Of a stretch of 64,000 nucleotides of DNA, positions 1 to 64,000 are shown one piece after another. The notes beneath the pieces were generated by a model. It was not told the origin of the DNA, did no database searches, and saw only the letters and a list, made by a program, of their open reading frames with translations. Numbering within the stretch: the first letter of the stretch is position 1; every line of letters starts with the position of its first letter. The position numbers and the translations under genes were made by a program. The DNA is from a bacterium (lineage in GTDB: Bacteria > Patescibacteriota > Minisyncoccia > Phycocordibacterales > VMGT01), in assembly GCA_030697645.1 (NCBI GenBank), contig JAUYPI010000015.1, forward strand, positions 15,583 through 79,582, in the 5' to 3' direction.

Positions 1-1261
1 TGTTTGAGCCGCCGGACGTCCTGGCCGTCTACGAGGACTGCGCCCTCCTCTACATCCGCGAAGCGGAGGATGAGTTTCGTGATCGTGGTTTTGCCGGCGC
101 CCGAGTGGCCGACGATGCCGACCTTTTCTCCTGCCCGAATCTTGAGAGAAAAATCGGAGAAGATTTTTTGCTTATGATACGCAAATGTCACGCGGTCGAA
201 TACGATCTCGCCCCCGGCGATATGGAATTCTTCCGGCGCGTCGGGATCGCTAATGTCCGATTTTTTTTCGAACACCTCGACAAGTTCTGATGCGTTTGAG
301 AGCGTTCTGGTGAAGCGGCTTATCGAATTTCCGAGAAACCAGAGACTGTTAAAAATTCTGCCGAAGTAGAGCTGTACGAGTACCACGGTTCCCGTCGAAA
401 GGGCGCCCGCAAGCCAGAAGCGGATTGAAAGATACATACCGACGATCTCAAGGAGCATCATGAGCGTCCCCTGTGCCGCGTACATGACGATCTCAAAATT
501 CCATGCTTGACGCCGTGCTTCTTCTTGGCGGCCGGTGTAGACCGTAAATGCGTCATACTCACGTCTGCTCGACGCGAACATTTTTATATTGAGAATGTTC
601 GTAATCACATCCGCGATGCGGCCGGTCACCTTTGAATCTTCCGCTGCCTCGGCGAGATCATACGGGCGTTGTTTTCGGATAAACAATAAAACGATCGCGA
701 TGAATGCGACGCTCCACAGAAAGAAGAAAATCGCTATTCCCGGCGATGCTTGGAAAAGCACCACCAGTACCACAACGAGAAGCAGGCCGTTCATCCAGAA
801 GTTGAAGGCGAATACTTCTTGCATGTTTTGAAATGCGTCTATATAACGGCGCGTGCTCGCGACGAGCGAGCCGACGAACGTGTTGCTGAAAAAACTATAC
901 GAATGCCGGGTGATCCGCACGAATGCGTCATTCGCAAGCGCCCGGATTATCTTGCGCTGCGATTTCCAAAGCAGGTAGTCCGCCAGGCGATAGGCGATAT
1001 TGCTTGCCACGGCGGCTATCACAACAAAAAAGAGCAGGTGAAAAAGCGTCTGCGCGATCGCTGACTTCTCCGGCTCGCTTGATATGGCGTCTATGAGTCT
1101 GCGGTAGAGGACCGGCGTGACTCCGTTCGAGATGAGCGTTCCGGTCGCATAGAAAGAGAGAGCCGAAAAAAACGACCAGCGGTATTTTTTCATCTGGAGC
1201 CAGTAGTAGTGTATGATGGTGCGAAAACGCACGCCACCTTTTTGTTTTTTAGTTTGTGCCA
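1..1261 (-). CDS. ABC transporter, fused permease/ATP-binding protein (MsbA-like); C-terminal nucleotide-binding domain runs off the window edge
   Basis: The minus-strand frame from ATG (complement of 1259..1261) to nt 1 encodes multi-TM segments followed by a Walker A motif (GHSGAGKTT) near nt 60..100. The ORF continues past the window start, so it is absent from the supplied ORF track. Confidence 0.55.
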
Positions 1262-1446
1262 TGGTGTTACGGTCGGGAGCCTAAGGCTCCTCGCCCAAAT
1301 AACTTTACGAACCTCGCGCTCACTGCGCATTCACCTGCGGCTCGTGCTCAATCACGAAATCCTCGTCGTACAACCAGTACGCCTACGGTTTCGTTCATTG
1401 CGCGCCAAGCCACATCTGAACGCACATTGAACACGAGTTCCGCAAA

Positions 1447-2052
1447 TTATTTTGGCGAGGAGCCTAAGGTCTTGAGCGCCGCCTTGATCCTCTCGCTCGT
1501 GTCTGCGGTGCTTGGCGGCATTTTTTTGAGTGCTTCCCGTGCCTCACGGGCGCTGTAGCCGAGGGTGGTGAGGGCGTCAATGACATCGCCGTAGTCCTCG
1601 CCCGCGCTATCCGCCTCGCGTGCGCTTGCGAGCGAGTCGCGGAGTTCGAGCACGATTTTTTGGGCCGTCTTTTTGCCGATGCCGGAGACCTTGGTGAGGT
1701 AGGAAGTGTCGCCGCGCGCAATCGCGCTCCGCAGGGTCTCGACCGGCGCGAGGTCGAGGATCGCAAGAGCGGATTTTGGCCCGATGCCGGAGACCGATAT
1801 GAGCCGCTCGAAGAGCGAGAGTTCGTCGCGCTCACGGAAGCCGAAGAGCTCGAGCGCGTCATCTCGCACCACAAGGTGCGTCCAGAGGGAGACCTCGCCG
1901 CGCGCGGCGCCGTGCCCTGCGCTCCCTGGTGCGGGACGGAGTGCCGCGCGCGCGTCGGCGCCCACGCGCACGCGGTAGCCGACGCCATGAACGTCGAGAA
2001 TAATGGCGTGATCCTCAACGAGGACAATCGAGCCGGTGAGTCGACCAATCAT
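1447..2052 (-). CDS. ruvA: Holliday junction DNA helicase subunit RuvA
   Basis: The 201-aa product has an N-terminal OB-like domain (MIGRLTGSIV...GVGYRV), two HhH motifs (SGIGPKSA, VSGIGKKTAQKI) and a C-terminal domain, which is the canonical RuvA layout. Confidence 0.9.
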   Translation of the reverse strand: MIGRLTGSIVLVEDHAIILDVHGVGYRVRVGADARAALRPAPGSAGHGAARGEVSLWTHLVVRDDALELFGFRERDELSLFERLISVSGIGPKSALAILDLAPVETLRSAIARGDTSYLTKVSGIGKKTAQKIVLELRDSLASAREADSAGEDYGDVIDALTTLGYSAREAREALKKMPPSTADTSERIKAALKTLGSSPK

Positions 2053-2090
2053 AGCGCCATGATAGCGCCCTTGATTTTTTTCGCAAATTT

Positions 2091-2177
2091 GTGTAGAAAG
2101 TAGAAAGTGGAGAGTAGAAAGTAGGACGACGTTCGTCGTCTACAATCTACCCTCTACCTTCCACTCTCTACTCTCTA
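2091..2177. repeat. Hairpin-array element, arm unit GTAGAAAGT / ACTCTCTAC, core GGACGACGTTCGTCGTC
   Basis: Direct copies of (a)gtagaaagt, a palindromic GC core, then inverted copies (ctctac/ctctactct). The element ends 7 nt before the rpsT ATG. Confidence 0.7.
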
Positions 2178-2183
2178 AGAACC

Positions 2184-2456
2184 ATGCCTATTACCAAATC
2201 AGCCCAAAAGGCCCATCGCAGCTCGCTTCGGAAGCGAGTGTTCAACCGTCGCCGCAAAGATGCGATGCGCGTGGGGATCAAGCGCGTGCGCTTGTCTATC
2301 GTGGTGGGGAAGCGAGAGGAAGGCGCGGCGTTCATCCCCGCGGCTTACAGCGCGATTGATAAGGCGGCAAAGCGCGGCGTCATTAAGAAAAACACCGCAG
2401 CGCGGAAAAAAGCGCGACTCATGGCGGCGTTACATCGAATCGGCCCTAAAACCTAA
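2184..2456 (+). CDS. rpsT: 30S ribosomal protein S20
   Basis: The 90-aa basic protein starts MPITKSAQKAHRSSLRKRVFNRRRK and matches S20 in length and N-terminal signature. Confidence 0.85.
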   Translation: MPITKSAQKAHRSSLRKRVFNRRRKDAMRVGIKRVRLSIVVGKREEGAAFIPAAYSAIDKAAKRGVIKKNTAARKKARLMAALHRIGPKT

Positions 2457-2530
2457 CCCCTAAAACCTAGAGCCTAACGCCAGAAGGTAAAGGTGTCGGT
2501 GACGAAATAACGAATGCACGAGAGAGCAAA

Positions 2531-2568
2531 CATCAAAACAGCGCGGTATAGACCGCGCTGTTTTGATG
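2531..2568. terminator. Intrinsic terminator hairpin (bidirectional candidate) between rpsT and the tRNA pair
   Basis: Perfect inverted repeat caaaacagcgcggt-ata-gaccgcgctgttttg followed by a T-rich tract. Confidence 0.55.
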
Positions 2569-2575
2569 TTTGTCG

Positions 2576-2650
2576 TGGTGCCCCCACGAGGAATCGAACC
2601 CCGATCTCGAGCTCCGGAAGCTCACGTTTTGTCCATTAAACTATGGGGGC
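2576..2650 (-). tRNA. tRNA-Arg (anticodon CCG), CCA encoded
   Basis: Reverse complement folds as a cloverleaf: acceptor GCCCCCA/TGGGGGC, D-arm GTTT/AAAC, anticodon loop TTCCGGA, T-loop TTCGATT, discriminator A plus CCA. Confidence 0.8.
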
Positions 2651-2687
2651 GCGCGCTCGCTTCTTCTCGAGCAGATTTTGCTCCGTA

Positions 2688-2759
2688 TCCCCCCGAGAGG
2701 AATCGAACCTCTGTTTTGAGATCCGCAATCTCATGTCCTGTCCATTGAACGACGAGGGG
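2688..2759 (-). tRNA. tRNA-Arg (anticodon GCG), no encoded CCA
   Basis: Reverse complement folds with a 7-bp acceptor (CCCCTCG/CGGGGGG), D-stem GTTC/GGAC, anticodon stem TGAGA/TCTCA with loop TTGCGGA, and T-arm AGAGG-TTCGATT-CCTCT. The GCG anticodon is unusual for bacteria, where ACG is usual. Confidence 0.6.
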
Positions 2760-2813
2760 TAATGTGTGCGAGGAGTATAGCAGGGTGGCGGTCAGTATGC
2801 CATCCGTGGGCGC

Positions 2814-3266
2814 CTAGAATCCAACCCAGCTCATAAGCCGCGCCGAGAGTGGTTCTTCGAGGGCCTCTTCGATGAGGTGGCGGCGGAGGAGACTGCGCGC
2901 GGGATCAAGATGCTCGTGCGGCAGGGGGATAGTGAGGTGGGGCGTGAAGAGCTTGTGCGGGCGCATGATGAGTTTTGGCGGCTCGCCGCTGGTTAATCCA
3001 AAGGCGTCAAATGCACTGTAGGGATAGAGCGTGTCGTCGAGCGAGATGCCGCGATCACCGAGCTCGAAGCGCCGCAGGCGAGGAGCTCGCGAGGCGATGA
3101 GTCCGAGCGAGACCGCGCTGATGACGATGAGTATCGCGAGCAGCACGTTTTGAAACATGAGGGCGGCCACCGTGAGTGCCGCGGCGAGGATGCCGAGCGC
3201 CCAATACCAGTCGGCGCCGTGTTCGCGCGCTTCGTATTCATACTCATCCCAGGTGATCGGCTGCAT
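2814..3266 (-). CDS. Hypothetical membrane protein
   Basis: 150-aa ORF with one predicted TM stretch (LGILAAALTVAALMFQNVLLAILIVISAVSLGLI). No recognisable domain. Confidence 0.4.
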   Translation of the reverse strand: MQPITWDEYEYEAREHGADWYWALGILAAALTVAALMFQNVLLAILIVISAVSLGLIASRAPRLRRFELGDRGISLDDTLYPYSAFDAFGLTSGEPPKLIMRPHKLFTPHLTIPLPHEHLDPARSLLRRHLIEEALEEPLSARLMSWVGF

Positions 3267-3375
3267 ACTCTATAAAGTCTAGCGCGTTTGGTATTTTGGA
3301 ACAAAGGAAAACCCCGCCGCAAGGTCGCGCGGCGGGGTTTGAGGAACATGAGGCTCTGGCAGGGCAGCATCTTCC

Positions 3376-4479
3376 TTAATAGAAAAGAGTTCTAAAAACT
3401 GGCTGGAACAGGCTGGTGTCTTTCCGACACGCGACCCGGAAGTCACAGCTCGGGCAATTGGGCTCCACGAGCTCGGGGCAGTAGGAACGTGCTCGCCAAA
3501 GCGCGTGATCCACAAATGCCATCACACGCCTTAGACGTGGGAGCCGGGCTCGCACAATCGTGGCAAGCGTATGGACGGCCTGATATGTCGCCCGGCGGAT
3601 CGCTTCCTCGATCGTTGCGGTGACAAAGAGTCGGGCACTATTTGCGGTGCGGAGTACTTTCGCGAGTAGCACCATGCCGCTCCTGAGGCAGACGCGCATG
3701 ATGTGGTAGTCAATGATCGGCCGCAGGTCTTCCCTCTCTGCCGGGACGAGAAAACGCTCGGGCCGCGAAATCATCTCCATCGCAAAGAGCCCGATTTTTT
3801 TTTGGAGCGGGTCCTCCCAAAAACCGGGGACCCACGAGAAGAGCCGATACAATGCTGCGAGCGGCTGTGCAGCGAGGTTTGCGACTTCGATCATTTTTTT
3901 CGGGCTGTTGAGGCCCGACAGTGCGGCACGAAAGTATGCGCCATAGCGGTGCGTGAGCGCGACGCGTGCCTCGATGTCAGGAAACGGCATGGGACCAAGA
4001 TCATCCGAGAGGAGATGCTGGATCGCAACGCCGCTCATGTGCGCGAGGCGGTAGGGCTCGAAGATGCCGCGGTCGCGGTCAAATTCCTGTTTGAGTGCCG
4101 CGAAGAGCAAGGCTGACCCGCGGTACTCTTTGCCTCTGATGTGGCCGGTGATGGGACTCTCATAGCGGCCGTCGCTTGCATACCAAAACCCGTGGTTTTG
4201 AACACAGCTGAATGCGAAAAAGTTTACTGCCTCACTGTCGCCTAGCCCCGGGAAGAGGTCGGCGGCGTAGGTGCGGACGCCATTTTTCTCGGAGCTGTGA
4301 AAGTCCATGCCGCCGCCGCTCTCCGGTATCGGCATCGAGCACAAGACATTTGCAATTTTTTCAATCCGTCGCGGGTTGGTTCGCGCGAGCATGGGTATCT
4401 CCTTGTGGACCGGAACGTCTTGGGTGTTCGATTCTGATGAGACAATAGCCGATTTTTCACCTTCTGACAACCCGCGCAT
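3376..4479 (-). CDS. Hypothetical protein, possibly DUF2419 / queuosine-salvage (Qng1)-like
   Basis: 367-aa ORF with consistent codon usage. Weak resemblance to Qng1 signature segments (SFW..G.Y.G..AL.AA, IDYHIMRV). The C-terminal Cys cluster CPELVEPNCPSCDFRVAC is not typical of Qng1. The family assignment is from memory, not a search. Confidence 0.4.
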   Translation of the reverse strand: MRGLSEGEKSAIVSSESNTQDVPVHKEIPMLARTNPRRIEKIANVLCSMPIPESGGGMDFHSSEKNGVRTYAADLFPGLGDSEAVNFFAFSCVQNHGFWYASDGRYESPITGHIRGKEYRGSALLFAALKQEFDRDRGIFEPYRLAHMSGVAIQHLLSDDLGPMPFPDIEARVALTHRYGAYFRAALSGLNSPKKMIEVANLAAQPLAALYRLFSWVPGFWEDPLQKKIGLFAMEMISRPERFLVPAEREDLRPIIDYHIMRVCLRSGMVLLAKVLRTANSARLFVTATIEEAIRRATYQAVHTLATIVRARLPRLRRVMAFVDHALWRARSYCPELVEPNCPSCDFRVACRKDTSLFQPVFRTLFY

Positions 4480-4588
4480 GAAATTTACAATAACCCACGA
4501 TCATAAATTAGTGTCAAATGTTACGCGATTTCGTGCTTCGGGTTTCGACACATGTGCTTACTGCTTGTTGCATAGTGCTTGCTGCTCG

Positions 4589-5320
4589 CTAGTGCGCGAA
4601 CGCAACGCATATGACACGACGCACTCCAGCGGCGCGGAGCGCGCGGCGGGCTTCAGCGAGTGTGGCGCCGGTGGTGGTGACGTCGTCGAGGACGATCACA
4701 TCGCGGCCGCGGACCGAGGCAGCAGAACGCACAGCAAAACTGCCGACGACATTTCGGAGTCGCTCGGCGCGGTCTCTGAGCGTGGTTTGCGGTTTTGTGT
4801 CGCGAATTTTGTACAGCGTGTGTGGCGTGTGCGTACACATTTCGCCGAGGAGCGAGGCAGTACGCGAGGCGAGAAGTGCGAGGGGGTCGCCACGCTCCCT
4901 TGCGCGCCTCGGTGAGGCGGGGATTGAGACGATGAGCGGTTGCGAGAGCGCGCCGAAGAGCGCGCGCTCCGCGATCTCCTCGGCGAGCACAGCGGCAAGG
5001 CACTCCGCAGCGAGCGCGATCGCCCTCGGCGAGGTGCGGTACTTCATTTCCCAGACGAGTCGCCGTACGAGCGGATCGCGGTACGCGAAGAGCGCTTCAA
5101 TATCAGCGCCGATCTTCTCTGCGCGCGGAGAGAGCTTCAAGAGTGCTTCGGCTGTGAGAGATCGGAGAGATCGACTTGCCGCTCTCGGCGGGGCGAGCAC
5201 GTCGAGTGTGTGCTCGGCGAGGGCATGAAGAACAGCCACAGCGCGTTGGACTTTTCCCCACAGAGGCGCGTTTTTCTTTTGCCGCGTTTTTGCAGCGGAT
5301 GGTATACTAGATGGTATCAC
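4589..5320 (-). CDS. comF: ComF-family protein (phosphoribosyltransferase domain)
   Basis: C-terminal PRTase motif VIVLDDVTTTGATL with a basic N-terminal region. It sits next to the pilus cluster, as comF often does. Confidence 0.7.
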   Translation of the reverse strand: MIPSSIPSAAKTRQKKNAPLWGKVQRAVAVLHALAEHTLDVLAPPRAASRSLRSLTAEALLKLSPRAEKIGADIEALFAYRDPLVRRLVWEMKYRTSPRAIALAAECLAAVLAEEIAERALFGALSQPLIVSIPASPRRARERGDPLALLASRTASLLGEMCTHTPHTLYKIRDTKPQTTLRDRAERLRNVVGSFAVRSAASVRGRDVIVLDDVTTTGATLAEARRALRAAGVRRVICVAFAH

Positions 5321-5410
5321 GGCAGCTCGAGCGGGGAGCGAGCAGAGGACAGACGGCGCACCCGCGGTACCTTATTATACTCCGCGGGGAGGGCATAAAC
5401 CCGAAACACC

Positions 5411-6616
5411 ATGACGTTCGGCGACTTACTTAGAACGCTGATGAAGGTCGTACGACGGCCGGTCTTTGGCACGCGTGGGCCGAGCGTTCTCGGAATAGAC
5501 TTCGGCACTTCCTCACTCAAGGTCGTGCAGGCGTATAAACAAGGCGGCAAGGCAATGCTTGAGACGTATGGGGCTGTCGCGCTTGGACCCTACGGCGGTG
5601 TCGAGGTCGGGCAAGCGACGCGTCTTAGTCCCGAGCAGGCGGCAGCGGCCCTTACAGACCTCTTCCGGGAGGCAAATGTAACGACGCGCCAGTGCGCAGT
5701 CGCGATCCCGCTCTCGGCGAGCCTCGTCTCGTTTATGCAACTGCCCGAGGTCTCCGAGAATGAGCTCACTACGATGGTGCCACTCGAGGCGCGTAAGTAC
5801 ATCCCGGTACCGCTCTCTGAGGTCTCGCTCGACTGGATGATCGTACCGGAGGTGCCCGCCGCGGGGGACCGGGCAGGGGGCGTTCAAGAGGGTGGCGCGT
5901 TTGGAGACAGTGACGCTCACACGCCCCGCTCGGCTTCGGGCGGGGCGAGAGAGGCAGAACGACGTAGTGCCGAACGCGTGGGTGTGCTTGTGGTCGCCAT
6001 TCACAACGAGGAGCTTGCACTCTACCGCGCGATTGGGAGAGCCGCCGCGCTCGCTGTGCATTTTGTGGAAGTGGAGATTTTTAGCGCGGTGCGCGCGGTA
6101 CTCCGACAGGGGATGGAGGTGGTGCTCGTGGTTGACGTCGGCGGACACACCACAAAGATGTATCTTGTGGAACGCGGTATAGTGAAGGGTACGCACAGTA
6201 TCAATCGCGGCTCGCAGCACATTACTGAGGCGCTCGCGCGTTCTCTCGGGATCCCCCTTACTGAGGCCGAGGAGCTGAAGCGGAGTGGCAAGATTGCGGA
6301 GAAGATGGGCGCTCGTACGCTCGAGGAGCTCGTGCCGACCCAGGTAGACCTTATTTTTGCAGAGATACGACGGCTTTTGATTCAGTATCAGCACCGCTCT
6401 CTGAGGGTTGTCTCGCACGCGATTTTTATCGGCGGCGGTGCGCTTCTTCCCGGTTTCCTCGATCGGGCGCGCGCGGTACTGCCGACCGAGGTCTCGCTCG
6501 GCGATCCGTTCCAGAAGCTCGAGGCGCCGGCGTTCCTTGAGGACGTGCTGCGACAGGCAGGGCCGGAGTTTGCGGTGGCCACGGGCTTGGCTCTCCGTGC
6601 GCTGGCGGAACAGTAG
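5411..6616 (+). CDS. pilM: Type IV pilus assembly protein PilM (actin-like ATPase)
   Basis: N-terminal LGIDFGTSSLKVV motif and a two-domain actin/FtsA-like fold pattern (VLVVDVGGHTTK). First gene of the pil cluster. Confidence 0.85.
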   Translation: MTFGDLLRTLMKVVRRPVFGTRGPSVLGIDFGTSSLKVVQAYKQGGKAMLETYGAVALGPYGGVEVGQATRLSPEQAAAALTDLFREANVTTRQCAVAIPLSASLVSFMQLPEVSENELTTMVPLEARKYIPVPLSEVSLDWMIVPEVPAAGDRAGGVQEGGAFGDSDAHTPRSASGGAREAERRSAERVGVLVVAIHNEELALYRAIGRAAALAVHFVEVEIFSAVRAVLRQGMEVVLVVDVGGHTTKMYLVERGIVKGTHSINRGSQHITEALARSLGIPLTEAEELKRSGKIAEKMGARTLEELVPTQVDLIFAEIRRLLIQYQHRSLRVVSHAIFIGGGALLPGFLDRARAVLPTEVSLGDPFQKLEAPAFLEDVLRQAGPEFAVATGLALRALAEQ

Positions 6617-6733
6617 CTCAAAAATTTTCAATTATCAATTTTATAATTTTTAATCAATTTTCAATTACTCAATTTTCAAACACGACGTCGTCCGTTATTG
6701 AAAATTGAAAATTGTAAATTGAAAATTATCACC
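6617..6733. repeat. Hairpin-array element (arm AATTTTCAAT / ATTGAAAATT, core CAAACACGACGTCGTCCGTT)
   Basis: Fills the whole pilM-pilN intergenic region and ends 3 nt before the ATG at 6734. The core contains the palindrome ACGACGTCGT. Confidence 0.8.
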
Positions 6734-7354
6734 ATGGACACTCGCTTCAAAACCACATTTATGTCGAAGCAGCCGATCATGGCGGCGTCGCAAAAGAGAC
6801 ATCGAACGCTCGGCCCGAGCGCCGATCTCCTCGGCATTGTCGTTTCCGGCATATTCGTCCTCGCGTTTCTCTTTGCTGCTGGCACGTTTCTCTACGAGCG
6901 TTTGTCGATCCGCCGCGTCGTCGTGCTGGAAAAAACACTCGCGGAGGCACGCGAGGCATTCGAACCTGCGGTGATCGAGGAGCTCAAGCGCGACGACGCG
7001 CGAATGAAGGCGGCCGAGGTGCTCGTTGCAGGTCACCGGGCAGCGACGCCGCTTTTTCGAGTTCTTGAGGACGAGACTCTTCGAAGTGTGCAGTACAGCT
7101 CGTTTGCCTATACGGTAGAGGGCGGGCCTGGGGGGAAACTCAAGCTCGATGGTAGAGCGCGAGGATTCCGTTCTGTTGCGCTCCAGGCAGATACCTTCGG
7201 TAGTCAGCCAGACCTGATCAATCCGGTATTTTCGAACCTCGATCAGGATGTGAAAACAGGGTTCGCGACGTTTGATTTCGAAGCACAAATCGGGAAGAGG
7301 CTTATGGATTATGGAGCGATGATTGAGAGTGAGGAGGGCGCTGGAAGGCAGTGA
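6734..7354 (+). CDS. pilN: PilN-like pilus assembly protein
   Basis: Short cytoplasmic N-terminus, a single TM (LLGIVVSGIFVLAFLFAAGTFL), then a coiled-coil periplasmic region. Positioned after pilM. Start taken at ATG 6734; the ORF track starts at 6698. Confidence 0.5.
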   Translation: MDTRFKTTFMSKQPIMAASQKRHRTLGPSADLLGIVVSGIFVLAFLFAAGTFLYERLSIRRVVVLEKTLAEAREAFEPAVIEELKRDDARMKAAEVLVAGHRAATPLFRVLEDETLRSVQYSSFAYTVEGGPGGKLKLDGRARGFRSVALQADTFGSQPDLINPVFSNLDQDVKTGFATFDFEAQIGKRLMDYGAMIESEEGAGRQ

Positions 7355-7399
7355 CCGTTTCTTATGAAAGTGCATGTTTTGTAGAATGGCTCGAACTGC

Positions 7400-7514
7400 C
7401 TCAATTATCAATGTTCAATTTTAAATTTTCAATCAATTTTCAATTACCAAATTTTCAAACACGACGTCGTCCGTTATTGAAAATTGAAAATTGTAAATTG
7501 AAAATTAATAATCC
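7400..7514. repeat. Hairpin-array element (same arm and core as 6617..6733)
   Basis: caattatcaatgttcaattttaaattttcaatcaattttcaattacc - caaacacgacgtcgtccgtt - attgaaaattgaaaattgtaaattgaaaatt. Ends 7 nt before the pilO ATG. Confidence 0.8.
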
Positions 7515-8135
7515 ATGAAGCCATTTATTTCCATTCTTATATTCGCCCTCAGTGTTGCCGTGGTGGTGTTCTATATCAAGCCAGCGTTGCCACGGATTAA
7601 GGCGCTCCGGCAGGATATCTTTTTTTTGGAGGATACGCTTGAGAGCGCGCGCGAGCTTCAGAGTGTGCGCGACAAGCTCCTCGCGAAGTATAACAGCTTC
7701 CCGCCGGATGATATTGAGCGGCTGCATAAGCTCCTGCCGGACAATGTTGATAATGTCCGCTTGATTATTGACATAGATGAGATGGCGAGCCGCTACGGCC
7801 TCACGATTCAGGATATAAACATTAAGCAGCAACAAGAATCGCGCGTGCGCACCGCCGGAGCGGCGGACGAGGAAGCGGAGGACTTTGGAACGAGTGCGCG
7901 CACGGCACGTGAAATGTCGGAGGCGGCGGAAGGACTCGTTGAGCCGAAGCTCTCATTCCTCACGCTTTCATTTAGTGTGGTTGCGTCCTACGAGCGGTTT
8001 CTCGCCTTCCTCCGTGACATGGAGCGGAGTCTGCGGATTGTTGACGTCACCGAGCTTTCGTTCGAGTCGGGCAAAGACGCCGCGACCAAGGGGCACCTGT
8101 TTAAGGTGGCGGTGAAGACGTACTGGCTGCAATAG
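7515..8135 (+). CDS. pilO: PilO-like pilus assembly protein
   Basis: N-terminal TM (FISILIFALSVAVVVFYI), coiled coil, and a C-terminal domain. Gene order is pilM-N-O. Confidence 0.5.
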   Translation: MKPFISILIFALSVAVVVFYIKPALPRIKALRQDIFFLEDTLESARELQSVRDKLLAKYNSFPPDDIERLHKLLPDNVDNVRLIIDIDEMASRYGLTIQDINIKQQQESRVRTAGAADEEAEDFGTSARTAREMSEAAEGLVEPKLSFLTLSFSVVASYERFLAFLRDMERSLRIVDVTELSFESGKDAATKGHLFKVAVKTYWLQ

Positions 8136-8136
8136 T

Positions 8137-8328
8137 ATGAAAATTTTCAATTTTCAATTTTGCAATTTTCAATCAATTTCCAAGTACTCAATTTTCAAAC
8201 ACGACGCCGTTCGTCATTAAGTCATTGCAGCATTGAAAATTTATTGAAAATTGTAAATTGAAAATTATGAACACCGGCGCTTGGTTTGACATTTGAGTTT
8301 GCTCCAATTTCGGATTTTAATTTGTTGT
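8137..8328. repeat. Hairpin-array element (AATTTTCAAT family)
   Basis: aattttcaattttcaattttgcaattttcaatcaatttccaag... core caaacacgacgccgttcgtcatt ... attgaaaatttattgaaaattgtaaattgaaaatt. Ends at the ATG of the next gene. Confidence 0.75.
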
Positions 8329-8697
8329 ATGGCTCTCGTAAAAAAATATTGGCTCGCACTTGTGGTAACCGCTGTCCTCGGCGCGGGTGCTCTGGCGTAC
8401 ACACTGTTCCGTTCTTCCGAGGTCACCGAGCTCGCATCGAGCGAGTCGAAGGATCCGGTTGTCGCCGCGCAGAGCGCCGAGACGCTCGAACTTTTGAGCA
8501 ACCTCAAAAGATTGAGCTTTGACGAGGCGCTCTTCCGCGATCCACGCTTCAGAAGCCTTATTGATTTTAGCGTTGAGCTCACGCCGGAGCCCAAGGGGAG
8601 GCGCAACCCCTTTTTGCCGTTTAGCGACGAGGGTGGCGGCGCGGCGGGCACCAGCACGTCCGCTCTGGTAGCAACGTCTACACGCTCTCTCCCATGA
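8329..8697 (+). CDS. Hypothetical pilus-associated protein (PilP-like position)
   Basis: About 122 aa with an N-terminal TM (YWLALVVTAVLGAGALAY). Sits between the pilO-like gene and pilB. Identity is inferred only from context. The ORF track starts at 8293. Confidence 0.35.
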   Translation: MALVKKYWLALVVTAVLGAGALAYTLFRSSEVTELASSESKDPVVAAQSAETLELLSNLKRLSFDEALFRDPRFRSLIDFSVELTPEPKGRRNPFLPFSDEGGGAAGTSTSALVATSTRSLP

Positions 8698-8739
8698 GCG
8701 GCGGGAACAGCGCTGTAGCATAAGAAGTGTAAAACGCAA

Positions 8740-8927
8740 AGCGAAAAGCGAAAAACAACAGCACAAAATTTCAAGCTCCAACCAACAAGCTCCAAACAAA
8801 TTCCAATGATTCAAATCTCAATCTCGAAACACGCCGGTTTGAGATTTGAGATTTGGAATTTGAGGTTTATTTGGAAGTTGTTTTTTGGAATTTGGAAATT
8901 CGTTTTCTTTGCGCTTTTCATTTCTGT
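8740..8927. repeat. Composite hairpin-array element (outer arms GCAAAGCGAAAA, inner arms ATTTCCAA / TTGGAAAT, core GAAACACGCCGGTTTGAG)
   Basis: Nested inverted repeats: acgcaaagcgaaaagcgaaaaacaacagcacaaaat...ttccaa... core ...ttggaatttgag...ggaaattcgttttctttgcgc. Ends at the pilB ATG (8928). Confidence 0.75.
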
Positions 8928-10658
8928 ATGAGTTACCTTTCAGTATTAGCAGACAAGGGCTTGCTTAACTCAGAGGACCTCGCGGCCCTTGAAGAGGAGA
9001 TGGTCATCGCGCCCGAGAAGATTGAAGACGGGCTTGTCGCGCGCGGCGTCAGTGCTGAGCAGGTGCTCCGCGCGAAAGGCGGGTACTTCGGACTTCCCGT
9101 GCGTTCGATTTCGAACGAGAAAATCCCCGATGAGATATTGAAGTATATTCCACAGGAATCAGCCCGGCACTACCGCGTTCTACCGCTCGCGCTTGCGGAC
9201 GGCGTCCTTGAGGTCGGCATTGTTGATCCGGAGAATTTCGAGGCACGTGACGCGATTAGTTTCCTCGCGTCAAAAAATCATGTCCCGTTTAAATTTTTTC
9301 TCATATCGCGTGATGATTTTGATCGCGCACTGCGTACGTACGAAGGGCTCACCGCCCAGGTTGGGGAGGCACTCGAGGAGTACGAGACCGAGCTTGGCGG
9401 CGAGGAAGAGGCGATCAGCAAAGCCGCGGAGGATGTCTCGGGGGCGCCGCTTCCTGGGGGCGAGGTGACGACCATCGAGGAAGCGCCGGTGACGAAAATT
9501 GTTGCAACGATCCTTCGCTATGCGATTGAGGGCGGGGCTTCCGACGTCCATATCGAGCCCACGCTCGAGCGCGTACGGGTGCGGTTTCGCGTTGATGGCA
9601 TTTTGCACACGAGCCTCATTTTGCCGATTAAGGTGCACCGCGCCGTGGTAGCGAGGATCAAGGTGCTCTCGAACATAAAACTTGACGAAAAACGCAGACC
9701 GCAGGATGGTCGATTCTCCGCGCGTATCTCGGGGCGCAAGGTCGATTTTCGAGTTTCCTCTTTTCCAGCCTCCGGCGGCGAAAAGGTGGTGCTGCGCATC
9801 CTTGATCAGGAACGAGGTGTGAAGACACTCGAGGGGATCGGCATGCGCGACTCGCATCTCTCTCTCGTGCGGCAGGCGCTGAAGATGCCCTATGGCATGA
9901 TCCTCATCTCCGGTCCGACCGGTTCGGGAAAGTCAACGACGCTCTATGCGATGCTCCAGGAGGTGGATCGCGAGAAGCTGAACGTGGTGAGCCTTGAGGA
10001 CCCGGTAGAGTACCATATCGATGGCGTCGCGCAGTCGCAGGTGATGCCCGAGATCGGATTTACGTTCGCCTCGGGACTCCGTTCTGTACTGCGACAGGAC
10101 CCGGATGTCATCATGGTCGGCGAGATTCGCGACCGCGAGACCGCACAGCTTGCGATCCAGGCCGCGCTCACCGGACATATCGTTTTTTCGACGCTTCACA
10201 CGAACACCGCGGCAGGTGCCATACCGCGACTTATTGATATGGGGGTGGACCCCTATCTTATCGCGCCAACCGTGGTGCTCGTCGTCGCGCAGCGTCTGGT
10301 GCGCACACTCTGCGCCGGGGCGGGCCGTGCGGTCGCCATCGACGGTAGCATTAAACTGATGCTTGAGAAGCAGTTTGCCGACATGCCGAATGCGCATCGC
10401 GATAGGCTGCCTTTGGGAAAAGAAGTATACGAGGCATCGCCGACCCCCGAGTGCGCTTCGGGCGTGCGGGGACGCACCGCCGTCTTCGAGATGTTTCGTA
10501 TGACGAAAGAGCTTGAACGGGTGATTCTCGAAACGCCGACCGAGTCGAGTGTCTATCAACATGTGCGCGAGGTGCAAGGGATGCTCACCATGAAAGAGGA
10601 TGCTATACTGAAGTCATCCGAGCGTATCGTGCCGTTTGAGGAGGTAAATACACTGTGA
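8928..10658 (+). CDS. pilB: Type IV pilus assembly ATPase PilB (GspE family)
   Basis: Walker A LISGPTGSGKSTTLYAML, GspE N-terminal domain, Asp box, His box (HIVFSTLHTN) and the tetracysteine-region equivalent. Start taken at ATG 8928, just after the repeat; the ORF track extends to 8853 inside the repeat. Confidence 0.9.
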   Translation: MSYLSVLADKGLLNSEDLAALEEEMVIAPEKIEDGLVARGVSAEQVLRAKGGYFGLPVRSISNEKIPDEILKYIPQESARHYRVLPLALADGVLEVGIVDPENFEARDAISFLASKNHVPFKFFLISRDDFDRALRTYEGLTAQVGEALEEYETELGGEEEAISKAAEDVSGAPLPGGEVTTIEEAPVTKIVATILRYAIEGGASDVHIEPTLERVRVRFRVDGILHTSLILPIKVHRAVVARIKVLSNIKLDEKRRPQDGRFSARISGRKVDFRVSSFPASGGEKVVLRILDQERGVKTLEGIGMRDSHLSLVRQALKMPYGMILISGPTGSGKSTTLYAMLQEVDREKLNVVSLEDPVEYHIDGVAQSQVMPEIGFTFASGLRSVLRQDPDVIMVGEIRDRETAQLAIQAALTGHIVFSTLHTNTAAGAIPRLIDMGVDPYLIAPTVVLVVAQRLVRTLCAGAGRAVAIDGSIKLMLEKQFADMPNAHRDRLPLGKEVYEASPTPECASGVRGRTAVFEMFRMTKELERVILETPTESSVYQHVREVQGMLTMKEDAILKSSERIVPFEEVNTL

Positions 10659-10731
10659 GCTTGGAGAGTAGAGGGTAGACACGGATAAAACGGCACTGAG
10701 TTGCCCGTCCCACTTTCCACTTTCTCGTCAC

Positions 10732-11121
10732 ATGAGCGAAAATGAAAAACAAAAAAAGCAACTCCTGCTTATTGATGACGATGAGTTTCTCATTGATATG
10801 TACTCCACGAAGTTTACGGGGGCAGGGTTCGCTGTTATGGCGATGCGGAGCGTAGATGAGGCCCTCGGGAAGCTGCGTGAAGGGTACACACCTGCCATTA
10901 TCCTTCTTGATCTTGTCATGCCCACGGTTGGCGGCATTGCATTTTTGAAAGCGAGGCGAGATGAGCGCCTTGCGCCTGATGCGGTCGTCATTGTGCTCTC
11001 AAATCAGAGTGATGAGGCGCGCATCGAGGAGGCGAAGAAGCTTGGGGCGAAGGGATATATTTTGAAAGCGAACACCGTACCGTCGGAGGTATTAGAGCAG
11101 GTGCAGGCGCTTGCGGGTTAA
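10732..11121 (+). CDS. Single-domain response regulator (CheY/PilH-like receiver)
   Basis: 129 aa with receiver-domain acidic pocket residues (LLIDDDE...LLDLVMP) and a conserved K near the C-terminus. Sits between pilB and pilT. Confidence 0.7.
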   Translation: MSENEKQKKQLLLIDDDEFLIDMYSTKFTGAGFAVMAMRSVDEALGKLREGYTPAIILLDLVMPTVGGIAFLKARRDERLAPDAVVIVLSNQSDEARIEEAKKLGAKGYILKANTVPSEVLEQVQALAG

Positions 11122-11232
11122 TTTTCAATGCTCAATTTTCAATCAATTTACAATGGTCCAATTTTCAAACACGACGTCGTTCATCTATTGAAACATTGAA
11201 AATTGAAAATTAGAAATTGAAAATTTTCGTCT
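11122..11232. repeat. Hairpin-array element (AATTTTCAAT family)
   Basis: ttaattttcaatgctcaattttcaatcaatttacaatggtcc - aattttcaaacacgacgtcgttcatct - attgaaacattgaaaattgaaaattagaaattgaaaatt. Ends 9 nt before the pilT ATG. Confidence 0.8.
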
Positions 11233-12294
11233 ATGGATTACCACAAAGAATTCGAAAGGCTGGTGGAGATTATCTCGAATGAGAACGCGTCCGATCTCCA
11301 CCTTGCAGAAGGGCGTAACCCGATCATCCGCGTGGGGAGCTTCCTCGCGCCACTTTTGAAGTGGCCGGCACTCACGCGCGAGAACATGGAAGGCTATATG
11401 GGAGTTTTGCTATCGAAGAAGAATGAGGCACGATTCCTTGAAACGCGCGAGGTTGACTTTTCGTTTGGTTTACGCGACGTGATGCGTTTCCGCGGGAACG
11501 GGTACATGCAGCGGGGGCTTCTCTCGTTCGCGCTTCGCGTGATCCCGCGCGAAATCCGTACACTTGCGGAGCTCGGCCTTCCGCCGATACTCGAAACATT
11601 TGCGGGACGGCGGCAGGGGTTTTTTCTGGTTGTGGGGCCGGTGGGGCAGGGCAAGAGCACGACGCTCGCTTCGATGGTAGAGATCATTAACCGCACCCGC
11701 GCCGAGCATATCATCACGATCGAGGATCCAATCGAGTATATCTATGAACCCAAGAAGGCTATTATTGATCAGCGGGAAGTGCGCATTGATACCGGCGACT
11801 TCAAAACCGCCCTCCAATCAACATTCCGCCAGGATGTCAATGTGATTCTCGTCGGGGAGATGCGCGATCCTGAGACCATGGCGACGGCAGTGACCGCGGC
11901 GGAGACGGGACACCTCGTTTTCTCGACGCTCCACACGAATAATGCTTCACAGACCGTGGATCGCATCATTGACTCATTCCCAGCGACCCAGCAGGAGCAA
12001 ATCCGCACACAGCTTGCAGGATCGCTCCTCGGCATATTCTCGCAGCGGCTCCTGCCGCGGATCGCGGGCGGGCTCTCTCCGGCCTATGAGCTTCTCGTGA
12101 ATACCCCCGCGACTGCGAATCTCATCCGTGAGGGGCGGACCCATGAACTGCCCTCGGCCCTCGAGACCGGTTCCGAGCATGGGATGGTGGCGCTCAACCG
12201 CTCGCTCGCCGAACTCGTTGGCGCGGGAGAGATCTCGGTGGAGGATGCCTATACGCATTCGTATAATCCGCAGGCGTTGGAGAAGATGCTCTAA
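11233..12294 (+). CDS. pilT: Twitching motility ATPase PilT
   Basis: Walker A VVGPVGQGKSTTLASMV, followed by IITIEDPIEY and the AIRNLIRE-like region (ATANLIREGRTHEL). 353 aa. Confidence 0.9.
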   Translation: MDYHKEFERLVEIISNENASDLHLAEGRNPIIRVGSFLAPLLKWPALTRENMEGYMGVLLSKKNEARFLETREVDFSFGLRDVMRFRGNGYMQRGLLSFALRVIPREIRTLAELGLPPILETFAGRRQGFFLVVGPVGQGKSTTLASMVEIINRTRAEHIITIEDPIEYIYEPKKAIIDQREVRIDTGDFKTALQSTFRQDVNVILVGEMRDPETMATAVTAAETGHLVFSTLHTNNASQTVDRIIDSFPATQQEQIRTQLAGSLLGIFSQRLLPRIAGGLSPAYELLVNTPATANLIREGRTHELPSALETGSEHGMVALNRSLAELVGAGEISVEDAYTHSYNPQALEKML

Positions 12295-12359
12295 AACGAA
12301 ATTGCTCGACCTGTCACCTGTCGAGGCGGCATGGTTCAAGGTTGCCTGGAGGAGTGCCG

Positions 12360-12531
12360 GCACGAGAAATTTTCAATTTCCAATTTTCAATTTCCAATCA
12401 ATTTTTAATTACTCAATTTTCAAACACGTCGTCGCCATTGAGTCATTGAAGCATTGAAAATTTATTGAAAATTGCTCATTGAAAATTGAAAATTAAAAAT
12501 GTCTGCCTTTGGTTTCCCCCTTTAGCATTTC
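12360..12531. repeat. Hairpin-array element (AATTTTCAAT family)
   Basis: gaaattttcaatttccaattttcaatttccaatcaatttttaattactcaattttcaaacacgtcgtcgccattgagtc ... attgaaaatttattgaaaattgctcattgaaaattgaaaatt. Confidence 0.75.
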
Positions 12532-13773
12532 TTGCGATTGTCTAGGATTTTTGATACTGGTATGCTTTTTCGATACACTGCCTATGACGCGGCTGGTCAG
12601 GAGTGCTCGGGCGAAATTGAGGCCGTGAGTGCGGATATTGCGGTCGGCACACTCCAACACCGCGGGCTTGTGATCGCCTCCCTTGAGGAGGCGGCGGGTG
12701 GCGGGGGGCTTTTTGCGGCGAAGCTCACATTTTTCGACCGCGTTACCACCAAGGACCTCGTGATTCTCTCGCGGCAGATCGCGACTCTCTTCGAGGCGCG
12801 GATATCTGCGCTCCGTATATTTCAGATGCTCGCATCGGACGCGGAGAAGCCGATCCTCCAGCGGATATTAGGGCAGATTGTTTCTGACATCCAGGGTGGC
12901 AGCTCCCTGTCCATGGCACTGGGGAAACACCCACGGGTGTTTTCGGCGTTTTATATCAATATGGTCGCCGCTGGCGAGGAATCAGGGAAGATTAACGATG
13001 TCTTCATGTACCTCGCGGATTATTTTGACCGCTACTACCAGGTCACGGCAAAGATTCGCGGCGCGATGGTGTACCCTGCGTTCATTCTCACCGCCTTCGT
13101 GGGCGTGATGGTGCTCCTTCTGACGCAGGTCATCCCGCAGCTTGCGGACGTGCTGCGCGAGGCAGGGCAGGGAGTGCCTATCTACACACGGGTCGTTATC
13201 GGCATGAGCACCCTACTCGTTGACTACGGCGTGTTCGTGGCGGCTGGCGTGATTGGGCTTGGGTTTGCGCTCTGGCGGTATCGTGCCGCAGAGGGCGGCC
13301 GTGTGGCGTTTGACCGTCTTGAGATATCGGTCCCTATTTTTGGGCGTCTTTTCAAACTCCTCTATCTCTCGCGCATCGCTGACAATCTCCATACCATGCT
13401 TGCCGCGGGCGTCCCCATGGTGCGCGTGCTCGAGGTCTCATCATCGGTCGTCGACAACGTGGTCTACGAGACGATTCTCAAGGACGTCGTCGAGGCGGTG
13501 CGCGGCGGCGCGTCGGTCTCGGAGTCCTTCGGCCGCTACGAGGAGATACCCGGCATCATGGTGCAGATGATCAAGGTCGGCGAGGAGGCGGGAGAGGTAG
13601 GCACCATCCTGAAGACACTTGCGGTATTTTATCAGCGCGAAGTGAATAGCGCCGTCGACAGCTTGATTTCGCTTATTGAGCCGGCACTGGTCATGATCCT
13701 CGGCGGCGGCGTCGGCATCGTTGTTGCATCGGTGCTGATACCCATTTACAATATCGCGACGAGTATACAGTAG
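12532..13773 (+). CDS. pilC: Type IV pilus inner-membrane platform protein PilC (GspF family)
   Basis: Two GspF repeats with three TM segments. 12532 is a TTG; the first in-frame ATG is 12562 (MLFRYTAYDAAG) and is probably the true start. Confidence 0.85.
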   Translation: MRLSRIFDTGMLFRYTAYDAAGQECSGEIEAVSADIAVGTLQHRGLVIASLEEAAGGGGLFAAKLTFFDRVTTKDLVILSRQIATLFEARISALRIFQMLASDAEKPILQRILGQIVSDIQGGSSLSMALGKHPRVFSAFYINMVAAGEESGKINDVFMYLADYFDRYYQVTAKIRGAMVYPAFILTAFVGVMVLLLTQVIPQLADVLREAGQGVPIYTRVVIGMSTLLVDYGVFVAAGVIGLGFALWRYRAAEGGRVAFDRLEISVPIFGRLFKLLYLSRIADNLHTMLAAGVPMVRVLEVSSSVVDNVVYETILKDVVEAVRGGASVSESFGRYEEIPGIMVQMIKVGEEAGEVGTILKTLAVFYQREVNSAVDSLISLIEPALVMILGGGVGIVVASVLIPIYNIATSIQ

Positions 13774-13900
13774 AAGTCAATTTCCAATTTCCAAATTTTC
13801 AAATCTCAAACACGGAAAACGTTCGGGTTTGGAAATTGGAGCTTTGAGATTTGGAGATTGTTTGGAAATTGTAAATTTGGAACTTGGAAATTCGAGTCTT
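13774..13900. repeat. Hairpin-array element (arm ATTTCCAA / TTGGAAAT, core CAAACACGGAAAACGTTCGGGTTTGG)
   Basis: caatttccaatttccaaattttcaaatctcaaacacg...cgggtttggaaattggagctttgagatttggagattgtttggaaattgtaaatttggaacttggaaatt. Ends 6 nt before the secF ATG at 13901. Confidence 0.75.
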
Positions 13901-14812
13901 ATGTTCGTTATTCGCCACAAGTTATTTTTCATCATTTTTTCCACTACGCTCGTGGTGCTCTCGCTCGCGGCTGCGGCGATTTTTGGCGTGCGGCTCTCGA
14001 TTGATTTTACCGGCGGGACGCTCGTCGAGGTGAGCTATCCGGGCGGGAGGCCTTCTGTCGCGGAGTTTGAGGAGCGCTTGGGCGTGCTTGTGCTCGACAA
14101 TTTTTTGCTCCAGCCGGCAGGCGAGGGTGGCTACATACTGCGAACGAGGGAAATTCGGTCCGACGAGCGCGCGGCGCTCTTTGATGCGCTTTCATTCGGT
14201 GGCTCGCGCGAGGTCCGCGAGGAGCGATTTAGCGCGATTGGCCCTGCGGTTGGTGAGGAACTCAAGCGAAAGAGTGTCGTCGCGCTTGCGGTCGTCCTCG
14301 GCATGATTATTCTTTTCGTCGCGTGGGCGTTCCGCAGAGTATCAAAGCCGGTGCCGTCATGGAAGTATGGCACGGTGGCGGTGCTCACTCTTTTCCACGA
14401 TATCACCATCCCCATGGGTGTATTCGTGGTGCTTGGCAGGTTTGCTGGCGTTGAGATCGATATTCTTTTTGTTACCGCGCTGCTCGCCATCCTCGGGTAT
14501 TCGGTGAGCGACACGATTGTCATCTTTGATCGCATTCGCGAGAACCTGTTACATAACGAGGAGTACCGCGTGCGGGAGGAGTTCGCCGCGACGGTGGGCA
14601 AGAGCCTTGAGCAGACGTATGTACGCTCGATCAACCTTTCCATCACGACCGCGCTCGTGCTTGCGGCGCTTCTTGTCTTTGGCTCAAGCGCTCTGTGGCA
14701 CTTCGCGCTGGTACTCATGATCGGCGTCGTCGCCGGCAGCTACTCATCAATCTTCCTCGCGAGCCCACTCCTCGTCGTGCTTCGAGGCCGAGCGCAAGAA
14801 AAGAAAACGTAA
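13901..14812 (+). CDS. secF: Protein translocase subunit SecF (SecD/SecF family)
   Basis: Six-TM layout with the conserved SecDF motif GYSVSDTIVIFDRIREN. The 303-aa size fits SecF. Start taken at ATG 13901. Confidence 0.75.
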   Translation: MFVIRHKLFFIIFSTTLVVLSLAAAAIFGVRLSIDFTGGTLVEVSYPGGRPSVAEFEERLGVLVLDNFLLQPAGEGGYILRTREIRSDERAALFDALSFGGSREVREERFSAIGPAVGEELKRKSVVALAVVLGMIILFVAWAFRRVSKPVPSWKYGTVAVLTLFHDITIPMGVFVVLGRFAGVEIDILFVTALLAILGYSVSDTIVIFDRIRENLLHNEEYRVREEFAATVGKSLEQTYVRSINLSITTALVLAALLVFGSSALWHFALVLMIGVVAGSYSSIFLASPLLVVLRGRAQEKKT

Positions 14813-14860
14813 CTCACCTATACCGTCGCGGCTTGCTCGGCGGTTCGTGATTAAATTTTT

Positions 14861-14902
14861 GCATTTGCAATAACTCTGCGATCGCAGAGTTATTGCAAAT
14901 GC
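14861..14902. promoter_or_regulatory. 42-bp perfect palindrome GCATTTGCAATAACTCTGCG-AT-CGCAGAGTTATTGCAAATGC (GCGATCGC centre)
   Basis: Perfect dyad between the secF stop and gmhA. A near-identical copy lies at 40032..40073. It could be an operator or a terminator stem. Confidence 0.5.
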
Positions 14903-15025
14903 CACAAGTGACCACGCGTTGCTTTTCGCGTTTGCTTTTAGAGAGCGCAGCTGCTACTCTGCCTCATAGGTTGACCTTTTTTAAGATATATACGAGCCGA
15001 AACAACGAGACGAGGAGGAGAGCCC

Positions 15026-15631
15026 ATGGGACAGTTGGCGTGGAATTGCCAGTTTTTTCAGTACCTGCAACAGATCGATCAGCTCGCCGAGAAAATGCGG
15101 AACGATAAGGAGCTGGTTCGAAGCGTTGAGCATGCAACCCAGTGCCTGATTTCTACCCTGGGCACTGGCCACAAGATCCTCATTGCCGGCAATGGCGGCA
15201 GCGCGGCGCATGCGCAGCACTTTGCGGCCGAGCTCGTGGGTCGCTTTGCGAGGGCGCGACGGGCGCTGCCAGCACTCGCGCTCACGACCGACACCTCGAT
15301 CATCACGGCGTGGAGCAATGATTTTTCGTTTGAGGATGTGTTTGCGCGGCAGATCGAGGCGCTTGGCGCACAACGCGATATTTTTCTCGCCCTCTCAACG
15401 AGCGGTAATTCTTCGAACGTGATAGTCGCACAGAACGCGGCAAAGTTGCGAGGCCTTAGGATGCTGTGCCTTTTGGGCAAAGGCGGCGGCAAGCTTCTCG
15501 AAGCGTGTGAGCTCGAAGACTGTATTGTCGTGCCGTCGGACAACACGCAGCTTATCCAGGATGCGCATCAGTGGATTTTGCATCATTGGTGCGCGGCAAT
15601 TGATGAGGCGTTCTCGTCGATGGAGCGGTAG
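15026..15631 (+). CDS. gmhA: Phosphoheptose isomerase (SIS domain) GmhA
   Basis: SIS-domain motifs ILIAGNGGSAAHAQHFAAEL and FLALSTSGNSSNVI. About 190 aa. Confidence 0.7.
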   Translation: MGQLAWNCQFFQYLQQIDQLAEKMRNDKELVRSVEHATQCLISTLGTGHKILIAGNGGSAAHAQHFAAELVGRFARARRALPALALTTDTSIITAWSNDFSFEDVFARQIEALGAQRDIFLALSTSGNSSNVIVAQNAAKLRGLRMLCLLGKGGGKLLEACELEDCIVVPSDNTQLIQDAHQWILHHWCAAIDEAFSSMER

Positions 15632-15704
15632 GATGATTGCGCGGCTACTGCGGGACATCCGATGTCCCGCAGTTCTGTAAACCGGAAAAAACAAAAGGGG
15701 CGAA

Positions 15705-16703
15705 ATGATGAATAGCGGTGCGCAGGGGTTGAGAGACATTGTTCTATCCTGGCAGGGCAAGCGCATCGGGGTGATCGGCGACGTGATGCTCGACCACTAT
15801 ATTGAGGGCGAGGTCACAAGAATTTCCCCCGAGGCACCGGTGCCGATCGTGAACGTCAAGCGGGAGTGGTATGCCCCTGGCGGTGCGGCGAATGTTGCGG
15901 CGAATATCGCCTCACTCGGCGGGGAAGTTGAGCTCAGTGGCGTGATCGGCGTTGATGAGGCGGGGGACCAGCTGGTGCGTGAGCTTAAAAAGCGCGGTGT
16001 GAGTTTTCGCGCTACGTGTTTCCCCGACCGTCCCACAACGGAGAAGACCAGGATTCTGGTAGGCAATCAACAGTTGGTGCGCATTGATCGAGAAGCGTGT
16101 ACATCAGTTGATTCCGGGCGTATGCAGCAACTATGGAATGAGCTCGTGGATTGGAAGCAGGCGTGGGACGTGGTTGTAATTTCTGACTACGCGAAGGGCG
16201 TTCTCGCCACGGGTCTCCCTCCGCACATCATTGAATGTGCGCGTCGGCGTCAGAAGCCAGTCATCGGCGATGCGAAACCACAGAACATCAGGGCGTTTTA
16301 TGGCGCCACGGTTTTAATGCCGAACGAATTGGAGATGCGCGCCGTTTTAGAGGGGCTGCATGTCGAGAATTATTGCGCTGCTGCAAAGACGCTCGAGACT
16401 TTATTTTTGGTGACACTTGGCGAGAAAGGTATGGTGTCTGCTGACGCGGAGTCGATAGAGGAGTATCCGACGATACCACGCGATGTGTCCGATAATGTCG
16501 GCGCGGGCGATACTGCGACAGCGGCAGTTGCGCTTGCACTTGCCTTTGGTACCGCGATTCCTGACGCCGCTCGAATCGCAAACGCCGCCGCTGGTGTCGT
16601 CGTCGGCAAGCGTGGCACGGCAACGGTCTCGACCGATGAGCTGCTTGCGGCGCTTGATGAGATGGGCGTGCATGAAATGCACCCGCCGTCTCGGCCGTCG
16701 TGA
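15705..16703 (+). CDS. hldE: D-beta-D-heptose 7-phosphate kinase (RfaE/HldE domain I, PfkB family)
   Basis: PfkB carbohydrate-kinase pattern GVIGDVMLDHYIEGEVTRISPEAPVPIV...GGAANVA with a C-terminal GAGDT motif (VGAGDTATAA). Sits next to gmhA. Confidence 0.75.
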   Translation: MMNSGAQGLRDIVLSWQGKRIGVIGDVMLDHYIEGEVTRISPEAPVPIVNVKREWYAPGGAANVAANIASLGGEVELSGVIGVDEAGDQLVRELKKRGVSFRATCFPDRPTTEKTRILVGNQQLVRIDREACTSVDSGRMQQLWNELVDWKQAWDVVVISDYAKGVLATGLPPHIIECARRRQKPVIGDAKPQNIRAFYGATVLMPNELEMRAVLEGLHVENYCAAAKTLETLFLVTLGEKGMVSADAESIEEYPTIPRDVSDNVGAGDTATAAVALALAFGTAIPDAARIANAAAGVVVGKRGTATVSTDELLAALDEMGVHEMHPPSRPS

Positions 16704-16786
16704 GGCGGCGAAAAATCGTCCTCCAAGCCTGTAAAACGTTACGGGGCAGCTTCTTATTCTAAGAAGCTGCCCCCCTTTTTCGATCT

Positions 16787-17962
16787 TTACGCGAGGAGCT
16801 CAGCGAAGCGACGCCTGTCTTCTATATGCTGCCGAAGGTATTGCATGTAGGGAGTTCCGCCCGTCCCGACATCAGATCGGTTGTATGCACTCGAGTGCGC
16901 CGTCTGATCCTGAATGTAACGTTGCGGATAGCCGAAGTGTATTTCGGAAAATTCCACCATGAGCATCAGAGAGCGATGGAGTTCCTCGCACAGTGCCGGG
17001 TACGTCCTCTGGCAGCCAAGCGCGTAGAGGAGGAGCGATTCGTCTCCTTGTTGGGTCAGAATGGCGAGATCCTTGAGATACTGCCGATGGTGCGATGGCA
17101 TATAATTTGGCATGTCCCGCAAATACTCAGCGAATGCTCCGTCAGTTCGGTGCGGGATGCCAAAAGCGCAGTCGAGAGCAGGAACGATGAGACTTTGTGA
17201 TCCGCTCTCGCCCCAGAAATCCTGCGGTACGTCATCCCAAAAACCGCTGTAGATGACGGGGTGCAGGCGGAAACCCTGGATGTACGGACGCACCATGCTG
17301 AAATACGCTCCCGGATTACAGTGCTCGGGCATGCGTCTGAGGTGCGCATTCATTTTTTCGAGGATCCCTGCGCATTCCCTCAAGAGTGTAATCATCCTTA
17401 CTGCGTCATCGGCAATCCGCGCGTGGTGGAGTTCGGCGAGGAGCGACGGGATCCGTGCGGCAGACGCTTCAATGGCAACATGGATTGCGTTAAACCATCT
17501 GGCATCTTCTGTGCGCAGAAAATACTGCTGCAGTTCGATGTTGTCCGGCTCCAGTTTTCCGTCCGGATCAATGAGCTCCCAGTTCCAGAGCAGGAACGGC
17601 GCGTAGGAGAGAATGGACTTCATGCCGAGACGCCTCGCAAGGTAGACGAGGACTGCTGAGAGCGGTGACTTGATGGACGCCGTCGGAGGCGTCGCACCCC
17701 ATACCCACGCGGCTCCGAGAAATGTTGCCGTGCGGAATAAAAGACGCGCCTGTGCCGGCGGCATCGGTTTCTCCAATGCTTTCTTCGTTATCGCAAGTCG
17801 TGCGATTTCGTCGCACGCGGTGCCGCGGAGGAGGAGCTCGGGAAGGCGTTGTGCAACTTCGAGCCATTCGTCGAACGGCGGTTGTAGGCTATCGGCGCAT
17901 CGCTGAAGGCAGCCAAGCTCTGTGTCGATACCGTAGAGTTCCGAGAAGATTTTGTGATCCAC
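16787..17962 (-). CDS. Indoleamine 2,3-dioxygenase (IDO)-family heme dioxygenase homolog
   Basis: FWDDVPQDFWGESGSQSLIVPALDCAFGI...EYLRDMPNYMPSHHRQYLKDL matches the IDO core FWEDPKEFAGGSAGQSS..FDVLLGI...FLQDMRRYMPPAHRNFL, including the proximal His region. 391 aa. The family match is from memory, not a search. Confidence 0.65.
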   Translation of the reverse strand: MDHKIFSELYGIDTELGCLQRCADSLQPPFDEWLEVAQRLPELLLRGTACDEIARLAITKKALEKPMPPAQARLLFRTATFLGAAWVWGATPPTASIKSPLSAVLVYLARRLGMKSILSYAPFLLWNWELIDPDGKLEPDNIELQQYFLRTEDARWFNAIHVAIEASAARIPSLLAELHHARIADDAVRMITLLRECAGILEKMNAHLRRMPEHCNPGAYFSMVRPYIQGFRLHPVIYSGFWDDVPQDFWGESGSQSLIVPALDCAFGIPHRTDGAFAEYLRDMPNYMPSHHRQYLKDLAILTQQGDESLLLYALGCQRTYPALCEELHRSLMLMVEFSEIHFGYPQRYIQDQTAHSSAYNRSDVGTGGTPYMQYLRQHIEDRRRFAELLA

Positions 17963-18163
17963 TGGCTACTCCTTTAAGGAAGAGTGGTTATTGTCGGGTG
18001 GGGAACAGACGCTCACCATATGCTAGCGATTCTTGTTTTTTTTGTCAATCATAGGACATACGGTCGGCGATCAGGACACGTGTAACGATGGCACTTGATC
18101 GCCTCGAAATAGAGGCGGTCGTAGAGGAAGTTGCGAACATGATCTTCGGCGGTCACCTGGACG

Positions 18164-19570
18164 TTGCTCTCGCCCGTGCAGTGGTTGACCTCTCGTTTGT
18201 TTTCGTCTATAAAACTGGAGATGACTTCCAGCTTAAAATACGTAGTCAAGACCGCTGCATTTCTCGCGGTGCCGTATGCTCTGACTGCTGCGATTATCTA
18301 TCTTGCGTTCTCAACGACCTATAGGCCGATTGAGGAATACAGGATTGTTCGGTTCGTCGTTGTCCTCTTCTTCGTGCCGGTAGTCTTGAAGTATGCGCTT
18401 CACCTACTTGTTGCACCGTTTTATCCCGTGGTCGAGTCCTCTCAGGCAAGACGATTACGATCCGCCATGCTGTCGGTGTCCGTGCTTATACCAGCGTATA
18501 ACGAAGAGGTTGGCATACAAACGACGCTGCGATCAGTGCTTGCCACCGCGTACCCACATCTCGAGATCATTGTCATCAACGATGGATCAACCGATCGCAC
18601 ACACCGCCTTGTCGTGGACTTTATTCGACACCAGAGGAAGACACAGTCGTCTCCAGCCACGATACGATACCGCCAGATAGTAAACGGCGGCAAGGCGCGC
18701 GCACTAAACGTCGGCCTATCCATGGCACACGGCGATATCGTCATTACGATTGACGCCGACAGTGTCATGGGCAAGGACGCCATAGTCAACATGGTGCGGC
18801 GCTTTACGCACTCGCGAGTGGCGTCTGTCGCCGGCAACGTTGCCATAGGCAACAAGCATGGTCTTCTCGGACTGGTTCAGCAGCTCGAATATCTCTACGG
18901 ATTTTATTTCAAGCGTGCGGATGCGCTTTTGAACGCAGTCTATATCGTCGGCGGCGCTGCAGCTGCGTATCGTCGGGATGTGATTGAGGCACTCGGCGGA
19001 TTCGACGAGCACACTATCACAGAAGATATCGAGCTTTCCACACGTCTGCAAGATCACGGCTATATGGTTCGCTACGCTGCAGACGCGTGTGTGCTGACCG
19101 AGGGGCCCGAAACGTTTTCCGGGCTCTGTCGGCAGCGATTGCGTTGGAAGTTTGGCCGGCTGGTGACGTTCTATAGATACCGCCACCTCTTTTTCAGCAC
19201 TGATCATCACCATAGTTTTTTCCTAAGCTTTGTGATTCTCCCGATGGCGCTGTTTGCGGAGTTTCTTCTCTTGCTCCAGGGCGCCCTGCTAACAATCTTT
19301 TATATCTATATAGTGCGCACGAACGACTTTATTCCACTCATGGTCGTGATTATACTGCTGACGTGTATCATTATCTGGCAAATTTTGTCGGATACCCAGT
19401 CGCGCTACCATCGGAATCTGTTTTTGCTCGCCCCAGTCGCGTGGTTCCTTTTTTATCTGCTAGATATCGTAGAATACCAGGCGTTGATTCGGAGCATGTG
19501 GAATCTCCACCGTCGACGGCGTCCTTTGTGGCAGAGATGGAATCGTGTCGGCGTTTTCAGCGCGACGTAA
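18164..19570 (+). CDS. Family 2 glycosyltransferase, membrane-embedded (PgaC / cellulose-synthase-like)
   Basis: GT2 motifs VLIPAYNEE, INDGSTDRT, D-x-D (TIDADS), and Q-x-x-RW (CRQRLRWKFG), flanked by N- and C-terminal TM helices. The likely start is ATG 18221. Confidence 0.75.
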   Translation: MLSPVQWLTSRLFSSIKLEMTSSLKYVVKTAAFLAVPYALTAAIIYLAFSTTYRPIEEYRIVRFVVVLFFVPVVLKYALHLLVAPFYPVVESSQARRLRSAMLSVSVLIPAYNEEVGIQTTLRSVLATAYPHLEIIVINDGSTDRTHRLVVDFIRHQRKTQSSPATIRYRQIVNGGKARALNVGLSMAHGDIVITIDADSVMGKDAIVNMVRRFTHSRVASVAGNVAIGNKHGLLGLVQQLEYLYGFYFKRADALLNAVYIVGGAAAAYRRDVIEALGGFDEHTITEDIELSTRLQDHGYMVRYAADACVLTEGPETFSGLCRQRLRWKFGRLVTFYRYRHLFFSTDHHHSFFLSFVILPMALFAEFLLLLQGALLTIFYIYIVRTNDFIPLMVVIILLTCIIIWQILSDTQSRYHRNLFLLAPVAWFLFYLLDIVEYQALIRSMWNLHRRRRPLWQRWNRVGVFSAT

Positions 19571-19783
19571 GCCCTTCTTCTTCCTGTGTGCGTGTCGCCG
19601 TCCTTGCACACCACAGGTTGTCGTGGTCACCCCAGCTGCATCGGCTATAGTGGCGAGCATGACATGCGCCCACCATGAGCGATCTTTACTACGTTAACCG
19701 CCCATGCGCATGACGCGCATGGGCGCCGCTCTGTCCGTTTTCTACATTGGCCAGTCTTTGCGTTCGAGCGCGCCCACGGTACA

Positions 19784-20404
19784 ATGATTCGTGGACTGTA
19801 TTGGGTATCCTACAAGGAGGTGAAAATGGCAAAGATCCAAAATAGAGTGATGCGCTCGGTCGTGGGCGCATTTTCTCATGGGGTCGGAAAATATAGCGAA
19901 GAAAAGGAGTGCGGCGAGGCGATACACTGGACTCGGAGTGGTGGAAGTATTGGCCGTGAAAGGCGTCGCGCCTACTACCGGCTGCTCGAGAATTATGCGC
20001 AGGATTACTGCCTCTGGGCGCGGGAGCATGTCGTCGTCCTGCTTCGAAAAAAGTTCGTATTTTACCAAATGCCGGGTGGGGTGACGGAGAGTAGCGGCTG
20101 TTTTGCCTCGGAGGCGGTTCAGGACTTTTGCGTGTTCGCTTGGAATGCGCTCGCTGGTTTGCGTCTTCTGTGCAACCCGCGTCGACTGCTCTCTATAGAC
20201 AAGAGCGTAGGAGCACGCATGCTCGAGCAGGCTCTTGCCGGCCTGAAGACGCTCTTTGAGCTCTGCCGACCGCTTCTCACCGGCGAGGCACTGCGACGTG
20301 TTTTTCGCAAATTTCGTCTCTGGTGGCACGAGTGGTGCGTACACGTGAGAGGCCTGCGCGAGCTCATCCGTATATACTGGCCTCCATCATCCTCCGGCTC
20401 GTGA
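19784..20404 (+). CDS. Hypothetical protein
   Basis: 206-aa ORF with a hairpin terminator after it (cccgcccgcgca-tttttt-gtgcgggcggg at 20412..20445). No recognisable domain. Confidence 0.35.
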   Translation: MIRGLYWVSYKEVKMAKIQNRVMRSVVGAFSHGVGKYSEEKECGEAIHWTRSGGSIGRERRRAYYRLLENYAQDYCLWAREHVVVLLRKKFVFYQMPGGVTESSGCFASEAVQDFCVFAWNALAGLRLLCNPRRLLSIDKSVGARMLEQALAGLKTLFELCRPLLTGEALRRVFRKFRLWWHEWCVHVRGLRELIRIYWPPSSSGS

Positions 20405-20553
20405 TAGTAAACCCGCCCGCGCATTTTTTGTGCGGGCGGGCAAACATTTGTGCACGACCGATTTTTCCTCCACTGGTTTAGGGTTGAGCATGTCTGGAGC
20501 GTGAACATCTTTGCCGAAAATACCACCGTCGCCCGCTCACTACAAAAGTGGCC

Positions 20554-20582
20554 TTGACCGCGCGCGGGGCTTCGGCTATAGT
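20554..20582 (+). promoter_or_regulatory. Candidate rRNA promoter (TTGACC-17 nt-TATAGT)
   Basis: Near-consensus sigma-70 -35 and -10 hexamers with a 17-nt spacer, about 180 nt upstream of the 16S 5' end. Confidence 0.4.
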
Positions 20583-20764
20583 AGCTAGGCGGTGTCTTCA
20601 AGGCATGCGCGCGAGAGTTCTTTGACAACAGAATAAGCATACACACAAGACAAAGCAAAAACAAAACGTCTATTCCTTAAAAAAACAGAGAGCAGAAGAA
20701 GTTGTTCCTTCTTTTGTTCCGTCCACAAATAGGGAGGTTGGAGATACTCCAACTTCTATAATTT

Positions 20765-20803
<39 letters not shown>

Positions 20804-20851
20804 GATAAGGCATGCAAGTCATACGGGCCGCACCTCATTGCATTCGGTGCG

Positions 20852-20990
20852 GAATTTTCAATTTTCAATTTTACAATTTTCAAATAATTTCCAATGATTA
20901 AATTTCCAATTTCCAAACACGACGTCGTCGGCGTTTGAAAATTGACCCATTGAAAATTTATTGAAAATTGAAAATTGATAATTGAAAATT
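20852..20990. repeat. Hairpin-array element (AATTTTCAAT family) inserted in the 16S V1 helix
   Basis: Same arm unit and core (caaacacgacgtcgtcggcgtt) as the pil intergenic copies. Flanked by hairpins ccgcacctcattgcattcggtgcgg and gccgcaccgagtgtggcgaggtgcggc. Confidence 0.8.
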
Positions 20991-21190
20991 CCGCCGCACC
21001 GAGTGTGGCGAGGTGCGGCTAGTGGCGAACGAGGCAGTAATACGCAGGAACGTACCCTGGAGACGGGCATAACCAGCCGAAAGGTTGGCTAATTCCCGAT
21101 GGTCCGAGCACATATTTTTGGAGAAAAACAAAAGGCGCATCCTGTACCTGTATAGATACTTTGGATGCGCCCTGCAACATTGAGCGGTTT

Positions 21191-21310
21191 CTAGAGGAAC
21201 AGGAAAGTAGCAATCATTACGGCGATGATACCGACTAAGACCCAAGACATCCAACGAAGCTGACTTGGGCCATAGTCTATTCTTCCGCTCTGTCCTCTCG
21301 CGATTTTCAT
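21191..21310 (-). CDS. Candidate 39-aa single-TM peptide antisense to the 16S V2 insertion
   Basis: aggaggTCGTCatg SD-ATG, then MKIARGQSGRIDYGPSQLRWMSWVLVGIIAVMIATFLFL. It is below the 60-aa cut-off of the ORF track. Coordinates are approximate to a few nt. Confidence 0.3.
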   Translation of the reverse strand: MKIARGQSGRIDYGPSQLRWMSWVLVGIIAVMIATFLFL

Positions 21311-22157
21311 GACGACCTCCTTTTTCGCTGAAGAAAGAAAAGCATAGGGGTCTATATATTGTCAAGTATCTTACTTGGCTTCCAAAAATATGTGCTCGGT
21401 AAAGGAGCAATCTGCTCCGGGAGCGGCCTGCGGGCTATCAGCTAGTTGGTGGGGTAACGGCCTACCAAGGCTCTGACGGCTAGGGGGGGTGAGAGCCCGA
21501 TCCCCGCCGATGACACTGCGACACGGGTCATACACCTACGGGTGGCAGCAGCCGAGAATATTCGACAATGGGCGAAAGCCTGATCGAGCGACGCCGCGTG
21601 GTGGATGAAGCACTTCGGTGCGTAAACACCTTTTATGAGGGAAGAAGTTCGCCGCACCTCATTGCATTCGGTGCGGACATTTCGATATATCGAAATTTCG
21701 AAATATCGAAATGTCCGCCGCACCGAGTGCAGCGAGGTGCGGCGGATTGACGGTACCTCATGAATAAGGGGCTCCTAATCACGTGCCAGCAGGAGCGGTA
21801 ATACGTGAGCCCCAAGCGTTATCCGGAATCACTGGGCGTAAAGGGTGTGTAGGCGGCCGCGTTAGTCCTCCGTTAAATCCCACGGCTCAACCGTGGAGCT
21901 GCGGAGGATACGGCGCGGCTTGAGGGCGCGAGAGGTGTGCGGAACTCACGGTGTAGGGGTGAAATCCGTTGATATCGTGGGGAACACCAAAAGCGAAGGC
22001 AGCACACTGGCGCGCCCCTGACGCTGAAACACGAAAGCGTGGGTAGCGAAGCAGATTAGATACCTGCGTAGTCCACGCCCTAAACTCTGTCCGCTAGCTT
22101 TTCGGAGTATCGACCCTCTGGGAGGCGAAGCTAACGCGTTAAGCGGACCGCCTGGGA

Positions 22158-22189
<32 letters not shown>

Positions 22190-22722
22190 AGACGGGGACC
22201 AGCACAAGCGGTGGATCATGTGGTTCAATTCGATGGTAAACGAAGAACCTCACCAGGGCTTGAAATCCAGATGAACTCGCCTCGAAAGGGGTGCGGCCTT
22301 CACAAGAGGCATCTGGACAGGTGCTGCATGGTTGTCGTCAGTTCGTGGCTTAAGTTGTTCCCTTTAGTGGGGTAACGAACGCAACCCCCGTCGCCTGTTA
22401 TACGTGTCAGGCGAGACTGCCCAGCCCAAAGTGCGGCTCACTTCGGTTCGCCGCAGAATCAAGAAGTATGAAGTATGAAGTATGGAAATGTACGAAGAAA
22501 AACCATAATTCATGATTCATAATTCTTGCTTCTGCATCGAGCGGAGCGAGATGCATTTCGGGCTGGGAGGAAGGCGGGGATGACGCCAAATCAGCATGGC
22601 CCTCTGACGCCCTGGGCTACACACGTGATACAATGGCCGGTACAACGGGTCGCGACGGGGTAACCCTGAGCCAATCCTTATAAAGCCGGCCTCAGTTCGG
22701 ATTGAGGTCTGCAACTCGACCT

Positions 22723-22757
<35 letters not shown>

Positions 22758-23610
22758 TATACTGCGGTGAATACGTTCTCTGGTCTTGTACTCACCGCCC
22801 GTCATGCTAAGGGAGCCGGGAATACCCGAAACCCCGCCCTTTGCTCGCGGAGCAAAGGGCGGGATATATCGAAATTTTGAAATATCGATATGTCCCGCCC
22901 TTTGTTCACTTCGTGAACAAAGGGCGGGGTTACGGTAAGCTCGGTGACAGGAGCAAAGTCGTTGAGACATACTGTCTTGTTGCGACCTATGTGAGCGATC
23001 ACATAGTAAAACCCAACTGATATCGGTGAACCCCAGCGTACACAATTCACAATTTCTAATTTCAATTTTGAATTAGTCATTGAGAATTCGTAGTTGCGCC
23101 AGCTGGGCAATACCGAGGGAAGCCCACTAGGAGCTAGTTTTTTAACTGGTAACTAGTTGCGGCCCCGTAGAGACTTCCTGCACTTTTCTAGAAGTAGAAG
23201 GCGCAGGGGATGGCGTTGAAAAATTCACGCTATAAAACGTTGGCCCCAGCCGTAAAGTTTCCTAAAGAAACATTACGGCTGGGTGAAGATATAGTCCGTG
23301 CCTCAATGTAAATTGAGGGTAACACATGAACAAGGCACCGGTAGCGGAAGCTGTTGGTGGAATCATTCCTAGATCCCGTCCCAAGGCGCGTAAAGCGCGC
23401 CATGTTTAAATATTTAAATGTTTAAACATGGCCAAAATTCGCTTTGCGAATTTTGGCGAGGACTGATCAGGTCGGTCCGAGGGTGGAAGTTTTTCTTCCA
23501 TTCCTCGGAATCATGCTGTGGCTGTCAGCTAAACCAGCTAGCGGAGTTAGATGCAAATTTAGCTTCCAACCGTGGACGGAACAAAAGAGGGAACAAAAAA
23601 CACTCAAAAA

Positions 23611-23640
23611 ACCGCTCAATCGAGCGGTTTTTTGCTTCGC
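23611..23640 (+). terminator. Intrinsic terminator after the 16S gene
   Basis: aaccgctcaatcgagcggtt hairpin plus a TTTTTT tail. There is no 23S or tRNA in the following 40 kb of window, so the rRNA operon looks unlinked. Confidence 0.6.
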
Positions 23641-23703
23641 AGCGAATAGCCGAAAGATTTTTATTGCACGTTAAAAAATCATGCTAGTCAAGTAGTATCT
23701 TGG

Positions 23704-23732
23704 TTGACAATCGTACATTCTCCTGTAAGCTA
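23704..23732 (+). promoter_or_regulatory. Candidate promoter (TTGACA-16 nt-TAAGCT) of duplicated unit 1
   Basis: Consensus -35 followed by a TAnnnT -10. It is duplicated almost exactly at 25489..25516 upstream of the paralogous gene. Confidence 0.4.
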
Positions 23733-23902
23733 TTGAAGTTGCCTAGATTTAGGCATCGAGATTAAACCTCTCTTTATATGGGAGGTTTTGTTTGTTCTTT
23801 GTTAACGGAAAGGAGGTGATGCCTATGTGGGTTTCGTGAGAGATACAAGGGTTTTTCCCGAGTTTTTCAACTGATGACAAACGGAAATGAAAGGGAAGAT
23901 TC

Positions 23903-25276
23903 ATGGTTTCGAAATTAAAGTTCTTGGTCGCAGTATTGCTGATGATTGGTCTTGGTCTGCCCATGTCTATGGTGGCAGCCCCGGCGCCAGATGCAGTGTC
24001 TGTCCTTATTTTGGACAGCACAGTAAGCGGAGGGGCTCTATCGCGTGAGGCAGTACTCGCTGCCGCGAACGGGTTCACAGTGGTAGTTGACAGCGCCGCG
24101 GCCTGGGGCGCGAGAACTATGGCTGAATTCGCGACCTTTAGGGCGATCATTCTCGGTGATGCGACGTGCACGGGCGTTGGCGCGGTGGCCGCCGCCGAAG
24201 CAAACAAGGCAGTGTGGGGGCCAGCGATAGATGGCAACGTGATTATCAACGGTACGGACCCGGTATTTCACCAGGGCCAAGGCGGGGATGCGCTTACCGA
24301 AGGCAGCATTAAGTTTGCGGCTGATGAGCCAACTAAGACAGGCGCCTACATCAGTCTGAGCTGCTATTATGCCGGTGCAGCCTCTGGCACACCCGCGCCT
24401 GTGTTGGATCCTTTTGGCAGTTTTACGGTCGTTGGTCAGGGTGGATGCCCCGCAGATTCGCACATCGTGGCAGTGCACCCGGCGCTTGCTGGGATTACTG
24501 ATGCCAGCCTGTCAAACTGGGGTTGTTCTACCCACAACGGGTTTGTGACGTATCCGGCGGACTTCCTCGTTCTTGCTATTTCCGAGGATATCCCTTCAAC
24601 CTATGTGGCGCCTGATGGATCGACTGGCGCCCCCTATATTCTCGCGCGTGGTGAGACGCTCTCGCCGATTCTGTGCGGGAACGGGATTCTGGAGATGACC
24701 GAGGAGTGCGACGACGGTAACGTTGTCAACGGAGATGGATGTTCTGCCCAGTGCAAGATTGAGGTCTATGTACCTGCGTGCGGGAACGGAATCCTTGATT
24801 CAGGCGAGCAGTGCGACGACGGAAACCTGCTGAATGGGGACGGATGTTCGGATGTCTGTAAGTTCGAGAACCAAGACCCCGATTGTAAGAGCGCGTATCC
24901 TGATCCGGCGACCCTTTGGCCACCGAATCATAAGTACGTGACCGTTTCTGTTCTCGGTGTCACGGATCCTGACGGCGATGCAGTCGTTGTCATGGTGAAC
25001 AGCGTGACGCAGGACGAGCCAGTAAATGGTCTCGGTGACGGCGACACCTCGCCCGATGCCGTGATTAATTCTGACGGTACAGTCAAGGTTCGCGCCGAAC
25101 GCTCCGGAACCCCAAAGGTACCAGGTGATGGACGAGTCTATCACATTGGTTTCATGGCGGAAGACGGCATGGGCGGCAAGTGCGCCGGGACTGTCTTAGT
25201 GTGCGTGCCCCACGACATGGGACAGGGCAGCGTCTGTGTAGACGGCGGACCGCTGTATGACTCGCTCATGCCGTAG
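23903..25276 (+). CDS. Secreted protein: signal peptide, N-terminal domain, two myxo-type cysteine-rich repeats, shared C-terminal domain
   Basis: Signal peptide MVSKLKFLVAVLLMIGLGLPMSMVAAPA. Two C-x-N-G-x-L-E/D-x-x-E-x-C-D-D-G-N-x-x-N-G-D-G-C-S repeats (TIGR02232-like; family from memory). A C-terminal ~130-aa domain (WPPNHK...VTDPDGD...GTPKVPGDGRVYH...VCVPHDMGQGSVCVDGGPLYDSLMP) is shared with 25712..27766. Confidence 0.6.
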   Translation: MVSKLKFLVAVLLMIGLGLPMSMVAAPAPDAVSVLILDSTVSGGALSREAVLAAANGFTVVVDSAAAWGARTMAEFATFRAIILGDATCTGVGAVAAAEANKAVWGPAIDGNVIINGTDPVFHQGQGGDALTEGSIKFAADEPTKTGAYISLSCYYAGAASGTPAPVLDPFGSFTVVGQGGCPADSHIVAVHPALAGITDASLSNWGCSTHNGFVTYPADFLVLAISEDIPSTYVAPDGSTGAPYILARGETLSPILCGNGILEMTEECDDGNVVNGDGCSAQCKIEVYVPACGNGILDSGEQCDDGNLLNGDGCSDVCKFENQDPDCKSAYPDPATLWPPNHKYVTVSVLGVTDPDGDAVVVMVNSVTQDEPVNGLGDGDTSPDAVINSDGTVKVRAERSGTPKVPGDGRVYHIGFMAEDGMGGKCAGTVLVCVPHDMGQGSVCVDGGPLYDSLMP

Positions 25277-25334
25277 TAGTTAACCCTCCTTCCGTAATTT
25301 TGTAAGGCCGCCTCATCCTCTGAGGCATGGCAAA

Positions 25335-25372
25335 CGGCCCGAGCTTATACCTTGCTCGGGCCGTTTCCTTTT
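25335..25372 (+). terminator. Intrinsic terminator of duplicated unit 1
   Basis: ggcccgagc-ttatacctt-gctcgggcc plus a T-rich tail. A near-identical copy lies at 27822..27860 after the paralog. Confidence 0.55.
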
Positions 25373-25488
25373 GTCCAATTGTCCAACGATTAAAAATCGC
25401 TCCGTTGAGCGGTTTTTTGCGTCGCGTTTAATCGAAGGAGGATTTTAATCGCACATTAAATAATCATAGCAGTCAAGTATTACTTGTG

Positions 25489-25516
25489 TTGACAAACGTA
25501 CATCCTCCTGTAAGCT
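25489..25516 (+). promoter_or_regulatory. Candidate promoter of duplicated unit 2
   Basis: Near-identical copy of 23704..23732 and its downstream structured leader (gttgcctag.tttaggcatcg...aacctctctttat.gggaggt.ttgtttgttctttgttaacggaaaggaggtg). Confidence 0.4.
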
Positions 25517-25711
25517 ATGGAAGTTGCCTAGTTTTAGGCATCGGTATCAAACCTCTCTTTATGGGAGGTCTTGTTTGTTCTTTGTTAACGGAAAGGAGGT
25601 GGTGCATTTGAGTGTCGCAGGTATCGCAGGACGATATTTTTTGCGAGAGGGACGGAGCGAATTGTTCACTCCGCCCGAGACGAATCCAGTCTACGGAAAA
25701 GGAACGATTGA

Positions 25712-27766
25712 ATGTTACGACATTATGTAGCGACTGTTTTGGTTGTAGTGATGGCGCTTGTTGCGCCATTGCAATCGGCTCTCGCGGGCCATCTCACCGG
25801 TACTCCGGCAACGTACACGCTCGATGCAGACTTCGACGAGGGCACCCTCGTGAACGTCAACCATACTGATGTGACTGATCAACTTCAGCTCAACAGTGTA
25901 GCTAAGCCATTTGGTTTCATTTGGATCGCCGCATCCGATCGTGGAACGGTGATCAAGATTAACACAGTGACTGGCGCAATTCTCGGCGAATATCGGACTG
26001 CACCTGCAGGCCGCGCGCTTAACCCGTCTCGGACTACCGTTGACAGCAATGGCAGTGTCTGGGCAACAAACCGCAACGAAGGCGACTTTGTCGCAGCCAA
26101 CGCCATTTCACCAGGTATTCCAGCCGCAGGTGGCGGCATGGGTTCTGTCGTCCACATCGGCCTTGAAGAAAACGGGCAGTGTGTGGATCGAAACGGCAAT
26201 GCTGTTATTGATACGTCCGCGGGACTTGGCGATATTAAGCCATGGCTAAACGGCGGCGGTGTTGATAATCTTGGCGGTGTCTCAACCGCCGAGGACGAGT
26301 GTATTATTCACTACACGCGTGTCAACTCAACCTTTTCCCGGCATGTGTCTGTTAATACCAGCAACAATGTGTGGGTCTCTGGCATCGGGGATCGGAACTT
26401 CGACCTCGTTGACGGTGCGACTGGCATGATCATTAGTCAACAGCCATCCGTCGGCTTCGGGGGCTATGGCGGTTTGATTGACGGCGCAGGTGTTATCTGG
26501 TCTGCGCGGCCACTCCTGCGCTGGGATACGGCGCTTCCTTTAGTGGGGCCAAATGGGGATCCTGCGGGATTTAGCATCGGTCCGCCAGCGCCTGCAACCA
26601 ATTGGTCCGGCCAAGGTGCGCCTGATAGTTATGGGCTCTGCATTGACCCATCTGGCAATGTCTGGAATACGCGCTTGTTCGGAAATGCGATTGACAAGTA
26701 CGCGCCGGACGGCACACACCTCGGCACATTTGCCCATGGAAATGGTGAAGCGCAGGGCTGTGTCGCAGACACGAGTGGCCATATCTGGGTTGCACATTCT
26801 TTATTCGGTGCGACCACTGTTGGTCATTTACTGAATGACGGCACCTACGTGGGGAACGTGCCTCTTCCGGGAGGTGTCGGCCCAACTGGTCTTGCCGTGG
26901 ATGCGGCTGGAAAAATTTGGTCTGCTAATATTAGCTCCAATAACGCCTCACGGATTGATCCCTCGTTGGGACCTATCGGTGGAGGCGGAGTTCCTGTCGG
27001 TGCCGTAGACATGACGGTCGCGCTCGGTGCGGGCGCAGGTCCGTATAATTATTCCGACATGACCGGCAGCACCCTGATTGCTGCGCCGAACAATGGCACA
27101 TGGACGATCGTTCATGATAGCGGTGTCGTCGGGCAAGAGTGGGGCAAGGTGAGCTGGACTGCTTCCACGCCGTCCGATAGCATGCTGACGGTGACGGTTG
27201 CGAGTAGTGGCGACGGTTTGATCTTTGGACCTCCGGAAGCCGCGACGAATGGCGGCGATCTGTCGGTCGCGAACGGACAGTATGTGAAGGTGGTCGTGAG
27301 CTTTACGCGCGCGACGACCGGCGAGAGTCCTATCTTGTATGACTTAAGTCTCTCAACGAACGAAGCTCCCGACTGCGACGGTGCCTATGCGGACCCAGGC
27401 GTAATCTGGCCGCCGAATCACAAAATGGTGCCGCTTACAATAAGCGGCGTGACGGATCCTGATGGCGATCCGGTCGTGATCATAGTGACAGGTATCATGC
27501 AGGACGAGCCGACGAACACGCTTGGCGATGGCAACACCGAAGTTGATGGCGCTATTGACATGAGTGGCATGGCTTCTGTTCGTGCCGAACGCACCGGAAC
27601 CCCCAAAGTACCGGGTGACGGACGAGTCTACCATGTGACCTTCGAAGCTGATGATGGCAATGGTGGAAAATGCTCCGGTGTTGCACGGGTCTGCGTACCC
27701 CACGACATGGGACAGGGCAGCGTCTGTGTAGACGGCGGACCGCTGTATGACTCGCTCATGCCATAA
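25712..27766 (+). CDS. Secreted protein: signal peptide, beta-propeller-like repeat region, shared C-terminal domain
   Basis: Signal peptide MLRHYVATVLVVVMALVAPLQSALA. Repeated G-x-h-W-x-x-N blades (NGSVWATN, SGNVWNTR, SGHIWVAH, AGKIWSAN) resembling NHL / SMP-30-type propellers. The final ~130 aa are paralogous to 23903..25276, and the last 25 aa are identical. Confidence 0.6.
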   Translation: MLRHYVATVLVVVMALVAPLQSALAGHLTGTPATYTLDADFDEGTLVNVNHTDVTDQLQLNSVAKPFGFIWIAASDRGTVIKINTVTGAILGEYRTAPAGRALNPSRTTVDSNGSVWATNRNEGDFVAANAISPGIPAAGGGMGSVVHIGLEENGQCVDRNGNAVIDTSAGLGDIKPWLNGGGVDNLGGVSTAEDECIIHYTRVNSTFSRHVSVNTSNNVWVSGIGDRNFDLVDGATGMIISQQPSVGFGGYGGLIDGAGVIWSARPLLRWDTALPLVGPNGDPAGFSIGPPAPATNWSGQGAPDSYGLCIDPSGNVWNTRLFGNAIDKYAPDGTHLGTFAHGNGEAQGCVADTSGHIWVAHSLFGATTVGHLLNDGTYVGNVPLPGGVGPTGLAVDAAGKIWSANISSNNASRIDPSLGPIGGGGVPVGAVDMTVALGAGAGPYNYSDMTGSTLIAAPNNGTWTIVHDSGVVGQEWGKVSWTASTPSDSMLTVTVASSGDGLIFGPPEAATNGGDLSVANGQYVKVVVSFTRATTGESPILYDLSLSTNEAPDCDGAYADPGVIWPPNHKMVPLTISGVTDPDGDPVVIIVTGIMQDEPTNTLGDGNTEVDGAIDMSGMASVRAERTGTPKVPGDGRVYHVTFEADDGNGGKCSGVARVCVPHDMGQGSVCVDGGPLYDSLMP

Positions 27767-27821
27767 GTAGTTACCCTCCTTCCGTAATTTTGCGAGGCCG
27801 CTTCATCTTCTGATGCGTGCC

Positions 27822-27860
27822 ACGGCCCGAGCTATTACCTTGCTCGGGCCGTTTCCTTTT
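27822..27860 (+). terminator. Intrinsic terminator of duplicated unit 2
   Basis: ggcccgagc-tattacctt-gctcgggcc plus gtttccttttg. Confidence 0.55.
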
Positions 27861-27985
27861 GTAAAAGTGGACATCTAAAAGTGGACATCGGATGTCCACC
27901 AAATGTCCACCAATTTATTCAAAGCGTAAAAAATCCGGGCAACCACGGCTGTGGTTGCCCGGATTCTCCTTGCCCGCGATCGTTT

Positions 27986-28228
27986 TTAAATGATCCCCGC
28001 CTTTTTCAGTGTTGCGTAGGCACCATTTCTATTGATGGTTTTGATCGCGCGCGTGGAGAGCTCGAGGCGCACGGTTCTGCCGAGCTCCGGCACAAAAAAT
28101 CTTTTCTTCTGCAGATTCGGCTGTCGGCGGCGTTTGCCCGTCGGGTTGAACTGCGTCGCGCGTGTGCGGTTCGAATATCCGCCGCCGACTTGTGAAGATT
28201 TATGGGTAATGGGACACGATCTTGCCAT
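27986..28228 (-). CDS. rpmB: 50S ribosomal protein L28
   Basis: The 80-aa product MARSCPITHKSSQVGGGYSNRTRATQFNPTGKRRRQPNLQKKRFFVPELGRTVRLELSTRAIKTI matches the L28 pattern (M.R.C..TGK....GN..SHA.N.TKRRF.PNL). The ORF track extends it spuriously to 28468. Confidence 0.8.
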   Translation of the reverse strand: MARSCPITHKSSQVGGGYSNRTRATQFNPTGKRRRQPNLQKKRFFVPELGRTVRLELSTRAIKTINRNGAYATLKKAGII

Positions 28229-28277
28229 ATGATTTTCGCATACTATCACGACAGATACCACTATGCAATTCGTTTTT

Positions 28278-29222
28278 TTAACGGGCCCTAAGATAGACGT
28301 AGATGTCTTCAAGCGCGCGGACGGCGTCGCCGACCGCGATGTTGTTCTGATGGTAGCGCACATTCGTGCAGTCGCCTGCGGCCCAGAGACCCTCGACTGA
28401 CGTGCGTTGTGTCCAGGGGTCAATCTCGATCTGGTTGTACTGATTGAGCGCGAGGAGACCTTCGACAAAGTTGGTTGTTGGCACGAGGCCGATCTCGACG
28501 AAGATGCCCTGCGTCGGATGCTCGCGCACCTCGTCGCTCGATCGGTCTTTGTATATGAGCGATGTCACAAATTGCTCCCCTTTAACTTCAAGGAGCTCGG
28601 CGTTGCTGATTGCTTTCATTTTTGGGTCTTTGAGTACGGCCTTGACGGTAACCGGATCCGCCTTGAACTGCGGCGAGTAGTCGAGGAGTGTCACGCTTTT
28701 GGCATAGGCGAGAAGCTGCGCTGCGGTCTCAAATCCGGCGTTGCCGCCGCCGACGACGGCGACGTCTTTCCCCGCAAAGAGCGGTCCATCGCAGGAGGCG
28801 CAGTAGGTGATGCCCTTATGCTCGAAGCGATCCGCTCCGGGCACCGTGAGGCGGCGGCGGGCGCTTCCGGTCGTGATGAGCACGGTGCGCGCCTCGTAGG
28901 AGCTCTTCTCGGTGAGCACGGCAAAATCGTTTTCCCGTTTTTCAACTTTTGTTACTCTCTCGCTGGCCTTGATCTCGATAAACTCGCCTGCATACGTGCG
29001 CAGATGCTTCTCGAGCATCGCGGCTAGCTCGACGCCAGTTACCGAGGGCGTCCCAATCCAATTCTGCACGTCCGTGGAGACCACGCTCTGGCCGCCGAAG
29101 GGAAGCTGGTTCGGCATGGCAGCGGTGAGGAGTGCGGTCTTAAGCTGCTTTCGAGCGGCGTACACCCCTGCCCCTACTCCCGCAGGACCGCCGCCGATGA
29201 TGATGAGATCGTACATGTCCAT
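28278..29222 (-). CDS. trxB: Thioredoxin-disulfide reductase
   Basis: FAD motif IIGGGPAGVGAG, redox-active CASCDG, and NADPH motif VAVVGGGNAGFETA. 314 aa. Confidence 0.85.
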   Translation of the reverse strand: MDMYDLIIIGGGPAGVGAGVYAARKQLKTALLTAAMPNQLPFGGQSVVSTDVQNWIGTPSVTGVELAAMLEKHLRTYAGEFIEIKASERVTKVEKRENDFAVLTEKSSYEARTVLITTGSARRRLTVPGADRFEHKGITYCASCDGPLFAGKDVAVVGGGNAGFETAAQLLAYAKSVTLLDYSPQFKADPVTVKAVLKDPKMKAISNAELLEVKGEQFVTSLIYKDRSSDEVREHPTQGIFVEIGLVPTTNFVEGLLALNQYNQIEIDPWTQRTSVEGLWAAGDCTNVRYHQNNIAVGDAVRALEDIYVYLRAR

Positions 29223-29376
29223 AAGTATAGCAGAGAGAAGTCATAGGAAAGTAGTATTGACCTACCGACCTCGCCCTGTTAAAGATTAAGAGCAGAAGTG
29301 TTCATGCGAAAGACACCCTCTGCCCGGAACGATTATGATCTTTGCCTTGATTTTTCAAGGATAGAGGAGATGATAC

Positions 29377-30441
29377 ATGACTGCGCCTTCTGTGTTTAGC
29401 CACGATGATGAGGGTGTGAAAGAGGAAGAAGCAGGTGACGGAGAAGAAGTTTCTTCTATTGAAGAGAGTTTTCTATTGGAGGACCTCGACGAGCAGTTTT
29501 TTGAGACCACCGAAGAGGAGGATGCGGAAGAGGAAGCTTCAGAGTGGCTGACGGACCAGGACTCTCGAGTGGCCGAAGCGAAGGGCGTGGTTGACTTCCA
29601 TGAGGTAGGACTCGTTGCTGGATGGTTTCAAACGATTTGTTCTATTCCACTCCTCGATCGCGCGGGCGAGGTCGCTCTTGCGAAACGCATAGAGGAGGCA
29701 GAGACAGAAGCCGAGCGCGATGCAGCAAAGAAGGAGATGATTGAGGCAAACCTGCGCCTGGTGGCGAGTATCGCAAGGAAGTACACCTACAGTTTCGGAC
29801 TGTCGTTCTTGGATAGTATCCAAGAAGGCAACATCGGGCTTATGCGCGCTGTCGAGAAGTTTGATTATCGTCGCGGATTCAAATTTAGCACCTACGCAAT
29901 CTGGTGGATTCGGGATGCGATCCTGCGCGCGATTGTTGACCAAGGCAGGGCAATCCGTATTCCCGTGCATGTCGCAGAGGTTGTCCAAAAAGTACAGCAA
30001 TCTCGCGAGAAACTTGAGGCACTCCACGCTCGTTTACCAACCGCAGAAGCGATTGCTGTGGATACGGAGTTGGACGTCGGACGGGTGCGGCGTGCCTTGC
30101 ATCTTCCGTTGGTCGGCTCACTTGAGCGACGTATAGGCGATGGCGATATCGAGTTCGGCGCGCTGCTCGAGGATAAGAATGCTCCTTCTCCCGTCGACGA
30201 CGCTGTTAAGGAGGATTTGGCGCAAAAAATTAAGGATGTTCTTTCTACGTTAACCCCGCGGGAGGAAAAAATTCTCCAGTTGAGATTCGGCCTCAATGGT
30301 GAGAAGCCGCATACGCTTGAGGAAATCGGACAAATGTTCGGCGTAACTCGCGAGCGGATCCGGCAGCTCGAAGCGCAAGCCCTGAGAAAGCTCCGACACC
30401 CCGCCAAGAGCAGGGTATTACGTGAGTTCCTAGAGGAGTGA
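29377..30441 (+). CDS. RNA polymerase sigma-70 family factor (RpoD/SigA-like) with acidic N-terminal region
   Basis: Region 2 ([35 protein letters not shown]), region 3, and the region 4 HTH ([15 protein letters not shown]...[28 protein letters not shown]). Confidence 0.8.
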
Positions 30442-30521
30442 TTCGCGGCACCGGCCACCAATGGGCTCGTGCCGCGTTTTTTTACCCGGCACCTTGAGGG
30501 AGAGGTGCCGGGTGCGCTAGT

Positions 30522-30971
30522 ATGGACGCTATGCATCTCGAACTGACACAAAATCAATACGATGCGCTGATAAAGCTCGTTGCGCTTGGTAACTGGACGG
30601 CAAATGCTCACCGAGACGAGAACGAGCGGATTGTCGCCTTCGACGAGCTTGAGCGGCATGTCCGTGCTGCGGCGGCGGCTGGTCGCGGTGATGGCACGAT
30701 TGCGCAAGACGCTGAGACCGGCGCCTACTACGCCACCTGGGAGGCGGACGACGATCCGGTTGTGGGCAAACTTATTGACGAGTATGACAACGATACGTTT
30801 TGGGATGAGCTGCTACACCGCCTCGTCGAGCGAGACCTCGAGCGCGCGTACGGGCATGACATTCTCCACGATCCAGAGCACCGCGCGACGCTCGAAGAGC
30901 CGTTTGTCTCTCGGTGGGATGACGAGTTGACGAATTATGGAATCGGGAGGCTCGAGGTGGGGGAGGCGTGA
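30522..30971 (+). CDS. Hypothetical acidic protein
   Basis: 149-aa ORF with no recognisable domain. Confidence 0.3.
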   Translation: MDAMHLELTQNQYDALIKLVALGNWTANAHRDENERIVAFDELERHVRAAAAAGRGDGTIAQDAETGAYYATWEADDDPVVGKLIDEYDNDTFWDELLHRLVERDLERAYGHDILHDPEHRATLEEPFVSRWDDELTNYGIGRLEVGEA

Positions 30972-30974
30972 AGT

Positions 30975-31191
30975 GCCAAGCGGAAAACGCAAAACGAAAA
31001 ACAACAGTGCAAAGCGCAAAAAATTTCCAATTTCCAAAAAACAATTTCCAAACGAATCTCAAATCTCAAGTTCCAAATCACAAACGTTCGTGTTTGGAAC
31101 TTGAACTTTGAATCATTGGAATTTGTTTGGAGCTTGTTTTTTGGAGCTTGAAATTTTATTCTGTTGTTTTGCGCTTTTCGTTTTGCGCTGC
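30975..31191. repeat. Composite hairpin-array element (outer GCAAAACGAAAA / inner ATTTCCAA, core CAAACGTTCGTGTTTGG)
   Basis: Same nested architecture as 8740..8927 and 54286..54520. Ends at the ATG (31194) of the next gene. Confidence 0.75.
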
Positions 31192-31193
31192 AT

Positions 31194-32306
31194 ATGAGCC
31201 GTATGAAATCGTTTTTTGGCACTCTTGCGCGCAGATTTTCTCGAGCGACTCGTTTCTTCAGCGCACATTTCTCGACGCTTGCCCTCCTCGCGGGTTTTGT
31301 GTGGGACAATCTGACGCTCACGCGCGTTGATCTGTGGCTGAATCATATCGGCCTCCTGATCTACCTCGCGCTTGCTGGCGTCGGGATCATTCTGATCAAC
31401 GCCTCACGCGCATCGCAGCCCGCCTGCCTCACCCGCTACGCCTTCTGGTATCCGATTGCCGTGCAGTTTGCCTTCGGTGGCCTGTTTAGCGGCTATTTTG
31501 TATTTTACTCGCGGAGCGGCTCGCTCCCGGCAAGCTGGCCGTTTCTTTTTTTCCTTGCGGCGATTCTCGTCAGTAATGAATTCCTCCGCGAGCGCTACCA
31601 TCGCTTGCTGCTTCAGGTCGGCATCTTGTACATAGCCCTGTTCTCTTACGCGATCTTCGCCGTGCCGGTCGTACTTCGCTCGGTCGGCACCGGCGTTTTT
31701 CTTCTCTCGGGGCTCGTGAGCCTTGCTATGGCGGCATTTTTTCTCGCGCTTCTCTCGCTCGTGCTCACGGAGCGATTTCGCGCACTGGTGCGCCGTGTTG
31801 CGATTTTGATTATCGCGATCTACGCGCTCTTCAACGCCTTCTATTTTTTAAACGTCATCCCGCCGCTTCCGCTCTCACTCAAAGACATCGGCGTCTATCA
31901 CCGCGTCGAGAAGACGGATGGTGGAGGATACCGCGTGCTCGCCGAGGCACCACGGAGAGCATGGCTGCCGTGGCCGCGGCATGATCGGACGCTCTATCTC
32001 GCCCCCGGCGGTACACTCTACTGCTTCAGCTCGGTATTCGCGCCGACAGCGATAACGACGCGCATCTTTCACAGTTGGGAATACAAAGACGCGAGGACAG
32101 GGAAATGGGCGCAAGCGACGCGCGTGCCGTTCTCGATCACCGGTGGGCGCGACGGCGGCTACCGCGGCTTCTCATTTAAGAGTGCGCTCTTCCCAGGTCA
32201 TTGGCGCTGCGACGTCGAGACCGAGCGCGGCGCGCTCATCGGACGGCGGACATTTCGCATCGTCGAGACCGACACACTGCCGAAACTCGTCGAGCGCGAG
32301 GAGTGA
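31194..32306 (+). CDS. Hypothetical polytopic membrane protein with C-terminal extracytoplasmic domain
   Basis: About 8 predicted TM helices followed by a ~150-aa soluble tail. No recognisable family. Confidence 0.4.
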   Translation: MSRMKSFFGTLARRFSRATRFFSAHFSTLALLAGFVWDNLTLTRVDLWLNHIGLLIYLALAGVGIILINASRASQPACLTRYAFWYPIAVQFAFGGLFSGYFVFYSRSGSLPASWPFLFFLAAILVSNEFLRERYHRLLLQVGILYIALFSYAIFAVPVVLRSVGTGVFLLSGLVSLAMAAFFLALLSLVLTERFRALVRRVAILIIAIYALFNAFYFLNVIPPLPLSLKDIGVYHRVEKTDGGGYRVLAEAPRRAWLPWPRHDRTLYLAPGGTLYCFSSVFAPTAITTRIFHSWEYKDARTGKWAQATRVPFSITGGRDGGYRGFSFKSALFPGHWRCDVETERGALIGRRTFRIVETDTLPKLVEREE

Positions 32307-32396
32307 GGGGCAGCAGCGAGGAGCGAGGAAGGCGCGAGGAGGTTTCCCCGTCGTCATAATAACCTGACGGTCGCAATTTTATTATGACGGGGGATA

Positions 32397-32636
32397 ATGG
32401 CTGGCGGCACGGTCCACGATGTACAAATCAACCAAAAAGCGTATAGTGTCTCTATGGCACACACCGTTAAAGACAAGGATATACAATTCGCAAAGAAGTT
32501 GGCAAAGTATGCCGAGAAATGGGTGGCGCTCGAGGTGAAAGAAAAACGTATTATTGCGTCTGGGGTAACCCTTCGAGAGGTACAGGCGAAGCTCGGCCGA
32601 AAAAAAGAGCGGGGGTTACGTTTTCCATTTGGTTGA
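32397..32636 (+). CDS. Small hypothetical protein (79 aa), antitoxin-like size
   Basis: Sits in a locally AT-rich patch, preceded by hairpin cgtcataataa...ttattatgacg and followed by terminator hairpin caccccgagtgaaaacactcggggtg at 32823..32848. Segment KWVALEVKEKRIIASGVTLREV. Confidence 0.3.
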   Translation: MAGGTVHDVQINQKAYSVSMAHTVKDKDIQFAKKLAKYAEKWVALEVKEKRIIASGVTLREVQAKLGRKKERGLRFPFG

Positions 32637-32969
32637 GAAGTACCCCCTCGCGCTGGGTCATCTGCGACCACTGCAAGCCGCTCTTCGGGAAGTATAAAAA
32701 TCAGTTTGCAGTGATGGCGAAGTAGGCCAGGACAACGAGCCTGAACAACTCGACATAATGCGCCAGAAAAACGTGCGGCGAAGTTTAGTACAACCAGAGC
32801 GACTGATCAAAATAAAAATCACCCCGAGTGAAAACACTCGGGGTGATACGATGAATTGCGCTACTCCTTTACAGGCCGACATGCCTACTTCGTTTCTCAT
32901 TCGGCCCGCATTTTGGCGTTGATTTGCTCGATGTGATCTCTCACGCTTAATTTATATTTTGTCAAATTT

Positions 32970-33590
32970 TTGCGCCAGAGGGCAATTGTGCGTATAGTGG
33001 TGATGATGTCAGGGATCGGGGCTATAGCAAAGAAGGCGGCTCTCGCGTGCGCGAGGCGCGCCACGGAGCTTGAGGCCGCACGGCGTCGTGCGAATACTGC
33101 CCGCACGGCCGCAAAGCGCGCCGTTGCGCTAGTGCGGCATGGCGATGCGGAGAGCGCAGGCGGGCTCATCTCAGCTGCGGAGAAAGAACTTGAGGTACTC
33201 GCGCGACTCGCGCGCACGAACCCGCGCCTCCTTGCCGAGAGTTTTTATCGCGAGGCAGTTGAGGAGTATGTAGAGGCAAAAGCGCTCGCTGCTTTTGTGG
33301 CGCAGGGGCGATTTGTCTTGCCTACCGGAATCATTGTTGACCCTGAAGAGATGCTCGGCGGCCTTGCGGATGCAACGGGCGAGCTCGTGCGTCGGGCGGT
33401 GACGATTGCACATGAGAGCGGGGCACTCGCGGAGCTTGAGCTCTACCGTGCCGCCGCTGCCGCCCTCTCCCACGAACTTGCGGCAGTCTCCGAGGCCGGA
33501 AAACTCCGCCAGAAGCACGATGAGGTCGAGCGCAATCTCCACCGCCTCGAGCAGCTCATCTACGAAATAAAGGGGAGAGGGGAGGAGTGA
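32970..33590 (+). CDS. Translin-family protein
   Basis: All-helical, about 200 aa. EEMLGGLADATGELVRRAVT and KHDEVERNLHRLEQLIYEIKG resemble the translin motifs E.YL.GL..L.SEL.R.AV and KYD.KK.EE..YD..IRG. The family match is from memory. The likely start is ATG 33003. Confidence 0.5.
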   Translation: MRQRAIVRIVVMMSGIGAIAKKAALACARRATELEAARRRANTARTAAKRAVALVRHGDAESAGGLISAAEKELEVLARLARTNPRLLAESFYREAVEEYVEAKALAAFVAQGRFVLPTGIIVDPEEMLGGLADATGELVRRAVTIAHESGALAELELYRAAAAALSHELAAVSEAGKLRQKHDEVERNLHRLEQLIYEIKGRGEE

Positions 33591-33594
33591 GAAA

Positions 33595-33760
33595 ATTCGC
33601 CCCGAAAGCCCAAAACACAAATTACAAAACCCAAACAAAACACAAACGCACAAAATCAAAACTCGCGACGCGGAGGTTTATGCTTTTGTGTTTTGAATAC
33701 TGTGCTTTGTTTGGGTTTTGTGTCTTTGTGCTTTGTGCGTTTTATAGCTTAGGTCTTGTG
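33595..33760. repeat. Hairpin-array element (arm ACAAAA(C) / (G)TTTTGT variant)
   Basis: Direct arm copies caaaacacaaattacaaaacccaaacaaaacacaaacgcacaaaatcaaaa, core ctcgcgacgcggag, then inverted ttttgtgttttgaatactgtgctttgtttgggttttgtgtctttgtgctttgtg. Confidence 0.7.
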
Positions 33761-33796
33761 TTTTCGTGAGGCCTGTTTTGAATTTCGAGCTTCGTA

Positions 33797-34921
33797 ATGA
33801 TACGGGTTATGCGTCGTTTCCAATTTTCCACTTCCAACTCCCGATTTCTAAATACAGGCCGGATTCTCCCGTATGTGTTTCTCGTGGGCGGAGTTGTGCT
33901 TGCGGCGCTTGCCGTGCTGTTTTTTTCAGGCGGGGGAGGCGAGAGCGCGCCGGCTGATTCCGTTTCCGAGACTGGAGGCGAGACGGCCTCGGGTGCTCTC
34001 GATACTAGTCTCTGGGAGACATACCAGAGTGATGCATTCGGCTTTTCGATTAAGCATCCGGCGCACTGGGAGGTTCGCGTTTCAGAAGATGAGTTCACGC
34101 CAGCGATCAACATTTTCGACCCGGCAACCGCTGTGGGTGCCGCGTTTCCGCTGACTCATTTCTCCGAGGCGACGCATGTCTCTATGTACCCGCGCGGCAT
34201 CCCGACCGAAGGCGTGTTCAGCAATACGCGTGAGAGCGGCGTTCGTTTCGGTGAGAGCGTGCGCGTGGCGAACGATTTCCTGCTCGAGGATGGAAGCGCA
34301 TGGGCAACGGCCGCGAGCTTCGGCCGTATCGTGCCCGCCGGCTGGGACGAGGCCGGATTTCTGTGGGCGAAAGTAGTGATTGACAATCTCGACCTCACCT
34401 GTCGCCGGGGTGTGGAGACGGTGCCAGTAGACGTTTGCGATCCGCTCTCGGGTGACACACTCGTGCGCCGCGGCACAGTGAATGCACGTGTGCGTGCCAT
34501 TGAGGAGGCGATGCTCGCGTCGTTTCACTATCTTAATCGCGTGCGAGGAGGCACCGTGAGCACGAGCACCGATGCGACGAACCTCTCCGACGACCTTATT
34601 CGCGTCACCTCGCCCGAGCCCGGAGCCGTGATTACAAGTCCGCTCACCATTCGCGGTGAGGCGCGCGGCAATTGGTACTTTGAGGCAACATTTCCGGTCG
34701 TGCTCGTTGACTGGGACGGCCGGATCATCGCGGAGCACTATGCAGAAGCGAAAAGCGATTGGATGACCACCGACTTCGTGCCGTTTGAAGCGATGCTCGA
34801 GTTTGTGGTGCCGGACACCTCCGTGAGCGATCGCGGCGCGCTCATCCTTCGAAACGCCAACCCGTCCGGTCTTCCGGATTATGATGCGGCGATTGAAATC
34901 CCCGTTAGGTTTGTGCAGTGA
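33797..34921 (+). CDS. Hypothetical exported protein (N-terminal TM or signal anchor)
   Basis: ILPYVFLVGGVVLAALAVLFF followed by a Gly/Ser linker and a ~330-aa soluble domain. No recognisable family. Confidence 0.4.
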   Translation: MIRVMRRFQFSTSNSRFLNTGRILPYVFLVGGVVLAALAVLFFSGGGGESAPADSVSETGGETASGALDTSLWETYQSDAFGFSIKHPAHWEVRVSEDEFTPAINIFDPATAVGAAFPLTHFSEATHVSMYPRGIPTEGVFSNTRESGVRFGESVRVANDFLLEDGSAWATAASFGRIVPAGWDEAGFLWAKVVIDNLDLTCRRGVETVPVDVCDPLSGDTLVRRGTVNARVRAIEEAMLASFHYLNRVRGGTVSTSTDATNLSDDLIRVTSPEPGAVITSPLTIRGEARGNWYFEATFPVVLVDWDGRIIAEHYAEAKSDWMTTDFVPFEAMLEFVVPDTSVSDRGALILRNANPSGLPDYDAAIEIPVRFVQ

Positions 34922-34943
34922 TTAGGCCGGGCCATAGGATTGG

Positions 34944-35351
34944 TTGCGCTATTTGTGTAGCCGGGGTTTCGCAGCAAGCAGCAAGCGCCAAGCAATAAGC
35001 ACGGACGGTACATTTGTGTTTGCCGCTTGTTCGATGGTGCTTACTGCTCGGACAACTATGCACAAAGCCCTCCAGCTTCTCCGCCTCATCCCTCGCGGCA
35101 GAGTGGTGACCTACAAAGAGCTCGCGCGCGCCTGCGGCACCTCGCCGCGCGCCGTGGGACGGATACTTGCAGGGAATAAAGAGCCAGCGAAGTATCCTTG
35201 CTACAAAGTCGTCTCTTCGCGAGGCGCGCTCACGGGCTACAGCGCCCCGGGCGGCCTCACTCGTAAGCGCGAGCTCCTCGAGCGCGACGGCGCCACCTTC
35301 GCTCGAGACGGCCGCGTGCTGCCGGAGCATTTTTATCGTTTTGAAGAATGA
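34944..35351 (+). CDS. Methylated-DNA-protein-cysteine methyltransferase DNA-binding-domain protein (Ogt/MGMT C-terminal domain only)
   Basis: HTH VVTYKELARACG and active-site-like YPCYKVV (consensus PCHRV), with the Cys retained. The real start is probably internal (MHKALQLL, about 35058), giving about 98 aa. Confidence 0.5.
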   Translation: MRYLCSRGFAASSKRQAISTDGTFVFAACSMVLTARTTMHKALQLLRLIPRGRVVTYKELARACGTSPRAVGRILAGNKEPAKYPCYKVVSSRGALTGYSAPGGLTRKRELLERDGATFARDGRVLPEHFYRFEE

Positions 35352-36448
35352 GCAGTGATCTTAAACCTAAAGTATTCGTCGCGATGTCTGGGGGCGTGGA
35401 CAGCTCTCTCGCGGCGGCGCTTCTTCAGGAGCGCGGGTTTGACGTGCATGGAGCGTTCATCATGACGTGGCAGATTCCGGGCTTGCCATGCAGCGCGGCC
35501 GAGGACCGTCGCGACGCGATGCGCGTCGCGGCGAAGCTCAACATTCCATTCCATACATTTGATTTCGCCGAGGAGTACAAGCGCGGCGTTGTGGACTACA
35601 TGCTCCGCGAGTATGCGGCAGGGCGGACGCCGAACCCGGACGTGATGTGCAATAAAGAGATTAAGTTCGGTGCGTTTCTGCGGAAGACGCGGGAGATGGG
35701 GGCGGAGTACATGGCGACGGGGCACTATGCGCGCTTAGAAAGAATCAAGAATCATGAATCAAGAATCATGAATCGACTCCTCATGTCCAAAGATACAAAC
35801 AAAGATCAGACGTACTTTCTTTGGATGCTGGGGCAGGAGGCGCTCTCGCGCACACTGTTTCCGATCGGCGATTATCTGAAGAGCGAGGTACGGGAGATGG
35901 CGCGGGAGCGGGGGTTGATCACGGCTGACAAACGAGATAGTCAAGGGCTTTGCTTCCTCGGCAAGATTGACGTGCGGGCATTTCTCGCTCGGCACTTGGG
36001 AGCGAAGGAAGGCAGCGTGCTTGATGCCGCGAGCGGTAAGGCGATCGGGGTTCATGCAGGAGCGGCGCTCTATACGCTCGGACAGCGGCACGGCTTTAGG
36101 GTTGAACACGAAACACCCCGGAGCGAGCCGCTCTATGTCGTGTCGCGCGACATTGCCGCGAATACGATTACGGTCGCGTCGCGAGCGGCCGTACTTCGCG
36201 TTCCCTCTGCGCGTTGCGAAGTTGATCTCGGTATATGCAACTGGATCGGCGAGGCGCCGGAGGCAGGCGGTGTCTACCTCGCCCGTATCAGACACCGCGG
36301 CGAGCTTATGCCGTGTCGAATTGAGCCATTTGAGCGAGATATGAGCCGCACACGAGTGCTTTTTGAAACGCCACTCCTCGCCGCCTCCGGCCAGTCGCTC
36401 GTGCTCTATGAAGGAGAGCGCGTCGTTGGAGGAGGGGTGATTGGATGA
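35348..36448 (+). CDS. mnmA: tRNA-specific 2-thiouridylase MnmA
   Basis: PP-loop VAMSGGVDSS and downstream MnmA blocks. Contains an in-frame insertion of a short tandem repeat (35740..35772) encoding IKNHESRIMNR. Confidence 0.85.
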   Translation: MSSDLKPKVFVAMSGGVDSSLAAALLQERGFDVHGAFIMTWQIPGLPCSAAEDRRDAMRVAAKLNIPFHTFDFAEEYKRGVVDYMLREYAAGRTPNPDVMCNKEIKFGAFLRKTREMGAEYMATGHYARLERIKNHESRIMNRLLMSKDTNKDQTYFLWMLGQEALSRTLFPIGDYLKSEVREMARERGLITADKRDSQGLCFLGKIDVRAFLARHLGAKEGSVLDAASGKAIGVHAGAALYTLGQRHGFRVEHETPRSEPLYVVSRDIAANTITVASRAAVLRVPSARCEVDLGICNWIGEAPEAGGVYLARIRHRGELMPCRIEPFERDMSRTRVLFETPLLAASGQSLVLYEGERVVGGGVIG

Positions 36449-36476
36449 TGTCCTTGCCTGTCTCGTAACAAGAAGT

Positions 36477-36506
36477 ACACCCCGTGCACAGTGGTGCACG
36501 GGGTGT
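36477..36506 (+). terminator. Hairpin after mnmA
   Basis: acaccccgtgcac-agtg-gtgcacggggtgt, a perfect 13-bp stem. It starts a 430-nt non-coding gap before rmuC. Confidence 0.45.
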
Positions 36507-36877
36507 CTATACTGGGGTTCGCGTCGCACGTTACGGACGACGGGTTCCATGACTTTGTTTTTCGTACAGACGTAGTTGTATTATCTCGCCGCTCGTTTCG
36601 GGCGGATAGTCAAAAAAAGCCGATTCGGCGGTATACTGCTGTCGCCGGTCCTTTCGGTAGCACTGGGGGTATCGCCTCCATTGTCGCACGAATTTTGTCA
36701 GTATTGTTGCGCAGTCGACTATCAGTCCCGTCACTATATAGCTTCCTTTCTTAGAATATCTGTGTACTCCGAGCGTTTCTTTTTGTAGTAAAGCAAAAGA
36801 GTAGTCGATAGTCAATGTACTGGGTCTTGCCTCGCGTGTATAGCTGGAGCGCTGCGACTGCGGTAGAATAAAGCGCG

Positions 36878-37987
36878 ATGTCAACGACTCTCCTTCTAGT
36901 TATAGTTGCGATCACGGGGTTTCTCGTCGCGAGCGTTTCTGCATGGTTTTATTTTAGTACCCGTCGGCGTGAGCGCGAGGAGCGCGAGCGAGAGGGGGGG
37001 CAGTCCTTCCTTATGCTACAGAATCAGCTGGGCGAGATTGCGCGTACACTCGATGGGCGCCTCAGTGAGGCGTCGCGGTTTATGCAGGAATCGAACCGCG
37101 AGGTACAGACCGCGGTGCGCGCGCAGTTTAGTGAATCGGCGAAGATCATACGGGAGGTGACCGAGGGGCTCACGAGTCTGCGGGAGACCAATACGCAGGT
37201 CGTTTCGTTTGCGGAGCAGCTGCAGTCCCTGCAGGATGTTCTCCAGAACCCGAAGCGTCGCGGGGTGCTCGGCGAGTATTATCTTGAAACGGTGCTCAAA
37301 AACGTGCTGCCTCCCTCGGTGTACGCGATGCAGCATCGGCTGGGCGCGGACGGCGAGGGAAGCGAGCTCATCGTTGACGCGGCGATTTTCGTGCAGGGGA
37401 AAATCATCCCCATAGACTCTAAATTCTCGCTTGAAAATTACAACCGCCTCGCGAGTGAGCGCGACGAGGCGGAGCGAGTGCGGCTCGAGCGACAGTTCAA
37501 GCAGGACCTCAAGAATCGTATTGACGAGACGAGCAAGTACATCGAACCCTCACTCGGCACCATGGACTTCGCGCTCATGTTCATTCCCTCTGAGGCGATT
37601 TTTTACGATCTCATCATCAACCAGGTTGGCGCGGTAAAGGTCAATACCGAAGAGCTTATCCAGTACGCGGCGCGTAAACACGTCAACATCGTCTCGCCGA
37701 ATTCTTTTTACGCGTTTCTGCAGGTCATCCTCCACGGCCTCCGGCAGGTTGAGATCGAGCAGAATACCGAGCTCATAAGGAAGCGCGTCGGGGAGCTCGG
37801 GCGGCACCTCAAGAGCTACGAGGATTTCTCCCTCCGGCTCGGGAACTCCTTGCGTACCACAGTGAATCACTACAACGCCGCAGGGAAAGAGTTCGGGAAG
37901 ATTGATAAAGACATCCTGCGCATCAGCGGGGCAGAGGCCGGGCTCTCTGCCCTCTCGATTGAGCGGCCGGAGGGGGAGGGAGAGTAG
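36878..37987 (+). CDS. rmuC: DNA recombination protein RmuC
   Basis: N-terminal TM, long coiled coil, and the RmuC C-terminal nuclease-like domain (MFIPSEAIFYDLI...NIVSPNSFYAFLQ). Confidence 0.8.
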   Translation: MSTTLLLVIVAITGFLVASVSAWFYFSTRRREREEREREGGQSFLMLQNQLGEIARTLDGRLSEASRFMQESNREVQTAVRAQFSESAKIIREVTEGLTSLRETNTQVVSFAEQLQSLQDVLQNPKRRGVLGEYYLETVLKNVLPPSVYAMQHRLGADGEGSELIVDAAIFVQGKIIPIDSKFSLENYNRLASERDEAERVRLERQFKQDLKNRIDETSKYIEPSLGTMDFALMFIPSEAIFYDLIINQVGAVKVNTEELIQYAARKHVNIVSPNSFYAFLQVILHGLRQVEIEQNTELIRKRVGELGRHLKSYEDFSLRLGNSLRTTVNHYNAAGKEFGKIDKDILRISGAEAGLSALSIERPEGEGE

Positions 37988-38129
37988 CGCGAGAGCAGAG
38001 CGGCTGCTATTCTACGTTATAGAGTAGGGGTAGAGTAGGGGAAGCCCTGTTTCTTTACACCCAAATGGGATACGAGTGTCCTATTTCATCTGCGGGTTTT
38101 GTGGCATAGAGATCTGAAGGAGGATAGTT

Positions 38130-39569
38130 ATGCGAGGAGAGTATAAGGAAGACAGGCAGTATGTCGTAGTGCATGGGGGTGAGAATGAGGATTTGAGCGA
38201 CGAGGGGTCATCGGAGTTTAACCTCGCAACCAATATCGATGCGCTGAAGGGTGAGGGCACGGCCAATAACATCGCTCGGTACCTCTCTGACGTGCGACGG
38301 TACACACTGCTCACGCGCAAGCAGGAGCAGCAACTGTTCAAGCGTCTTGAGCTGCTTCGGGCGCGAGTGCTTCGCATTCTTCACCTTGCACCGACGACAT
38401 GGGCAGTGATCGAGCGTTTGCGGAAAGAGATTGCCCGGGGAGAAGTCGCGATCAGTGAAATCACCGCACGCGAAGGGGATGAGTCAGCAGAGAGGTTGTG
38501 GGCAGCGTTCTCGACCAGCGCGGATGAACTAGATGAGCTTTTTGTTCGTCTTGATGCATTGCGGCAGGGCGGCGTGCGAGAGCATGTGCAGAGAAAAGCG
38601 CGGCGTGTGCGTCTTGAGCGCCGCGAGGTGCTGCGATCTATTGTTGAGAAGCTCGCACAGGAGCTCTGCCTCACGGAGGTCGTGTACACAATGCTCCGTA
38701 GCGCACTCGAGCGCGGCGTGGAGGAGTGTCCGGAAAATCGGTCGGTGTATGTGTCCTATATGGCTCTGGTCCGCGCCGAAGAGCGTCTGAAGGCAGTTGC
38801 CGACCTCGTGATCGCGTCAAATACGCGCCTCGTGGTCCATGTCGCGAAGCACTACCGCAGGAGCGGCATGCCGTTTCTCGATCTGATCCAGCAAGGAAAC
38901 CTCGGCCTTATGCGCGCCTGCAGAACATTTGAGTACCAGCGCGGGCTCAGGTTTTCCACATACGCGACCTGGTGGGTGCGACAGAGCATCATGAGATCGT
39001 TTGTGGGGCGGCGTATCGTGCGTCTCCCTGAATATATCGAGGATAAGGTGGGTCGTTTTTTTGGTGTTTGTGACGCGTCTATAGCCACACACGGAAGGCA
39101 GCCAAGCGCCTCCGAGCTCGCCGAAGCATTAGGGATACCTGTCGAGAGGGCACACACGTTGCTCGACACATTTGGTGTCAGCGGTTGTGTATATCAGATC
39201 TCGCTCGACAAGCCGATACCGCGAGATAAGGGAGGCAGGGCAAGAAGCCCCCTTGATTTCCTGGCGGATTCGCGAGTCGCATCGGCGGAAGCGCGCGAGA
39301 TCGTCCGTTCGACCGACGCTCTGCTTCGATCATTGCTTGAGTGTCTGGATGCGCGTGAGCAGGATATAGTTCAGCTGCGTTATGGGCTTAGAGAGCATAA
39401 GCCGCATACGCTTCGGCAAGTGGCGGTTGTCCGTAGGCTTTCCCAAGAGCGTATACGGCAGATCGAGGTAGGTGCTCTCCAGAAACTTCAGGACCGCGCC
39501 AGTCGCTGTGGGCCGCTTGCCCGGGAACTCGTTCGAGAACTTTTTCACCTGCGCGCGCAGGAAGAGTGA
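38130..39569 (+). CDS. Second sigma-70 family factor (RpoD-like paralog)
   Basis: Region 2 LIQQGNLGLMRACRTFEYQRGLRFSTYATWWVRQSI and the region 4 HTH. 479 aa, with an N-terminal extension distinct from 29377..30441. Confidence 0.75.
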   Translation: MRGEYKEDRQYVVVHGGENEDLSDEGSSEFNLATNIDALKGEGTANNIARYLSDVRRYTLLTRKQEQQLFKRLELLRARVLRILHLAPTTWAVIERLRKEIARGEVAISEITAREGDESAERLWAAFSTSADELDELFVRLDALRQGGVREHVQRKARRVRLERREVLRSIVEKLAQELCLTEVVYTMLRSALERGVEECPENRSVYVSYMALVRAEERLKAVADLVIASNTRLVVHVAKHYRRSGMPFLDLIQQGNLGLMRACRTFEYQRGLRFSTYATWWVRQSIMRSFVGRRIVRLPEYIEDKVGRFFGVCDASIATHGRQPSASELAEALGIPVERAHTLLDTFGVSGCVYQISLDKPIPRDKGGRARSPLDFLADSRVASAEAREIVRSTDALLRSLLECLDAREQDIVQLRYGLREHKPHTLRQVAVVRRLSQERIRQIEVGALQKLQDRASRCGPLARELVRELFHLRAQEE

Positions 39570-39679
39570 CGAGTGGTCTACCTTTTTTGAGCGCGCAATA
39601 CACCATAACCTCCGTGTCGGTCCGCGAATCGGCACGGGGGTTGAGTTTTTGCCTTTGGCACTGTAGGATGGCTCTATAC

Positions 39680-40018
39680 ATGGAATTTGCGGTGATACAA
39701 ACAGGGGGCAAGCAGTATCCGGTCGCTGTGGGCGAGAGGATCACGATTGAGAAGCTGCCCGGCGAGCTCAAGGAGGGCGACAATGTCACCTTCGACTCCG
39801 TGCTTCTTGTTGAGGACGGTTCCGACACTACGATCGGCACGCCGTTTATCGAAGGGGCGGCGGTGCACGGCACGATCGAGAAAATCGGCCGCGCCAAGAA
39901 GGTTGACGTGGTGAAGTACAAGGCAAAGAGCCGCTACTTTAAGCGCCGCGGCCACCGGCAGCCGTATATGGAGGTGAGGATTACGTCGCTTGATGGGAAA
40001 GTGGAAAGTGGAGGGTAG
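39680..40018 (+). CDS. rplU: 50S ribosomal protein L21
   Basis: MEFAVIQTGGKQYPVAVGERI matches the L21 N-terminus (M.AVI.TGGKQY.V). The ORF track extends it upstream to 39566. Confidence 0.85.
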   Translation: MEFAVIQTGGKQYPVAVGERITIEKLPGELKEGDNVTFDSVLLVEDGSDTTIGTPFIEGAAVHGTIEKIGRAKKVDVVKYKAKSRYFKRRGHRQPYMEVRITSLDGKVESGG

Positions 40019-40031
40019 AAGGTGGAGCGAG

Positions 40032-40073
40032 AAATTTGCAATAACTATGCGACCGCATAATTATTGCAAATTT
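40032..40073. terminator. Second copy of the TTTGCAATAAC-TATGCG-CGCATA-ATTATTGCAAA palindrome plus T tract
   Basis: aaatttgcaataactatgcg-ac-cgcataattattgcaaattt followed by ttatttt, directly after rplU. Paralog of 14861..14902. Confidence 0.5.
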
Positions 40074-40120
40074 TTATTTTCTGTGCAGATCCGCGTTCCG
40101 TCAGCGTACTTCTGCGACTT

Positions 40121-40768
40121 TTATTTCTGCACAGGTTTGCGTTCAGTCAGCGTATTTCTGCGACTCTCGAGCGCTTGTCGCAGCGTCTCAGGGTCCGAGT
40201 ACTCGATCTCGAGCCCGCTCGAGAGACCGCGGCCAAGCGTCGAGAGTTTGACGTGGTTCTGTTCCGTGGCTTCACGGAGCAGCTCCGTGAGGAGGGAGGC
40301 GGTGTGTTCGCCTTCGGTCGTGAGCGAGAGCGCGAGGACGATTTCTTTAAGTTCATCGCGTTCGGCGATTTTTTCCTTGAGCGATGCGAGACGTGGCCAG
40401 CGCAGGGCTGTGCTCTCTGTGAGCGGGAGCGTGCCGCCGAGGACAAAATAGCGCCCTCTGTAGCAGCCGCTCCGCTCCACGACCTCAAGGTCGGCGTCTT
40501 TCTCGACGACCATGAGGACGCTCTTCTCGCGGCGGGGATCGCTGCAGATCGGGCACTCGGCAACATCGGCCTTCACGCGTCGCTCAAAAAATCTGCCGCA
40601 CAGCGCGCACTGTGCCACACTCGTGCTGAGTTCTGCTACGAGTCGAACAAGCTCGCTGCGGTAGCGGTCATCTTCACGCAAGAGAAAATACACGAATCGC
40701 CGCGCCTGCCGCGGCCCGATGCCGGGGAATTTCATGAAGAGATCCGAGAGTTTTGAGAGAGAGTCCAT
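40121..40768 (-). CDS. recR: Recombination protein RecR
   Basis: HhH (KFPGIGPRQARR), C4 zinc finger (C..C...C..C) and a Toprim domain. The likely start is MDSLSKL (40768); the ORF track extends to 40786. Confidence 0.85.
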   Translation of the reverse strand: MDSLSKLSDLFMKFPGIGPRQARRFVYFLLREDDRYRSELVRLVAELSTSVAQCALCGRFFERRVKADVAECPICSDPRREKSVLMVVEKDADLEVVERSGCYRGRYFVLGGTLPLTESTALRWPRLASLKEKIAERDELKEIVLALSLTTEGEHTASLLTELLREATEQNHVKLSTLGRGLSSGLEIEYSDPETLRQALESRRNTLTERKPVQK

Positions 40769-40961
40769 GTAGTGTATGCGCCTCACGTTTTAAAGTAGCA
40801 TACGACGCCCATACTGCGAAGCTCGCGATGCTGCCTAACGAAATGGCGCTGGGTTGAGCCGCTCGTTTTTTGGATGGGTTTCGCATACAATGGACGAAGA
40901 GACAGTATAAAGACCTTGAAAGTGTGAGTATTTACGTCGATGTGTGTGAGCATGTACAAAC

Positions 40962-41816
40962 ATGAAAAACCAAGAAAAGTCATCCCCTCTCGAATCCCTA
41001 ACCATTAACTTCCGACCCGGACACCTCCACCCACTCACGCAGGTGATGGAGCGGATCGCGGCTGTCTTTACTGCACTTGGGTTCGCGATTGCAGACGGGC
41101 CGGAGATCGAAACTGAGTATTACAATTTCGACGCGCTCAATATCCCCGCCGATCATCCGGCGCGTGATATGCAGGACACTTTTTGGCTCGCGGAGCCGAA
41201 AAGTGAATTTCCAATTTCCAAAAACCAATTTCCAAATACGACGAACGTCGAGCGCGCGGATGCCGGGGCAACGTCACAGAAACTTTTGCTCCGCACGCAC
41301 ATAAGCTCACTTCAGGTGCGTTATATGGAGGCACATGGACCGCCGTTTCGGATGATATCGAGTGGGCGGGTGTATCGGCACGAGGCGACAGATGCGACGC
41401 ATGAGGCCCAATACCACTACACGGAGGGGCTTGCCGTGGAGCAAAGCGCCTCGCTGGCGCAGTTGAAGTACGTGCTGGACGCATTTGCAAAAAGCATTTT
41501 CGGCGAGAGTATGAAGAGTCGTTTTCGCCCTGCGTACTTTCCGTTTGTCGAGCCGGGGGTTGAAGTGGACCTCTCGTGCGTCGCGTGTGGCGGCGTTGGT
41601 GGGGCGTGCAGCGTGTGCAAGGGCACCGGCTGGGTGGAGGTGCTTGGCGCTGGCATGGTGCACCCGCAGGTGCTCACGAACGGCGGCATTGACCCCGCGC
41701 TCTGGCGCGGTTATGCATTCGGCGTTGGCGTTGATCGCATCGCCATGCTTCTCTACGGGATTCCGGATATACGATTGTTTTATAACGGCGACCTGCGCGT
41801 GGTGAATCAGTTTTGA
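40962..41816 (+). CDS. pheS: Phenylalanine-tRNA ligase alpha subunit, short form
   Basis: Class II motifs (FRMISSGRVYRHEATDATHEAQYHYTEGL, FPFVEPGVEVD, GAGMVHPQVL). Carries an in-frame insertion at 41199..41250. Confidence 0.85.
   Translation: MKNQEKSSPLESLTINFRPGHLHPLTQVMERIAAVFTALGFAIADGPEIETEYYNFDALNIPADHPARDMQDTFWLAEPKSEFPISKNQFPNTTNVERADAGATSQKLLLRTHISSLQVRYMEAHGPPFRMISSGRVYRHEATDATHEAQYHYTEGLAVEQSASLAQLKYVLDAFAKSIFGESMKSRFRPAYFPFVEPGVEVDLSCVACGGVGGACSVCKGTGWVEVLGAGMVHPQVLTNGGIDPALWRGYAFGVGVDRIAMLLYGIPDIRLFYNGDLRVVNQF
41199..41250. repeat. Half hairpin-array (ATTTCCAA units plus core remnant) inserted in-frame in pheS
   Basis: gtgaatttccaatttccaaaaaccaatttccaaatacgacgaacgtcgag encodes SEFPISKNQFPNTTNVE. 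Confidence 0.7.
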
Positions 41817-41850
41817 TGAGAAAGCCAAGTAGAGAGTAGAAAGTAGAAAC

Positions 41851-43935
41851 ATGAAAATCAGTTACAACTGGCTCCAATCTTTTTTTGATCAAAAGCTTCC
41901 GCAACCGCGGGAGGTCGCGGAGGCGCTCACGATGCATAGCTTTGAAGTCGAGGCGCTCCGCGAGGCGGACAAGGATACCATTTTTGATATTGACATACTG
42001 CCGAATCGCGCGCACGACTGCCTTGCGCACTACGGCGTGGCGCGGGAAGTTTCGACGCTCTTCAATCTGCCGCTCTCGCGCGCGCCGCTCACCGCTGTCC
42101 TTCCCGAGTGGCCAGCTTCCTCCCGTCTCTTTGTGAGCATTGAGGACGCTCACCTCTGTCCGCGCTACAGCGCGCTGGTGATCGAGAACATCGCGGTGGC
42201 CCCGTCGCCCGAGTGGCTCATCGAGCGCCTTCGCGCGATTGGCGAGCGGTCGATTAACAATATCGTGGACGCGATGAATTATGTGATGTTTGACATCGGC
42301 CAGCCGCTCCACGCGTTTGACCTCGAGCAGTTTGCGGTTTCCGAGGGCGCCGTGGCAATCAGCGTGCGCGGTGCTCGTGAGAACGAGAAGATAACGACGC
42401 TCGAAGGCCTCGAGTGCGCTCTTCCCCAAGGGACGCTCCTCGTCACAGACGCAAGCACGAACGCTGCACTTGGCATTGCCGGCATCAAAGGCGGGAGCAG
42501 CACCGCGATTCGGCCGGAGACCGAGCATATCATCATCGAGGCGGCGAATTTTGATCCGGTGCTCATTCGGAAAAGTTCCCGTGCTCTTGGCATCCGTACC
42601 GCGGCATCGGTGCGTTTTGAGCACGGGCTTGCTCTCGACCTTACGCTTCACGCGCTCCGTGAGGCCGCGGCTCTGATTCAGAAGATTGCCGCGACGTCGG
42701 AGACGAGAATCGAGGGATACGTTGACTCTCGAGGGGAAGCGGACGGCGCAGCACAAGAGAGAGGGCGGCCCATTACGATTAGTATTGGCGATGTCGGCGG
42801 CGTGCTTGGGGCCGCGTTTACCGAAGACGATGTTGCGGCAACGCTGAAGCGGCTCGGGTTTTCTTTTTCGGCCGCTGCGGACGGGAATTTTTTCGTAACG
42901 CCGCCATTCGAGCGGTTGGACATCGGAGCCAAAGAGGACCTCGCGGAGGAGATCGGACGCGTGTGGGGTTACGGGCGCCTCACGCCGCAGCCGCCACGGC
43001 CTCCGGAGCAGTCGCCTGAAATGAATAAGCGATTTGCGTATACGAGCGCGATCCGGCACCTCCTCGCGCGGCAGGGGTTTTCCGAGGTGTACATGTATGC
43101 GTTTGCTGGAGCGGGCGCAGTCGAGCTCGCGAACCCTCTTGCGAGCGACAAAAAGTTTCTGCGCGATTCATTGGTGCCTGGTATCATCGGCGCTCTTGAG
43201 CAGAATCTCGCGAACATGGACTTCCTCGGTCTCGAGCGCGTGAGGATATTTGAAATAGGAACGGTGTTTCGCGCTGAAGGTGAGCGGCTTGTGCTTGCAC
43301 TTGCCGCAGGGGAGAGGCAGTCGCGAAGCGGCATACATACTCCGGAGGAGGAGCTTGATCGTACACTCACGAGCCTCCGCGAGCTCTGCGGTGAAGTGTT
43401 TTTGAAAAAGAACGTCGGAGTGCGTGAGGTCGGCAAGAATCGCGCCATCTACGAAGTCGGAATGGAGAAAGTGAATCTCGCGGAAGCTTTTGAGTCGTTC
43501 ACCGTGCTTTCCATGCAACCATGGCGCGAGTCGTCGTCCGAGCACGCGCGCTTTCAGGCGATTTCACCGTATCCGTTTGTGGTGCGCGACATCGCACTGT
43601 GGGTGGAAGTTGGAAGTGGCTTGCCCGCCGAAGCTCGGCTCGCCACGCGAGAGCTCGGCGAGGCGAGGGCGGAGGCGGGAGCTCGGGCGAAGGCGGAGAA
43701 GTTAGAATTTGGGTTCGTGACGGACGAGGTTCGTGGTAGTATAGAAAAAGCTGCAGGCGACTTGCTCGTTGGGATACGCCTCTTTGATACCTTTGAGAAA
43801 GAAGGTCGCACCTCCTACGCCTTCCGGCTTGTCTTCCAGTCTTCCGCGCGCACGCTCACCGACGAGGAGGTGAATTATCAGATGTGGCAGATTACGCAGG
43901 CGCTCGGGGAGCACGATGGCTTTGAGGTTAGGTGA
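41851..43935 (+). CDS. pheT: Phenylalanine-tRNA ligase beta subunit
   Basis: N-terminal MKISYNWLQSFF signature, B3/B4, B5 and C-terminal anticodon-binding-like regions. 694 aa (compact). Confidence 0.85.
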   Translation: MKISYNWLQSFFDQKLPQPREVAEALTMHSFEVEALREADKDTIFDIDILPNRAHDCLAHYGVAREVSTLFNLPLSRAPLTAVLPEWPASSRLFVSIEDAHLCPRYSALVIENIAVAPSPEWLIERLRAIGERSINNIVDAMNYVMFDIGQPLHAFDLEQFAVSEGAVAISVRGARENEKITTLEGLECALPQGTLLVTDASTNAALGIAGIKGGSSTAIRPETEHIIIEAANFDPVLIRKSSRALGIRTAASVRFEHGLALDLTLHALREAAALIQKIAATSETRIEGYVDSRGEADGAAQERGRPITISIGDVGGVLGAAFTEDDVAATLKRLGFSFSAAADGNFFVTPPFERLDIGAKEDLAEEIGRVWGYGRLTPQPPRPPEQSPEMNKRFAYTSAIRHLLARQGFSEVYMYAFAGAGAVELANPLASDKKFLRDSLVPGIIGALEQNLANMDFLGLERVRIFEIGTVFRAEGERLVLALAAGERQSRSGIHTPEEELDRTLTSLRELCGEVFLKKNVGVREVGKNRAIYEVGMEKVNLAEAFESFTVLSMQPWRESSSEHARFQAISPYPFVVRDIALWVEVGSGLPAEARLATRELGEARAEAGARAKAEKLEFGFVTDEVRGSIEKAAGDLLVGIRLFDTFEKEGRTSYAFRLVFQSSARTLTDEEVNYQMWQITQALGEHDGFEVR

Positions 43936-43962
43936 GAGAGGCGTATGGCCTAAATCCGAACT

Positions 43963-44225
43963 GGACATTTGACCATTGACATTTGACCTCGAACCCGCCG
44001 TCGTAGTATCAAAGGTCAAATGTTACATGTCAAATGTCATCGTAATCACTCACACCCGTCATTGCGAGCGGAGCGAAGCAATCCAGTTGTTGAGGCATAA
44101 TTCTGGATTGCCTCGTCGCTCCACTCCGTTCCGCTCCTCGCAATGACGGCTCTGTTACGCAAGATCGTGGTGAGTGTGAGCGGTTACTGTCTGTCAAATG
44201 TCAAAGGTCAATTGTTACCTGTTAC
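43963..44225. repeat. Long nested imperfect palindrome (about 260 nt)
   Basis: Outer arms acatttgaccattgacatttgacc / ggtcaaatgttacatgtcaaatgtc ... tgtcaaatgtcaaaggtcaattg. Inner arms cactcacacccgtcattgcgagcggagcgaagcaatccag / ctggattgcctcgtcgctccactccgttccgctcctcgcaatgacgg...ggtgagtgtgag. Confidence 0.7.
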
Positions 44226-44416
44226 AACAACACGGATTTCGTGCTTCGACATTAGGCTTTAGCTTTTATGTATCTAAAAATTCTTGCCATCCTCTTTTTC
44301 TTGAGCGTCCAAGCGCTGGCGTTGCAGCAGATATGCGTGCATGTTATAAAACCTCGAGGTAGGCGAGACTGAATCGTTTCGTCTTGTAGCGGTTTTTTTC
44401 GAGAAGGGGTTTTGGA

Positions 44417-44749
44417 ATGGTATGGGGAAATGGTGCTGCGCATTGGCGTAAGGTACACGAAGAGCGCGACGCTCTTCGAGCACAAGGGCCTCCTGGTCTC
44501 GTGGGGAGAGACGTGTCTTGTAAGAAGTGTGGTAGTGTGAGCAGGATCGTTCATGACGAGGACGTGATGCATCGTAGTAGACGTTTCGATAGCGAGTTTT
44601 TTGTGACCTGTGCTTGCTGCGAGCAGTCGATTGTCGTGATGAATTCTGAATGGGTTCCTCCGCCCCCGAGGGATAGAAACGGGAACGTGAATTGGGAGTG
44701 CGACGGATCGTATATGCGCTACGAGTTGTCGGACGCGCTTTTGCCGTGA
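44417..44749 (+). CDS. Hypothetical zinc-ribbon protein
   Basis: 110 aa with two C-x-x-C pairs (CKKCGS ... CACCEQS). Lies in a lower-GC patch (44250..45100). Confidence 0.3.
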   Translation: MVWGNGAAHWRKVHEERDALRAQGPPGLVGRDVSCKKCGSVSRIVHDEDVMHRSRRFDSEFFVTCACCEQSIVVMNSEWVPPPPRDRNGNVNWECDGSYMRYELSDALLP

Positions 44750-45107
44750 TCCTTCCTGTTGTGTTGTTTGTGCCATGCGAACAACTGCCCTGCTGCCTTC
44801 GGCTGCAGGGCAATCGTTTTTCGTGAACGTATGAATTCCGTAAACAGGAGCGTATGCGGTTGTACGGAGAGAGTCATTTTGCGAAGATTGACGAAGTTGC
44901 AGCCAAAAATCAAAAATCGCAGCAGGAAGGGATTTCGAAAGAAGTCTATTGTGGAAGAACCAAAAAATGGCGCCAGAGGGCGCCGTTTTTTTTTGTGGTG
45001 AATTATCCACACGAGAGTTCAAAAACGCTTGTATTGATTGGTTTTTTCTGCTAGTATGATTCAGGGGAGGCCGGAGTGCTTTTGAATAAGCCAAGCCGGT
45101 ATTTTTT

Positions 45108-48100
45108 ATGGTAAAAAAGGTGGCACAAAAAAAGGCAAAGAAAGCCGTACAAAAACGTGCGGGAAAAATGAAAACGGCAAAGCCGGGGAATGGCTACGGC
45201 GCCGATCAGATCCAGGTGCTCGAGGGCCTCGAGCCGGTGCGCCGCAGGCCCGGCATGTACATCGGCACGACCGGGCCCGACGGCCTGCATCATCTGGTCG
45301 TCGAGGTGTTTGACAACTCGCGCGACGAGGCGATGGCGGGCTTTGGCGGCGACATCGAGCTTGCGCTTCTCCCGGGTAACCGCGTGCGCGTTGTGGACAA
45401 CGGCCGCGGCATTCCGGTGGAACGCCATCCGCAGACCAAAGTTTCGACACTTGAAACCGTGATGACGACGCTCCATGCGGGAGGCAAGTTCGGCTCCGGC
45501 GGCTACACGGTGAGCGGCGGGCTCCATGGCGTCGGCGTCTCGGTCGTGAACGCGCTCTCGGAGCGGCTCCGCGCCGAGGTGCACCGCGACGGCAGCGCTC
45601 ACGCGCAGGAGTACCGCCGCGGCGAGCCGCTCGCGGCGGCGAAGCGCATCGGCGCGTCGGAGCGCACTGGCACTATCATTACCTTCGAGCCGGACGCAAC
45701 CGTATTTAAAGACGGCATCAGTTTTGACTGGAAGCGCATCGTGGACCACATGCGCCAACAGGCGTACCTCGTGAAAGGAATGCGTATTACGCTCCTTGAT
45801 GCGCGCGCGTATGAGGGGAAGTTCGATGACCAAAAAGTGTTCTACCTGCGTGATCTCGGGCTCGATCTCCCCTCGACGTCGTTTTACTTTGAAGGTGGCC
45901 TGCTCTCGCTCGTACGGTTTTACAATCAGTCGGAGAAGCCGGTGCACAAGAGCATTTTTTATATTGAAAAAGAAGCGCGCGCGCTCGGCGTCGAGTCTGT
46001 GGAAATTGCGTTTCAGTACGTGGACGATATCTCGTACCGCATCCTCGCGTTTGCGAATAATACGTTCAACGGCGAGGGCGGCACACATCTTACCGGCTTC
46101 AAGGGCTCGCTCACTCGCACGCTGAATAGCTACGCGCGCGCGAACAATCTTCTCAAGGAGAAAGACGAAAATTTCACCGGCGAGGACGTGCTCGAGGGGC
46201 TCACCGCGGTGATTAGCGTGAAGCTCCGCGAGATACAGTTTGAAGGGCAGACGAAGGCAAAGCTCGGCTCAGTCGAGGCGCGTACGGCGCTTGAGGGCGT
46301 GATGAACGAGGCGCTTTCGAATTTTCTTGAGGAGAATCCGGACGAAGCGCGCGCGATCATCGGCAAAGTTTCGCTTGCGATGCGGGCGCGGAAAGCCGCG
46401 AAAGCCGCAAAAGACAGCGTGCTCCGCAAAGGCGCGCTCGAGGGCATGACGCTTCCGGGCAAGCTCGCCGACTGTCAGAGCAAAAAGCGCGAGGAGACGG
46501 AACTTTTCGTGGTGGAAGGCGACAGCGCCGGAGGATGTTGGAGTGGAGATACAAAGGTGGCGTTAGCTGACGGACGACATCTTAGCTTTTTAGAGTTGGT
46601 TAAAGAGCATGAGGAAGGCAAGCAGAATTTTTGTTACACCATGCAGGAAAACGGACATATCGGTTTAGCACCAATCGAAAGTCCGAGACGGACGAAACAA
46701 AATGCCGACGTGATTAAGGTGACTCTCGACACAGGCGATGACCTTCTTTGTACCCCCGACCACCTCTTTCGACTCGTGGACGGTAGTTACATTCCTGCGT
46801 ACAACCTAACGTCAAGCCACAGTTTAGCGCCCCTGTATCGCAAAATATCAAAAAAGGGAGAAGGAACACAACTGAACGGGTACGAGATGGTTTTTGACCC
46901 TCAAGCACATAAATGGATGCCAACCCATATTCTTGCTGATATATATAATTTGAAAAAAAACGTCTATGTAACAACTGATGGTAACCACCGGCATCATTTT
47001 GATTTTAATAAGAGGAATAATAATCCGACGAACATTAAACGAGTAACGTATGAGCAGCACATGGCGTACCACCATGCCTACATAGAAAGGACGTTACATC
47101 GTCCTGATGTTAAGCAGAAATCTATTGACTCAAAACGTATCGCGGAGTTTCGTGAACGTGCGAGGGCAAAGTCGCTCGAAAAGCGCGAGCTTTTTAGTGA
47201 GAATGCAAAACGACAGTGGCAGGATGAGGACTATAAGACGTATATGGTCCAAAAATTTCTCGATTACTATTCGAGTAACGAATCGTATCGTAAGCGCAAT
47301 AACGCTCTGCTCGATAAAGCGCAGCGTGAATATTGGAGCGATAACGAAAATCGTCGTGTGCAGTCCGATCGCGTGCGTGTGTTTTTCGAAGCACATCCGG
47401 AACGGAAAGCGTGGTTGTCGCGAGAAGCGAAGCGGCAATGGGACAGCGAATCGCTGCGCGCATGGCGGGGTGAGACAACGCGCCTACAATGGACTCCGGC
47501 GTTTCGTGAAAAACGTCGGGAGGCGTACAACGAGACCTATCTACGTAAGGCGCTCGGTGTCTTGCATGAGCTCTACGCGGAAAACGGCACCATCGATTAT
47601 GCGCGCTATAACGCGCTTCGCAGAGAACGAAATGACCGGAGCATTATTCGCCACGACACAATATGCGAGCGATTTTTTGACGGCGACATGGGACGTATGG
47701 AGGAGGCAGTGGTGAATTATAACCACCGCATCGTAAGGATTGAGCGGCTTGAGGAGCCGATGGATGTTTATGATCTTGAGGTCCCCGGCACGCACAACTT
47801 CGCGCTTGCATCGGGCGTGTTCGTCCACAATAGCGCAAAAATGGCGCGGGACCGGGTAACACAGGCGATTCTGCCGCTCTTCGGCAAGGTGCTCAATGCC
47901 GAGCGCGCGCGGCTTGATAAAATTTTGGCATCGGACAAATTCCGCGCGCTTGTGATCGCGCTCGGCACGGGGATCGGCGAGGGGGTTGATCTCGAGAAGC
48001 TCCGCTACGGCCGCATCATCATCATGGCCGATGCGGACGTTGACGGGTCGCACATCAAGACGCTCTACCTTACCTTTTTTTATCGCCAGCTGCGCGACAT

Positions 48101-48575
48101 TATCGAGCGCGGGCACCTCTACATCGCCGTGCCGCCGCTCTATAAAATTACGCGAGGCAAAGAGGCGCACTACGTGTTTACCGATGACGAGAAGGCGGCG
48201 TATCTCAAAAAACTCGGCGTTGCGATTGATGACGTCTCGGAGCTTGAAGAGGAAGGGGAGGATGGAGAAGGGGATGCGGCTGCGGGCGGCGAGGCACCCG
48301 GAGGCGGAGAGCGCGAGGCAGGAGGAAGCGCGGAAGAGGGAAAACCGAAGAAAACCCCAAAGGTCTCGGTCCAGCGCTACAAGGGCCTCGGCGAGATGAG
48401 CGCGGACGAGCTCTGGGAGACCACGATGGACCCGGCGAGCCGCCTGCTTCACCATGTGATGATCGAGGATGCCGCCGAGGCGGACAAAGTCTTTGACATC
48501 CTCATGGGCACCGATGTTCCGGCGCGCAAAAGTTTTATCCAGAGCAACGCGAAATTGGCGAATCTTGATATATAG
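45108..48575 (+). CDS. gyrB: DNA gyrase subunit B, interrupted by an intein
   Basis: GHKL ATPase N-terminus, then LFVVEGDSAGG | intein | SAKMARDRVTQAILPLFGKVLN, and the Toprim and C-terminal domains (IIIMADADVDGSHI...YKGLGEMS). Has a Lys-rich N-terminal extension. Confidence 0.9.
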   Translation: MVKKVAQKKAKKAVQKRAGKMKTAKPGNGYGADQIQVLEGLEPVRRRPGMYIGTTGPDGLHHLVVEVFDNSRDEAMAGFGGDIELALLPGNRVRVVDNGRGIPVERHPQTKVSTLETVMTTLHAGGKFGSGGYTVSGGLHGVGVSVVNALSERLRAEVHRDGSAHAQEYRRGEPLAAAKRIGASERTGTIITFEPDATVFKDGISFDWKRIVDHMRQQAYLVKGMRITLLDARAYEGKFDDQKVFYLRDLGLDLPSTSFYFEGGLLSLVRFYNQSEKPVHKSIFYIEKEARALGVESVEIAFQYVDDISYRILAFANNTFNGEGGTHLTGFKGSLTRTLNSYARANNLLKEKDENFTGEDVLEGLTAVISVKLREIQFEGQTKAKLGSVEARTALEGVMNEALSNFLEENPDEARAIIGKVSLAMRARKAAKAAKDSVLRKGALEGMTLPGKLADCQSKKREETELFVVEGDSAGGCWSGDTKVALADGRHLSFLELVKEHEEGKQNFCYTMQENGHIGLAPIESPRRTKQNADVIKVTLDTGDDLLCTPDHLFRLVDGSYIPAYNLTSSHSLAPLYRKISKKGEGTQLNGYEMVFDPQAHKWMPTHILADIYNLKKNVYVTTDGNHRHHFDFNKRNNNPTNIKRVTYEQHMAYHHAYIERTLHRPDVKQKSIDSKRIAEFRERARAKSLEKRELFSENAKRQWQDEDYKTYMVQKFLDYYSSNESYRKRNNALLDKAQREYWSDNENRRVQSDRVRVFFEAHPERKAWLSREAKRQWDSESLRAWRGETTRLQWTPAFREKRREAYNETYLRKALGVLHELYAENGTIDYARYNALRRERNDRSIIRHDTICERFFDGDMGRMEEAVVNYNHRIVRIERLEEPMDVYDLEVPGTHNFALASGVFVHNSAKMARDRVTQAILPLFGKVLNAERARLDKILASDKFRALVIALGTGIGEGVDLEKLRYGRIIIMADADVDGSHIKTLYLTFFYRQLRDIIERGHLYIAVPPLYKITRGKEAHYVFTDDEKAAYLKKLGVAIDDVSELEEEGEDGEGDAAAGGEAPGGGEREAGGSAEEGKPKKTPKVSVQRYKGLGEMSADELWETTMDPASRLLHHVMIEDAAEADKVFDILMGTDVPARKSFIQSNAKLANLDI
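46536..47831 (+). mobile_element. Intein in GyrB (432 aa) with no recognisable LAGLIDADG/HNH block
   Basis: Starts C-W-S-G-D-T-K-V (block A) and ends VFVHN followed by extein Ser. The middle carries KRQW/REYW-type tandem repeats. Its first ~550 nt are markedly more AT-rich than the flanking gyrB. Confidence 0.8.
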
Positions 48576-48656
48576 CGTACGCAACGGCGAACTACCAACT
48601 TATAACCACAAGCGAGGAAAAAGCGAAAAAGTTTTCATTTTTTCCGAGCGCCGTGG

Positions 48657-48710
48657 TTATATACCCGAAAACATTTTCGCAAACCTATTGCTTTCGGGTA
48701 TATAATTTTT
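48657..48710 (+). terminator. Intrinsic terminator after gyrB
   Basis: tatatacccgaaa...tttcgggtatata stem followed by attttt. Confidence 0.5.
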
Positions 48711-48795
48711 GGTTAGTGGAATTCGTGAGTCGGGCGTGTTCGTCATCCTCTGTCGCATAGCCACGAAATCCGAACATTAAGCGGACTTTTTTCGG

Positions 48796-48829
48796 AAAAA
48801 AACGAGCCCGTGATTTCCATCACGGGCTC
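48796..48829 (-). terminator. Intrinsic terminator for the minus-strand gene 48880..49518
   Basis: On the minus strand, gagcccgtgat-ggaa-atcacgggctc followed by gtttttttcc. Confidence 0.55.
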
Positions 48830-48879
48830 TATGGTCGGGTCGGGCTTCAGGATTGTGAAATTACGAGTGGGACTAACTA

Positions 48880-49518
48880 TTAGTATTTGATTTTCACCAT
48901 GTCCCCGTAGTCAATGTCGGCGATGTCGGCATACTCAGCGGAGTTTGGGGCGAGGTTTACACCACCCTGCACCACGCTTCCATTTGCCGTCGCCGGAGCA
49001 AATGCGCCTTTGAAGTTTGACTTGACGCTAAATCCCGGCGCCCGGTAGAACGACCGGCTTCCGGTGCGGCTCGCGGAGTCTGTCGCGCTCCAGTCGAGTG
49101 TTATCTCGACCTCGACAGGCGTGTCACTCACATAGTCGTACGCGTTGACCGTCGTTTTGACGCGGGCGCTTGCCAATTTTTTGCCAACCACGAAATCGTC
49201 TGCTGCGATCTCCTGGTACCCGAATATCGACGACAGGTAGATCCACTCGCAGTAGTCGAGGCTGTCGACAAATACAAACACGCTCGACGTTGCCGTTCGC
49301 GGCTCGGGCTTGATGCGCACGACCTGGTCGCTCGCATACACGCCGACATAGGTAACGACACATCCAGTCTCGTCCGTACTTGAAAAGAACGCGGATGCCG
49401 TTTCTCCCCTGACAGAGAATTGCTGGACGTCCGTTTCGGCGCTCGCCTTGGTGGTAAAAGAACCAAAGAGGCACGCCATAACCACAACCGCCGCCAACCA
49501 CTTTACTCTCTGCATCAT
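48880..49518 (-). CDS. Hypothetical secreted protein
   Basis: Signal peptide MMQRVKWLAAVVVMACLFGSFTTKASA and a beta-rich mature region. No recognisable family. Confidence 0.4.
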   Translation of the reverse strand: MMQRVKWLAAVVVMACLFGSFTTKASAETDVQQFSVRGETASAFFSSTDETGCVVTYVGVYASDQVVRIKPEPRTATSSVFVFVDSLDYCEWIYLSSIFGYQEIAADDFVVGKKLASARVKTTVNAYDYVSDTPVEVEITLDWSATDSASRTGSRSFYRAPGFSVKSNFKGAFAPATANGSVVQGGVNLAPNSAEYADIADIDYGDMVKIKY

Positions 49519-49786
49519 TCTGAGTCTCCTTTGGCCACATGACCACAGTGTTTGTTTGTGTACATCGAGACGAGAATCCTGAATCCTGAAGCCGACCGAT
49601 TATGTCTAGCACGGTCTATATGATTTGTCAATGAATTTGGCTACTGCCGAATACTTGGCTCCACGAGCCCCAAAGAACCCGCAACAAGCGCGAAAGTATA
49701 CGAGCGTGCTTACTGCTTATTGCATACTCCTCAGCACTGTTGCCCGGCCTTGGCTGGTTTGATACACTGCGAGTGAAAAGCGCACC

Positions 49787-50377
49787 ATGCCACCTCGCAC
49801 CATTCTCTTCTACGGCAGGTCCGGCTGCGGCAAGGGCACGCAGGCGGGGCTTCTTGCCGAGCGACTTGGAGAGAGCGGAGGCGCGGTGCTTATGGTTGAG
49901 ACCGGCAAGCTCTTTCGGGAGTTCATGGAGCGAAAGAACTTCACGAGCTCGCTCACGAAAGCACTTCTTGCCAAGGGCGGGCTTTTGCCGGAGTTTCTGC
50001 CGGTCTGGATCTGGACGCAAATAATAATTGATCGCTTCAGCGGCGCAGAGCATCTCGTGCTCGACGGGCTTGCGCGGCGGAGCGCGGAGTCCGAGGTGCT
50101 CGATGGCGCGCTCCGATTTTACGAGCGCCTGCCGGCCGACATCGTGATGATCAATGTCTCGCGCGAGTGGTCATTCACGCGGCTCAAGGGCCGTGGTCGT
50201 TACGACGATACGGACGCCGACATCAACCGCCGGCTCGATTGGTACGAGGAGATCGTGGTCCCCGCAGTCGCTTTTTTCCGCAACAAGCCGGGGTATCGTT
50301 TTCACGAGATCAACGGCGAGCAGGCGATCGAGGCGGTCGAGAGAGAGATCACGGAAGCCCTCGCACTTGGCGCGTAA
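49787..50377 (+). CDS. adk: Adenylate kinase
   Basis: P-loop GRSGCGKGTQA (Adk consensus G.PG.GKGTQ) and a C-terminal LID/NMP-bind arrangement. Confidence 0.75.
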   Translation: MPPRTILFYGRSGCGKGTQAGLLAERLGESGGAVLMVETGKLFREFMERKNFTSSLTKALLAKGGLLPEFLPVWIWTQIIIDRFSGAEHLVLDGLARRSAESEVLDGALRFYERLPADIVMINVSREWSFTRLKGRGRYDDTDADINRRLDWYEEIVVPAVAFFRNKPGYRFHEINGEQAIEAVEREITEALALGA

Positions 50378-50380
50378 CGT

Positions 50381-50953
50381 ATGTTCATCGTCGGTATTAC
50401 CGGAACGCTCGGCGCGGGGAAGGGCACGGTGGTTGATTACCTCGTGCGGGAGAAGGGGTTCGTCCACGCATCTGTTTCTGAATTTCTTGCGGTGGAGACA
50501 AAGCGTCGCGGCATCGAGCCGGACAGGATTGCCCGACACAACCTCGCAAACGAATATCGAGCACAAGGGCCGACGGTGCTCATGGAGGCCGTGTATCAAT
50601 CGGTTCCTCAGGGAGTCGAGAGGGTCGTACTCGAGCCGCAACACACCGTCTCCGAGGTGCGGTTTATGCAGAGCCGAGGAGGCGTGGTGTTCGCAGTTGA
50701 TGCGGACCTCGAGACTCGCTATAACCGCATACGAGAGCGTGGGAGTCTTAAAGATAACGTATCATTTGATGAGTTTGCTGCGATTCAGAAGCTCGAAATG
50801 GCTTCGGATGATCCGAACAAGAACAATCTTGGCGCGGCTATCGAGGCAGCTGATTTTCATGTTACAAACGACGGGACGCTGGAGGAGCTCTATACGCAGA
50901 TCGAGCAGGTACTGGCAAAAATTCATTTCTCCAAACACGACGTGCGTGTTTGA
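50381..50953 (+). CDS. P-loop nucleotide or nucleoside kinase (dephospho-CoA kinase / dNK-like)
   Basis: Walker A GITGTLGAGKGTV and a size (190 aa) typical of small NMP/dNMP kinases. Exact specificity is not determinable from sequence. Confidence 0.4.
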   Translation: MFIVGITGTLGAGKGTVVDYLVREKGFVHASVSEFLAVETKRRGIEPDRIARHNLANEYRAQGPTVLMEAVYQSVPQGVERVVLEPQHTVSEVRFMQSRGGVVFAVDADLETRYNRIRERGSLKDNVSFDEFAAIQKLEMASDDPNKNNLGAAIEAADFHVTNDGTLEELYTQIEQVLAKIHFSKHDVRV

Positions 50954-51010
50954 GGTTTGATGCATTGGAATTTGAAATTTGTTTGGAAATTGTTGGTTGG
51001 AAATTGGAGC
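50954..51010. repeat. Half hairpin-array (TTGGAAAT units) after the kinase gene
   Basis: gtttgaggtttgatgcattggaatttgaaatttgtttggaaattgttggttggaaattggag. The core gacgtgcgtgtttgagg overlaps the CDS end. Confidence 0.6.
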
Positions 51011-51078
51011 TTCGTCGTGGTGTGACGTCGGATGTCAACGTCGGCGATTTCGATTATTCAAAGTAACCAAATACGGCG

Positions 51079-51783
51079 ATGCTAGATACTTCACCGAATG
51101 AGTTGCGAATAATTTCCCTCGGCGGCTCGCTCGTCGTGCCGCAGGGTGTTGGCATTGATTTGGGGTTTCTCCACGAGTTCAAACGCTCCCTCGAGCGCGC
51201 GATTGCCCGAGGGCAGCGGTTTGCGGTGGTCGTCGGCGGTGGGAGCGTTGCGCGCGAGTACCAGAGCGCGGCGCGCGAGCTCTCCGAACTCTCGGACGAG
51301 GACGCCGATTGGCTCGGCATTCACGCAACGCGGCTCAACGCCCACCTTCTGCGTACGATTTTTAAGGACGTGGCGCACCCGAGAGTGTTTTCTTCCGAGG
51401 GTGATATTGTCGCGGTTGCGGAGCCGCTTACGATCGGTGCCGGGTGGCGGCCCGGGTGGAGCACGGACTACGTTGCGGTCGCGATTGCAGCGAAACTTGG
51501 CGCTCGGCGCATCGCAAATCTCTCGAACACCGACTATGTGTATGAGCGCGATCCGCGCGAGGACCCGACAGCAAAAAAACTTGCGCGTATCTCATGGCAC
51601 GAGTACCGGCTTCTCATCCCGCGCGAGTGGCGCCCCGGTCTCAACACGCCATTCGACCCCGTGGCCTCGGCGAAAGCGGAGGAGCTCGGAGTTGAAGTGG
51701 CGATCATGAACGGAAAGAAACTTGAGAATTTTGAGCGGTATCTTGTGGGGGAGAAGTTCGAAGGCACCGTTATTGCGCAGTGA
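51079..51783 (+). CDS. pyrH: Uridylate kinase (amino-acid-kinase family, archaeal-type PyrH)
   Basis: ISLGGSLVV...VVVGGGSVAR...IANLSNTDYVYERDP pattern of UMP kinases. 234 aa. Confidence 0.7.
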   Translation: MLDTSPNELRIISLGGSLVVPQGVGIDLGFLHEFKRSLERAIARGQRFAVVVGGGSVAREYQSAARELSELSDEDADWLGIHATRLNAHLLRTIFKDVAHPRVFSSEGDIVAVAEPLTIGAGWRPGWSTDYVAVAIAAKLGARRIANLSNTDYVYERDPREDPTAKKLARISWHEYRLLIPREWRPGLNTPFDPVASAKAEELGVEVAIMNGKKLENFERYLVGEKFEGTVIAQ

Positions 51784-51795
51784 CCAGGAGCCTTG

Positions 51796-51917
51796 AAACG
51801 TCAACGTCCAAAAAAGCCTGCAAAGTCAAAAGTCAAAACGCAAAAGTCAAAGCCACAGCCTAAAAGTCAAAAGTTTTAAGGTTTTGAGTTGTGGTTTTGA
51901 CTTTTGATTTTTGAGCT
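51796..51917. repeat. Hairpin-array element (arm AAAGTCAAA / TTTGACTTT variant)
   Basis: ctgcaaagtcaaaagtcaaaacgcaaaagtcaaagcc ... gttttgagttgtggttttgacttttgatttttgagctttgacttt. Ends at the map ATG (51918). Confidence 0.7.
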
Positions 51918-52697
51918 TTGACTTTCATGTCTCTCATCAAAACTCCAGAGGAAATCGCCCTCATGCGCGCTGCTGGTAAGCGGCTTGCATTCGTGTTGCA
52001 CGAGGTCACTACTGCAGCGCTGCCGGGGGTTTCCGCGCGCGAGCTCGACTCCTCTGCGGAGCGTCTGATCCGCGCAGGCGGCGATCGGCCTGCATTTCTC
52101 GACTATACACCCGGCGGTGCGCGACGGCCGTACCCGGCGACGCTTTGTGTTTCCGTGAACGACGAAGTCGTGCACGGCATTCCGAACGAGCGCGAGAAAA
52201 TACTCCGCGAGGGCGACATCGTCGGTTTCGATCTCGGGCTTGAACACGGGGGATTTTTCGCCGACATGGCGGTGACGATCGGCGTCGGCGGGATTGACGA
52301 GCCGGGCCGACGGCTCATCGAGGCGACGCGTGGCGCGCTTGATGCGGGGATCGCCGTAGCGCGCGCAGGCAGCCACATTGGCGACATAGGTTTCGCTGTC
52401 GCGCGGTTCGTGCGTAAAGGTGGTTTTGGCCTCGTGACGGAGCTCGGTGGACACTCGATCGGCCGCTCTCTCCACGAACTCCCGTTCGTGCCAAACAGTG
52501 CGACGCGCGGCTCAGGCGCTCTACTTGCGAGCGGCATGACGATCTGTATTGAGCCGATGCTCTGTGAGGGAAGTGGCGCAGTACGGCTTGATTCGGACGG
52601 CTACACCTTCCGTACCCGAGACGGCCGCCGCAGCGCGCACTTTGAGCACACGATATTGATCACTGATGGAGGGGCGGAGATACTCACAGCGCCGTGA
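51918..52697 (+). CDS. map: Methionine aminopeptidase type I
   Basis: MSLIKTPEEIALMRAAGK start and metal-ligand blocks (VVHGIPN, DIVGFD, GHSIGRSLHE, FTIEP, HFEHT). Confidence 0.85.
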   Translation: MTFMSLIKTPEEIALMRAAGKRLAFVLHEVTTAALPGVSARELDSSAERLIRAGGDRPAFLDYTPGGARRPYPATLCVSVNDEVVHGIPNEREKILREGDIVGFDLGLEHGGFFADMAVTIGVGGIDEPGRRLIEATRGALDAGIAVARAGSHIGDIGFAVARFVRKGGFGLVTELGGHSIGRSLHELPFVPNSATRGSGALLASGMTICIEPMLCEGSGAVRLDSDGYTFRTRDGRRSAHFEHTILITDGGAEILTAP

Positions 52698-52715
52698 AAG
52701 TATCATGCGCATTGA

Positions 52716-52857
52716 GATGCGATGCGCTTAATTTTCAATTTTCAATTCCAATGAATTTTCAATGTTTCAATGATGCAATGACGGACGACGTCGTGTTTGA
52801 AAATTGGGTAATTGAAAATTGATTGAAAATTGAGCATTGAAAATTTTTCCTTGAGTC
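52716..52857. repeat. Hairpin-array element (AATTTTCAAT family, core in reverse orientation)
   Basis: ttaattttcaattttcaattccaatgaattttcaatg...gcaatgacggacgacgtcgtgtttg...aaaattgggtaattgaaaattgattgaaaattgagcattgaaaatt. Confidence 0.75.
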
Positions 52858-52872
52858 TTGTATACTATACTC

Positions 52873-54285
52873 ATGGCCGAGCAGGACACAGTGAGCCCCG
52901 GTGCTGACATCTTTGAACGCGACGGCGTCGAGTACCGCCGCGTCCGAGGTTCGGAGAACGTGTACGAGTACAACCGTCTTACCGATGCGTCGGCGATTCG
53001 TTTTGAGGGCGGCGGCATCGCCGACGGCTACGTGATGCTCCACGCCGACGGCACCCCGGCGGCTCCGGCGATCTCCTACGTGGTGCTTGATCAGTACATC
53101 AAACGTGATGAACCGTTTCTCGGCGAGCTTGCGCGGACACCCCTCACCGCGCGCGACTTTTCGTATTACAGCGCCGCAGAGCAGGCACTGCGCGCGCTTG
53201 AGCGCGTCTCGATTACCTCTGACGGCAGGAGCGTCACGGTGATCTCAGGAGGGAGACAAGCGCGGATTGATCTCGTCCCGCCGTATCTGGTCGTGGACCG
53301 ATCGTATCGCGAGTTTTTTTCGTTCGTTGACATACGCGCAGGCATGCGGCTTTTCACGGATGTGGAGCTTAAAGTTGATTTCAAAAATCGCAACGTGGTG
53401 CTCGTTGACCGCCGCGGGAGCGGGACGATTCTCGCCGAGCTGCCGTATGCGCGCATACAAGATCTGAGGAGCGGCGAGATGATCGAGCCGGAAGAAAAAA
53501 CGCAAGAGGAAGCACTGGAGCGCGCTTCGTCTCCCGACGGGCGCGCCGCGCCAAAAACTCCTGCGAGCCCGCAAGCTGCGCCTGAGACACTGAGCGCGAG
53601 CGCAGTCATTCGGGGCAATACGGACCAGCCCTCGCCCCCTGCGGAGGGTGTCGCTCGCAGAGCTTCCACCGCAGGTGCTGTCCCTTCCGGGGAAAGCGTA
53701 ACCCCTGATAAGACGGAAACAGAGGAGAAGAGCGCGCAGAAGGAGAAGAGTGCGCCGCAGCGGTCGTCATTTTTGCGCCTCATTACTCCACAGGGCTCTG
53801 AGGCGAGCCCGACGCGCTCCACGGCGCCTTCGGCGAAAGATGCAGAACCGACTCTTCCCGCTCCGCCGCGCGAAGGCTTCCCGCGCCTCATCTCCGAGAC
53901 GCGGCGAGAGGCGGGTACGGAGCGGATTTACGAGCTCCCGCAGAGCAAGGTACGCCTCGCGCTCTCCTACCAGAGAGACGGTTCTATCGTTGTGGTGAGT
54001 GTACAACCAGGCATGTCGCTCTACCCGGGGAGTGCAGTCGTCTCCGACTGGGAGCAGCGCATCCTCCGCGCGCGCGAGCGCTGGAAGAAATTTCGCCACG
54101 ATGACGCGGAACAGGATATTGCCGCGGCAAAGCGCGTCGTCGTCGCCCGCGCGCGTGAGCTTCTTGCCTACGCCGCCGCAGTAGCGGCATTTGCCCCGGG
54201 GTCAAGCGAGGCCCGGGCGCTTGAGGAAGCGCGATTGAAGCTCAGGGCGGATACGGAAGCGAGGTACGGAAAGGTGTTTAAATGA
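52873..54285 (+). CDS. Hypothetical protein with low-complexity Pro/Ser/Ala middle region
   Basis: 470-aa ORF with structured N- and C-terminal portions around a disordered linker. Start taken at ATG 52873. Confidence 0.35.
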   Translation: MAEQDTVSPGADIFERDGVEYRRVRGSENVYEYNRLTDASAIRFEGGGIADGYVMLHADGTPAAPAISYVVLDQYIKRDEPFLGELARTPLTARDFSYYSAAEQALRALERVSITSDGRSVTVISGGRQARIDLVPPYLVVDRSYREFFSFVDIRAGMRLFTDVELKVDFKNRNVVLVDRRGSGTILAELPYARIQDLRSGEMIEPEEKTQEEALERASSPDGRAAPKTPASPQAAPETLSASAVIRGNTDQPSPPAEGVARRASTAGAVPSGESVTPDKTETEEKSAQKEKSAPQRSSFLRLITPQGSEASPTRSTAPSAKDAEPTLPAPPREGFPRLISETRREAGTERIYELPQSKVRLALSYQRDGSIVVVSVQPGMSLYPGSAVVSDWEQRILRARERWKKFRHDDAEQDIAAAKRVVVARARELLAYAAAVAAFAPGSSEARALEEARLKLRADTEARYGKVFK

Positions 54286-54520
54286 AACTGAGTGCAAAAT
54301 GTAAAGTGCAAAGCGCAAAACAACAGTACAAAATTCCAAGCTCCAACCAACAATTTCCAAACAAATTTCAAATTCCAATGCATCAAATCTCAAACACGCA
54401 CGTCGTGTTTGGAAATTGGATTTTGAGTATTGTGATTTATTTGGAGCTTGTTTTTTGGAATTTGGAAATTCGTTTTGCTCATTGCGCTGTTGTTTTTCGC
54501 TTTGCGAGTGCGAGCGGAAC
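54286..54520. repeat. Composite hairpin-array element (outer CAAAGCGAAAAACAACAG, inner ATTTCCAA, core CAAACACGCACGTCGTGTTTGG)
   Basis: Same three-layer nesting as 8740..8927 and 30975..31191. Confidence 0.75.
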
Positions 54521-54612
54521 TATCCGAGGTTTGCGTAGGCAAATGTATACTAGTACCTTGTCCCCACCTCCCTATTTTTAGTCAATCGATGAGCAGCGTA
54601 TAATACTTACTA

Positions 54613-57600
54613 ATGGATTCTCCATCTCAAGAGCGCATATCGCGCGGTTCTCTTACCGTTCTGGGCGAAGACGATCTGGATGTTCAGCTTCGCGAGGCTG
54701 AGCGCAGTAAGGCGATCCTTAAGGAACGCATGGGGGCAGAGAGCGAGGGTGGCTCAAAAGAAAAACGTTTGGCGGAGCAGGAGCTTCAACGTATGCTCGG
54801 TGAGGGCGATGGCGGCACGGGACGTGAGTCGGAAGTAGAAGCCGCGCGCGGAGAGCGGAACCCGGCACCTTCCACGGAAGGCGCTGAGCGGAGCGATAGG
54901 AAGGTTTCCGCGCCTCCCGAACCTCTGCCGGAGATGGGCTTGGCAAAGAAATTCCCGTCGGTGCCACCTGTGACCGAGAGTTCTCGGAGAGACGAAGACC
55001 CTGCATGGGATGCATTTTTTGGCGACGTAGAGGACGTCTCGCACACGGGAGGGGCCGAGATAGGGGAGCGCGAGGAACCCGCCGCACCTTCCCCGCGAGA
55101 CGCCGCAGCGATTGCGCCAGGGGGTGCGTCGGCTGCGCCTCGGGTATCCGAGCGCGCGGGTGCGGCAGGCGCTGCGGCCGAGTCGGCGGTCCCCATCAAG
55201 CTCGACCAGAGCGAGATGGGCGAGGAGGAGAAAAAGGCAGCGGCGCAAATTTTCGCGGAGATCGAAAAGCTGCCGCCGACCGAGCGCGAGGAGGTGGCGC
55301 TCGGATTTGAGAACTGGAATCTCGCCGTGAAGAAATTTAAGGGCCGTATTATTGACCGCGCGGTGAGCGCGGTGCCCGGTGCGCGCAAAGTCGAGTTTAT
55401 TGATGCGTGGGCGCGCAATTTCAATAAAGAGTATCTTGCGGCAAAGCGTGACATCGAGCGGATTCGCGAGGAGAAAGAGAGCGGCACCTACGCCACAAAG
55501 GGTTGGTGGGGGCAGGCGAAAAACATAGGGTATCTTTACGGTACTGCGGCAAAGTTTGCGCGGCCGGCGCTTTCTGCCGCAGGGTTCATGGGCTGGCCGT
55601 ATAAAGTGTGGATGCTCGGCGCGCTCGCTGCCGCGCGCGCGGCAGAGGTGGGAGCGCAAGTTTCGAGGCAGCGGGTGGCGACGACGCTCCGCGGCATGGA
55701 TGAGAGGGAGGCAGACGAGGCGGCTTCAGAGTTGCGTGCGATGGAGAGCGCGTCTGCTGCGATTAGCCGAGAAGGGGAGGACGCAGAAGCCCGCCGTGAC
55801 TACGAACTTGAGGCGCATGAGGGGCTGCCGGCTGAGTATCAAGCAGCATATGATGAAGCGTGGAATTTGTATGCAGAGGCACGCGAGAAACCCGCTGGGG
55901 GTGAACAGGCGACGAGGGAGGCGCTTGACGCGGTATACGCAAGCAGCCTGCCTCAGGGTCTTGCCGAGCGCATCGCACTCGGAAGCGAAGATCAACAACG
56001 TGATTGGCTTGCACAGCGGATGCAGCGGAAGGTAGGTGAGCGCATCGGAGGAATTGTGCAAGAGATTGATGCGGCGAAGACGCCGGAAGAAAAAGAGGCG
56101 CTGGTGAAAAAACACCGCGCAACGCTTGAGAAGTACGACGCGCTCATTGATTCGACCGGCCGCGTGCACGTGACTGCAGTGCGACTTGATCGGCTTGCGA
56201 CAGCCGGTAAGCTCGCGGTTGCAGGGCTTGCGATTGAGACCGGCGTCAGCGGCGGGTGGGCGCTCGCCGGAGCGGTTAAGTATTGGTGGGAGAGAGTCGA
56301 GCTGGTAGCGAACACAGAGGCGGCTCATTTTGAGAGTCGCGGACAGAAAGCTCCGTTTGAGTTTCGCGACAAAGAAGCTCCGTCTGTGCCTGATGCCCCC
56401 ACACAGCCGCCTACAGCGTCGTCGGCACCACCACCGGTGCCGACCGCGCCGCTCTCTCCGTCACTGCCAGAGGCTCCTGCCGCAGAGGTGAGCGCGGCGG
56501 AGGCGGAGGAGTTACCCAAGGCGCCTGCCGTCGCAGTAGGGGCCGCTGTTGCGCCGCGAATGGATGCAGAAGTCGAGAGTGGTGAGCGTGAACGAGGAAC
56601 TCCCACCGAGGGCGAGCAGTTCTCTGTAGCAGTGGAGGAACCTCACGCGGCAGAGGCGGCATCTCGTGTGGAAGCAGTACCCGAGCAAGCCATTGCGGCC
56701 GAAGAGGTGACAGGGGTACACGCTGGAGTCGAGACAGGACATCGAGGAATCGCGGCGGCAGCGCGAGAGGCTGCGGAGAGTGAGCGTGCGGTGGATAGCA
56801 CTGGCGTGCTCGCGGAGGACGTGGCTACCACAGAGGAGGCCGAAAAAGCAGTTGCCGCCATGCGCGAGACACACGCGGAATCAGTGCTTCCCGGGCGCGA
56901 GAGGCTTCCCGTGCGCAAGGGCGATTCGCCGCTGAGGCTCGCGAAGAAGCTCTACGCAGCGCGTGCGCAAGAACTCGGCTACACCGGTGATATGAAAAAC
57001 GCGGCCGCGCTCGAGCGCTGGGCTACTCGCGCGAGCACGCGGCAGTATGTCGGGCAGTGGCTCGTCGAGCACGCAGGGGATAGCAAAGAGCCGATGGCGC
57101 AGAAGTTTTTTGAAGACGTTGAACACGAGCAGCTCCTCGCGCGCTGGAAGGAGCACGCCGATCGCGGCGCGCTTGAGACGCTCGTGCGGCACCTTCGCGT
57201 CGGGGATTTTAACGATATTCTCAAAGAGAAGGCGCCGAACCTCTCTCTTGCGGGCGGCCATATTGAGCTCGATGAGCGCGGCAATATACTCTCCATTGAC
57301 TCCAAAGGCGATCGTCTCTTGGGCCACAGCGCGGAGCGTCGAGCTTCACTGTCGCCGATCGGAGAACGGGAACCTGTATCTCCGAGGCGCGACACAGTGG
57401 CAGAGCGTGAGCAACCAAGTGTGGTCTCCGTGTCGGGAGAGCATCGTGGTGCGCCCCGCGAGGCAGACACTCCTTTGAGCTACACGTCATTCTGGGAGCG
57501 GAGCGGCTTTGAGAAACCTGCGATCGTTCAGAGCGTGGCGGAGAGGGCGGGGATTACACCGCAGGCACTTGACCGCAGGGAGGAGCTCCTCCTTGACTTC

Positions 57601-58233
57601 TGGGGCAAGCACCCGCACGCTATTGCGCACGACTCGCCCCGCGAGGCGCGTCAGCTTTTTGAGACGCTCTCGCGGGATCCAGCGAAACTTGAAAGCCAGC
57701 TTTCGTTCCTTGACCACTTTGCGTACCGCCGCGAGACGCTCTCCGAAGCCGAGCAGGTGCTTCGCGTGGCCGACTTACTTTCCGAGCGGGTAGCTGCAAC
57801 CGACATCTATCGTTCGATTCTTGCGAATTATGAGGCGGTGCGGCACGTGGCTGATGCTACCCGTCAGGCCGATATTCTCGAACTCTTTCTCTCGCACGGC
57901 GCAAGCAAGCAGCCGCTCGAGCGGCTCACCTTGGGTTGGAACCGTACGCTCTTTCGCGGCGTGTCCGCCTCGCTCGATGAGAGTCTTGATCTCCGTGTGC
58001 GATTTTCGGTACGCAGCAACGCGGTACCAGTAGATATGATTCTCTACCGCAACGGTCGCGTAGCCGTTGACGGGCACGGCTTTGATGGCAATTGGCCAGC
58101 ACGCCGTTTTAAGGCGAATGCCCTACCGCTTACCGAAGACTCGCTTCGCGAAGCACTCGCATTCATTAGCCGATCGGATGGCGAGGGCGCAGTATTCATG
58201 AAGTCCGAGAGGAATGAAGGAATGGGAGGCTAA
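54613..58233 (+). CDS. Large hypothetical membrane-associated protein (1206 aa)
   Basis: Long acidic / Ala-rich low-complexity stretches. Two predicted TM helices at about aa 330-350 and 560-585. The C-terminal ~350 aa are structured. No recognisable family. Confidence 0.4.
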   Translation: MDSPSQERISRGSLTVLGEDDLDVQLREAERSKAILKERMGAESEGGSKEKRLAEQELQRMLGEGDGGTGRESEVEAARGERNPAPSTEGAERSDRKVSAPPEPLPEMGLAKKFPSVPPVTESSRRDEDPAWDAFFGDVEDVSHTGGAEIGEREEPAAPSPRDAAAIAPGGASAAPRVSERAGAAGAAAESAVPIKLDQSEMGEEEKKAAAQIFAEIEKLPPTEREEVALGFENWNLAVKKFKGRIIDRAVSAVPGARKVEFIDAWARNFNKEYLAAKRDIERIREEKESGTYATKGWWGQAKNIGYLYGTAAKFARPALSAAGFMGWPYKVWMLGALAAARAAEVGAQVSRQRVATTLRGMDEREADEAASELRAMESASAAISREGEDAEARRDYELEAHEGLPAEYQAAYDEAWNLYAEAREKPAGGEQATREALDAVYASSLPQGLAERIALGSEDQQRDWLAQRMQRKVGERIGGIVQEIDAAKTPEEKEALVKKHRATLEKYDALIDSTGRVHVTAVRLDRLATAGKLAVAGLAIETGVSGGWALAGAVKYWWERVELVANTEAAHFESRGQKAPFEFRDKEAPSVPDAPTQPPTASSAPPPVPTAPLSPSLPEAPAAEVSAAEAEELPKAPAVAVGAAVAPRMDAEVESGERERGTPTEGEQFSVAVEEPHAAEAASRVEAVPEQAIAAEEVTGVHAGVETGHRGIAAAAREAAESERAVDSTGVLAEDVATTEEAEKAVAAMRETHAESVLPGRERLPVRKGDSPLRLAKKLYAARAQELGYTGDMKNAAALERWATRASTRQYVGQWLVEHAGDSKEPMAQKFFEDVEHEQLLARWKEHADRGALETLVRHLRVGDFNDILKEKAPNLSLAGGHIELDERGNILSIDSKGDRLLGHSAERRASLSPIGEREPVSPRRDTVAEREQPSVVSVSGEHRGAPREADTPLSYTSFWERSGFEKPAIVQSVAERAGITPQALDRREELLLDFWGKHPHAIAHDSPREARQLFETLSRDPAKLESQLSFLDHFAYRRETLSEAEQVLRVADLLSERVAATDIYRSILANYEAVRHVADATRQADILELFLSHGASKQPLERLTLGWNRTLFRGVSASLDESLDLRVRFSVRSNAVPVDMILYRNGRVAVDGHGFDGNWPARRFKANALPLTEDSLREALAFISRSDGEGAVFMKSERNEGMGG

Positions 58234-59393
58234 AATTCTCGGAAATCAAATGTCGGCGTGGTCACACACTGCGCGGTATCGATTATACAAAGGGCAGTAC
58301 AGGTGAGTTGGCCGCCGATGAAACCTTCGCTCTGGCAGGTCGAGGGACCGAAATCTTCAGTGTCGCACTTCTCGGCGAGTTGCCGGATGGCATCCCCACA
58401 CTGGTAAACAAAGAGTGTGACAGGCGCGGTTGCCTCACCGTCCCGGCTATCTCGAATGGTGTAGGTGAAGGTTTCTTCGGGGAGGCTAAAAAATCTGGGG
58501 CTTGCACTTGGTGTGTAGCGGAGTAAGGCACCGCCGCTGATTATGGTAACGGTGCCGTTTGCGGGTTGTGTTACCGACACGATGGTGATGGGGTCGCCGT
58601 CCGGATCGGAGTCCGGGGTTGGGGGTTGCGCTCCGCAGTTTGCAAGTACGTCGAGGTCTGTGGAAAGCGCGACAATGCTTTCATTTGCGAAGCAGTTATC
58701 CGCCACGGCGACGGGCGGATCGTTGAACGTATCGTTGAACGTGACGTCGGTAAACTCGATCCAGCCCGGGCCGCCATCTATGGAGCCATTGCCGTCCGTA
58801 TCGTCGCCTCCCCACGCAAACCCCTGGATTTTGCCGCCGCGCACCTCGAGCACTTCGACGGTGACGCCATGATTGTTTGAGCCCGTGCAGCCGCCCGGTT
58901 CTGACAAGCAATTGAGACTGATCCATCCGTCCCAACCGCCGCCGAAGGAGAGCGCCCGCGCCCAGCCGGTAATGGCGCCGGTGACTCTGTTTGCGCGCGC
59001 CTCACAGGGCGCGAGCGGGCAGCCGGGCTGTGGGTTGAAGTCAATCCAGCCGATGCCTGCAGGCGAGGGGCCCGGGTCGCCTGTTCCTCCCCATGCGTAG
59101 CCGGAGAGAACGTCGGTATTGATGTCAAGGTGCACGCCGTAATTGGTGCTTGCGCAGACGAACGGATCATTCGTGCAGTTGAAGCTGATCCAGCCGAAGC
59201 CGCCGTCAACGACGTCGTCGTTATCATCATCCGCTTCGCTCCATGCCCAACCCGTGAGGTTGTGCGTGCTGTCGGCGTGGGTGAGGGGCAGCAGCGATGT
59301 GTGGAAAAATAGCAGCGCAAGCGCGGCGAGCGCGAGAGGGATGATGATGAAGCCGACGCGCATGCGAAATTTCATACCTCTATAATAGCGCAT
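58230..59393 (-). CDS. Secreted repeat protein
   Basis: Signal anchor and four G-x-A-W...G-W-I-x-F-N-C repeats. A DPDGDPITIVSVTQPANGTVTI segment resembles the C-terminal domain of the 23903 and 25712 proteins. C-terminal Cys-rich tail CGDAIRQLAEKCDTEDFGPSTCQSEGFIGGQLTC. Converges on and overlaps 54613..58233 by 4 nt. Confidence 0.45.
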   Translation of the reverse strand: MRYYRGMKFRMRVGFIIIPLALAALALLFFHTSLLPLTHADSTHNLTGWAWSEADDDNDDVVDGGFGWISFNCTNDPFVCASTNYGVHLDINTDVLSGYAWGGTGDPGPSPAGIGWIDFNPQPGCPLAPCEARANRVTGAITGWARALSFGGGWDGWISLNCLSEPGGCTGSNNHGVTVEVLEVRGGKIQGFAWGGDDTDGNGSIDGGPGWIEFTDVTFNDTFNDPPVAVADNCFANESIVALSTDLDVLANCGAQPPTPDSDPDGDPITIVSVTQPANGTVTIISGGALLRYTPSASPRFFSLPEETFTYTIRDSRDGEATAPVTLFVYQCGDAIRQLAEKCDTEDFGPSTCQSEGFIGGQLTCTALCIIDTAQCVTTPTFDFREF

Positions 59394-59435
59394 GACGAGA
59401 GCGTCGCGGTGGAGTTATCCACACCACTTAAATTT

Positions 59436-59760
59436 TCAAATTATCAATTTTCAATTTCCAATCAATTTTCCAATGACACAATTTTCAAACACGACGTCGT
59501 TCGTCATTGAAATATTAGACCTCTCCAGAAAGTCATTTCTACTGCAATTTTTGGTTTTCGGCTGCGACTTCGTCAGACGTCGCAAAATGATTCTCGCCGT
59601 ACATCCAGTACGCCGTCGAATCATTTTGCTCGTCTTCCTCGTCTCGCTCGAAAACCAAAAATTTCGTCGCGAAATGACTTTTTGGAGAGGTCTATTGAAA
59701 ATTCATTGAAAATTGATAATTGGAAATTGAAAATTATGAGTCCGTTTTGGTGATTATGAT
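59436..59760. repeat. Hairpin-array element (AATTTTCAAT family) carrying a 190-nt internal palindromic cargo
   Basis: Arms and core caaacacgacgtcgttcgtcattgaaat, then a nested palindrome gacctctccagaaagtcatttc...ttttggttttcg...cgaaaaccaaaaa...gaaatgacttttggagaggtc, then attgaaaattcattgaaaattgataattggaaattgaaaatt. Confidence 0.75.
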
Positions 59761-59811
59761 AAAATTTTACAGATTTGAGATTTGAGTTTAATACGGTGTT
59801 ATACTAACCGC

Positions 59812-62679
59812 ATGGATCTTTCTCCCAACCGGACTCTCGAGCGGCGTTCTGAGAGGCATGAGGACGAGCTCTCGGAGCTTCGAGTGCGTCTTGCCCAGGC
59901 TGAGCTCGCGGCTGAGCGCGCGCGCGGGGAGCGGCTGTCTCACGAGACCCGGGAGCGCCTCGCGAGCGAGGAACTTACAAGACACCGCGAGGAGCAAGAG
60001 GCGCACGGCGCGGCGAGCCCGGCCGAGACGGCGGCGATCGTGCTTGACCTCGCGCCGGAGAGTCATGATAGTCAGGTCGGGCTCCTCCTTGGCGTCGCAC
60101 GAGATCAGAGTGTCGGCGTGGCGCTTTCCGCCGCGCACAAGCTCGGCAATCCCCACATCGAGGACGATTTTCACCGCGCGCTCGTCGAGTATATCCGCGA
60201 GGGCTATCCCGCCGAGGGAGTGCGCGAGCGGGATCGGCTTTGGAAAGTGCTCCACATGACGCTCTACGAGATTCTCTTGCCGGAATTGCCGCAGGGAGGC
60301 GAGGCGCGCGAGCGCGGTCTCAAAGGGGTGCTCTCTTCGATGGAGCAGTTTTACTCCGGGATGCGCTCGCTTGCCGAGGGAGCGCGGGGAGGGGACATAT
60401 ACGCGCTCGAACTTGCGCTCCCAAACGTCGGGGACGAGGTGAGCTTCTACGTCGCGGTGCCGAGCGCGCGGCGCGACCTCTTTGAAAAGCAGCTGCTTGC
60501 CGTCTTCCCGCGCGCCGAGATCATTCCGCAGCACAACGACTACAACATTTTCAATGAGCGCGGAGCGCATGCGGCGGTGGTCGCGGCGTTTGGTGCGCGG
60601 CCGGCCTTGCCGCTCCGGCTTTACGAGAGCTTCGACTATGATCCTCTCAATGTCATCGCGAATGCGTTTTCAAAAATAGAACGCGCGGGCGAGGGCGCGG
60701 CGCTTCAGTTCCTGGTTCGCCCCTCGGGCGGCGAGCGCTACCAGCGGCACTTTCGCACCATACTGAAGAACGTGCGTGAAGGGATGCTGCTCGCGGAAGC
60801 GCTCGAAACCCCGGAGAGCATACTTGGCGAGTTCGCGGCGAGCGTGCGGGATTTTGTTTTCCAGCGAAAAAAATCGAAACGCGAGGAAGAAGACAGAAAA
60901 CAAAAACCGCCGAGCGTAGACCAGGCAGGAGTGGAACTCCTCGAGCGCAAGGTGGCGACTCCTCTCGTCGAGGCCGCAATCCGCATCGTCGCGTCGGCTG
61001 GAGACGAGCCCCGGGCCCGGGCGATCCTCGACGAACTTGTCGCCGCGTTCCACCAGTTTGAGGACCCGCAGGGGAACCGCCTGCGCTTCTCTCGTCTCTC
61101 GCGCGGCGCGCTCTCTGCCGGCCTTCGCTCCTTCAGTTTTCGCGAGACCGGCGCCGCACCTCTGCTCCCGCTCTCGCTCCGCGAGCTCACTACGCTCTTT
61201 CATTTCCCGGTCGCAGGAGAGCTCGCGACGCCGCAGGTGAGGTTCTCACGCGCTCGAGCCGGCGCGGCGCCCGCGCTCGCCTCGTTTAGAGATACATCCC
61301 GAGCGGTGAGCGCCCCTGCCGCGGCAAGCTCCGCTTATAGCGATCGCGTCGTACGCGACGCGACTTCGGGTGCGACGAGCGCAGCTCGGCAGAGCGAGGG
61401 GGTGGCGCTCGGCGTGAACCGCTTTCGTGGCGCCGAGACTCGCGTCTCGATCGCGCCGGAGGACCGGTTGCGGCATCTCTATGTGATCGGCCAGACCGGG
61501 ACGGGCAAGTCGACGCTCCTGCGGAACATGATCGTCGAGGACATCGCCGCGGGCGAAGGCGTGTGCATGATAGATCCGCACGGCTCGGATGTCGCGGAAG
61601 TGCTTGCGGCCGTGCCGCGCGAGCGCTACGGTGACGTGATTTACTTTGACCCGGGCTATAGCGCGCGTCCGATGGCGCTCAATATGCTCGAGTATGACTC
61701 GAGGCACCCGGAGCAAAAAACGTTCGTCGTGAACGAGCTCCTCGGCATTTTCCGCAAGCTCTTCGGCGCAGTCCCCGAGTCGATGGGGCCAGCGTTCGAG
61801 CAGTACTTCCGCAACAGTGCGCTTCTCGTGATGGAGGATCCCGCCTCCGGCAACACCCTCGTTGATGTCGCGCGCGTCTTATCCGACAAGCGTTTTCGCG
61901 AGCGGAAACTCGCGCAGAACCGCAACCCCCTCATCGCGCAGTTCTGGGAGAATGCCGAGCGCACGACCGGCGAGCAGGCGCTCGCGAACTTCGCGCAGTA
62001 CGTGACCAACAAGTTCGACGTCTTCCTCTCGAATGACGTCATGCGTCCGATCATCGCGCAGCAGCATTCGGCGTTTTCGTTCCGCGACGTGATGGACGGG
62101 CGGAAAGTGCTGCTCGTCAATCTCGCTAAGGGGCGGCTCGGGGATATCAACGCGCACCTCATCGGGCTTGTTCTCGTGGGGAAAATCTTGATGGCTGCGC
62201 TCTCGCGGGTTGACACCCCCGGGCTCGCGCTCCCGCCGTTTTACCTCTATCTTGACGAGTTTCAAAACATTACGACCGACTCGATTGCGGTGATCCTCTC
62301 CGAGGCGCGCAAGTACGGCCTCGGACTCACGATCGCGCACCAGTTTATCGGCCAGCTCTCGGAGAACATCCGCGACGCGGTCTTCGGCAATGTCGGTTCA
62401 CTCGTCGCGTTCCGCGTCGGCGCGGACGACGCCGAGGTGCTCGAGAAGCAGTTCGCGCCGGACTTCCGGGCGCACGACCTGATGAATATCGAAAACCGAA
62501 ACGCGTACGTGCGCCTGCTCTCGCACGGCCGTCCGACGAAGCCTTTCACGATTGAGACTGAGCCGCCGGAGAGCGGCGAGCCACTACAGGTTGAAGACTT
62601 GAAGCTCCGGTCTTATACCCGCTACGGCCGTCCGCGGGAGGAAGTGGAGAACGAAATCTTAGAGCGATATCGAGCGTAA
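59812..62679 (+). CDS. VirD4/TraG/TraD-like coupling-protein-type ATPase with a ~450-aa N-terminal domain of unknown function
   Basis: Walker A YVIGQTGTGKSTLLRNM, Walker B FYLYLDEFQN, then SEARKYGLGLTIAHQFIGQL...GNVGSLVAFRVGADDAE, which matches the T4SS coupling-protein C-terminal region (ARKYG...QS.SQL). No N-terminal TM segments. The family assignment is from memory, not a search. Confidence 0.55.
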   Translation: MDLSPNRTLERRSERHEDELSELRVRLAQAELAAERARGERLSHETRERLASEELTRHREEQEAHGAASPAETAAIVLDLAPESHDSQVGLLLGVARDQSVGVALSAAHKLGNPHIEDDFHRALVEYIREGYPAEGVRERDRLWKVLHMTLYEILLPELPQGGEARERGLKGVLSSMEQFYSGMRSLAEGARGGDIYALELALPNVGDEVSFYVAVPSARRDLFEKQLLAVFPRAEIIPQHNDYNIFNERGAHAAVVAAFGARPALPLRLYESFDYDPLNVIANAFSKIERAGEGAALQFLVRPSGGERYQRHFRTILKNVREGMLLAEALETPESILGEFAASVRDFVFQRKKSKREEEDRKQKPPSVDQAGVELLERKVATPLVEAAIRIVASAGDEPRARAILDELVAAFHQFEDPQGNRLRFSRLSRGALSAGLRSFSFRETGAAPLLPLSLRELTTLFHFPVAGELATPQVRFSRARAGAAPALASFRDTSRAVSAPAAASSAYSDRVVRDATSGATSAARQSEGVALGVNRFRGAETRVSIAPEDRLRHLYVIGQTGTGKSTLLRNMIVEDIAAGEGVCMIDPHGSDVAEVLAAVPRERYGDVIYFDPGYSARPMALNMLEYDSRHPEQKTFVVNELLGIFRKLFGAVPESMGPAFEQYFRNSALLVMEDPASGNTLVDVARVLSDKRFRERKLAQNRNPLIAQFWENAERTTGEQALANFAQYVTNKFDVFLSNDVMRPIIAQQHSAFSFRDVMDGRKVLLVNLAKGRLGDINAHLIGLVLVGKILMAALSRVDTPGLALPPFYLYLDEFQNITTDSIAVILSEARKYGLGLTIAHQFIGQLSENIRDAVFGNVGSLVAFRVGADDAEVLEKQFAPDFRAHDLMNIENRNAYVRLLSHGRPTKPFTIETEPPESGEPLQVEDLKLRSYTRYGRPREEVENEILERYRA

Positions 62680-62682
62680 GAG

Positions 62683-62839
62683 CCTGTCCACTATCTTGCT
62701 TTCGAGATGAAATTTTCTGATTTTGAGCGAGACGAAGTCAAAAATTGCGAGGAATATCGAGATATTTCGAGAAATTTTTGACAAGTCGCAGCCAAAATCA
62801 GGAAATTTCAGGCCGGAATGAAGATAGTGGATAGGCTCT
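62683..62839. mobile_element. MITE-like element with 18-bp perfect terminal inverted repeats
   Basis: gagcctgtccactatctt ... aagatagtggataggctc flanking about 120 nt of AT-rich non-coding sequence with internal repeats (aaatttttgac / gtcaaaaattg). Confidence 0.55.
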
Positions 62840-62848
62840 AAGTGAAAT

Positions 62849-63046
62849 ATGACTCCGGAAAAACAGTACGAAAAGTTCGCCGAATGGTTCGAGCGCGCAG
62901 CGCTTGTCTTTCTCGCATCGTTGGTTGTGCAGCAGATTGTCTCTGGGGTATCGCCATGGAGCCGGTCGGTACTTTTAGGAATGATAGCGGCCGGAGCGCT
63001 CTACGCTGCGGCATATGGCCTTGTTCGTAAGAGTATGGTACGTTAA
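62849..63046 (+). CDS. Small hypothetical membrane protein (65 aa)
   Basis: Two hydrophobic helices (AALVFLASLVVQQIV, LLGMIAAGALYAAAYGL). Confidence 0.3.
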   Translation: MTPEKQYEKFAEWFERAALVFLASLVVQQIVSGVSPWSRSVLLGMIAAGALYAAAYGLVRKSMVR

Positions 63047-63050
63047 ATAT

Positions 63051-63149
63051 ATGGATGGTTTTACTGCCATATATATATTTGGCATAATTCTTGGCCTTGC
63101 TGGCTTGTACCTTGCGTATTGGCCTGAGAAAAAACACGGTCATCCGTAG
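63051..63149 (+). CDS. Candidate 32-aa single-TM peptide
   Basis: ATG at 63051: MDGFTAIYIFGIILGLAGLYLAYWPEKKHGHP. Below the ORF-track size cut-off. Lies between the previous small ORF and ndk. Confidence 0.2.
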   Translation: MDGFTAIYIFGIILGLAGLYLAYWPEKKHGHP

Positions 63150-63179
63150 ATCGTGGAGGGCGTTGCACGTTTCCCCATT

Positions 63180-63764
63180 ATGCAAAAACTCCGCGAAGAA
63201 CAAACGTTTCTCCTGATCAAGCCCGACGGCGTCCGCAAGGGGCTCGTCGGCGAGGTGCTGAAGCGCATCGAGCAGCGCGATCTCAAGATCGTCGCGCTGG
63301 AGATGTTTGCGGCCTCGCGTGAGCAGGTGGACGAGCACTACCCGAAGGACCCTGCGTGGGTGCGCCGCCTCGGCGAGAAGTCGCTCGCGACGTACCACAA
63401 GTACGGCATGGATGCTGCCGCCGAGCTCGGCACGGACGACCCCGACGAGATAGGTAAGATGGTGCGGCGCTGGCTCGTGGACTATATGGTCTCCGCACCG
63501 CTTGTGCGTATGGTTGTGCAGGGTATTCACGCGGTTGACATGGTGCGCAAGATTTGCGGGCCGACGATGCCCTACATCGCCGACATGGGGACAATCCGCG
63601 GCGATTTTTCCGCTGACTCTCCCGCGATTGCAAACAGCGAGAAGCGGGCGGTAATGAACCTCGTGCATGCCTCGGAGACTCCGGAGGAGGCGGCGCACGA
63701 GATCGGATTTTGGTTCGGCGACCGAAAGGCGTTTCAGTACAAACGCTTCGGCATTGATGAATGA
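63180..63764 (+). CDS. ndk: Nucleoside diphosphate kinase (long form)
   Basis: TFLLIKPDGVRKGLVGEVLKRIE and active-site N..H.S block (NLVHASETPEEAAHEIGFWF). Start taken at MQKLREEQ (63180). Confidence 0.75.
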   Translation: MQKLREEQTFLLIKPDGVRKGLVGEVLKRIEQRDLKIVALEMFAASREQVDEHYPKDPAWVRRLGEKSLATYHKYGMDAAAELGTDDPDEIGKMVRRWLVDYMVSAPLVRMVVQGIHAVDMVRKICGPTMPYIADMGTIRGDFSADSPAIANSEKRAVMNLVHASETPEEAAHEIGFWFGDRKAFQYKRFGIDE

Positions 63765-63829
63765 TGGGTAGGGAGGCGAGGGATTTTCAGGCAGTTCCCA
63801 GAGAGCGAGCAGCAGGATTTTTGAAGCAT

Positions 63830-64000
63830 GAATCATGAATTAAGAAGCATGGAGTCCGTTCCCACACTTCATGGTTCACGACCCATGATTCATACTTCAT
63901 GCTCCATACTGCATGACTGCACGTCCCATACTTCATACTTCTTGATTCATGCTTCACGTCCCATGATTCATGCTTCATGATCCATGCTTCAAGTCAGGCA
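63830..64000. repeat. Array of degenerate CATGATTCAT / CTTCATACTTCAT units running to the window edge
   Basis: catgaatcatgaattaagaagcatgg ... ccatgattcatacttcatgctccatactgcatgac ... ccatacttcatacttcttgattcatgcttc ... Same unit family as 22470..22540 and 35740..35772. Confidence 0.6.

Follow-up and report, generated by a model that had tools for sequence, protein, structure and literature searches.

A GyrB intein of probable Synechocystis type in a Patescibacteria-like chromosome, with a predicted HNH homing endonuclease and a basic helical repeat array

Introduction

The gyrB gene of a Patescibacteria-like chromosome is interrupted by an element that is probably a mobile class-1 intein with two functions, of the Ssp GyrB type known from Synechocystis, in which the two halves of a Hint splicing domain enclose an HNH endonuclease, a basic helical array and a small three-helix subdomain. 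The GyrB intein family was first seen in Synechocystis. The member described here is a full-length and ordinary representative of a widespread HNH intein family, and earlier work has placed gyrase B inteins in an HNH group. The array of short helices that follows the nuclease probably holds the HNH enzyme on its DNA target. Coordinates of all features, given within the window (the whole 64-kb stretch of DNA that was analyzed), are collected in Table 1.

Table 1. Features of the gyrB locus and its intein (positions in the window; residues numbered from the first residue of the intein).
Feature	Position	Strand	Evidence
gyrB open reading frame	45108..48575	+	1155 aa; Pfam DNA_gyraseB, Toprim, GyrB_C (DNA_gyraseB_C), HATPase_c
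gyrB N-extein (ATPase domain, transducer domain and first part of Toprim; ends ...VVEGDSAGG)	45108..46535	+	Pfam HATPase_c, DNA_gyraseB
Complete intein, class-1 type (Cys1 ... His-Asn, then Ser+1)	46536..47831	+	432-aa translation; Hint profiles
Hint N-terminal splicing region, residues 1-104	46536..46847	+	block A Cys1; block B CTPDH (T73, H76)
HNH (His-Me finger) homing-endonuclease domain (predicted), residues 105-189	46848..47102	+	PHROG HNH; fold; HNH structural neighbors
HNH motif core HRHHFDFNKRNNNPTNIKRVTYEQHMAYHH, residues 151-180	46986..47075	+	column conservation among 54 homologs
Basic helical repeat array, residues 190-350	47103..47585	+	AlphaFold helices; hhalign; unit HMM; charge; dN/dS
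Three-helix subdomain at the C-terminus of the insert, residues 351-395	47586..47720	+	AlphaFold helices; conserved residues
C-terminal part of the Hint splicing domain (blocks F and G), residues 396-432	47721..47831	+	end THNFALASGVFVHN; TIGR01443; invariant columns
gyrB C-extein (SAKMARD..., remaining Toprim, GyrB C-terminal domain, stop codon)	47832..48575	+	Pfam Toprim, DNA_gyraseB_C

A complete intein at a conserved site in gyrB

The insertion interrupts the Toprim motif of gyrB in frame, between EGDSAGG and S: in translation, the intein starts with CWSGDTKV directly after GDSAGG and ends with VFVHN directly before SAKMARD, junctions that lie exactly where the original prediction had placed them. 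Profile models also support an intein. Specifically, Pfam Intein_splicing (PF14890) matches with 61.5 bits, its cut-off being 35.8 (E = 1.1e-16), and both TIGR01445 and TIGR01443, modeling the N- and C-terminal parts of inteins, exceed their cut-offs, the latter at 9e-8. Columns of the splicing blocks CTPDH (T73, H76) and DVYDLEV...THNFALASGVFVHN are invariant or nearly so in the family alignment, AlphaFold models the N-terminal Hint region with a pLDDT of 95-97, and Foldseek matches the Hint fold to the Npu/Ssp DnaE, RecA and DnaB inteins with E values down to 2.5e-6. Interruption of a host motif, splicing blocks, profile and fold are all those of a class-1 Hint intein. Since the catalytic blocks are intact, the intein is predicted to splice itself out; its Hint domain (residues 1-104 and 396-432) would excise the intein post-translationally and ligate GyrB, and the related Ssp GyrB intein does splice (PMC3620165).

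Several features suggest that the element is of one type with the Ssp GyrB intein of Synechocystis sp. PCC 6803. Firstly, both appear to occupy the same point in the Toprim domain of the same host protein, before Ser+1. Secondly, both belong to one size class, the Ssp intein having 435 aa and the complete inteins of the family 430-436 aa. Thirdly, the Ssp C-intein ends in GVFVHN followed by Ser, a hexapeptide and junction identical to those found here (PMC2794532). Cyanobacterial homologs are, additionally, approximately 50% identical to the present intein over its full length. The host, in contrast, is Patescibacteria-like rather than cyanobacterial, judging by its nearest relatives and by 16S insertions; an exact-sequence search with the GyrB precursor retrieved no record. 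Orthology to the Ssp intein is probable, given the published C-terminus together with the cyanobacterial homologs.

Protein searches returned 448 homologs. Where the limits of complete inteins could be set among them, the length is 430-435 aa, barring a small number of truncated copies with 229-371 aa. A genome scan using intein alignment A4 found relatives in at least 550 species genomes spread across many bacterial and archaeal phyla; the best 80 of these all span residues 1-432 and represent no fewer than 10 phyla of bacteria and 4-5 lineages of archaea. The closest relatives are 58-64% identical. Each of the 58 homologous loci with parsable junctions carries the insertion at the gyrB position described here, and occupation of one site across many phyla is as expected of an active homing element. 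The base composition of the intein is foreign to its host gene, confirming the AT-richness noted earlier: GC is 0.482 (GC3 0.51) in the intein versus 0.602 (GC3 0.744) in the N-extein and 0.592 (GC3 0.721) in the C-extein, and the first 750 nt of the intein fall within the lowest 0.4% of all 750-nt windows by GC in the 64-kb window.

A predicted HNH endonuclease within the intein

The original prediction held that the intein lacks an HNH motif and any recognizable endonuclease core. This claim does not stand: as judged from profiles and a structural model, the intein carries an HNH (His-Me finger) homing endonuclease, with predicted catalytic activity, directly N-terminal to the repeats. The segment HRHHFDFNKRNNNPTNIKRVTYEQHMAYHH is an HNH motif, in which H153, H154, K159, N162 and N166 are invariant among 54 homologs and D156, H175 and H179 are kept in at least 90% of them; a catalytic His acting as general base, a structural Asn and metal-liganding His/Asn can be putatively assigned among these residues. 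PHROG HNH families match the intein at 3.3e-6 (over residues 105-200) and 4.2e-4. Pfam HNH_3 (PF13392) reaches only 12.3-14.9 bits here, below its gathering cut-off of 24.8, but clears that threshold in homologous inteins of GyrB, among them P0227 (60.9 bits). The HNH segment is under purifying selection (dN/dS 0.06-0.13), and its domain has the lowest GC within the gyrB gene (0.39).

Because a fold search with the model of the whole intein returned Hint domains only, the insert was modeled alone (pLDDT 91.6), revealing an HNH fold joined to an all-helical repeat. The HNH domain consists of a beta-hairpin and helix followed by a beta-beta-alpha unit (strands 151-154 and 167-170, then helix 172-183), the nuclease proper covering residues ~115-185. 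Structural searches of BFVD matched dozens of HNH homing endonucleases, including phage enzymes, to the insert at a probability of 1.0. With respect to LAGLIDADG endonucleases, no family matched the intein at E <= 1 or its sub-regions at E <= 10, so that the reported absence of such a domain was correct. A LAGLIDADG endonuclease spanning the repeat region, the finding to which the original prediction had tied its fate, was not found and was the wrong one to seek.

Dalgaard et al. are said to have been the first, in 1997, to report an HNH domain in the Ssp GyrB intein, and we know of no HNH-type intein endonuclease that has been characterized biochemically. The "gyrase subunit B intein" is already placed in His-Me finger group 22, an HNH group (PMC5714182), and the present intein probably shares with the GyrB inteins of that group a central HNH_3-type endonuclease. 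The combination of Hint and HNH_3 domains recurs in the cyanophage CL131 dCTP deaminase intein, which splices (PMC6293099), in the Hint protein of Bacillus phage SP-15, and in a terminase intein and RtcB-family inteins, all of which differ from the present one in host protein and insertion site. The SP-15 protein and the terminase intein align structurally with the insert over 258-292 columns, helices included, and NCBIfam RtcB_rel_intein2 matches the intein at 6.5e-34.

Among solved structures the best neighbor of the insert is I-HmuI (PDB 1U3E), a likeness that is weak and structural only (Foldseek E = 3.1, not significant, and no PDB sequence match); I-PpoI is also a weak neighbor. Like I-HmuI and phage HNH_3 enzymes, the insert has an N-terminal beta-hairpin and beta-beta-alpha-metal nuclease followed by an extended, modular, helix-rich region that binds DNA in those enzymes and is predicted to do so here. 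I-HmuI, however, is free-standing and intron-encoded, and has two NUMOD-like helices and a helix-turn-helix in place of a 9-helix repeat array. When the HNH profile (A6) and the helical-array profile (A3) were run against PDB sequences, all matches were at chance level, so nuclease and array have no sequence-detectable relative among solved structures.

A basic array of helical repeats

C-terminal to the nuclease, the AlphaFold model shows ~9 consecutive short helices, 6-7 of which (residues ~200-340) are single-helix units with the pattern S-x2-A-K-x-Q-W-x-[DNS]-x-E-[YFL]-[RK]. The original prediction of about six tandem repeats was thus right as to their existence and wrong as to their period, which is ~17-18 aa rather than ~25 aa. 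In the family alignment, every unit has one aromatic position and one Arg/Lys position that do not vary. The repeats exist at the protein level only, no tandem repeats being found in the DNA of positions 46400-47950. Autocorrelation of the single sequence is weakly periodic (z ~3.2 at lags 9 and 17; global p 0.085), and family profiles were needed to demonstrate the repeats: hhalign aligned unit u1 (215-230) with u5 (288-304) at P = 2.6e-12 and u5 with u6 at 9e-6. Similarly, a unit HMM trained solely on free-standing nucleases unrelated to the intein detects 6 units within it, and the repeat region scores 12.7 bits versus -0.5 +/- 3.5 for shuffled sequences (maximum 5.6 in 200), ~3.7 SD above the mean. 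The model of the insert has a pTM of just 0.45, and fixes the local helices but not the overall shape of the array.

The array is strongly basic, with a net charge of +9 and a pI of 9.7 (family mean charge +9.7), and is under purifying selection, with a dN/dS of 0.08-0.19; on account of this value and the constant length of family members, the reading of the repeats as pseudogenized or degenerate remnants was rejected. Following the array, three helices (355-365, 373-381 and 385-393, pLDDT > 90) form a subdomain in which R362, R379, F381 and A391 are nearly invariant; this subdomain has no Pfam match and is possibly helix-turn-helix-like.

Related arrays in other nucleases

A profile of the helical region matches only 333 proteins among 1.84 billion representatives. 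In those that are not GyrB inteins, SExxKKxWxDPEYRxKM units form long arrays that are joined to GIY-YIG (8+2), MTES_1575/DUF559/Vsr (8 matches altogether), phage endonuclease I (2) and HNH_3 (1) domains and co-occur with NUMOD1, NUMOD3 and an I-HmuI NUMOD-like domain. In placement they correspond to NUMOD modules, lying in tandem C-terminal to diverse nuclease catalytic domains. Free-standing nucleases hold up to ~18 units, often with no other recognizable DNA-binding domain. Their occurrence in GIY-YIG, HNH and Vsr/DUF559-type nucleases suggests that the arrays are nuclease-associated and probably bind DNA. Taken with the charge of +9, these kin favor the earlier proposal that the region between the splicing blocks may be DNA-binding; judged by sequence, the array is probably a nuclease-associated DNA-binding module that has neither a Pfam model nor a solved structure. 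Literature searches with the repeat motif string returned only nitrile-hydratase-type leader peptides, and no description of the repeat array of the GyrB intein family was found in the literature searched.

A functional parallel is offered by NUMOD3, whose helices bind the minor groove in I-TevI and I-HmuI (PMC2853131). NUMOD3 repeats of I-TevI and I-BmoI are likewise short, tandem, basic single-helix modules C-terminal to a nuclease, and the two repeat types occur together in the same proteins (P0252, P0235). Their consensus, H-S-x-E-T-K-x-K-I-S, nevertheless differs from the W-x-D/N-P-E-Y/F-R found here. Pfam NUMOD3 (PF07460) has no match at E <= 10 on residues 190-395, and remains below its cut-off on the related free-standing array of P0235 (18.2 bits versus 20.4, E 0.0024). 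As the PF07460 consensus is not matched, we regard the repeats as NUMOD-like in role and not as members of NUMOD3. Extending this view, it is a tentative possibility that the ~18-aa W-x-(D/N)-P-E-(Y/F)-R units form a distinct, as yet unnamed class of nuclease-associated helical DNA-binding repeats, a further "NUMOD". Such units may have been recruited independently by HNH inteins and by GIY-YIG, HNH, Vsr/DUF559-type and endonuclease-I-type enzymes, and the number and sequence of units may set the length and identity of the DNA that is recognized.

Alternative roles for the array and the insert

A different role, that of a rigid spacer or ruler comparable to the I-TevI linker, would have the array set the distance from the HNH domain to a recognition domain at residues 351-395, or hold the nuclease away from the Hint domain. 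Nine consecutive short helices with high local confidence and a low pTM would suit such a role, as would the existence of shorter, degenerate family copies (P0061, P0063) that have fewer units and yet retain the HNH domain and the three-helix subdomain. Furthermore, the W-x-DPE-Y/F-R motif resembles sequences in GerD, in the alpha subunit and leader peptides of nitrile hydratase, and in STI1 DP domains; occurring as it does in proteins that do not bind DNA, it may be a generic helix-capping motif and the helices a generic scaffold. The strongly basic character of the array, the invariant aromatic and Arg/Lys of each unit and a dN/dS as low as that of the nuclease domain nevertheless make a spacer unlikely, and arrays of up to ~18 units in nucleases that often have no other recognizable DNA-binding domain are hard to explain as mere spacers.

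The same resemblances could indicate that the repeats bind other proteins, in a way comparable to STI1 DP domains or GerD. Partners might be gyrase, a repair factor or another copy of the intein, and the repeats might regulate splicing instead of binding DNA. Matches of related arrays to GerD and to STI1-HOP DP range from weak to strong, the GerD match on P0213 reaching 3.7e-23, but the intein's own repeat region has no GerD or STI1-type Pfam match even at E <= 10, the array is basic, and otherwise unrelated proteins combine the repeats with at least four different nuclease folds, beside NUMOD domains; we therefore hold this role to be improbable. Least credible, to the point of having next to no probability, is that the endonuclease was lost or never present, the central region being a new type of module without nuclease function in an element that is immobile or moves by other means, for although all Pfam endonuclease families fall below their gathering thresholds on the intein and a LAGLIDADG domain is absent, the HNH motif retains all conserved catalytic residues, PHROG HNH matches and HNH structural neighbors agree, HNH_3 is above threshold in homologs, the segment is under purifying selection, and a single site is occupied across phyla as for an active homing element.

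Proposed mechanism

In the preferred reading, the 291-residue insert would be a modular HNH homing endonuclease of three parts: a nuclease resembling I-HmuI, with a beta-hairpin and a beta-beta-alpha-metal unit (residues ~115-185); the basic array, whose ~9 short helices are largely 6-7 degenerate ~18-aa units (residues ~190-350); and the small three-helix subdomain. The array and the subdomain would lie along an extended stretch of an intein-less gyrB allele and bring the HNH active site, itself non-specific, to where it would nick or cut the DNA close to the point of insertion, whereupon repair from the intein-containing copy would spread the element by homing.

Implications

For the organism, the gyrB locus is a normal one that carries a mobile intein of a well-known kind. 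The assertion that this intein has no endonuclease should be dropped. For the family, HNH inteins of this type are very widespread, being found in at least 550 species genomes, yet their nuclease and array lack sequence-detectable relatives among solved structures. The kinship of the array with long arrays in free-standing nucleases of at least four catalytic folds suggests a DNA-targeting module that has so far not been modeled; a Pfam family for it, and its structure by co-crystallization or cryo-EM, would be worthwhile. Should every helix read DNA in a constant step, such arrays could provide an engineerable scaffold for DNA recognition.

The gyrB locus and its intein

The gyrB ORF, which is interrupted by an Intein_splicing domain (Pfam), lies among ordinary chromosomal genes, with pheT upstream and adenylate-kinase-like and sigma-70 genes nearby. 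Translation of the 432-aa insert gives exactly the GyrB intein junctions of the original prediction, and both the N-terminal and the C-terminal curated intein models score above cut-off. The set of splicing residues is complete (Cys1, block B CTPDH, blocks F/G DVYDLEV...THNFALASGVFVHN, and Ser+1), and in the family alignment their columns are all invariant or nearly so.

Features of the window and of the intein (intein residues counted from Cys1)
Feature	Position	Strand	Evidence or remark
Bacterial 16S rRNA gene region	20758-23318	+	2252 nt covered vs 1533-nt model
Group I intron	22954-23318	+	RF00028, 51.8 bits; at or overlapping 16S 3' end
457-aa ORF	23903-25276	+	DUF4215 cysteine-rich repeats, 1.6e-14; directly downstream of rRNA/intron region
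gyrB ORF, 1155 aa	45108..48575	+	Pfam HATPase_c, DNA_gyraseB, Toprim, DNA_gyraseB_C
GyrB intein, 432 aa	46536..47831	+	...VVEGDSAGG / CWSGDTKV...ASGVFVHN / SAKMARD...
1206-aa ORF	54613-58233	+	no Pfam match at 1e-4
965-aa ORF, after 1206-aa ORF	59782-62679	+	HerA/TrwB/TraG-type coupling-protein ATPase signatures
Predicted helices	residues 190-200, 203-215, 217-229, 231-247, 249-267, 270-286, 288-303, 305-318, 321-350		AlphaFold models

A widespread intein family

A word-indexed search returned 448 homologues, which are essentially all GyrB inteins, the complete ones mostly 430-435 aa long and about 50% identical; among the matches listed, the closest come from Patescibacteria MAGs. When one genome per species was scanned, at least 550 encoded a relative, and in the best 80 of these residues 1-432 were covered throughout at 49-64% identity. 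The bacterial hosts of these 80 are Patescibacteria, Omnitrophota, Planctomycetes, Gammaproteobacteria, Margulisiibacteriota, Acidobacteriota, Cyanobacteria (Anabaena, Okeania, Rivularia, Pleurocapsa), Chloroflexota, Spirochaetia, Deinococcota and Desulfobulbia, and the archaeal hosts are Methanosarcinales, Methanoperedens, Woesearchaeota, Nanoarchaeota and Micrarchaeota. The insertion site, GDSAGG / ... / S[AS]K, is the same in all 58 parsable loci.

The Synechocystis (Ssp) GyrB intein is 435 aa long, and its endonuclease was reportedly assigned to the HNH type by Dalgaard et al. in 1997. Its published C-intein is GVFVHN, with Ser as the next residue (PMC2794532), exactly as where the present intein ends, and deletion of the central endonuclease domain from this natural intein yields a splicing-competent mini-intein (PMC3620165). 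Group 22 of the His-Me finger classification, placed under HNH_3, is described as 'gyrase subunit B intein; dCTP deaminase intein' (PMC5714182). The window's intein belongs to this known and very widespread family, probably of Ssp GyrB type and His-Me finger group 22.

GyrB precursors with two inteins also exist (the related proteins P0130, P0135 and P0227), so gyrB is a multi-site intein target. P0130 (1608 aa) combines the HNH intein with a second one, further into Toprim, that carries LAGLIDADG_3 and HTH_3, while P0227 has an extra N-terminal Hint insertion within the ATPase domain.

An HNH homing-endonuclease core

The intein was originally described as lacking a recognisable homing-endonuclease core, with neither LAGLIDADG nor HNH motifs. 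The former absence holds, in that no LAGLIDADG family matched anywhere in the intein (Pfam), the repeat region included; the latter was mistaken, as residues 151-180 form an HNH motif (HRHHFDFNKRNNNPTNIKRVTYEQHMAYHH). Residues 105-200 match PHROG HNH-endonuclease families (3.3e-6 and 4.2e-4), and Pfam HNH_3 scores 12-15 bits on residues 153-176, below its cut-off of 24.8; in homologous GyrB inteins the same model lies well above threshold (for example, 60.9 bits in P0227). Across 54 aligned homologues, H153, H154, K159, N162 and N166 are invariant, and D156, H175 and H179 are kept in at least 90%.

AlphaFold2 models built with this alignment (pLDDT 87 for the whole intein, 91.6 for the insert between the Hint halves alone) place a beta-hairpin and helix at 117-140, followed by strands 151-154 and 167-170 and helix 172-183, a predicted topology that is beta-beta-alpha-metal. 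In the PDB, the top Foldseek neighbour of the insert was the HNH homing endonuclease I-HmuI, with I-PpoI next, neither at a significant E-value. The best BFVD match was a Hint-domain protein of Bacillus phage SP-15 (292 aligned columns, E 3e-6), followed by a terminase intein; behind these came HNH homing endonucleases of phages and giant viruses, dozens of them at probability 1.0. The intein carries a standard HNH homing-endonuclease core.

A helical repeat array

The structure prediction originally proposed for the repeat region gave nine consecutive helices across residues ~190-350. Tandem repeats are indeed present, with 6-7 recognisable units. A unit consists of a single helix and a tight turn (S-x2-A-[KR]-x-Q-[WYF]-x-[DNST]-x-E-[YFLN]-[RK]), which sets the period at 17-18 aa, not the ~25 aa first proposed. 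The intein region holds no DNA-level tandem repeat, and the single sequence shows weak periodicity (z ~3.2 at lags 9 and 17; global p 0.085), a signal that family profiles turn into a clear one. With hhalign, residues 215-232 of the helical region align to 289-306 (E 7.5e-6), and among successive units u1-u7 the pairs u1/u5 (P 2.6e-12), u5/u6 (9e-6), u1/u6 (4e-5), and u1/u3 and u3/u7 (both about 5e-4) match one another. In an independent test, a unit HMM trained on free-standing nucleases alone found six intein units (221-234, 239-249, 261-271, 281-292, 295-305, 321-327), scoring 12.7 bits vs -0.5 +/- 3.5 for 200 shuffles (maximum 5.6).

Searching 1.84 billion representative proteins with a profile of the helical-region alignment gave only 333 matches, GyrB inteins included. 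The others are 200-730-aa proteins in which closely similar 17-18-aa units, for example ...SERAKKMWENEEYKKKMSK..., ...WQDPEYREKM... and ...YFEDHPEARKE..., are strung together in long tandem arrays. A Pfam census of 38 array-bearing proteins found fusions to GIY-YIG (8, plus 2 SegE-type), REase_MTES_1575 (3), DUF559 (3), Vsr (2), Phage endonuclease I (2), I-HmuI NUMOD-like (2), HNH_3 (1), NUMOD3 (1) and NUMOD1 (1).

Five of these free-standing nucleases (P0209, P0213, P0194, P0232, P0252) carry up to ~18 near-perfect tandem 17-18-aa units of WxDPEYR or YFEDHPEAR type, with GIY-YIG, Vsr/DUF559, MTES_1575 or Mom-like partners. The only Pfam model to catch their arrays is GerD (PF17898; 3.7e-23 in P0213). 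These arrays suggest an unmodelled repeat family, and the GerD model is possibly mis-scoped.

Selection, mobility and composition

Mean pairwise identity among 64 inteins is 0.60 in Hint-N, 0.54 in HNH, 0.47 in the helical array, 0.40 in the three-helix subdomain that follows it and 0.73 in Hint-C. Among four close pairs, dN/dS is 0.08-0.19 for the array and, in the three pairs where it was estimable, 0.06-0.13 for the HNH segment; at such low values both are maintained by selection, as would be expected, judging from sequence, of an active homing enzyme. In a minority of the family the intein is shorter, through loss of helical units, of the HNH motif or of both, a pattern in keeping with the invasion, fixation and decay of the usual homing cycle.

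By composition, the window's copy is foreign (GC 0.482, GC3 0.51 vs GC 0.60, GC3 0.72-0.74 in the exteins; HNH segment GC 0.39). The AT-richness noted earlier for its 5' half is confirmed, the first 750 nt lying in the lowest 0.4% of the window for GC. GC3 climbs steadily 5' to 3', from 0.32-0.44 (46836-47135) to 0.62-0.69 (47436-47831), close to the 0.72 of the exteins; uneven amelioration, a mosaic origin or a co-conversion tract might account for this.

Other features of the window

From its span, the 16S rRNA gene holds ~700 nt of insertions, a typical trait of rRNA genes in CPR/Patescibacteria (compare PMC11270868). Inside them the plus strand has no ORF of 70 aa or more, and hence no obvious homing endonuclease. 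Taken with the group I intron and with the Patescibacteria origin of the closest listed intein homologues, these insertions make a CPR/Patescibacteria bacterium the most likely host. The lowest GC of the window lies around 23201. The 1206-aa and 965-aa ORFs may belong to a conjugative or type IV secretion-like element.

Probable role of the array

NUMOD3 is a repeated single helix that, in I-TevI and I-HmuI, occupies the minor groove (PMC2853131). The intein repeat is distinct from it by sequence, and NUMOD3 (Pfam) gave no match on the window's intein and a sub-threshold one on the related free-standing array P0235; in P0252, a NUMOD3-type motif and the present repeat type stand adjacent. The helical region is basic (37 K+R vs 28 D+E, pI 9.7; family mean net charge +9.7) and rich in invariant aromatic and Arg/Lys positions. 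On the best reading, the array and the three-helix subdomain would together bind a long segment of the gyrB allele that lacks the intein and would position the HNH site, in an overall architecture analogous to that of I-HmuI. Alternatively, the array may be a generic helical scaffold or a protein-protein contact surface, as GerD, STI1 DP domains and the nitrile-hydratase alpha subunit with its leader peptides share the W-x-DPE-Y/F-R helix-turn motif.

A DNA-binding role for the repeats, raised originally as a possibility, is probable, with an HNH core adjoining them, contrary to what was then supposed. The helical array has no sequence-detectable relative among solved structures. What survives of the earlier interpretation is an intein whose repeat module probably binds DNA, now joined to a standard HNH homing-endonuclease core, and its interest rests in the repeat array, an uncharacterised element without a Pfam model.

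Follow-up and report, generated by a model that had tools for sequence, protein, structure and literature searches.

VirD4-like T4CP homologues have been counted at 5,713 in 2,918 of 3,035 Patescibacteria genomes, with just 148 of them located near virB4 and relaxases mostly absent (PMC12102498). In Ca. Southlakia epibionticum, a T4CP homologue is non-essential and T4SS genes are essential (PMC12102498); this homologue may fall outside the DUF8128 ATPase family described here. We analyzed a patescibacterial locus encoding a T4SS-type ATPase in a DNA stretch of 64,000 nucleotides, referred to below as the window. A preliminary description had proposed that four consecutive genes for large, unannotatable proteins form a surface or secretion module that ends in this ATPase. 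All four ORFs were confirmed at their positions as real coding genes, and comparison with orthologues revealed purifying selection on each of them (dN/dS range 0.13-0.27). The region is organized as follows:

51918-52697, plus strand: map, methionine aminopeptidase, the upstream anchor (Pfam Peptidase_M24, E 3e-41)
52726-52845, no strand: AT-rich palindromic intergenic hairpin with inverted repeats of TTGAAAATTGA-type
52873-54285, plus strand: 470-aa lineage-specific protein, ORF from ATG (dN/dS 0.21-0.27)
54308-54505, no strand: diverged copy of the palindromic element with nested inverted repeats, between the 470-aa and 1206-aa genes
54613-58233, plus strand: 1206-aa Ala/Glu-rich protein (dN/dS 0.25)
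55243-56301, plus strand: core of the 1206-aa protein (aa 211-563), its sole region conserved across lineages
58230-59393, minus strand: 387-aa secreted/surface protein (Pfam, hydropathy; dN/dS 0.16)
59434-59735, no strand: composite hairpin element with outer AT-rich arms at 59434-59462 and 59705-59735
59516-59560 and 59649-59694, no strand: inner palindrome of the composite hairpin, enclosed by the outer arms
59812-62679, plus strand: 955-aa protein (counted from the ATG), DUF8128 plus T4SS-type ATPase (homologues, Pfam/NCBIfam, AlphaFold models, Foldseek; dN/dS 0.14 vs orthologues)
63153-63764, plus strand: ndk, nucleoside diphosphate kinase, the downstream anchor (Pfam NDK, E 1.6e-35)

The Walker A and B motifs and the ARKYG...QFIGQL signature reported for the 955-aa protein are present, the latter as ARKYG...AHQFIGQL, and its catalytic motifs are invariant in 119 sequences. 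Hydropathy analysis shows no N-terminal hydrophobic segment, in agreement with the claimed absence of a TM anchor. Assignment to the T4SS-type P-loop ATPases is borne out by weak but above-cutoff Pfam matches (TrwB_AAD_bind, TraG-D_C, T4SS-DNA_transf), by TrwB as the top solved-structure match by sequence and by the superposition of the C-terminal half on TrwB. FtsK_SpoIIIE scores below its Pfam cutoff (19.8 vs 24 bits), the NCBIfam CedD match is weak (E 7e-5), and neither an FtsK gamma domain nor a HerA HAS-barrel or an adjacent NurA was seen. The VirB4 profile TIGR00929 gave E 0.048 and PF03135 no match; a profile of the N-domain yielded 0 matches in PDB or Pfam.

AlphaFold models of the ATPase (pLDDT 83.9 and 85.9) predict the following architecture, listed together with the sequence motifs and all on the plus strand:

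aa 16-130: helical N-extension
aa 140-465, nt 60229-61206: VirB4-NTD-like alpha/beta domain
aa 489-527: disordered linker
aa 530-955, nt 61399-62676: TrwB-like nucleotide-binding domain with all-alpha insertion
aa 560-567, nt 61489-61512: Walker A motif GQTGTGKS
aa 814-818: Walker B motif LDEFQ, with Asp-Glu at nt 62254-62259

In a Foldseek search, the full-length model best matched TrwK/VirB4 across about 940 columns (E 8.5e-14), followed by TrwB, and by HerA, DotL and Cag-beta next below. Structure prediction had been suggested as a check for a hexameric FtsK/VirD4-like protein; on TrwB, the superposition of the C-terminal half reaches a target-normalised TM-score of 0.62, with about 420 of 417 residues in the alignment. 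With the N-domain model alone, the top 14 matches were all TrwK/VirB4 (E 1.4e-6 to 8e-4) and the next match had an E of 0.03; query-normalised TM-scores for the VirB4 fold are low (0.30-0.35), which tells against this fold, as does the missing profile link to VirB4. An "unknown coiled-coil-rich" N-terminal half is not what the models predict: it is helical at about aa 16-130 only, and aa 140-465, already annotated publicly as PF26449/DUF8128, form an alpha/beta domain with a pLDDT of about 90. As for an ordinary HerA/FtsK protein, the profiles do not indicate one, and the predicted architecture is nearer to VirB4 than to VirD4.

Homologues of the ATPase are numerous. A search at E<=1e-5 recovered 374 proteins, of which the best 120 share about 47-56 % identity across 92-100 % of the length, and more than 591 species-representative genomes contain a full-length homologue. 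The N-domain alone is represented by 858 clusters at the 50 % level; those with a taxon name are all Parcubacteria, Wolfebacteria or Minisyncoccia. Identity tracks lineage, and the position of the gene is kept across hundreds of species. This position is a conserved housekeeping slot, with the ribosomal-protein/secY-adk-map operon on its upstream side and ndk downstream. Among 85 ATPase loci, adk was found in 29, map upstream of the ATPase in 29-30 and ndk downstream in 35-36; SecY, Adk, Map, ATPase and NDK are directly contiguous in six (L002, L025, L045, L051, L058, L064). The co-directional neighbours on the secY-adk-map and ndk sides are separated by gaps of about 60 nt. Two other contexts recur: mraW-ftsL-like-ftsI(-murE)-ATPase, with the ATPase directly behind the cell-division genes (L006, L009, L013, L014, L069, L076), and ATPase-X-DUF5663-FKBP-TGT. 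UvrB, RmuC, Pif1 and RNase J are among the neighbours; the window's ATPase has around it adk, a further P-loop kinase, a UMP-kinase-like gene of the AA_kinase family and ndk. Each of the 85 loci has exactly one copy, without a paralogue within 10 kb. No T4SS genes lie within 10 kb of the ATPase in these loci, and no T4SS Pfam families were found in L001-L005 or the window. The operon-like site behind ribosomal-protein or cell-division genes fits better with a housekeeping role than with a role in host interaction.

The 470-aa protein consists of a conserved N domain (aa 7-205), a variable, low-complexity middle and a conserved C domain (aa 340-470). It shares 36 % identity with its homologue in L001, in which the middle is not conserved, and has no TM segment. 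Searches against Pfam, NCBIfam, PADLOC, PHROG and PDB gave no match, and only 3 matches were found among 5.8 billion protein clusters. One homologue, in L087 (metagenome 3300045502; 53 % identity), is located downstream of PilC, a pilin and a pilin-like gene.

The 1206-aa protein (15.8 % Ala, 12.1 % Glu) likewise has only 3 matches among these clusters and no family or PDB match; its core is flanked by hypervariable, low-complexity sequence. It had been described as a two-TM protein, which does not hold at a threshold of Kyte-Doolittle >= 1.6 over a 19-mer: the top hydrophobic segments, aa 332-350 and 534-552, reach 1.13 and 1.36. Both are Ala/Gly-rich, weakly hydrophobic helices inside the conserved core. 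By iterative HMM search, the family comprises the window protein, P0122, P0123, a 1466-aa protein in L001 and an 862-aa protein in L029. In L001 and L029 the gene is directly upstream of the ATPase, and in the window the 387-aa gene intervenes; the three ATPases are only 50-56 % identical, yet a 1206-aa homologue is found upstream of all of them. Homologues apart from the ATPase occur in L086/L093 and in L092 (metagenome 3300045502; 67 % identity), where the gene abuts a convergent T2SSE/PilB-type ATPase.

Large Ala/Glu-rich orphan proteins cluster beside the ATPase across lineages. ORFs of this kind with at least 450 aa account for 17 of 305 within two genes of the ATPase vs 6 of 1079 at greater distances (odds ratio 10.6; p 1.3e-7 by Fisher's test), in a test that counts related genomes as independent and uses crude ORF calls. 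One such family of 670-1260 aa is present in ten loci, always at +1 of the ATPase and with one central TM in 7 of 10 by the same hydropathy threshold of 1.6; another of 424-516 aa flanks the ATPase on either side (L004, L020, L024, L037, L052). HHalign comparison of the 1206-aa core with the +1 family gave a probability below 1 %, and the neighbour families are without detectable homology.

The term "unannotatable" does not hold for the 387-aa protein, which contains a Big_9/cadherin-like domain at aa 220-330 (Pfam Big_9, E 2.7e-17; Cadherin_4, E 6.3e-9), a signal/TM segment at aa 13-31 of its N-terminus, four G-x-A-W...G-W-I-x-F repeats and a Cys-rich C-terminus. As described before, its gene converges with and overlaps the 1206-aa gene; the overlap is 4 nt (58230-58233). 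An orthologue occupies the same position in L088, and in L061 an ORF between map and the ATPase matches the N-terminal repeat region.

Inverted repeats likewise confirm the hairpin element that separates the 387-aa gene from the ATPase; it has no family match in Rfam. The TTGAAAATTGA-type motif occurs 59 times in the window vs 1.15 expected, and the AT-rich hairpin repeats that border these genes are otherwise concentrated between the genes of the pilus cluster in the window (5.4-13.8 kb). A promoter scan located TTGAAA-18-TATACT, which resembles a promoter and has its end 6 nt 5' of the 470-aa ATG; its -35-like TTGAAA comes from the right arm of the hairpin at 52726-52845.

The genes are thus not a co-conserved four-gene module, because the ATPase is widespread but its 470-aa and 1206-aa neighbours are rare (over 591 species genomes vs 3 matches each) and sometimes encoded elsewhere. 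When synteny was checked in relatives, the four genes were not co-conserved, an outcome that the preliminary description had itself named as a refutation: among the 85 ATPase loci, tblastn detected the 470-aa and 1206-aa families in L001 only, to which the iterative HMM added L029 for the 1206-aa family. The 470-aa protein has homologues in about four lineages and the 1206-aa protein in about five, sometimes distant from the ATPase; in two relatives they adjoin a toxin-antitoxin pair and secY, or type IV pilus genes. The region is composite and not a conserved secretion module, and the 470-aa, 1206-aa and 387-aa proteins are real, fast-evolving and lineage-restricted, occurring in a few close relatives only. 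Taken together, we are confident that the ATPases form one family that is inherited vertically, conserved over its full length and very widespread in Parcubacteria/Paceibacteria-type Patescibacteria; that the three genes and the palindromic hairpin repeats occupy a variable slot bounded by map and the ATPase, which is empty or holds unrelated genes in other lineages; and that the ATPase combines a predicted VirB4 architecture with the sequence signature of a coupling protein and no TM anchor. Against a pure insertion slot stand the 1206-aa homologues beside divergent ATPases and the enrichment of Ala/Glu-rich orphans there.

As an explanation of the whole, we prefer a composite region with an orphan ATPase that serves a T4SS encoded elsewhere, and give it an even chance of being correct. 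The mechanism behind it is tentative: the ATPase would assemble in the cytoplasm as a hexameric ATP-driven motor, dock on membrane partners via its VirB4-like N-domain instead of TM helices of its own, and feed substrate to, or energise, in trans the relaxase-less patescibacterial T4SS whose genes lie elsewhere in the same genome. The operon-like position speaks against this step, as does the non-essential T4CP homologue of Ca. Southlakia epibionticum, should it belong to the same family. The main rival, which we consider rather unlikely, is that the protein is an autonomous housekeeping nucleic-acid translocase independent of any T4SS. It would then be either a motor of the FtsK/HerA kind that serves chromosome segregation, division or repair, or a puller of DNA imported into a cell that has to salvage nucleotides. 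Such a role would suit the conserved co-directional placement between secY-adk-map and ndk, the six loci with mraW-ftsL-like-ftsI(-murE), the UvrB, RmuC, Pif1 and RNase J neighbours, the kinases in the window, the near-universal presence in single copy per locus, and the appearance of HerA among the top structural matches together with the weak CedD match. However, the best matches by sequence and structure are T4SS ATPases and not FtsK or HerA, FtsK_SpoIIIE remains below cutoff, a gamma domain, a HAS-barrel and an adjacent NurA were not seen, and gene position alone says little when genomes are tiny and compact. That the block is left over from an integrated conjugative element or prophage which imported a TraG/VirD4 gene is hardly credible: the chromosomal position, conserved in hundreds of species with identity that tracks lineage, in effect refutes it. 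The TraG/VirD4-type Pfam matches and the relatives in phages would agree with it, as would the GC content of the block (0.59-0.64 vs about 0.56 as window average), but the latter is explained by Ala/Arg-rich composition; no integrase, relaxase, other T4SS or phage genes were found in the window or the 85 loci, and tRNA genes occur in the window only at 2.6 kb, about 50 kb away from the block.

Two further proposals concern the partner genes. In a modified form of the original module idea, the ATPase and an adjacent large, fast-evolving Ala/Glu-rich partner with central hydrophobic helices (here the 1206-aa protein, perhaps with the 470-aa protein) might constitute a minimal system for export or attachment, specific to CPR, in which the partner would be a membrane adaptor or substrate diverged beyond recognition between lineages. 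We regard this as improbable: the orphan enrichment, the families in ten and five loci, the recurrence of the 1206-aa family upstream of the ATPase and the lack of an own anchor argue for it, but HHalign does not link the neighbour families, at least six loci have map-ATPase-ndk without a partner gene, homologues reside elsewhere (1206-aa in L086/L093 and L092, 470-aa in L087), the statistic treats kin as independent on crude ORF calls, and the 1206-aa hydrophobic segments are sub-threshold. There is also a small chance that the 470-aa and 1206-aa proteins belong, as accessory components, to the type IV pilus or competence apparatus and came to lie beside the ATPase by accident of insertion, which is compatible with any view of the ATPase. 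The pilus genes next to the homologues in L087 and L092 and the hairpin repeats common to these genes and the window's pilus cluster point in this direction. However, both contigs derive from one sample and possibly one organism, no pilus genes are near in the window, L001, L089 or L029, and neither protein resembles known pilus proteins in sequence.

With regard to known systems, the models show two relationships. In predicted structure, the ATPase has in common with VirB4 a two-domain, anchor-less layout and an N-terminal VirB4/TrwK fold. Its C-terminal half corresponds over the whole length to the coupling protein TrwB/VirD4, and the all-alpha insertion, Walker A/B and the RK...Q motif are part of this match. 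A related two-domain ATPase is carried by large Bacillus phages. For the DNA-import variant of a housekeeping translocase, two VirB4-type ATPases, Helicobacter ComB4 and crenarchaeal CedB, may serve as analogues.

An ORF scan of the block placed its four large genes between two housekeeping genes encoding methionine aminopeptidase (Map) and nucleoside diphosphate kinase (NDK), in a neighborhood that also contains adenylate kinase (Adk).

Genes of the block and its flanks (window positions)
45108-48575: GyrB with an intein, flanking housekeeping gene
49787-50377: Adk, flanking housekeeping gene
50381-50953: second P-loop kinase, flanking gene
51079-51783: AA_kinase-family (UMP-kinase-like) protein, flanking gene
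51918-52697: Map, directly upstream of the block
52873-54285, + strand: 470-aa protein
54613-58233, + strand: 1206-aa protein
58230-59393, - strand: 387-aa protein
59812-62679, + strand: 955-aa ATPase
63153-63764: NDK, directly downstream of the block

The lengths of the 470-aa protein and the ATPase are counted from ATG; for the former, an alternative TTG start is possible five codons 5′ of the ATG. The convergent 1206-aa and 387-aa genes overlap by 4 nt. The ORF scan and a motif alignment bear out most of the coordinates and motifs in the preliminary description of the block. Relative to the closest orthologues, dN/dS amounts to 0.25 for the 1206-aa gene, 0.21-0.27 for the 470-aa gene, 0.16 for the 387-aa gene and 0.14 for the ATPase gene. 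Purifying selection therefore acts on all four, demonstrating that they are real genes rather than ORF artefacts of a GC-rich stretch.

The GyrB intein matches Pfam Intein_splicing across aa 485-908. Elsewhere in the window, an indoleamine 2,3-dioxygenase family protein is encoded at 16787-17962 on the - strand (Pfam IDO, E 1.9e-53), an enzyme that is unexpected in a CPR genome that seems to be a reduced one. The only tRNA genes of the 64 kb are two adjacent tRNA-Arg genes on the - strand (2576-2650 and 2688-2759) with the anticodons CCG and GCG.

All three intergenic gaps of the block are occupied by AT-rich palindromic elements, built from phased repeats of a TTGAAAATTGA-type arm motif that was counted 59 times in the window, where 1.15 occurrences would be expected. 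Copies are concentrated between the genes of the type IV pilus cluster and around those of the block.

Palindromic intergenic elements of TTGAAAATTGA-type repeats, and promoter-like sites (window positions)
6628-6722: element
7401-7508: element
8147-8261: element
11118-11206: element
12373-12496: element
20858-20985: element
52726-52845: element, block copy
54308-54505: element, block copy, diverged
59434-59735: element, block copy, enclosing a second palindrome
52837-52866: promoter-like site before the 470-aa gene
54599-54604: promoter-like site before the 1206-aa gene
59800-59805: promoter-like site before the ATPase gene

An Rfam scan of 50-64 kb returned no family at its gathering score. 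The 470-aa, 1206-aa and ATPase genes each have a –10-like hexamer (TATACT or TATAAT) ending 6-8 nt 5′ of their ATG, and for the 470-aa gene a –35-like TTGAAA lies in the right arm of the hairpin. This arrangement suggests that each of these three genes has its own promoter and a leaderless or near-leaderless mRNA.

The preliminary description had proposed that the block could be a CPR-specific surface or secretion module. In the closest relative, from metagenome 3300022563, the ATPase is 85 % identical and the gene order of the window is kept on two short contigs. One carries an AA_kinase gene, Map and a homologue of the 470-aa protein (L089), the other a homologue of the 387-aa protein on the - strand, followed by the ATPase and NDK (L088). 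Both contigs end near the positions of the hairpin-bearing gaps, a hint that the hairpin repeats could fragment assemblies. At a second locus (L001), where the ATPase is 56 % identical, RmuC, the 470-aa and 1206-aa homologues, the ATPase and NDK follow in this order, and the 387-aa gene is absent from the locus. A third (L029) shows the order Map, 1206-aa homologue, ATPase, NDK. In L086/L093, a 1206-aa homologue of 66 % identity is located between a PIN/Phd toxin-antitoxin pair and secY, on a contig that contains no ATPase. Metagenome 3300045502 has the 470-aa homologue behind a run of PilC, pilin and pilin-like genes (L087, 1062-6703), and there the 1206-aa homologue adjoins a convergent T2SSE/PilB-type ATPase (L092, 3173-6433), which hints at a connection of both proteins with type IV pili instead of the ATPase. 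Based on these gene orders, synteny of the four block genes does not extend beyond the nearest relatives. Taken as a whole, the block is therefore not co-conserved, and the idea of a four-gene module had to be given up. A mobile-element origin was also considered and rejected: no integrase, relaxase or phage genes were found in the window or in 85 related ATPase loci, and the chromosomal slot is conserved.

Two proteins of the block, which had been described as one of unannotatable proteins, do have database matches: the ATPase, whose family is annotated as DUF8128, and the 387-aa protein. The latter is a typical secreted surface protein that combines four G-W-rich repeats and a Big_9/cadherin-like domain (E 2.7e-17) with a signal/TM segment at its N-terminus and a tail rich in Cys. 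Neither the 470-aa nor the 1206-aa protein has a match in Pfam, NCBIfam, PADLOC or PHROG, and a PDB sequence search returned nothing for the 470-aa protein or for the core and the C-terminal region of the 1206-aa protein. Among 5.8 billion protein clusters, each found three matches: for the 1206-aa protein itself, a 1222-aa protein (66 % identical) and one of 845 aa (67 % identity across 37 % of the query length), and for the 470-aa protein a partial self-copy and two proteins of 78 and 53 % identity. By tblastn over the 85 ATPase loci, homologues of the two were detected in L001 only. Iterative HMM searches with filters off brought one further member into the 1206-aa family, a protein of 862 aa from a Campbellbacteria MAG (L029). 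Apart from this exception, homology of the 470-aa or 1206-aa protein to other families neighboring the ATPase was rejected, since phmmer, iterative HMM and HHalign comparisons were negative. The conserved part of the 1206-aa family is a core of about 350 residues (aa 211-563) between hypervariable Ala/Glu-rich flanks. It holds the two most hydrophobic stretches of the protein, which reach Kyte-Doolittle values of only 1.13 and 1.36, so that the earlier assignment as a two-TM protein is not established. A metagenome scan with this core returned only a contig 99.9 % identical to L086 and no new lineage. We regard the 470-aa and 1206-aa proteins as ordinary lineage-specific orphans.

The ATPase is of a different kind. 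A search retrieved 374 homologues at E ≤1e-5, the best 120 of which derive from Parcubacteria-group MAGs. These are about 47-56 % identical to the query (P0001: 85 %) at 92-100 % query coverage and 862-961 aa long, except for P0002, which has 700 aa and matches 73 % of the query with 100 % identity. In the precomputed annotation, every one of the 120 listed full-length homologues, P0001 and P0002 among them, carries PF26449 (DUF8128). When one genome for each GTDB species was scanned by pattern, at least 591 genomes turned out to encode the ATPase. The family defined by its N-domain (aa 140-465) comprises 858 clusters at the 50 % level, whose full-length forms measure about 900-1000 aa, or about 790-840 aa where the helical N-extension is missing. 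Ten of these clusters were looked up, and all taxon-named ones are from Parcubacteria, Wolfebacteria or Minisyncoccia; one member is labeled “DUF8128 domain-containing protein” in UniRef.

We extracted 85 ATPase loci with 10-kb flanks and clustered their ORFs after a crude calling procedure (longest ORF, greedy overlap removal). Three gene contexts recur. The first has the order SecY-Adk-Map-[0-3 variable ORFs]-ATPase-[0-2 variable ORFs]-NDK-DUF2238-RNase J; Adk and Map are each found in 29 of the 85 loci and NDK in 36, and at least six loci have Map, ATPase and NDK immediately next to one another, separated by gaps of about 60 nt. The window belongs here, with three lineage-specific genes and the hairpin repeats inserted in the variable slot between Map and the ATPase. 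In the second context, seen in one clade (L006, L009, L013, L014, L069, L076), the ATPase comes directly after cell-division and cell-wall genes: MraW, an FtsL-like protein, FtsI (a PBP transpeptidase) and sometimes the Mur ligase MurE. In the third, it precedes a large variable protein, DUF5663, FKBP and TGT. No second T4SS-type ATPase is encoded within 10 kb in any of the 85 loci, and T4SS families were detected neither among the scanned recurrent neighbor clusters nor among the 24 larger ORFs scanned in the window. In several lineages (L037, about 9706-9996; L039, 2348-2638; L048; L052), the ATPase gene is preceded at a distance of 25-80 nt by a gene for a soluble, all-helical protein of 96-98 aa. 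We rejected this protein as a VirB3-like partner, as these ORFs have no TM segment. The ATPase is a near-universal, uncharacterised and vertically inherited core gene of Parcubacteria, with a sequence and position conserved to the degree of a housekeeping gene.

Profile matches to the ATPase are weak, and for the most part they lie near Walker A and the RK...Q region at the C-terminus. Just above their Pfam cutoffs are TrwB_AAD_bind (26.3 bits versus 20.5), TraG-D_C (23.3 versus 22), T4SS-DNA_transf (20.7 versus 20.1) and DUF87 (27.9 bits, only aa 541-591 around Walker A). FtsK_SpoIIIE (PF01580) stays below its cutoff (19.8 bits versus 24, around Walker A only), and CagE_TrbE_VirB (PF03135) does not match. 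All NCBIfam models for T4CPs, VirB4 and HerA are far below cutoff: SXT_TraD reaches 42.7 bits of the required 366, the VirB4 model TIGR00929 11.8 bits of 643 (E 0.048), and the HerA models E 0.0045 or worse at cutoffs of 800-970 bits. The ATPase thus does not profile as an ordinary HerA/FtsK-family housekeeping protein, an outcome the preliminary description had named as a ground for refutation. PADLOC reports a mad8 match (E 1.2e-17) and weak HerA models, and a defence role is conceivable. Against PDB sequences, the family profile found TrwB best (E 1.3e-4), followed by DotL. Across 119 sequences, no variation was seen in Walker A, Walker B or the ARK/HQ motifs, and the ATPase should therefore be enzymatically active.

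Based on 119 homologues, AlphaFold2 produced a full-length model with a pLDDT of 83.9.

Parts of the ATPase model
aa 16-130: helices
aa 140-465: alpha/beta domain
aa 489-527: disordered linker of about 40 residues
aa 530-955: ATPase domain
aa 635-762 (approximately): all-alpha insertion between Walker A and Walker B

In a Foldseek search of the PDB, this model matched TrwK/VirB4 of R388 first (E 8.5e-14, about 940 columns, collinear) and TrwB next (target-normalised TM-score 0.60-0.64, rmsd about 5 Å, about 420 columns). In the TrwB alignment, the C-terminal 425 residues of the ATPase cover almost the full length of a TrwB chain that lacks its N-terminal 70 residues. HerA (4d2i, among the top 10), DotL and Cag-beta follow, and no FtsK chain is among the 50 fold matches listed. 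The N-terminal half modelled alone (pLDDT 85.9, pTM 0.80) has only TrwK/VirB4 structures among its top 14 PDB matches (E 1.4e-6 to 8e-4; next match E 0.03) and does not match HerA. The likeness to VirB4 is one of predicted structure, with low TM-scores of 0.30-0.35; a link between N-domain and VirB4 at the sequence level was rejected, as the profile comparison with PDB sequences and Pfam gave no match. Kyte-Doolittle segments of at least 1.6 are missing from aa 1-778, and the sole such segment, a 19-mer at 779-797, forms a buried helix of the ATPase core in the model. The description as an anchor-less T4SS-type ATPase is therefore upheld by the absence of a TM helix and by TrwK/VirB4 and TrwB as best fold matches, whereas the supposed coiled-coil N-half gives way to helices at aa 16-130 only, followed by the alpha/beta domain. 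As modelled, the ATPase is a soluble two-domain protein that combines a VirB4 architecture with coupling-protein sequence motifs. The family is a variant within a known superfamily, VirB4/VirD4, under the name DUF8128.

Domains of the VirB4, TrwB, HerA and FtsK type form hexameric rings and use ATP hydrolysis to move DNA or protein or to assemble membrane machines. VirB4 reaches the membrane via partner proteins bound by its N-terminal domain. By analogy, the ATPase would dock on a T4SS via its VirB4-like N-domain and would feed substrate to, or energise, the patescibacterial T4SS in trans. We tentatively favor this role, at a relaxase-less T4SS, for the whole family, while considering it far from certain. 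The main rival, which we judge rather unlikely, is that the ATPase acts autonomously as a housekeeping or DNA-import translocase. Its ribosomal-operon, cell-division and nucleotide-kinase neighborhoods would agree with such a role, and ComB4 and CedB are VirB4-type DNA-import ATPases that set a precedent for import.

It is improbable, but worth following as a lead, that the ATPase forms a pair with an adjacent, fast-evolving, membrane-associated Ala/Glu-rich partner. Large Ala/Glu-rich orphan ORFs are strongly enriched within two genes of the ATPase (17/305, compared with 6/1079 farther away; odds ratio 10.6, p 1.3e-7, a significance that is overstated because related genomes are treated as independent), and many of these nearby orphans have one central hydrophobic helix. 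Ten loci share one such family, always located immediately downstream of the ATPase (L003, L021, L027, L041, L042, L049, L063 at 12714-15569, L078, L080 and L084) and usually before DUF5663, FKBP and TGT. Its fast-evolving, Ala/Glu-rich members of 670-1260 aa have no Pfam match and show a single central hydrophobic helix in seven of ten cases at the threshold used. In addition, three lineages have a member of the 1206-aa family upstream of the ATPase, and in five loci a family of 424-516 aa occurs on either side of it. However, HHalign reveals no homology between these neighbor families, and several genomes lack any such neighbor, for which reasons we keep the pairing as a minority hypothesis. 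In its widest form, for which we see an equally slim chance, a core VirB4-like motor, separate from the canonical T4SS VirB4, and a hyper-variable, membrane-associated Ala/Glu-rich partner encoded beside it, here the 1206-aa protein, would make up a minimal translocation system in Paceibacteria-type CPR. Such a system could, for example, import host DNA for nucleotide salvage or export surface or attachment proteins, and fast evolution under host-interaction pressure would have erased partner homology between lineages.

Compared with known systems, the ATPase resembles VirB4 (TrwK of R388; PDB 7o42, 7o43, 8rtd) in its N-terminal alpha/beta domain, C-terminal RecA-like ATPase domain, total length and lack of a TM segment of its own. 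It differs in lacking VirB4 sequence-profile membership, in the added helical N-extension (aa 16-130) and 40-residue disordered linker, and in never adjoining VirB3, VirB6 or VirB8-type genes in the loci examined. With the T4CPs (TrwB/VirD4/TraG/TraD, DotL, Cag-beta) it shares a RecA-like domain with an all-alpha insertion, and its Walker A, Walker B and RK...Q motifs align with those of TrwB. Instead of the N-terminal TM domain, usually of two helices, that defines T4CPs, it has a cytoplasmic N-terminal region of about 500 residues, and neither the window nor the 85 loci with their 10-kb flanks contain relaxase, mating-pair-formation or other T4SS genes near it. FtsK/SpoIIIE and HerA belong, like the ATPase, to the ASCE P-loop superfamily, and its gene context is likewise housekeeping, but both match it less well than T4SS ATPases do. 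The N-terminal TM helices and gamma (winged-helix) domain of FtsK/SpoIIIE are missing, as are the HAS-barrel of HerA and, in the loci inspected, a NurA-like neighbor.

Patescibacteria are a large share of bacterial diversity and reduced epibionts, for which transport of DNA and protein across the envelope is a central open question. A recent survey counted 5,713 VirD4-like matches in 2,918 of 3,035 Patescibacteria genomes, only 148 of them near virB4, and described a relaxase-less MPF-FATA-type T4SS in most Patescibacteria (Quinonero-Coronel et al. 2025, PMC12102498). In the sections of that survey considered here, “T4CP-like” genes lie far from the T4SS in almost every genome, and their role is left open with the suggestion that they may be exapted. 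The ATPase family is very probably part of this set; the same sections describe neither its DUF8128/VirB4-like N-domain nor the absence of a TM anchor nor the slot between map and ndk. A literature search on DUF8128 found no paper, and searches on Parcubacteria TraG/VirD4/competence and CPR FtsK found nothing specific.

The closest relatives found outside the family, and the sole ones to have both domains, come from large Bacillus phages: gp156 of phage G, gp150 of phage JL and the homologues of SP-10 and CP-51 (PHROG 5156). PHROG 5156 matches aa 523-952 of the ATPase (E 2.8e-64), and by tblastn the phage proteins are 25-27 % identical to it over the ATPase half only. The N-domain model matches phage G gp156 with E 9.7e-17 and a query-normalised TM-score of 0.48. 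Unlike the Parcubacteria genes, the phage genes are surrounded by StbA/ParM-like and other phage genes: gp150 of phage JL (L090) lies five genes (about 0.9 kb) downstream of the StbA/ParM-like gp155, and in phage G (L091) gp156 is located beside gp155, which is annotated as VirB-like. A TraG/VirD4 match in a CPR genome should not automatically be taken to mark a conjugation or secretion locus. One large T4CP-like family is now characterised as anchor-less, of VirB4 architecture and shared with large Bacillus phages.

Follow-up and report, generated by a model that had tools for sequence, protein, structure and literature searches.

A secreted Patescibacteria protein with a Trp-rich repeat module, a Big_9-type domain and a conserved C-terminal peptide

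The gene and the parts of its product

The window, a 64-kb stretch of DNA (64,000 nucleotides) from a member of the CPR/Patescibacteria, holds a minus-strand gene whose product had been proposed as the third member of a lineage-specific family of surface proteins, next to a tandem pair encoded after the 16S gene. The ORF list of the window bears out the presence of this gene. If translation began at M7 or M11 instead, the protein would be 381 aa long, the length given by NCBI, or 377 aa, the length of P0001. The features of the locus are:

58230..59393, minus strand: target ORF, 387 aa (stop codon 58230-58232)
59274..59393, minus strand: leader, residues 1-40 (sequence inspection)
58728..59273, minus strand: four-unit Trp-rich beta-repeat module ("N-module"), residues 41-222 (family profile, AF2)
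58413..58724, minus strand: Big_9/cadherin-like bacterial Ig domain, residues 224-327 (Pfam)
58542..58619, minus strand: flagged motif TPDSDPDGDPITIVSVTQPANGTVTI, residues 259-284, within the Big_9 domain
58266..58400, minus strand: six-Cys tail CGDAIRQLAEKCDTEDFGPSTCQSEGFIGGQLTCTALCIIDTAQC, with C332, C343, C353, C365, C369 and C376 (sequence)
58233..58256, minus strand: C-terminal peptide P-T-F-D-F-R-E-F-COOH, a lineage variant of P-x-[WFY]-x-E-[IFV]
59782..62679, plus strand: T4SS coupling-protein-like/HerA-like ATPase, 965 aa, divergent from the target gene (Pfam)

Inspection of the leader revealed a basic n-region, an 18-residue hydrophobic core and a T-H-A|D-S sequence; the last is a predicted signal-peptidase-I-type site, and the first G-W-A-W occurs 7 residues downstream of it. 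The AF2 model has a helix at residues 7-29. We rejected an assignment as a type IV pilin: class III leaders combine G|F/M-T-L-x-E with a hydrophobic helix, the leader of this protein (MKFRMRVGFIIIPLALAALALLFF…THA|DS) has no G-F-T-L-I-E motif, and Pfam and NCBIfam scans returned no pilin family. None of the PADLOC defence models matched the protein. Its 14 Cys residues fit the MdbA-like disulfide machinery that is enriched in CPR (PMC6744442). Taken together, the gene probably encodes a modular protein that this CPR/Patescibacteria bacterium exports by the Sec route to its surface; it would be rich in disulfides, and the mature form likely comprises four parts: the N-module, the Ig domain, the six-Cys tail and an exposed C-terminal peptide. 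In Paceibacteria, a role in attachment has been proposed for secreted Ig/PKD proteins, which are expressed at high levels (PMC10936435).

The four G-x-AW…GWI-x-F units that had been recognized in the N-terminal half are borne out by the residue positions. The units span residues 44-93, 94-139, 140-186 and 187-222, with G-x-A-W/R at 48, 98, 143 and 191 and G-W-I-x-F/L at 67, 115, 156 and 210; unit 3 reads GWAR…GWISLNC and unit 4 reads GFAW…GWIEFTD. A unit consists of a G-x-A-W strand, a turn, a G-W-I-x-F strand, a short Cys-Cys loop and a Y/H-G-V strand. In the lineage of the target, the turns of units 1, 2 and 4 are longer by 9-11 Asp/Gly-rich residues, and the expanded turn (e.g. DDTDGNGSIDGG) appears to resemble a DxDxDG Ca-binding loop. 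The module measures ~180 aa in the target vs. ~140 aa in the family described below. Its AF2 pLDDT values are mostly 80-94. It has no match in Pfam, NCBIfam or the PDB; a search of PDB sequences with its profile returned noise only, with an antibody Fv as the best entry (E 0.04).

The stretch noted earlier as DPDGDP-ITIV-SVTQ is present as TPDSDPDGDPITIVSVTQPANGTVTI, and its D-S-D-P-D-G-D-P motif falls inside the Ig domain. The protein matched Pfam Big_9 with an E-value of 2.7e-17 (63.9 bits, cutoff 23.6) over model positions 1-88 of 89, Cadherin_4 with 6.3e-9 (36.7 bits, cutoff 25.1) and Cadherin_5 with 2.8e-6 (27.5 bits, cutoff 26.5). Residues 224-327 are thus a bona fide member of the Big_9/cadherin-like domains (PF17963, PF17803, PF17892; the "tandem-95"/VCBS-type adhesin repeats), with a D-x-D-x-D-G-D turn followed by …TI-x-x-V…G-T…Y-T-P…F-T-Y-T-I-x-D…V-T-V. 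We judge this turn to be of the Ca2+ type with fair confidence. In Foldseek, the Ig region locally matched cadherin-like modules such as SraP (4m02, probability 0.96), and searches against the PDB and BFVD yielded nothing beyond generic Ig and cadherin hits; the peptide-binding domains of FrhA and MpIBP, which headed the PDB list, were rejected as meaningless (TM 0.14, rmsd >20 Å). Unlike typical Big_9 proteins, which carry long tandem arrays, the target has a single copy, and its score against the NCBIfam tandem-95 repeat (NF012211) was 26.5 bits, short of the cutoff of 90. The N-module and C-terminal peptide that flank the domain are likewise lacking from typical Big_9 proteins, which are mostly proteobacterial; none of 61 Big_9-only matches had the C-terminal peptide (patterns with Pro or the exact ending).

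The CGD…C.DTEDFG tail described earlier is indeed Cys-rich, with six Cys within residues 332-376. A likeness to the cysteine-rich acidic (myxo) repeat is seen in its first half, CGD-x7-E-x-CD. TIGR02232 scored 12.8 bits against it (cutoff 20.8) and covered model positions 3-16 only, about half of the model; the orthologs scored 14.6-17.8 bits, all below the cutoff, and TIGR02232 was the sole NCBIfam match in all four orthologs tested. DUF4215 (cutoff 27 bits) gave no match to the target; only a divergent relative, P0046, gave a match (E 0.021). Like TIGR02232 (myxo_disulf_rpt)/DUF4215, the tail is acidic and rich in disulfides and begins with CG[DN]G-x7-E-x-CD, but its second half, DFGPSTCQ..GF.GGQL.C…C..DT..C, is unlike that model. 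AF2 pLDDT was <40 in this region. The tail seems likely to be a six-Cys knot that is a distant relative of the cysteine-rich acidic repeat.

Comparison with the tandem pair

The two proteins encoded after the 16S gene, and their relevant parts, are:

23903..25276, plus strand: 457-aa protein
24674..24862, plus strand: DUF4215/TIGR02232 repeats of the 457-aa protein, upstream of its C-module
24866..25273, plus strand: C-module of the 457-aa protein, probably divergent Big_9-type, with the signature WPPNHK…DPDGD…QDEP…VCVPHDMGQGS
25712..27766, plus strand: 684-aa protein
27356..27763, plus strand: C-module of the 684-aa protein; the two C-modules are 65% identical

Counterparts of the flagged motif do exist in both, as GVTDPDGDAVVVMVNSVTQDEP (24956..25021) and GVTDPDGDPVVIIVTGIMQDEP (27446..27511). 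Could they reflect mere chance between unrelated acidic loops? The pairwise match would allow it: BLASTP of the target against the pair was not significant (E 0.02-0.05 over 11-23 residues), and nothing aligned outside. We nevertheless regard coincidence as hardly credible. When the pair's 136-aa C-module was aligned to the target's Big_9 profile with hhalign, the probability was 88% and the P-value 2.8e-6, and 21 columns made up the confident core; when profiles were aligned under permissive settings, the DPDGD motifs fell in register. Moreover, Big_9 covered homologs of the pair module end to end, with scores above the 23.6-bit cutoff for P0164 (29.2 bits) and P0207 (25.9 bits) and slightly under it for P0131 (21.8 bits) and P0122 (20.5 bits). 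The window's own two C-modules had no Big_9 match at E<=1. These data indicate that the pair's C-module is a divergent member of the Big_9 superfamily. The profile-profile comparison of the three proteins thus points to true but remote homology at the level of a domain superfamily as the source of the DPDGD likeness.

Does this kinship make the three proteins one lineage-specific family, built from a DPDGD domain and a Cys-rich tail private to the lineage? The elements of the original prediction that survive are the Sec-type leaders, the modular extracellular build and, in all three, an Ig domain with the D-P-D-G-D turn that is Big_9/cadherin-like, in the pair probably of a divergent kind. The tail is shared only in part: the target and the 457-aa protein have a CG[DN]G…E-x-CD half-motif in common, but, as given above, the target and its orthologs remain under the TIGR02232 threshold, whereas the 457-aa protein has two true copies of the repeat (E 4e-28). 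These Cys repeats occur in that member of the pair only, and the pair's Cys-containing C-termini are unrelated to the target tail. The target has none of the motifs WPPNHK, QDEP and VCVPHD; conversely, window searches found neither the N-module nor the C-terminal peptide in the pair. Closer relatives of the pair module (61-64% identical) occur in metagenomes, and those with named sources all lie outside the CPR (Deltaproteobacteria, Acidobacteria, Planctomycetota, Gaiellaceae); Big_9 itself is pan-bacterial. Since BLAST between target and pair was not significant, the tail was below threshold and the pair module occurs in other phyla, the three do not form a lineage-specific family. That proposal is largely refuted, and we give it very little credence: by BLASTP and hhalign, the resemblance essentially stops at a DxDGD domain of the generic cadherin/Big-like sort and does not extend to wider homology. 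The kinship as first claimed is ordinary and amounts to one of the commonest bacterial Ig-type domains.

A family defined by its two ends

When databases were searched with the GxAW/GWIxFNC repeat in profile form, a large family emerged: 9,154 protein clusters (50% identity) at E<=1e-3, and 1,523 at <=1e-30. A repeat whose profile retrieves so many clusters is real and not a product of chance. In the window, the family profile found the target ORF with 152 bits (E 2.6e-46; hmmsearch). The family hallmark, GWARAL..GGGWDGWISL, sits in unit 3. Among the matches listed, the module starts at residue 25-48 in most members, and 121 of 131 members tested have a hydrophobic stretch and a small-x-small site just before it. 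The general build is a predicted cleavable leader, the four-unit Trp-rich beta module, a variable Ig/lectin cargo (Ig_Rha78A_N, PKD, Laminin_G/ConA-like, TSP3, Big_13, Lcl_C, Big_9) and a C-terminal peptide; no enzyme domain recurred among the cargo. In the best 80 genome loci, every title that names a lineage names Patescibacteria.

The C-terminal peptide, which in the family has the form P-x-[WFY]-x-E-[IFV], is the other constant element. An [FWY]-x-E motif was found within the last 8 residues of 110 of 198 family members (56%) vs. 1 of 181 controls (0.5%). Pro occupied position -4 in 91 of the 110, although it was outside the search pattern, and the motif Glu was followed by 1 residue in 54 cases and by 4 residues in 31. 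At the genome loci, 29 of 75 family genes but only 4 of 687 other genes encoded the motif (Fisher p 6.5e-28). Three of the four non-family carriers are secreted proteins encoded directly upstream of a family gene; because they have no N-module, the peptide can apparently act without it. The target has the canonical F-x-E-F-COOH ending; its Pro at -6 and Phe at -4 make up a variant that all six orthologs share. AF2 models of the target and of the canonical member P0090 have the peptide as an undocked coil, which says nothing about interactions in trans. A PilB-like ORF in the window (8853..10658) that ends in PFEEVNTL was dismissed as a coincidence: it has no N-module and, by sequence, looks like a GspE/PilB-type ATPase.

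We conclude that the target belongs to a large Patescibacteria-restricted family that is set by the N-module and the C-terminal peptide. The family is previously undescribed: neither Pfam nor NCBIfam has a model of it, and nothing in the PDB matches it; for the same reasons, its definition would improve the annotation of thousands of proteins now called "hypothetical" or "Ig-like/PKD domain". Literature searches for sequence strings such as GWISFN and GGWDGW, and others for a Patescibacteria sorting signal, found nothing. CPR/Patescibacteria are obligate episymbionts and, to our knowledge, type IV pili and the recently reported Pam pili make up most of what is known of their host-contact machinery. 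With its exchangeable lectin/Ig cargo and a conserved peptide at the free C-terminus, the family is a concrete candidate for how CPR cells decorate their surface.

Possible roles and known systems

We think it reasonably likely that the target is an adhesin-type protein on display, with constant ends that are used for retention or assembly. The two ends would act as handles: the N-module may keep the protein attached to the cell envelope (cell wall or S-layer) or link it to a partner, and the free peptide, read from its carboxy end, could be a signal for recognition, sorting or assembly. Contact with other cells or a host would fall to the variable middle (in this protein the Big_9 domain plus the Cys knot) as the binding surface on display. 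A broader and more tentative proposal, which we find possible yet doubtful, is that the N-module and the peptide constitute an undescribed, Patescibacteria-wide surface-display or assembly system, the peptide being read by the N-module (in head-to-tail fibres) or by an envelope receptor. If so, hundreds of adhesin-like cargos, along with co-operonic "AWTxPxxxPPxGNxxAPIN" proteins, would be mounted on the episymbiont surface for host contact.

Two more specific roles were weighed against display of an adhesin. The target may be a fibre subunit that polymerises head to tail, its peptide entering the N-module of the following subunit in the manner of a strand or a ligand, with the variable middle displayed along the filament; the logic is analogous to donor-strand exchange in chaperone-usher, type V and CPR Pam pili. 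Conserved termini around a variable middle, the tightly constrained distance from motif to carboxy terminus and operon-like linkage to the tail-fibre-like "AWTxPxxxPPxGNxxAPIN" proteins in 44 of 80 family loci comport with this notion, as does the fact that CPR bacteria build donor-strand-exchange pili (bioRxiv 10.64898/2026.03.03.709456). A profile search found no member of that neighbor family in the 64-kb window. The motif also occurs on adjacent proteins without the N-module, however, no chaperone- or usher-like neighbor recurred at the family loci, the target has no CPR_pilus match in NCBIfam, and the peptide was undocked in both (for trans contacts uninformative) models; we deem a fibre subunit unlikely. 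Somewhat less likely still is a surface adhesin of a conjugation-type T4SS, analogous to PrgB and co-regulated with the divergent ATPase. A study of Patescibacteria T4SSs found no PrgB-type adhesin (PMC12102498), which leaves that role unfilled. The ATPase matched DUF87, TrwB_AAD_bind, TraG-D_C and T4SS-DNA_transf in Pfam, and the divergent pair was kept in every ortholog context tested (85% identity in L083-85, 63% in L086, an edge match in L001). But the ATPase also matched HerA and mad8 defence-type models, a coupling-protein-like ATPase adjoined canonical family genes in just 2 of 80 loci, inspection of the window's ORFs, part of which were scanned, made no VirB4, VirB6, VirB8 or relaxase evident around the pair, and divergent adjacency by itself is no proof of co-function.

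The favored reading, a displayed adhesin with constant ends, can be set beside several known systems. Like PamA/PamB of the CPR Pam pili, the target is CPR-specific, Sec-exported, disulfide-containing and Ig-rich in its extracellular part, and in those pili conserved strands mediate assembly (bioRxiv 10.64898/2026.03.03.709456). Its architecture is unlike their nine-strand sandwich, linker strand and truncated Ig domain; with no NCBIfam CPR_pilus_* match at E<=1 and no PamC/D-like chaperone neighbors seen, we rejected it as a Pam pilus component. The sole Pam-type match was a weak one to PamR (14.9 bits, cutoff 300); it lay in a single family member, in the Ig part of the protein.

Cell-wall/choline-binding and glucan-binding aromatic hairpin repeats (CW_binding_1) are tandem, ~20-aa, Gly/Trp/Tyr-rich beta-hairpins for envelope retention. 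The N-module resembles them, by analogy only, in placing Trp-rich hairpin units at one end of a protein with variable functional parts. It differs in having units of ~35-45 aa, fixed at four with a specialised third, and in sequence: with a limit of E<=1, neither the target nor any of six canonical family members matched CW_binding_1/2, SLH, LysM or SH3b, and the module was rejected as a cell-wall-binding repeat.

In sortase substrates, the LPXTG-like motif near the C-terminus precedes a hydrophobic helix, after which comes a basic tail. The target, which ends in …CVTTPTFDFREF with no hydrophobic segment behind the motif, was rejected as an LPXTG substrate; in general, the peptide is unlike LPXTG, PEP-CTERM and PGF-CTERM signals in lacking a following transmembrane helix or basic tail. 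As family proteins end 1 or 4 residues past the invariant Glu, a membrane-embedded transpeptidase mechanism is unlikely. What the peptide shares with these signals is a short, conserved, Pro-led motif at the C-terminus, borne by unrelated passenger domains and encoded in co-located genes.

The 387-aa protein and the tandem pair

58230..59393, −: protein of interest, 387 aa
20758..23009: 16S rRNA match, 2,252 bases vs. a 1,533-position model
22954–23318: group I intron (RF00028, 51.8 bits), overlapping the 3′ end of the 16S gene
23903..25276: pair member, 457 aa
25712..27766: pair member, 684 aa

All of the features originally listed for the 387-aa protein were found in its ORF: G-x-A-W/R units at residues 48, 98, 143, and 191; G-W-I-x-F/L units at residues 67, 115, 156, and 210; the DPDGD motif (TPDSDPDGDPITIVSVTQPANGTVTI, residues 259–284); and a Cys-rich tail (six Cys, residues 332–376). 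The DPDGD-type motifs of the pair were likewise located (GVTDPDGDAVVVMVNSVTQDEP and GVTDPDGDPVVIIVTGIMQDEP). NCBI names the protein only “Ig-like domain-containing protein [bacterium]”. Inspection showed an apparent export signal. According to Pfam, the motif falls within a bacterial Ig domain of the Big_9 type (E = 2.7e-17), for which two further models, Cadherin_4 and Cadherin_5, exceeded threshold as well.

The original prediction grouped this protein with the pair, whose ORFs lie downstream of the 16S rRNA gene, as a lineage-specific family. (The length of the 16S match implies large insertions; insertions and group I introns are typical of CPR rRNA genes.) A 141-aa C-terminal stretch is common to the pair (65% identity, E = 7e-62); this C-module, closed by a conserved VCVPHDMGQGSVCVDGGPLYDSLMP tail, has no Pfam match in the window. 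BLASTP of the 387-aa protein against either pair member was not significant, the best segments being 11–23 residues around DPDGD (E 0.02–0.05 in a single-pair search). When profiles of 120 sequences each were compared using hhalign, its Big_9 domain matched the C-module with 88% probability (P = 2.8e-6), with a confident core of only the last 21 columns (FTYTIxDGxGG…VTVxV); under permissive/global settings, 94 columns aligned and the two DPDGD motifs were in register. Separately, the Pfam Big_9 model spans nearly the full length of the C-module in several of the pair's homologs (P0164 and P0207 over the gathering score, P0131 and P0122 just under), which argues that the C-module is a divergent Big_9-type domain. 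Judged from these comparisons, the common motif corresponds to an acidic turn generic to the Big_9 superfamily, and the likeness is essentially confined to this cadherin/Big-like DxDGD turn without wider homology, the outcome that the original prediction named as its refutation; that the likeness arose by chance is very hard to credit.

Relatives of the C-module with 61–64% identity occur in metagenomes (named sources: Deltaproteobacteria, Acidobacteria, Planctomycetota, and Gaiellaceae), and it co-occurs with DUF4215, TSP3, and Por-tail domains; the module thus appears not to be lineage-specific. With relatives in other phyla, and with the 387-aa protein aligning significantly to neither pair member, a lineage-specific family of the three is improbable. 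The shared-module proposal survives in this much: each of the three is a secreted modular protein that draws on pan-bacterial extracellular modules. The proposed common Cys-rich tail fared similarly: the tail of the 387-aa protein matches the first half only of the TIGR02232 cysteine-rich acidic repeat at 12.8 bits, under the cutoff of 20.8 (its orthologs score 14.6–17.8 bits, also under it). Of the pair, the 457-aa protein contains two genuine copies of the repeat (E = 4e-28) and the 684-aa protein none. The original claim is an ordinary one, since what the proteins share is a generic domain. As for the remainder of the pair, the ~250 N-terminal residues of the 457-aa protein (23903–24670, +) have no Pfam match at E ≤ 0.01, and the 684-aa protein contains an SGL/NHL-type beta-propeller (25712–27355, +; SGL E = 2.4e-10).

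The N-module family

A whole-protein search returned six close orthologs (66–81% identity, identical architecture) and, beyond these, two unrelated classes. Class one comprised Big_9-only proteins, mostly proteobacterial. In class two, the N-terminal half alone matched, other domains lay downstream, and the sources, wherever named, were Patescibacteria/Parcubacteria. Once aligned, class-two proteins define the N-module, which comprises four units over ~140 aa and has the consensus …NLSGYAWSxNIGWISFNCTN…C…NYGV…G.LSGYAWSxNIGWISFN…GCP..C…TGWARALS.GGGWDGWISL…YGV…F.GYAWG.DV.GWI.F.

In an exhaustive search of 1.84 billion representatives, the N-module profile matched 1,523 clusters at E ≤ 1e-30, 6,821 at ≤1e-10, and 9,154 at ≤1e-3. 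Among the matches listed, the module starts at residue 25–48 in most members; in a minority, internal or tandem copies sit within giant proteins. Relatives were confirmed in species-representative genomes (357), and the lineage-named loci among the best 80 of these were Patescibacteria without exception. The N-module lies outside every Pfam and NCBIfam model and has no sequence match in the PDB. AF2 predicts a confident, all-beta fold (pLDDT mostly 80–94 here and 85–96 in P0090, a canonical member); Foldseek found nothing resembling it among solved or viral structures. With its domain order and family membership established, the 387-aa protein can be placed, as an atypical member, in a large CPR-restricted family that has no name. 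The hairpin turn reads S-E-N-I in canonical members; in the lineage of the 387-aa protein, units 1, 2, and 4 each have an insertion of 9–11 residues rich in Asp and Gly, with the pattern D-x-D-G-x-x-x-Φ-D-G-G-x-G-W common to units 1 and 4:

58728–59273, −: span containing the Asp/Gly-rich turn insertions (residues 52–66, 102–113, and 195–209)

Constant ends, variable middle

The family's proteins have constant ends and a variable middle. At the C-terminus, almost every full-length member closes with a short conserved peptide. [FWY]-x-E occurs within the last 8 residues of 110 of 198 N-module proteins; among controls, it turned up in 1 of the 61 Big_9-only matches and in none of the 120 pair-module proteins. 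Of the 110, 91 have Pro at position −4, though the pattern does not include it; I, F, or V directly follows Glu in 90. In 54 cases a single residue follows Glu, and in 31 cases there are four (…E-Φ-x-P-x). The 387-aa protein and its orthologs bear the variant P-x-F-x-F-x-E-F-COOH, and the peptide is an undocked coil in both AF2 models. In genome loci, 29 of 75 family genes had the strict motif vs. 4 of 687 others (Fisher p = 6.5e-28). Three of these four encode secreted, 733–888-aa proteins directly upstream of a family gene (ending …PLFPGYIEI, …PLFPGYVEI, and …PLYPGYREF), without a detectable N-module:

L020 3641–5842: upstream motif carrier
L025 3556–5847: upstream motif carrier
L075 2405–5071: upstream motif carrier

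The peptide can therefore occur independently of the N-module, and it appears to behave like an independent C-terminal signal. A literature search found no description of either hallmark.

Between the ends lie Ig_Rha78A_N, PKD, ConA-like/Laminin_G, TSP3, Big_13, Lcl_C, fn3, and Big_9 domains, the last rare as cargo and present in the 387-aa protein; no recurrent enzymatic partner domain was found in the cargo. A second, unannotated secreted family of Patescibacteria accompanies N-module genes at 44 of 80 loci (68 genes, all same strand; one to five per locus, often abutting the N-module gene), for example:

L050 7233–11837: second-family genes
L079 1679–5311: second-family genes
L070 6556–8791: second-family genes

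A leader is followed by AWTxPxxxPPxGNxxAPINVGxxxQxKxGxL, a segment with no Pfam or NCBIfam model, and then by variable C-termini, some with Peptidase_S74 (endosialidase/tail-fibre chaperone, E = 8.7e-13) and others with a weak phage tail-collar match. The window holds no second-family member and a single N-module gene, that of the 387-aa protein.

Genomic setting and possible roles

54613–58233, +: convergent low-complexity protein, 1,206 aa, no family matches
59782–62679, +: T4SS coupling-protein-like/HerA-like ATPase, 965 aa (DUF87, TrwB_AAD_bind, TraG-D_C; PADLOC mad8/HerA)
5411–13773: type IV pilus cluster, judged from ORF sequence alone, as are its members:
5411–6616: PilM-like
6698–8135: two small membrane proteins
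8853–10658: PilB/GspE
11233–12294: PilT
12532–13773: PilC

The stop codons of the 1,206-aa gene and the gene for the 387-aa protein overlap by 4 bases, and a homolog of the former is present in at least one ortholog contig. A 961–965-aa ATPase is divergent from the ortholog in every ortholog contig examined. In GCA_034376905.1, it was called as two genes (235 aa + 700 aa; L082 2150–2857), probably a gene-calling difference: the 965-aa ORF is 99.8% identical to that stretch over 962 residues. PilB-like and PilC-like genes recur at 8–9 loci of the family.

The N-module and C-terminal peptide would act as handles for retention or assembly, with the variable middle displayed as a binding surface, an arrangement that would make the 387-aa protein an adhesin-type envelope protein. 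Tentatively, the two hallmarks might constitute a dedicated display or assembly system of Patescibacteria. Head-to-tail fibre formation by the family's proteins is unlikely. A T4SS-linked adhesin role in this lineage has the appeal that Patescibacteria have no known PrgB-like adhesin (PMC12102498), leaving that place vacant; however, its basis is gene adjacency, and we deem it slightly less likely than fibre formation.

Ca2+ dependence is probable for the adhesin-type protein that we favor, given its DxDxDGD turn and DxDGxxxΦDGG loops. Its kind, the modular secreted surface protein, is already known; what appears new is the pair of hallmarks, N-module and C-terminal peptide, of an unnamed CPR-restricted family. 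The turn pattern of units 1 and 4 resembles DxDxDG calcium-binding loops.
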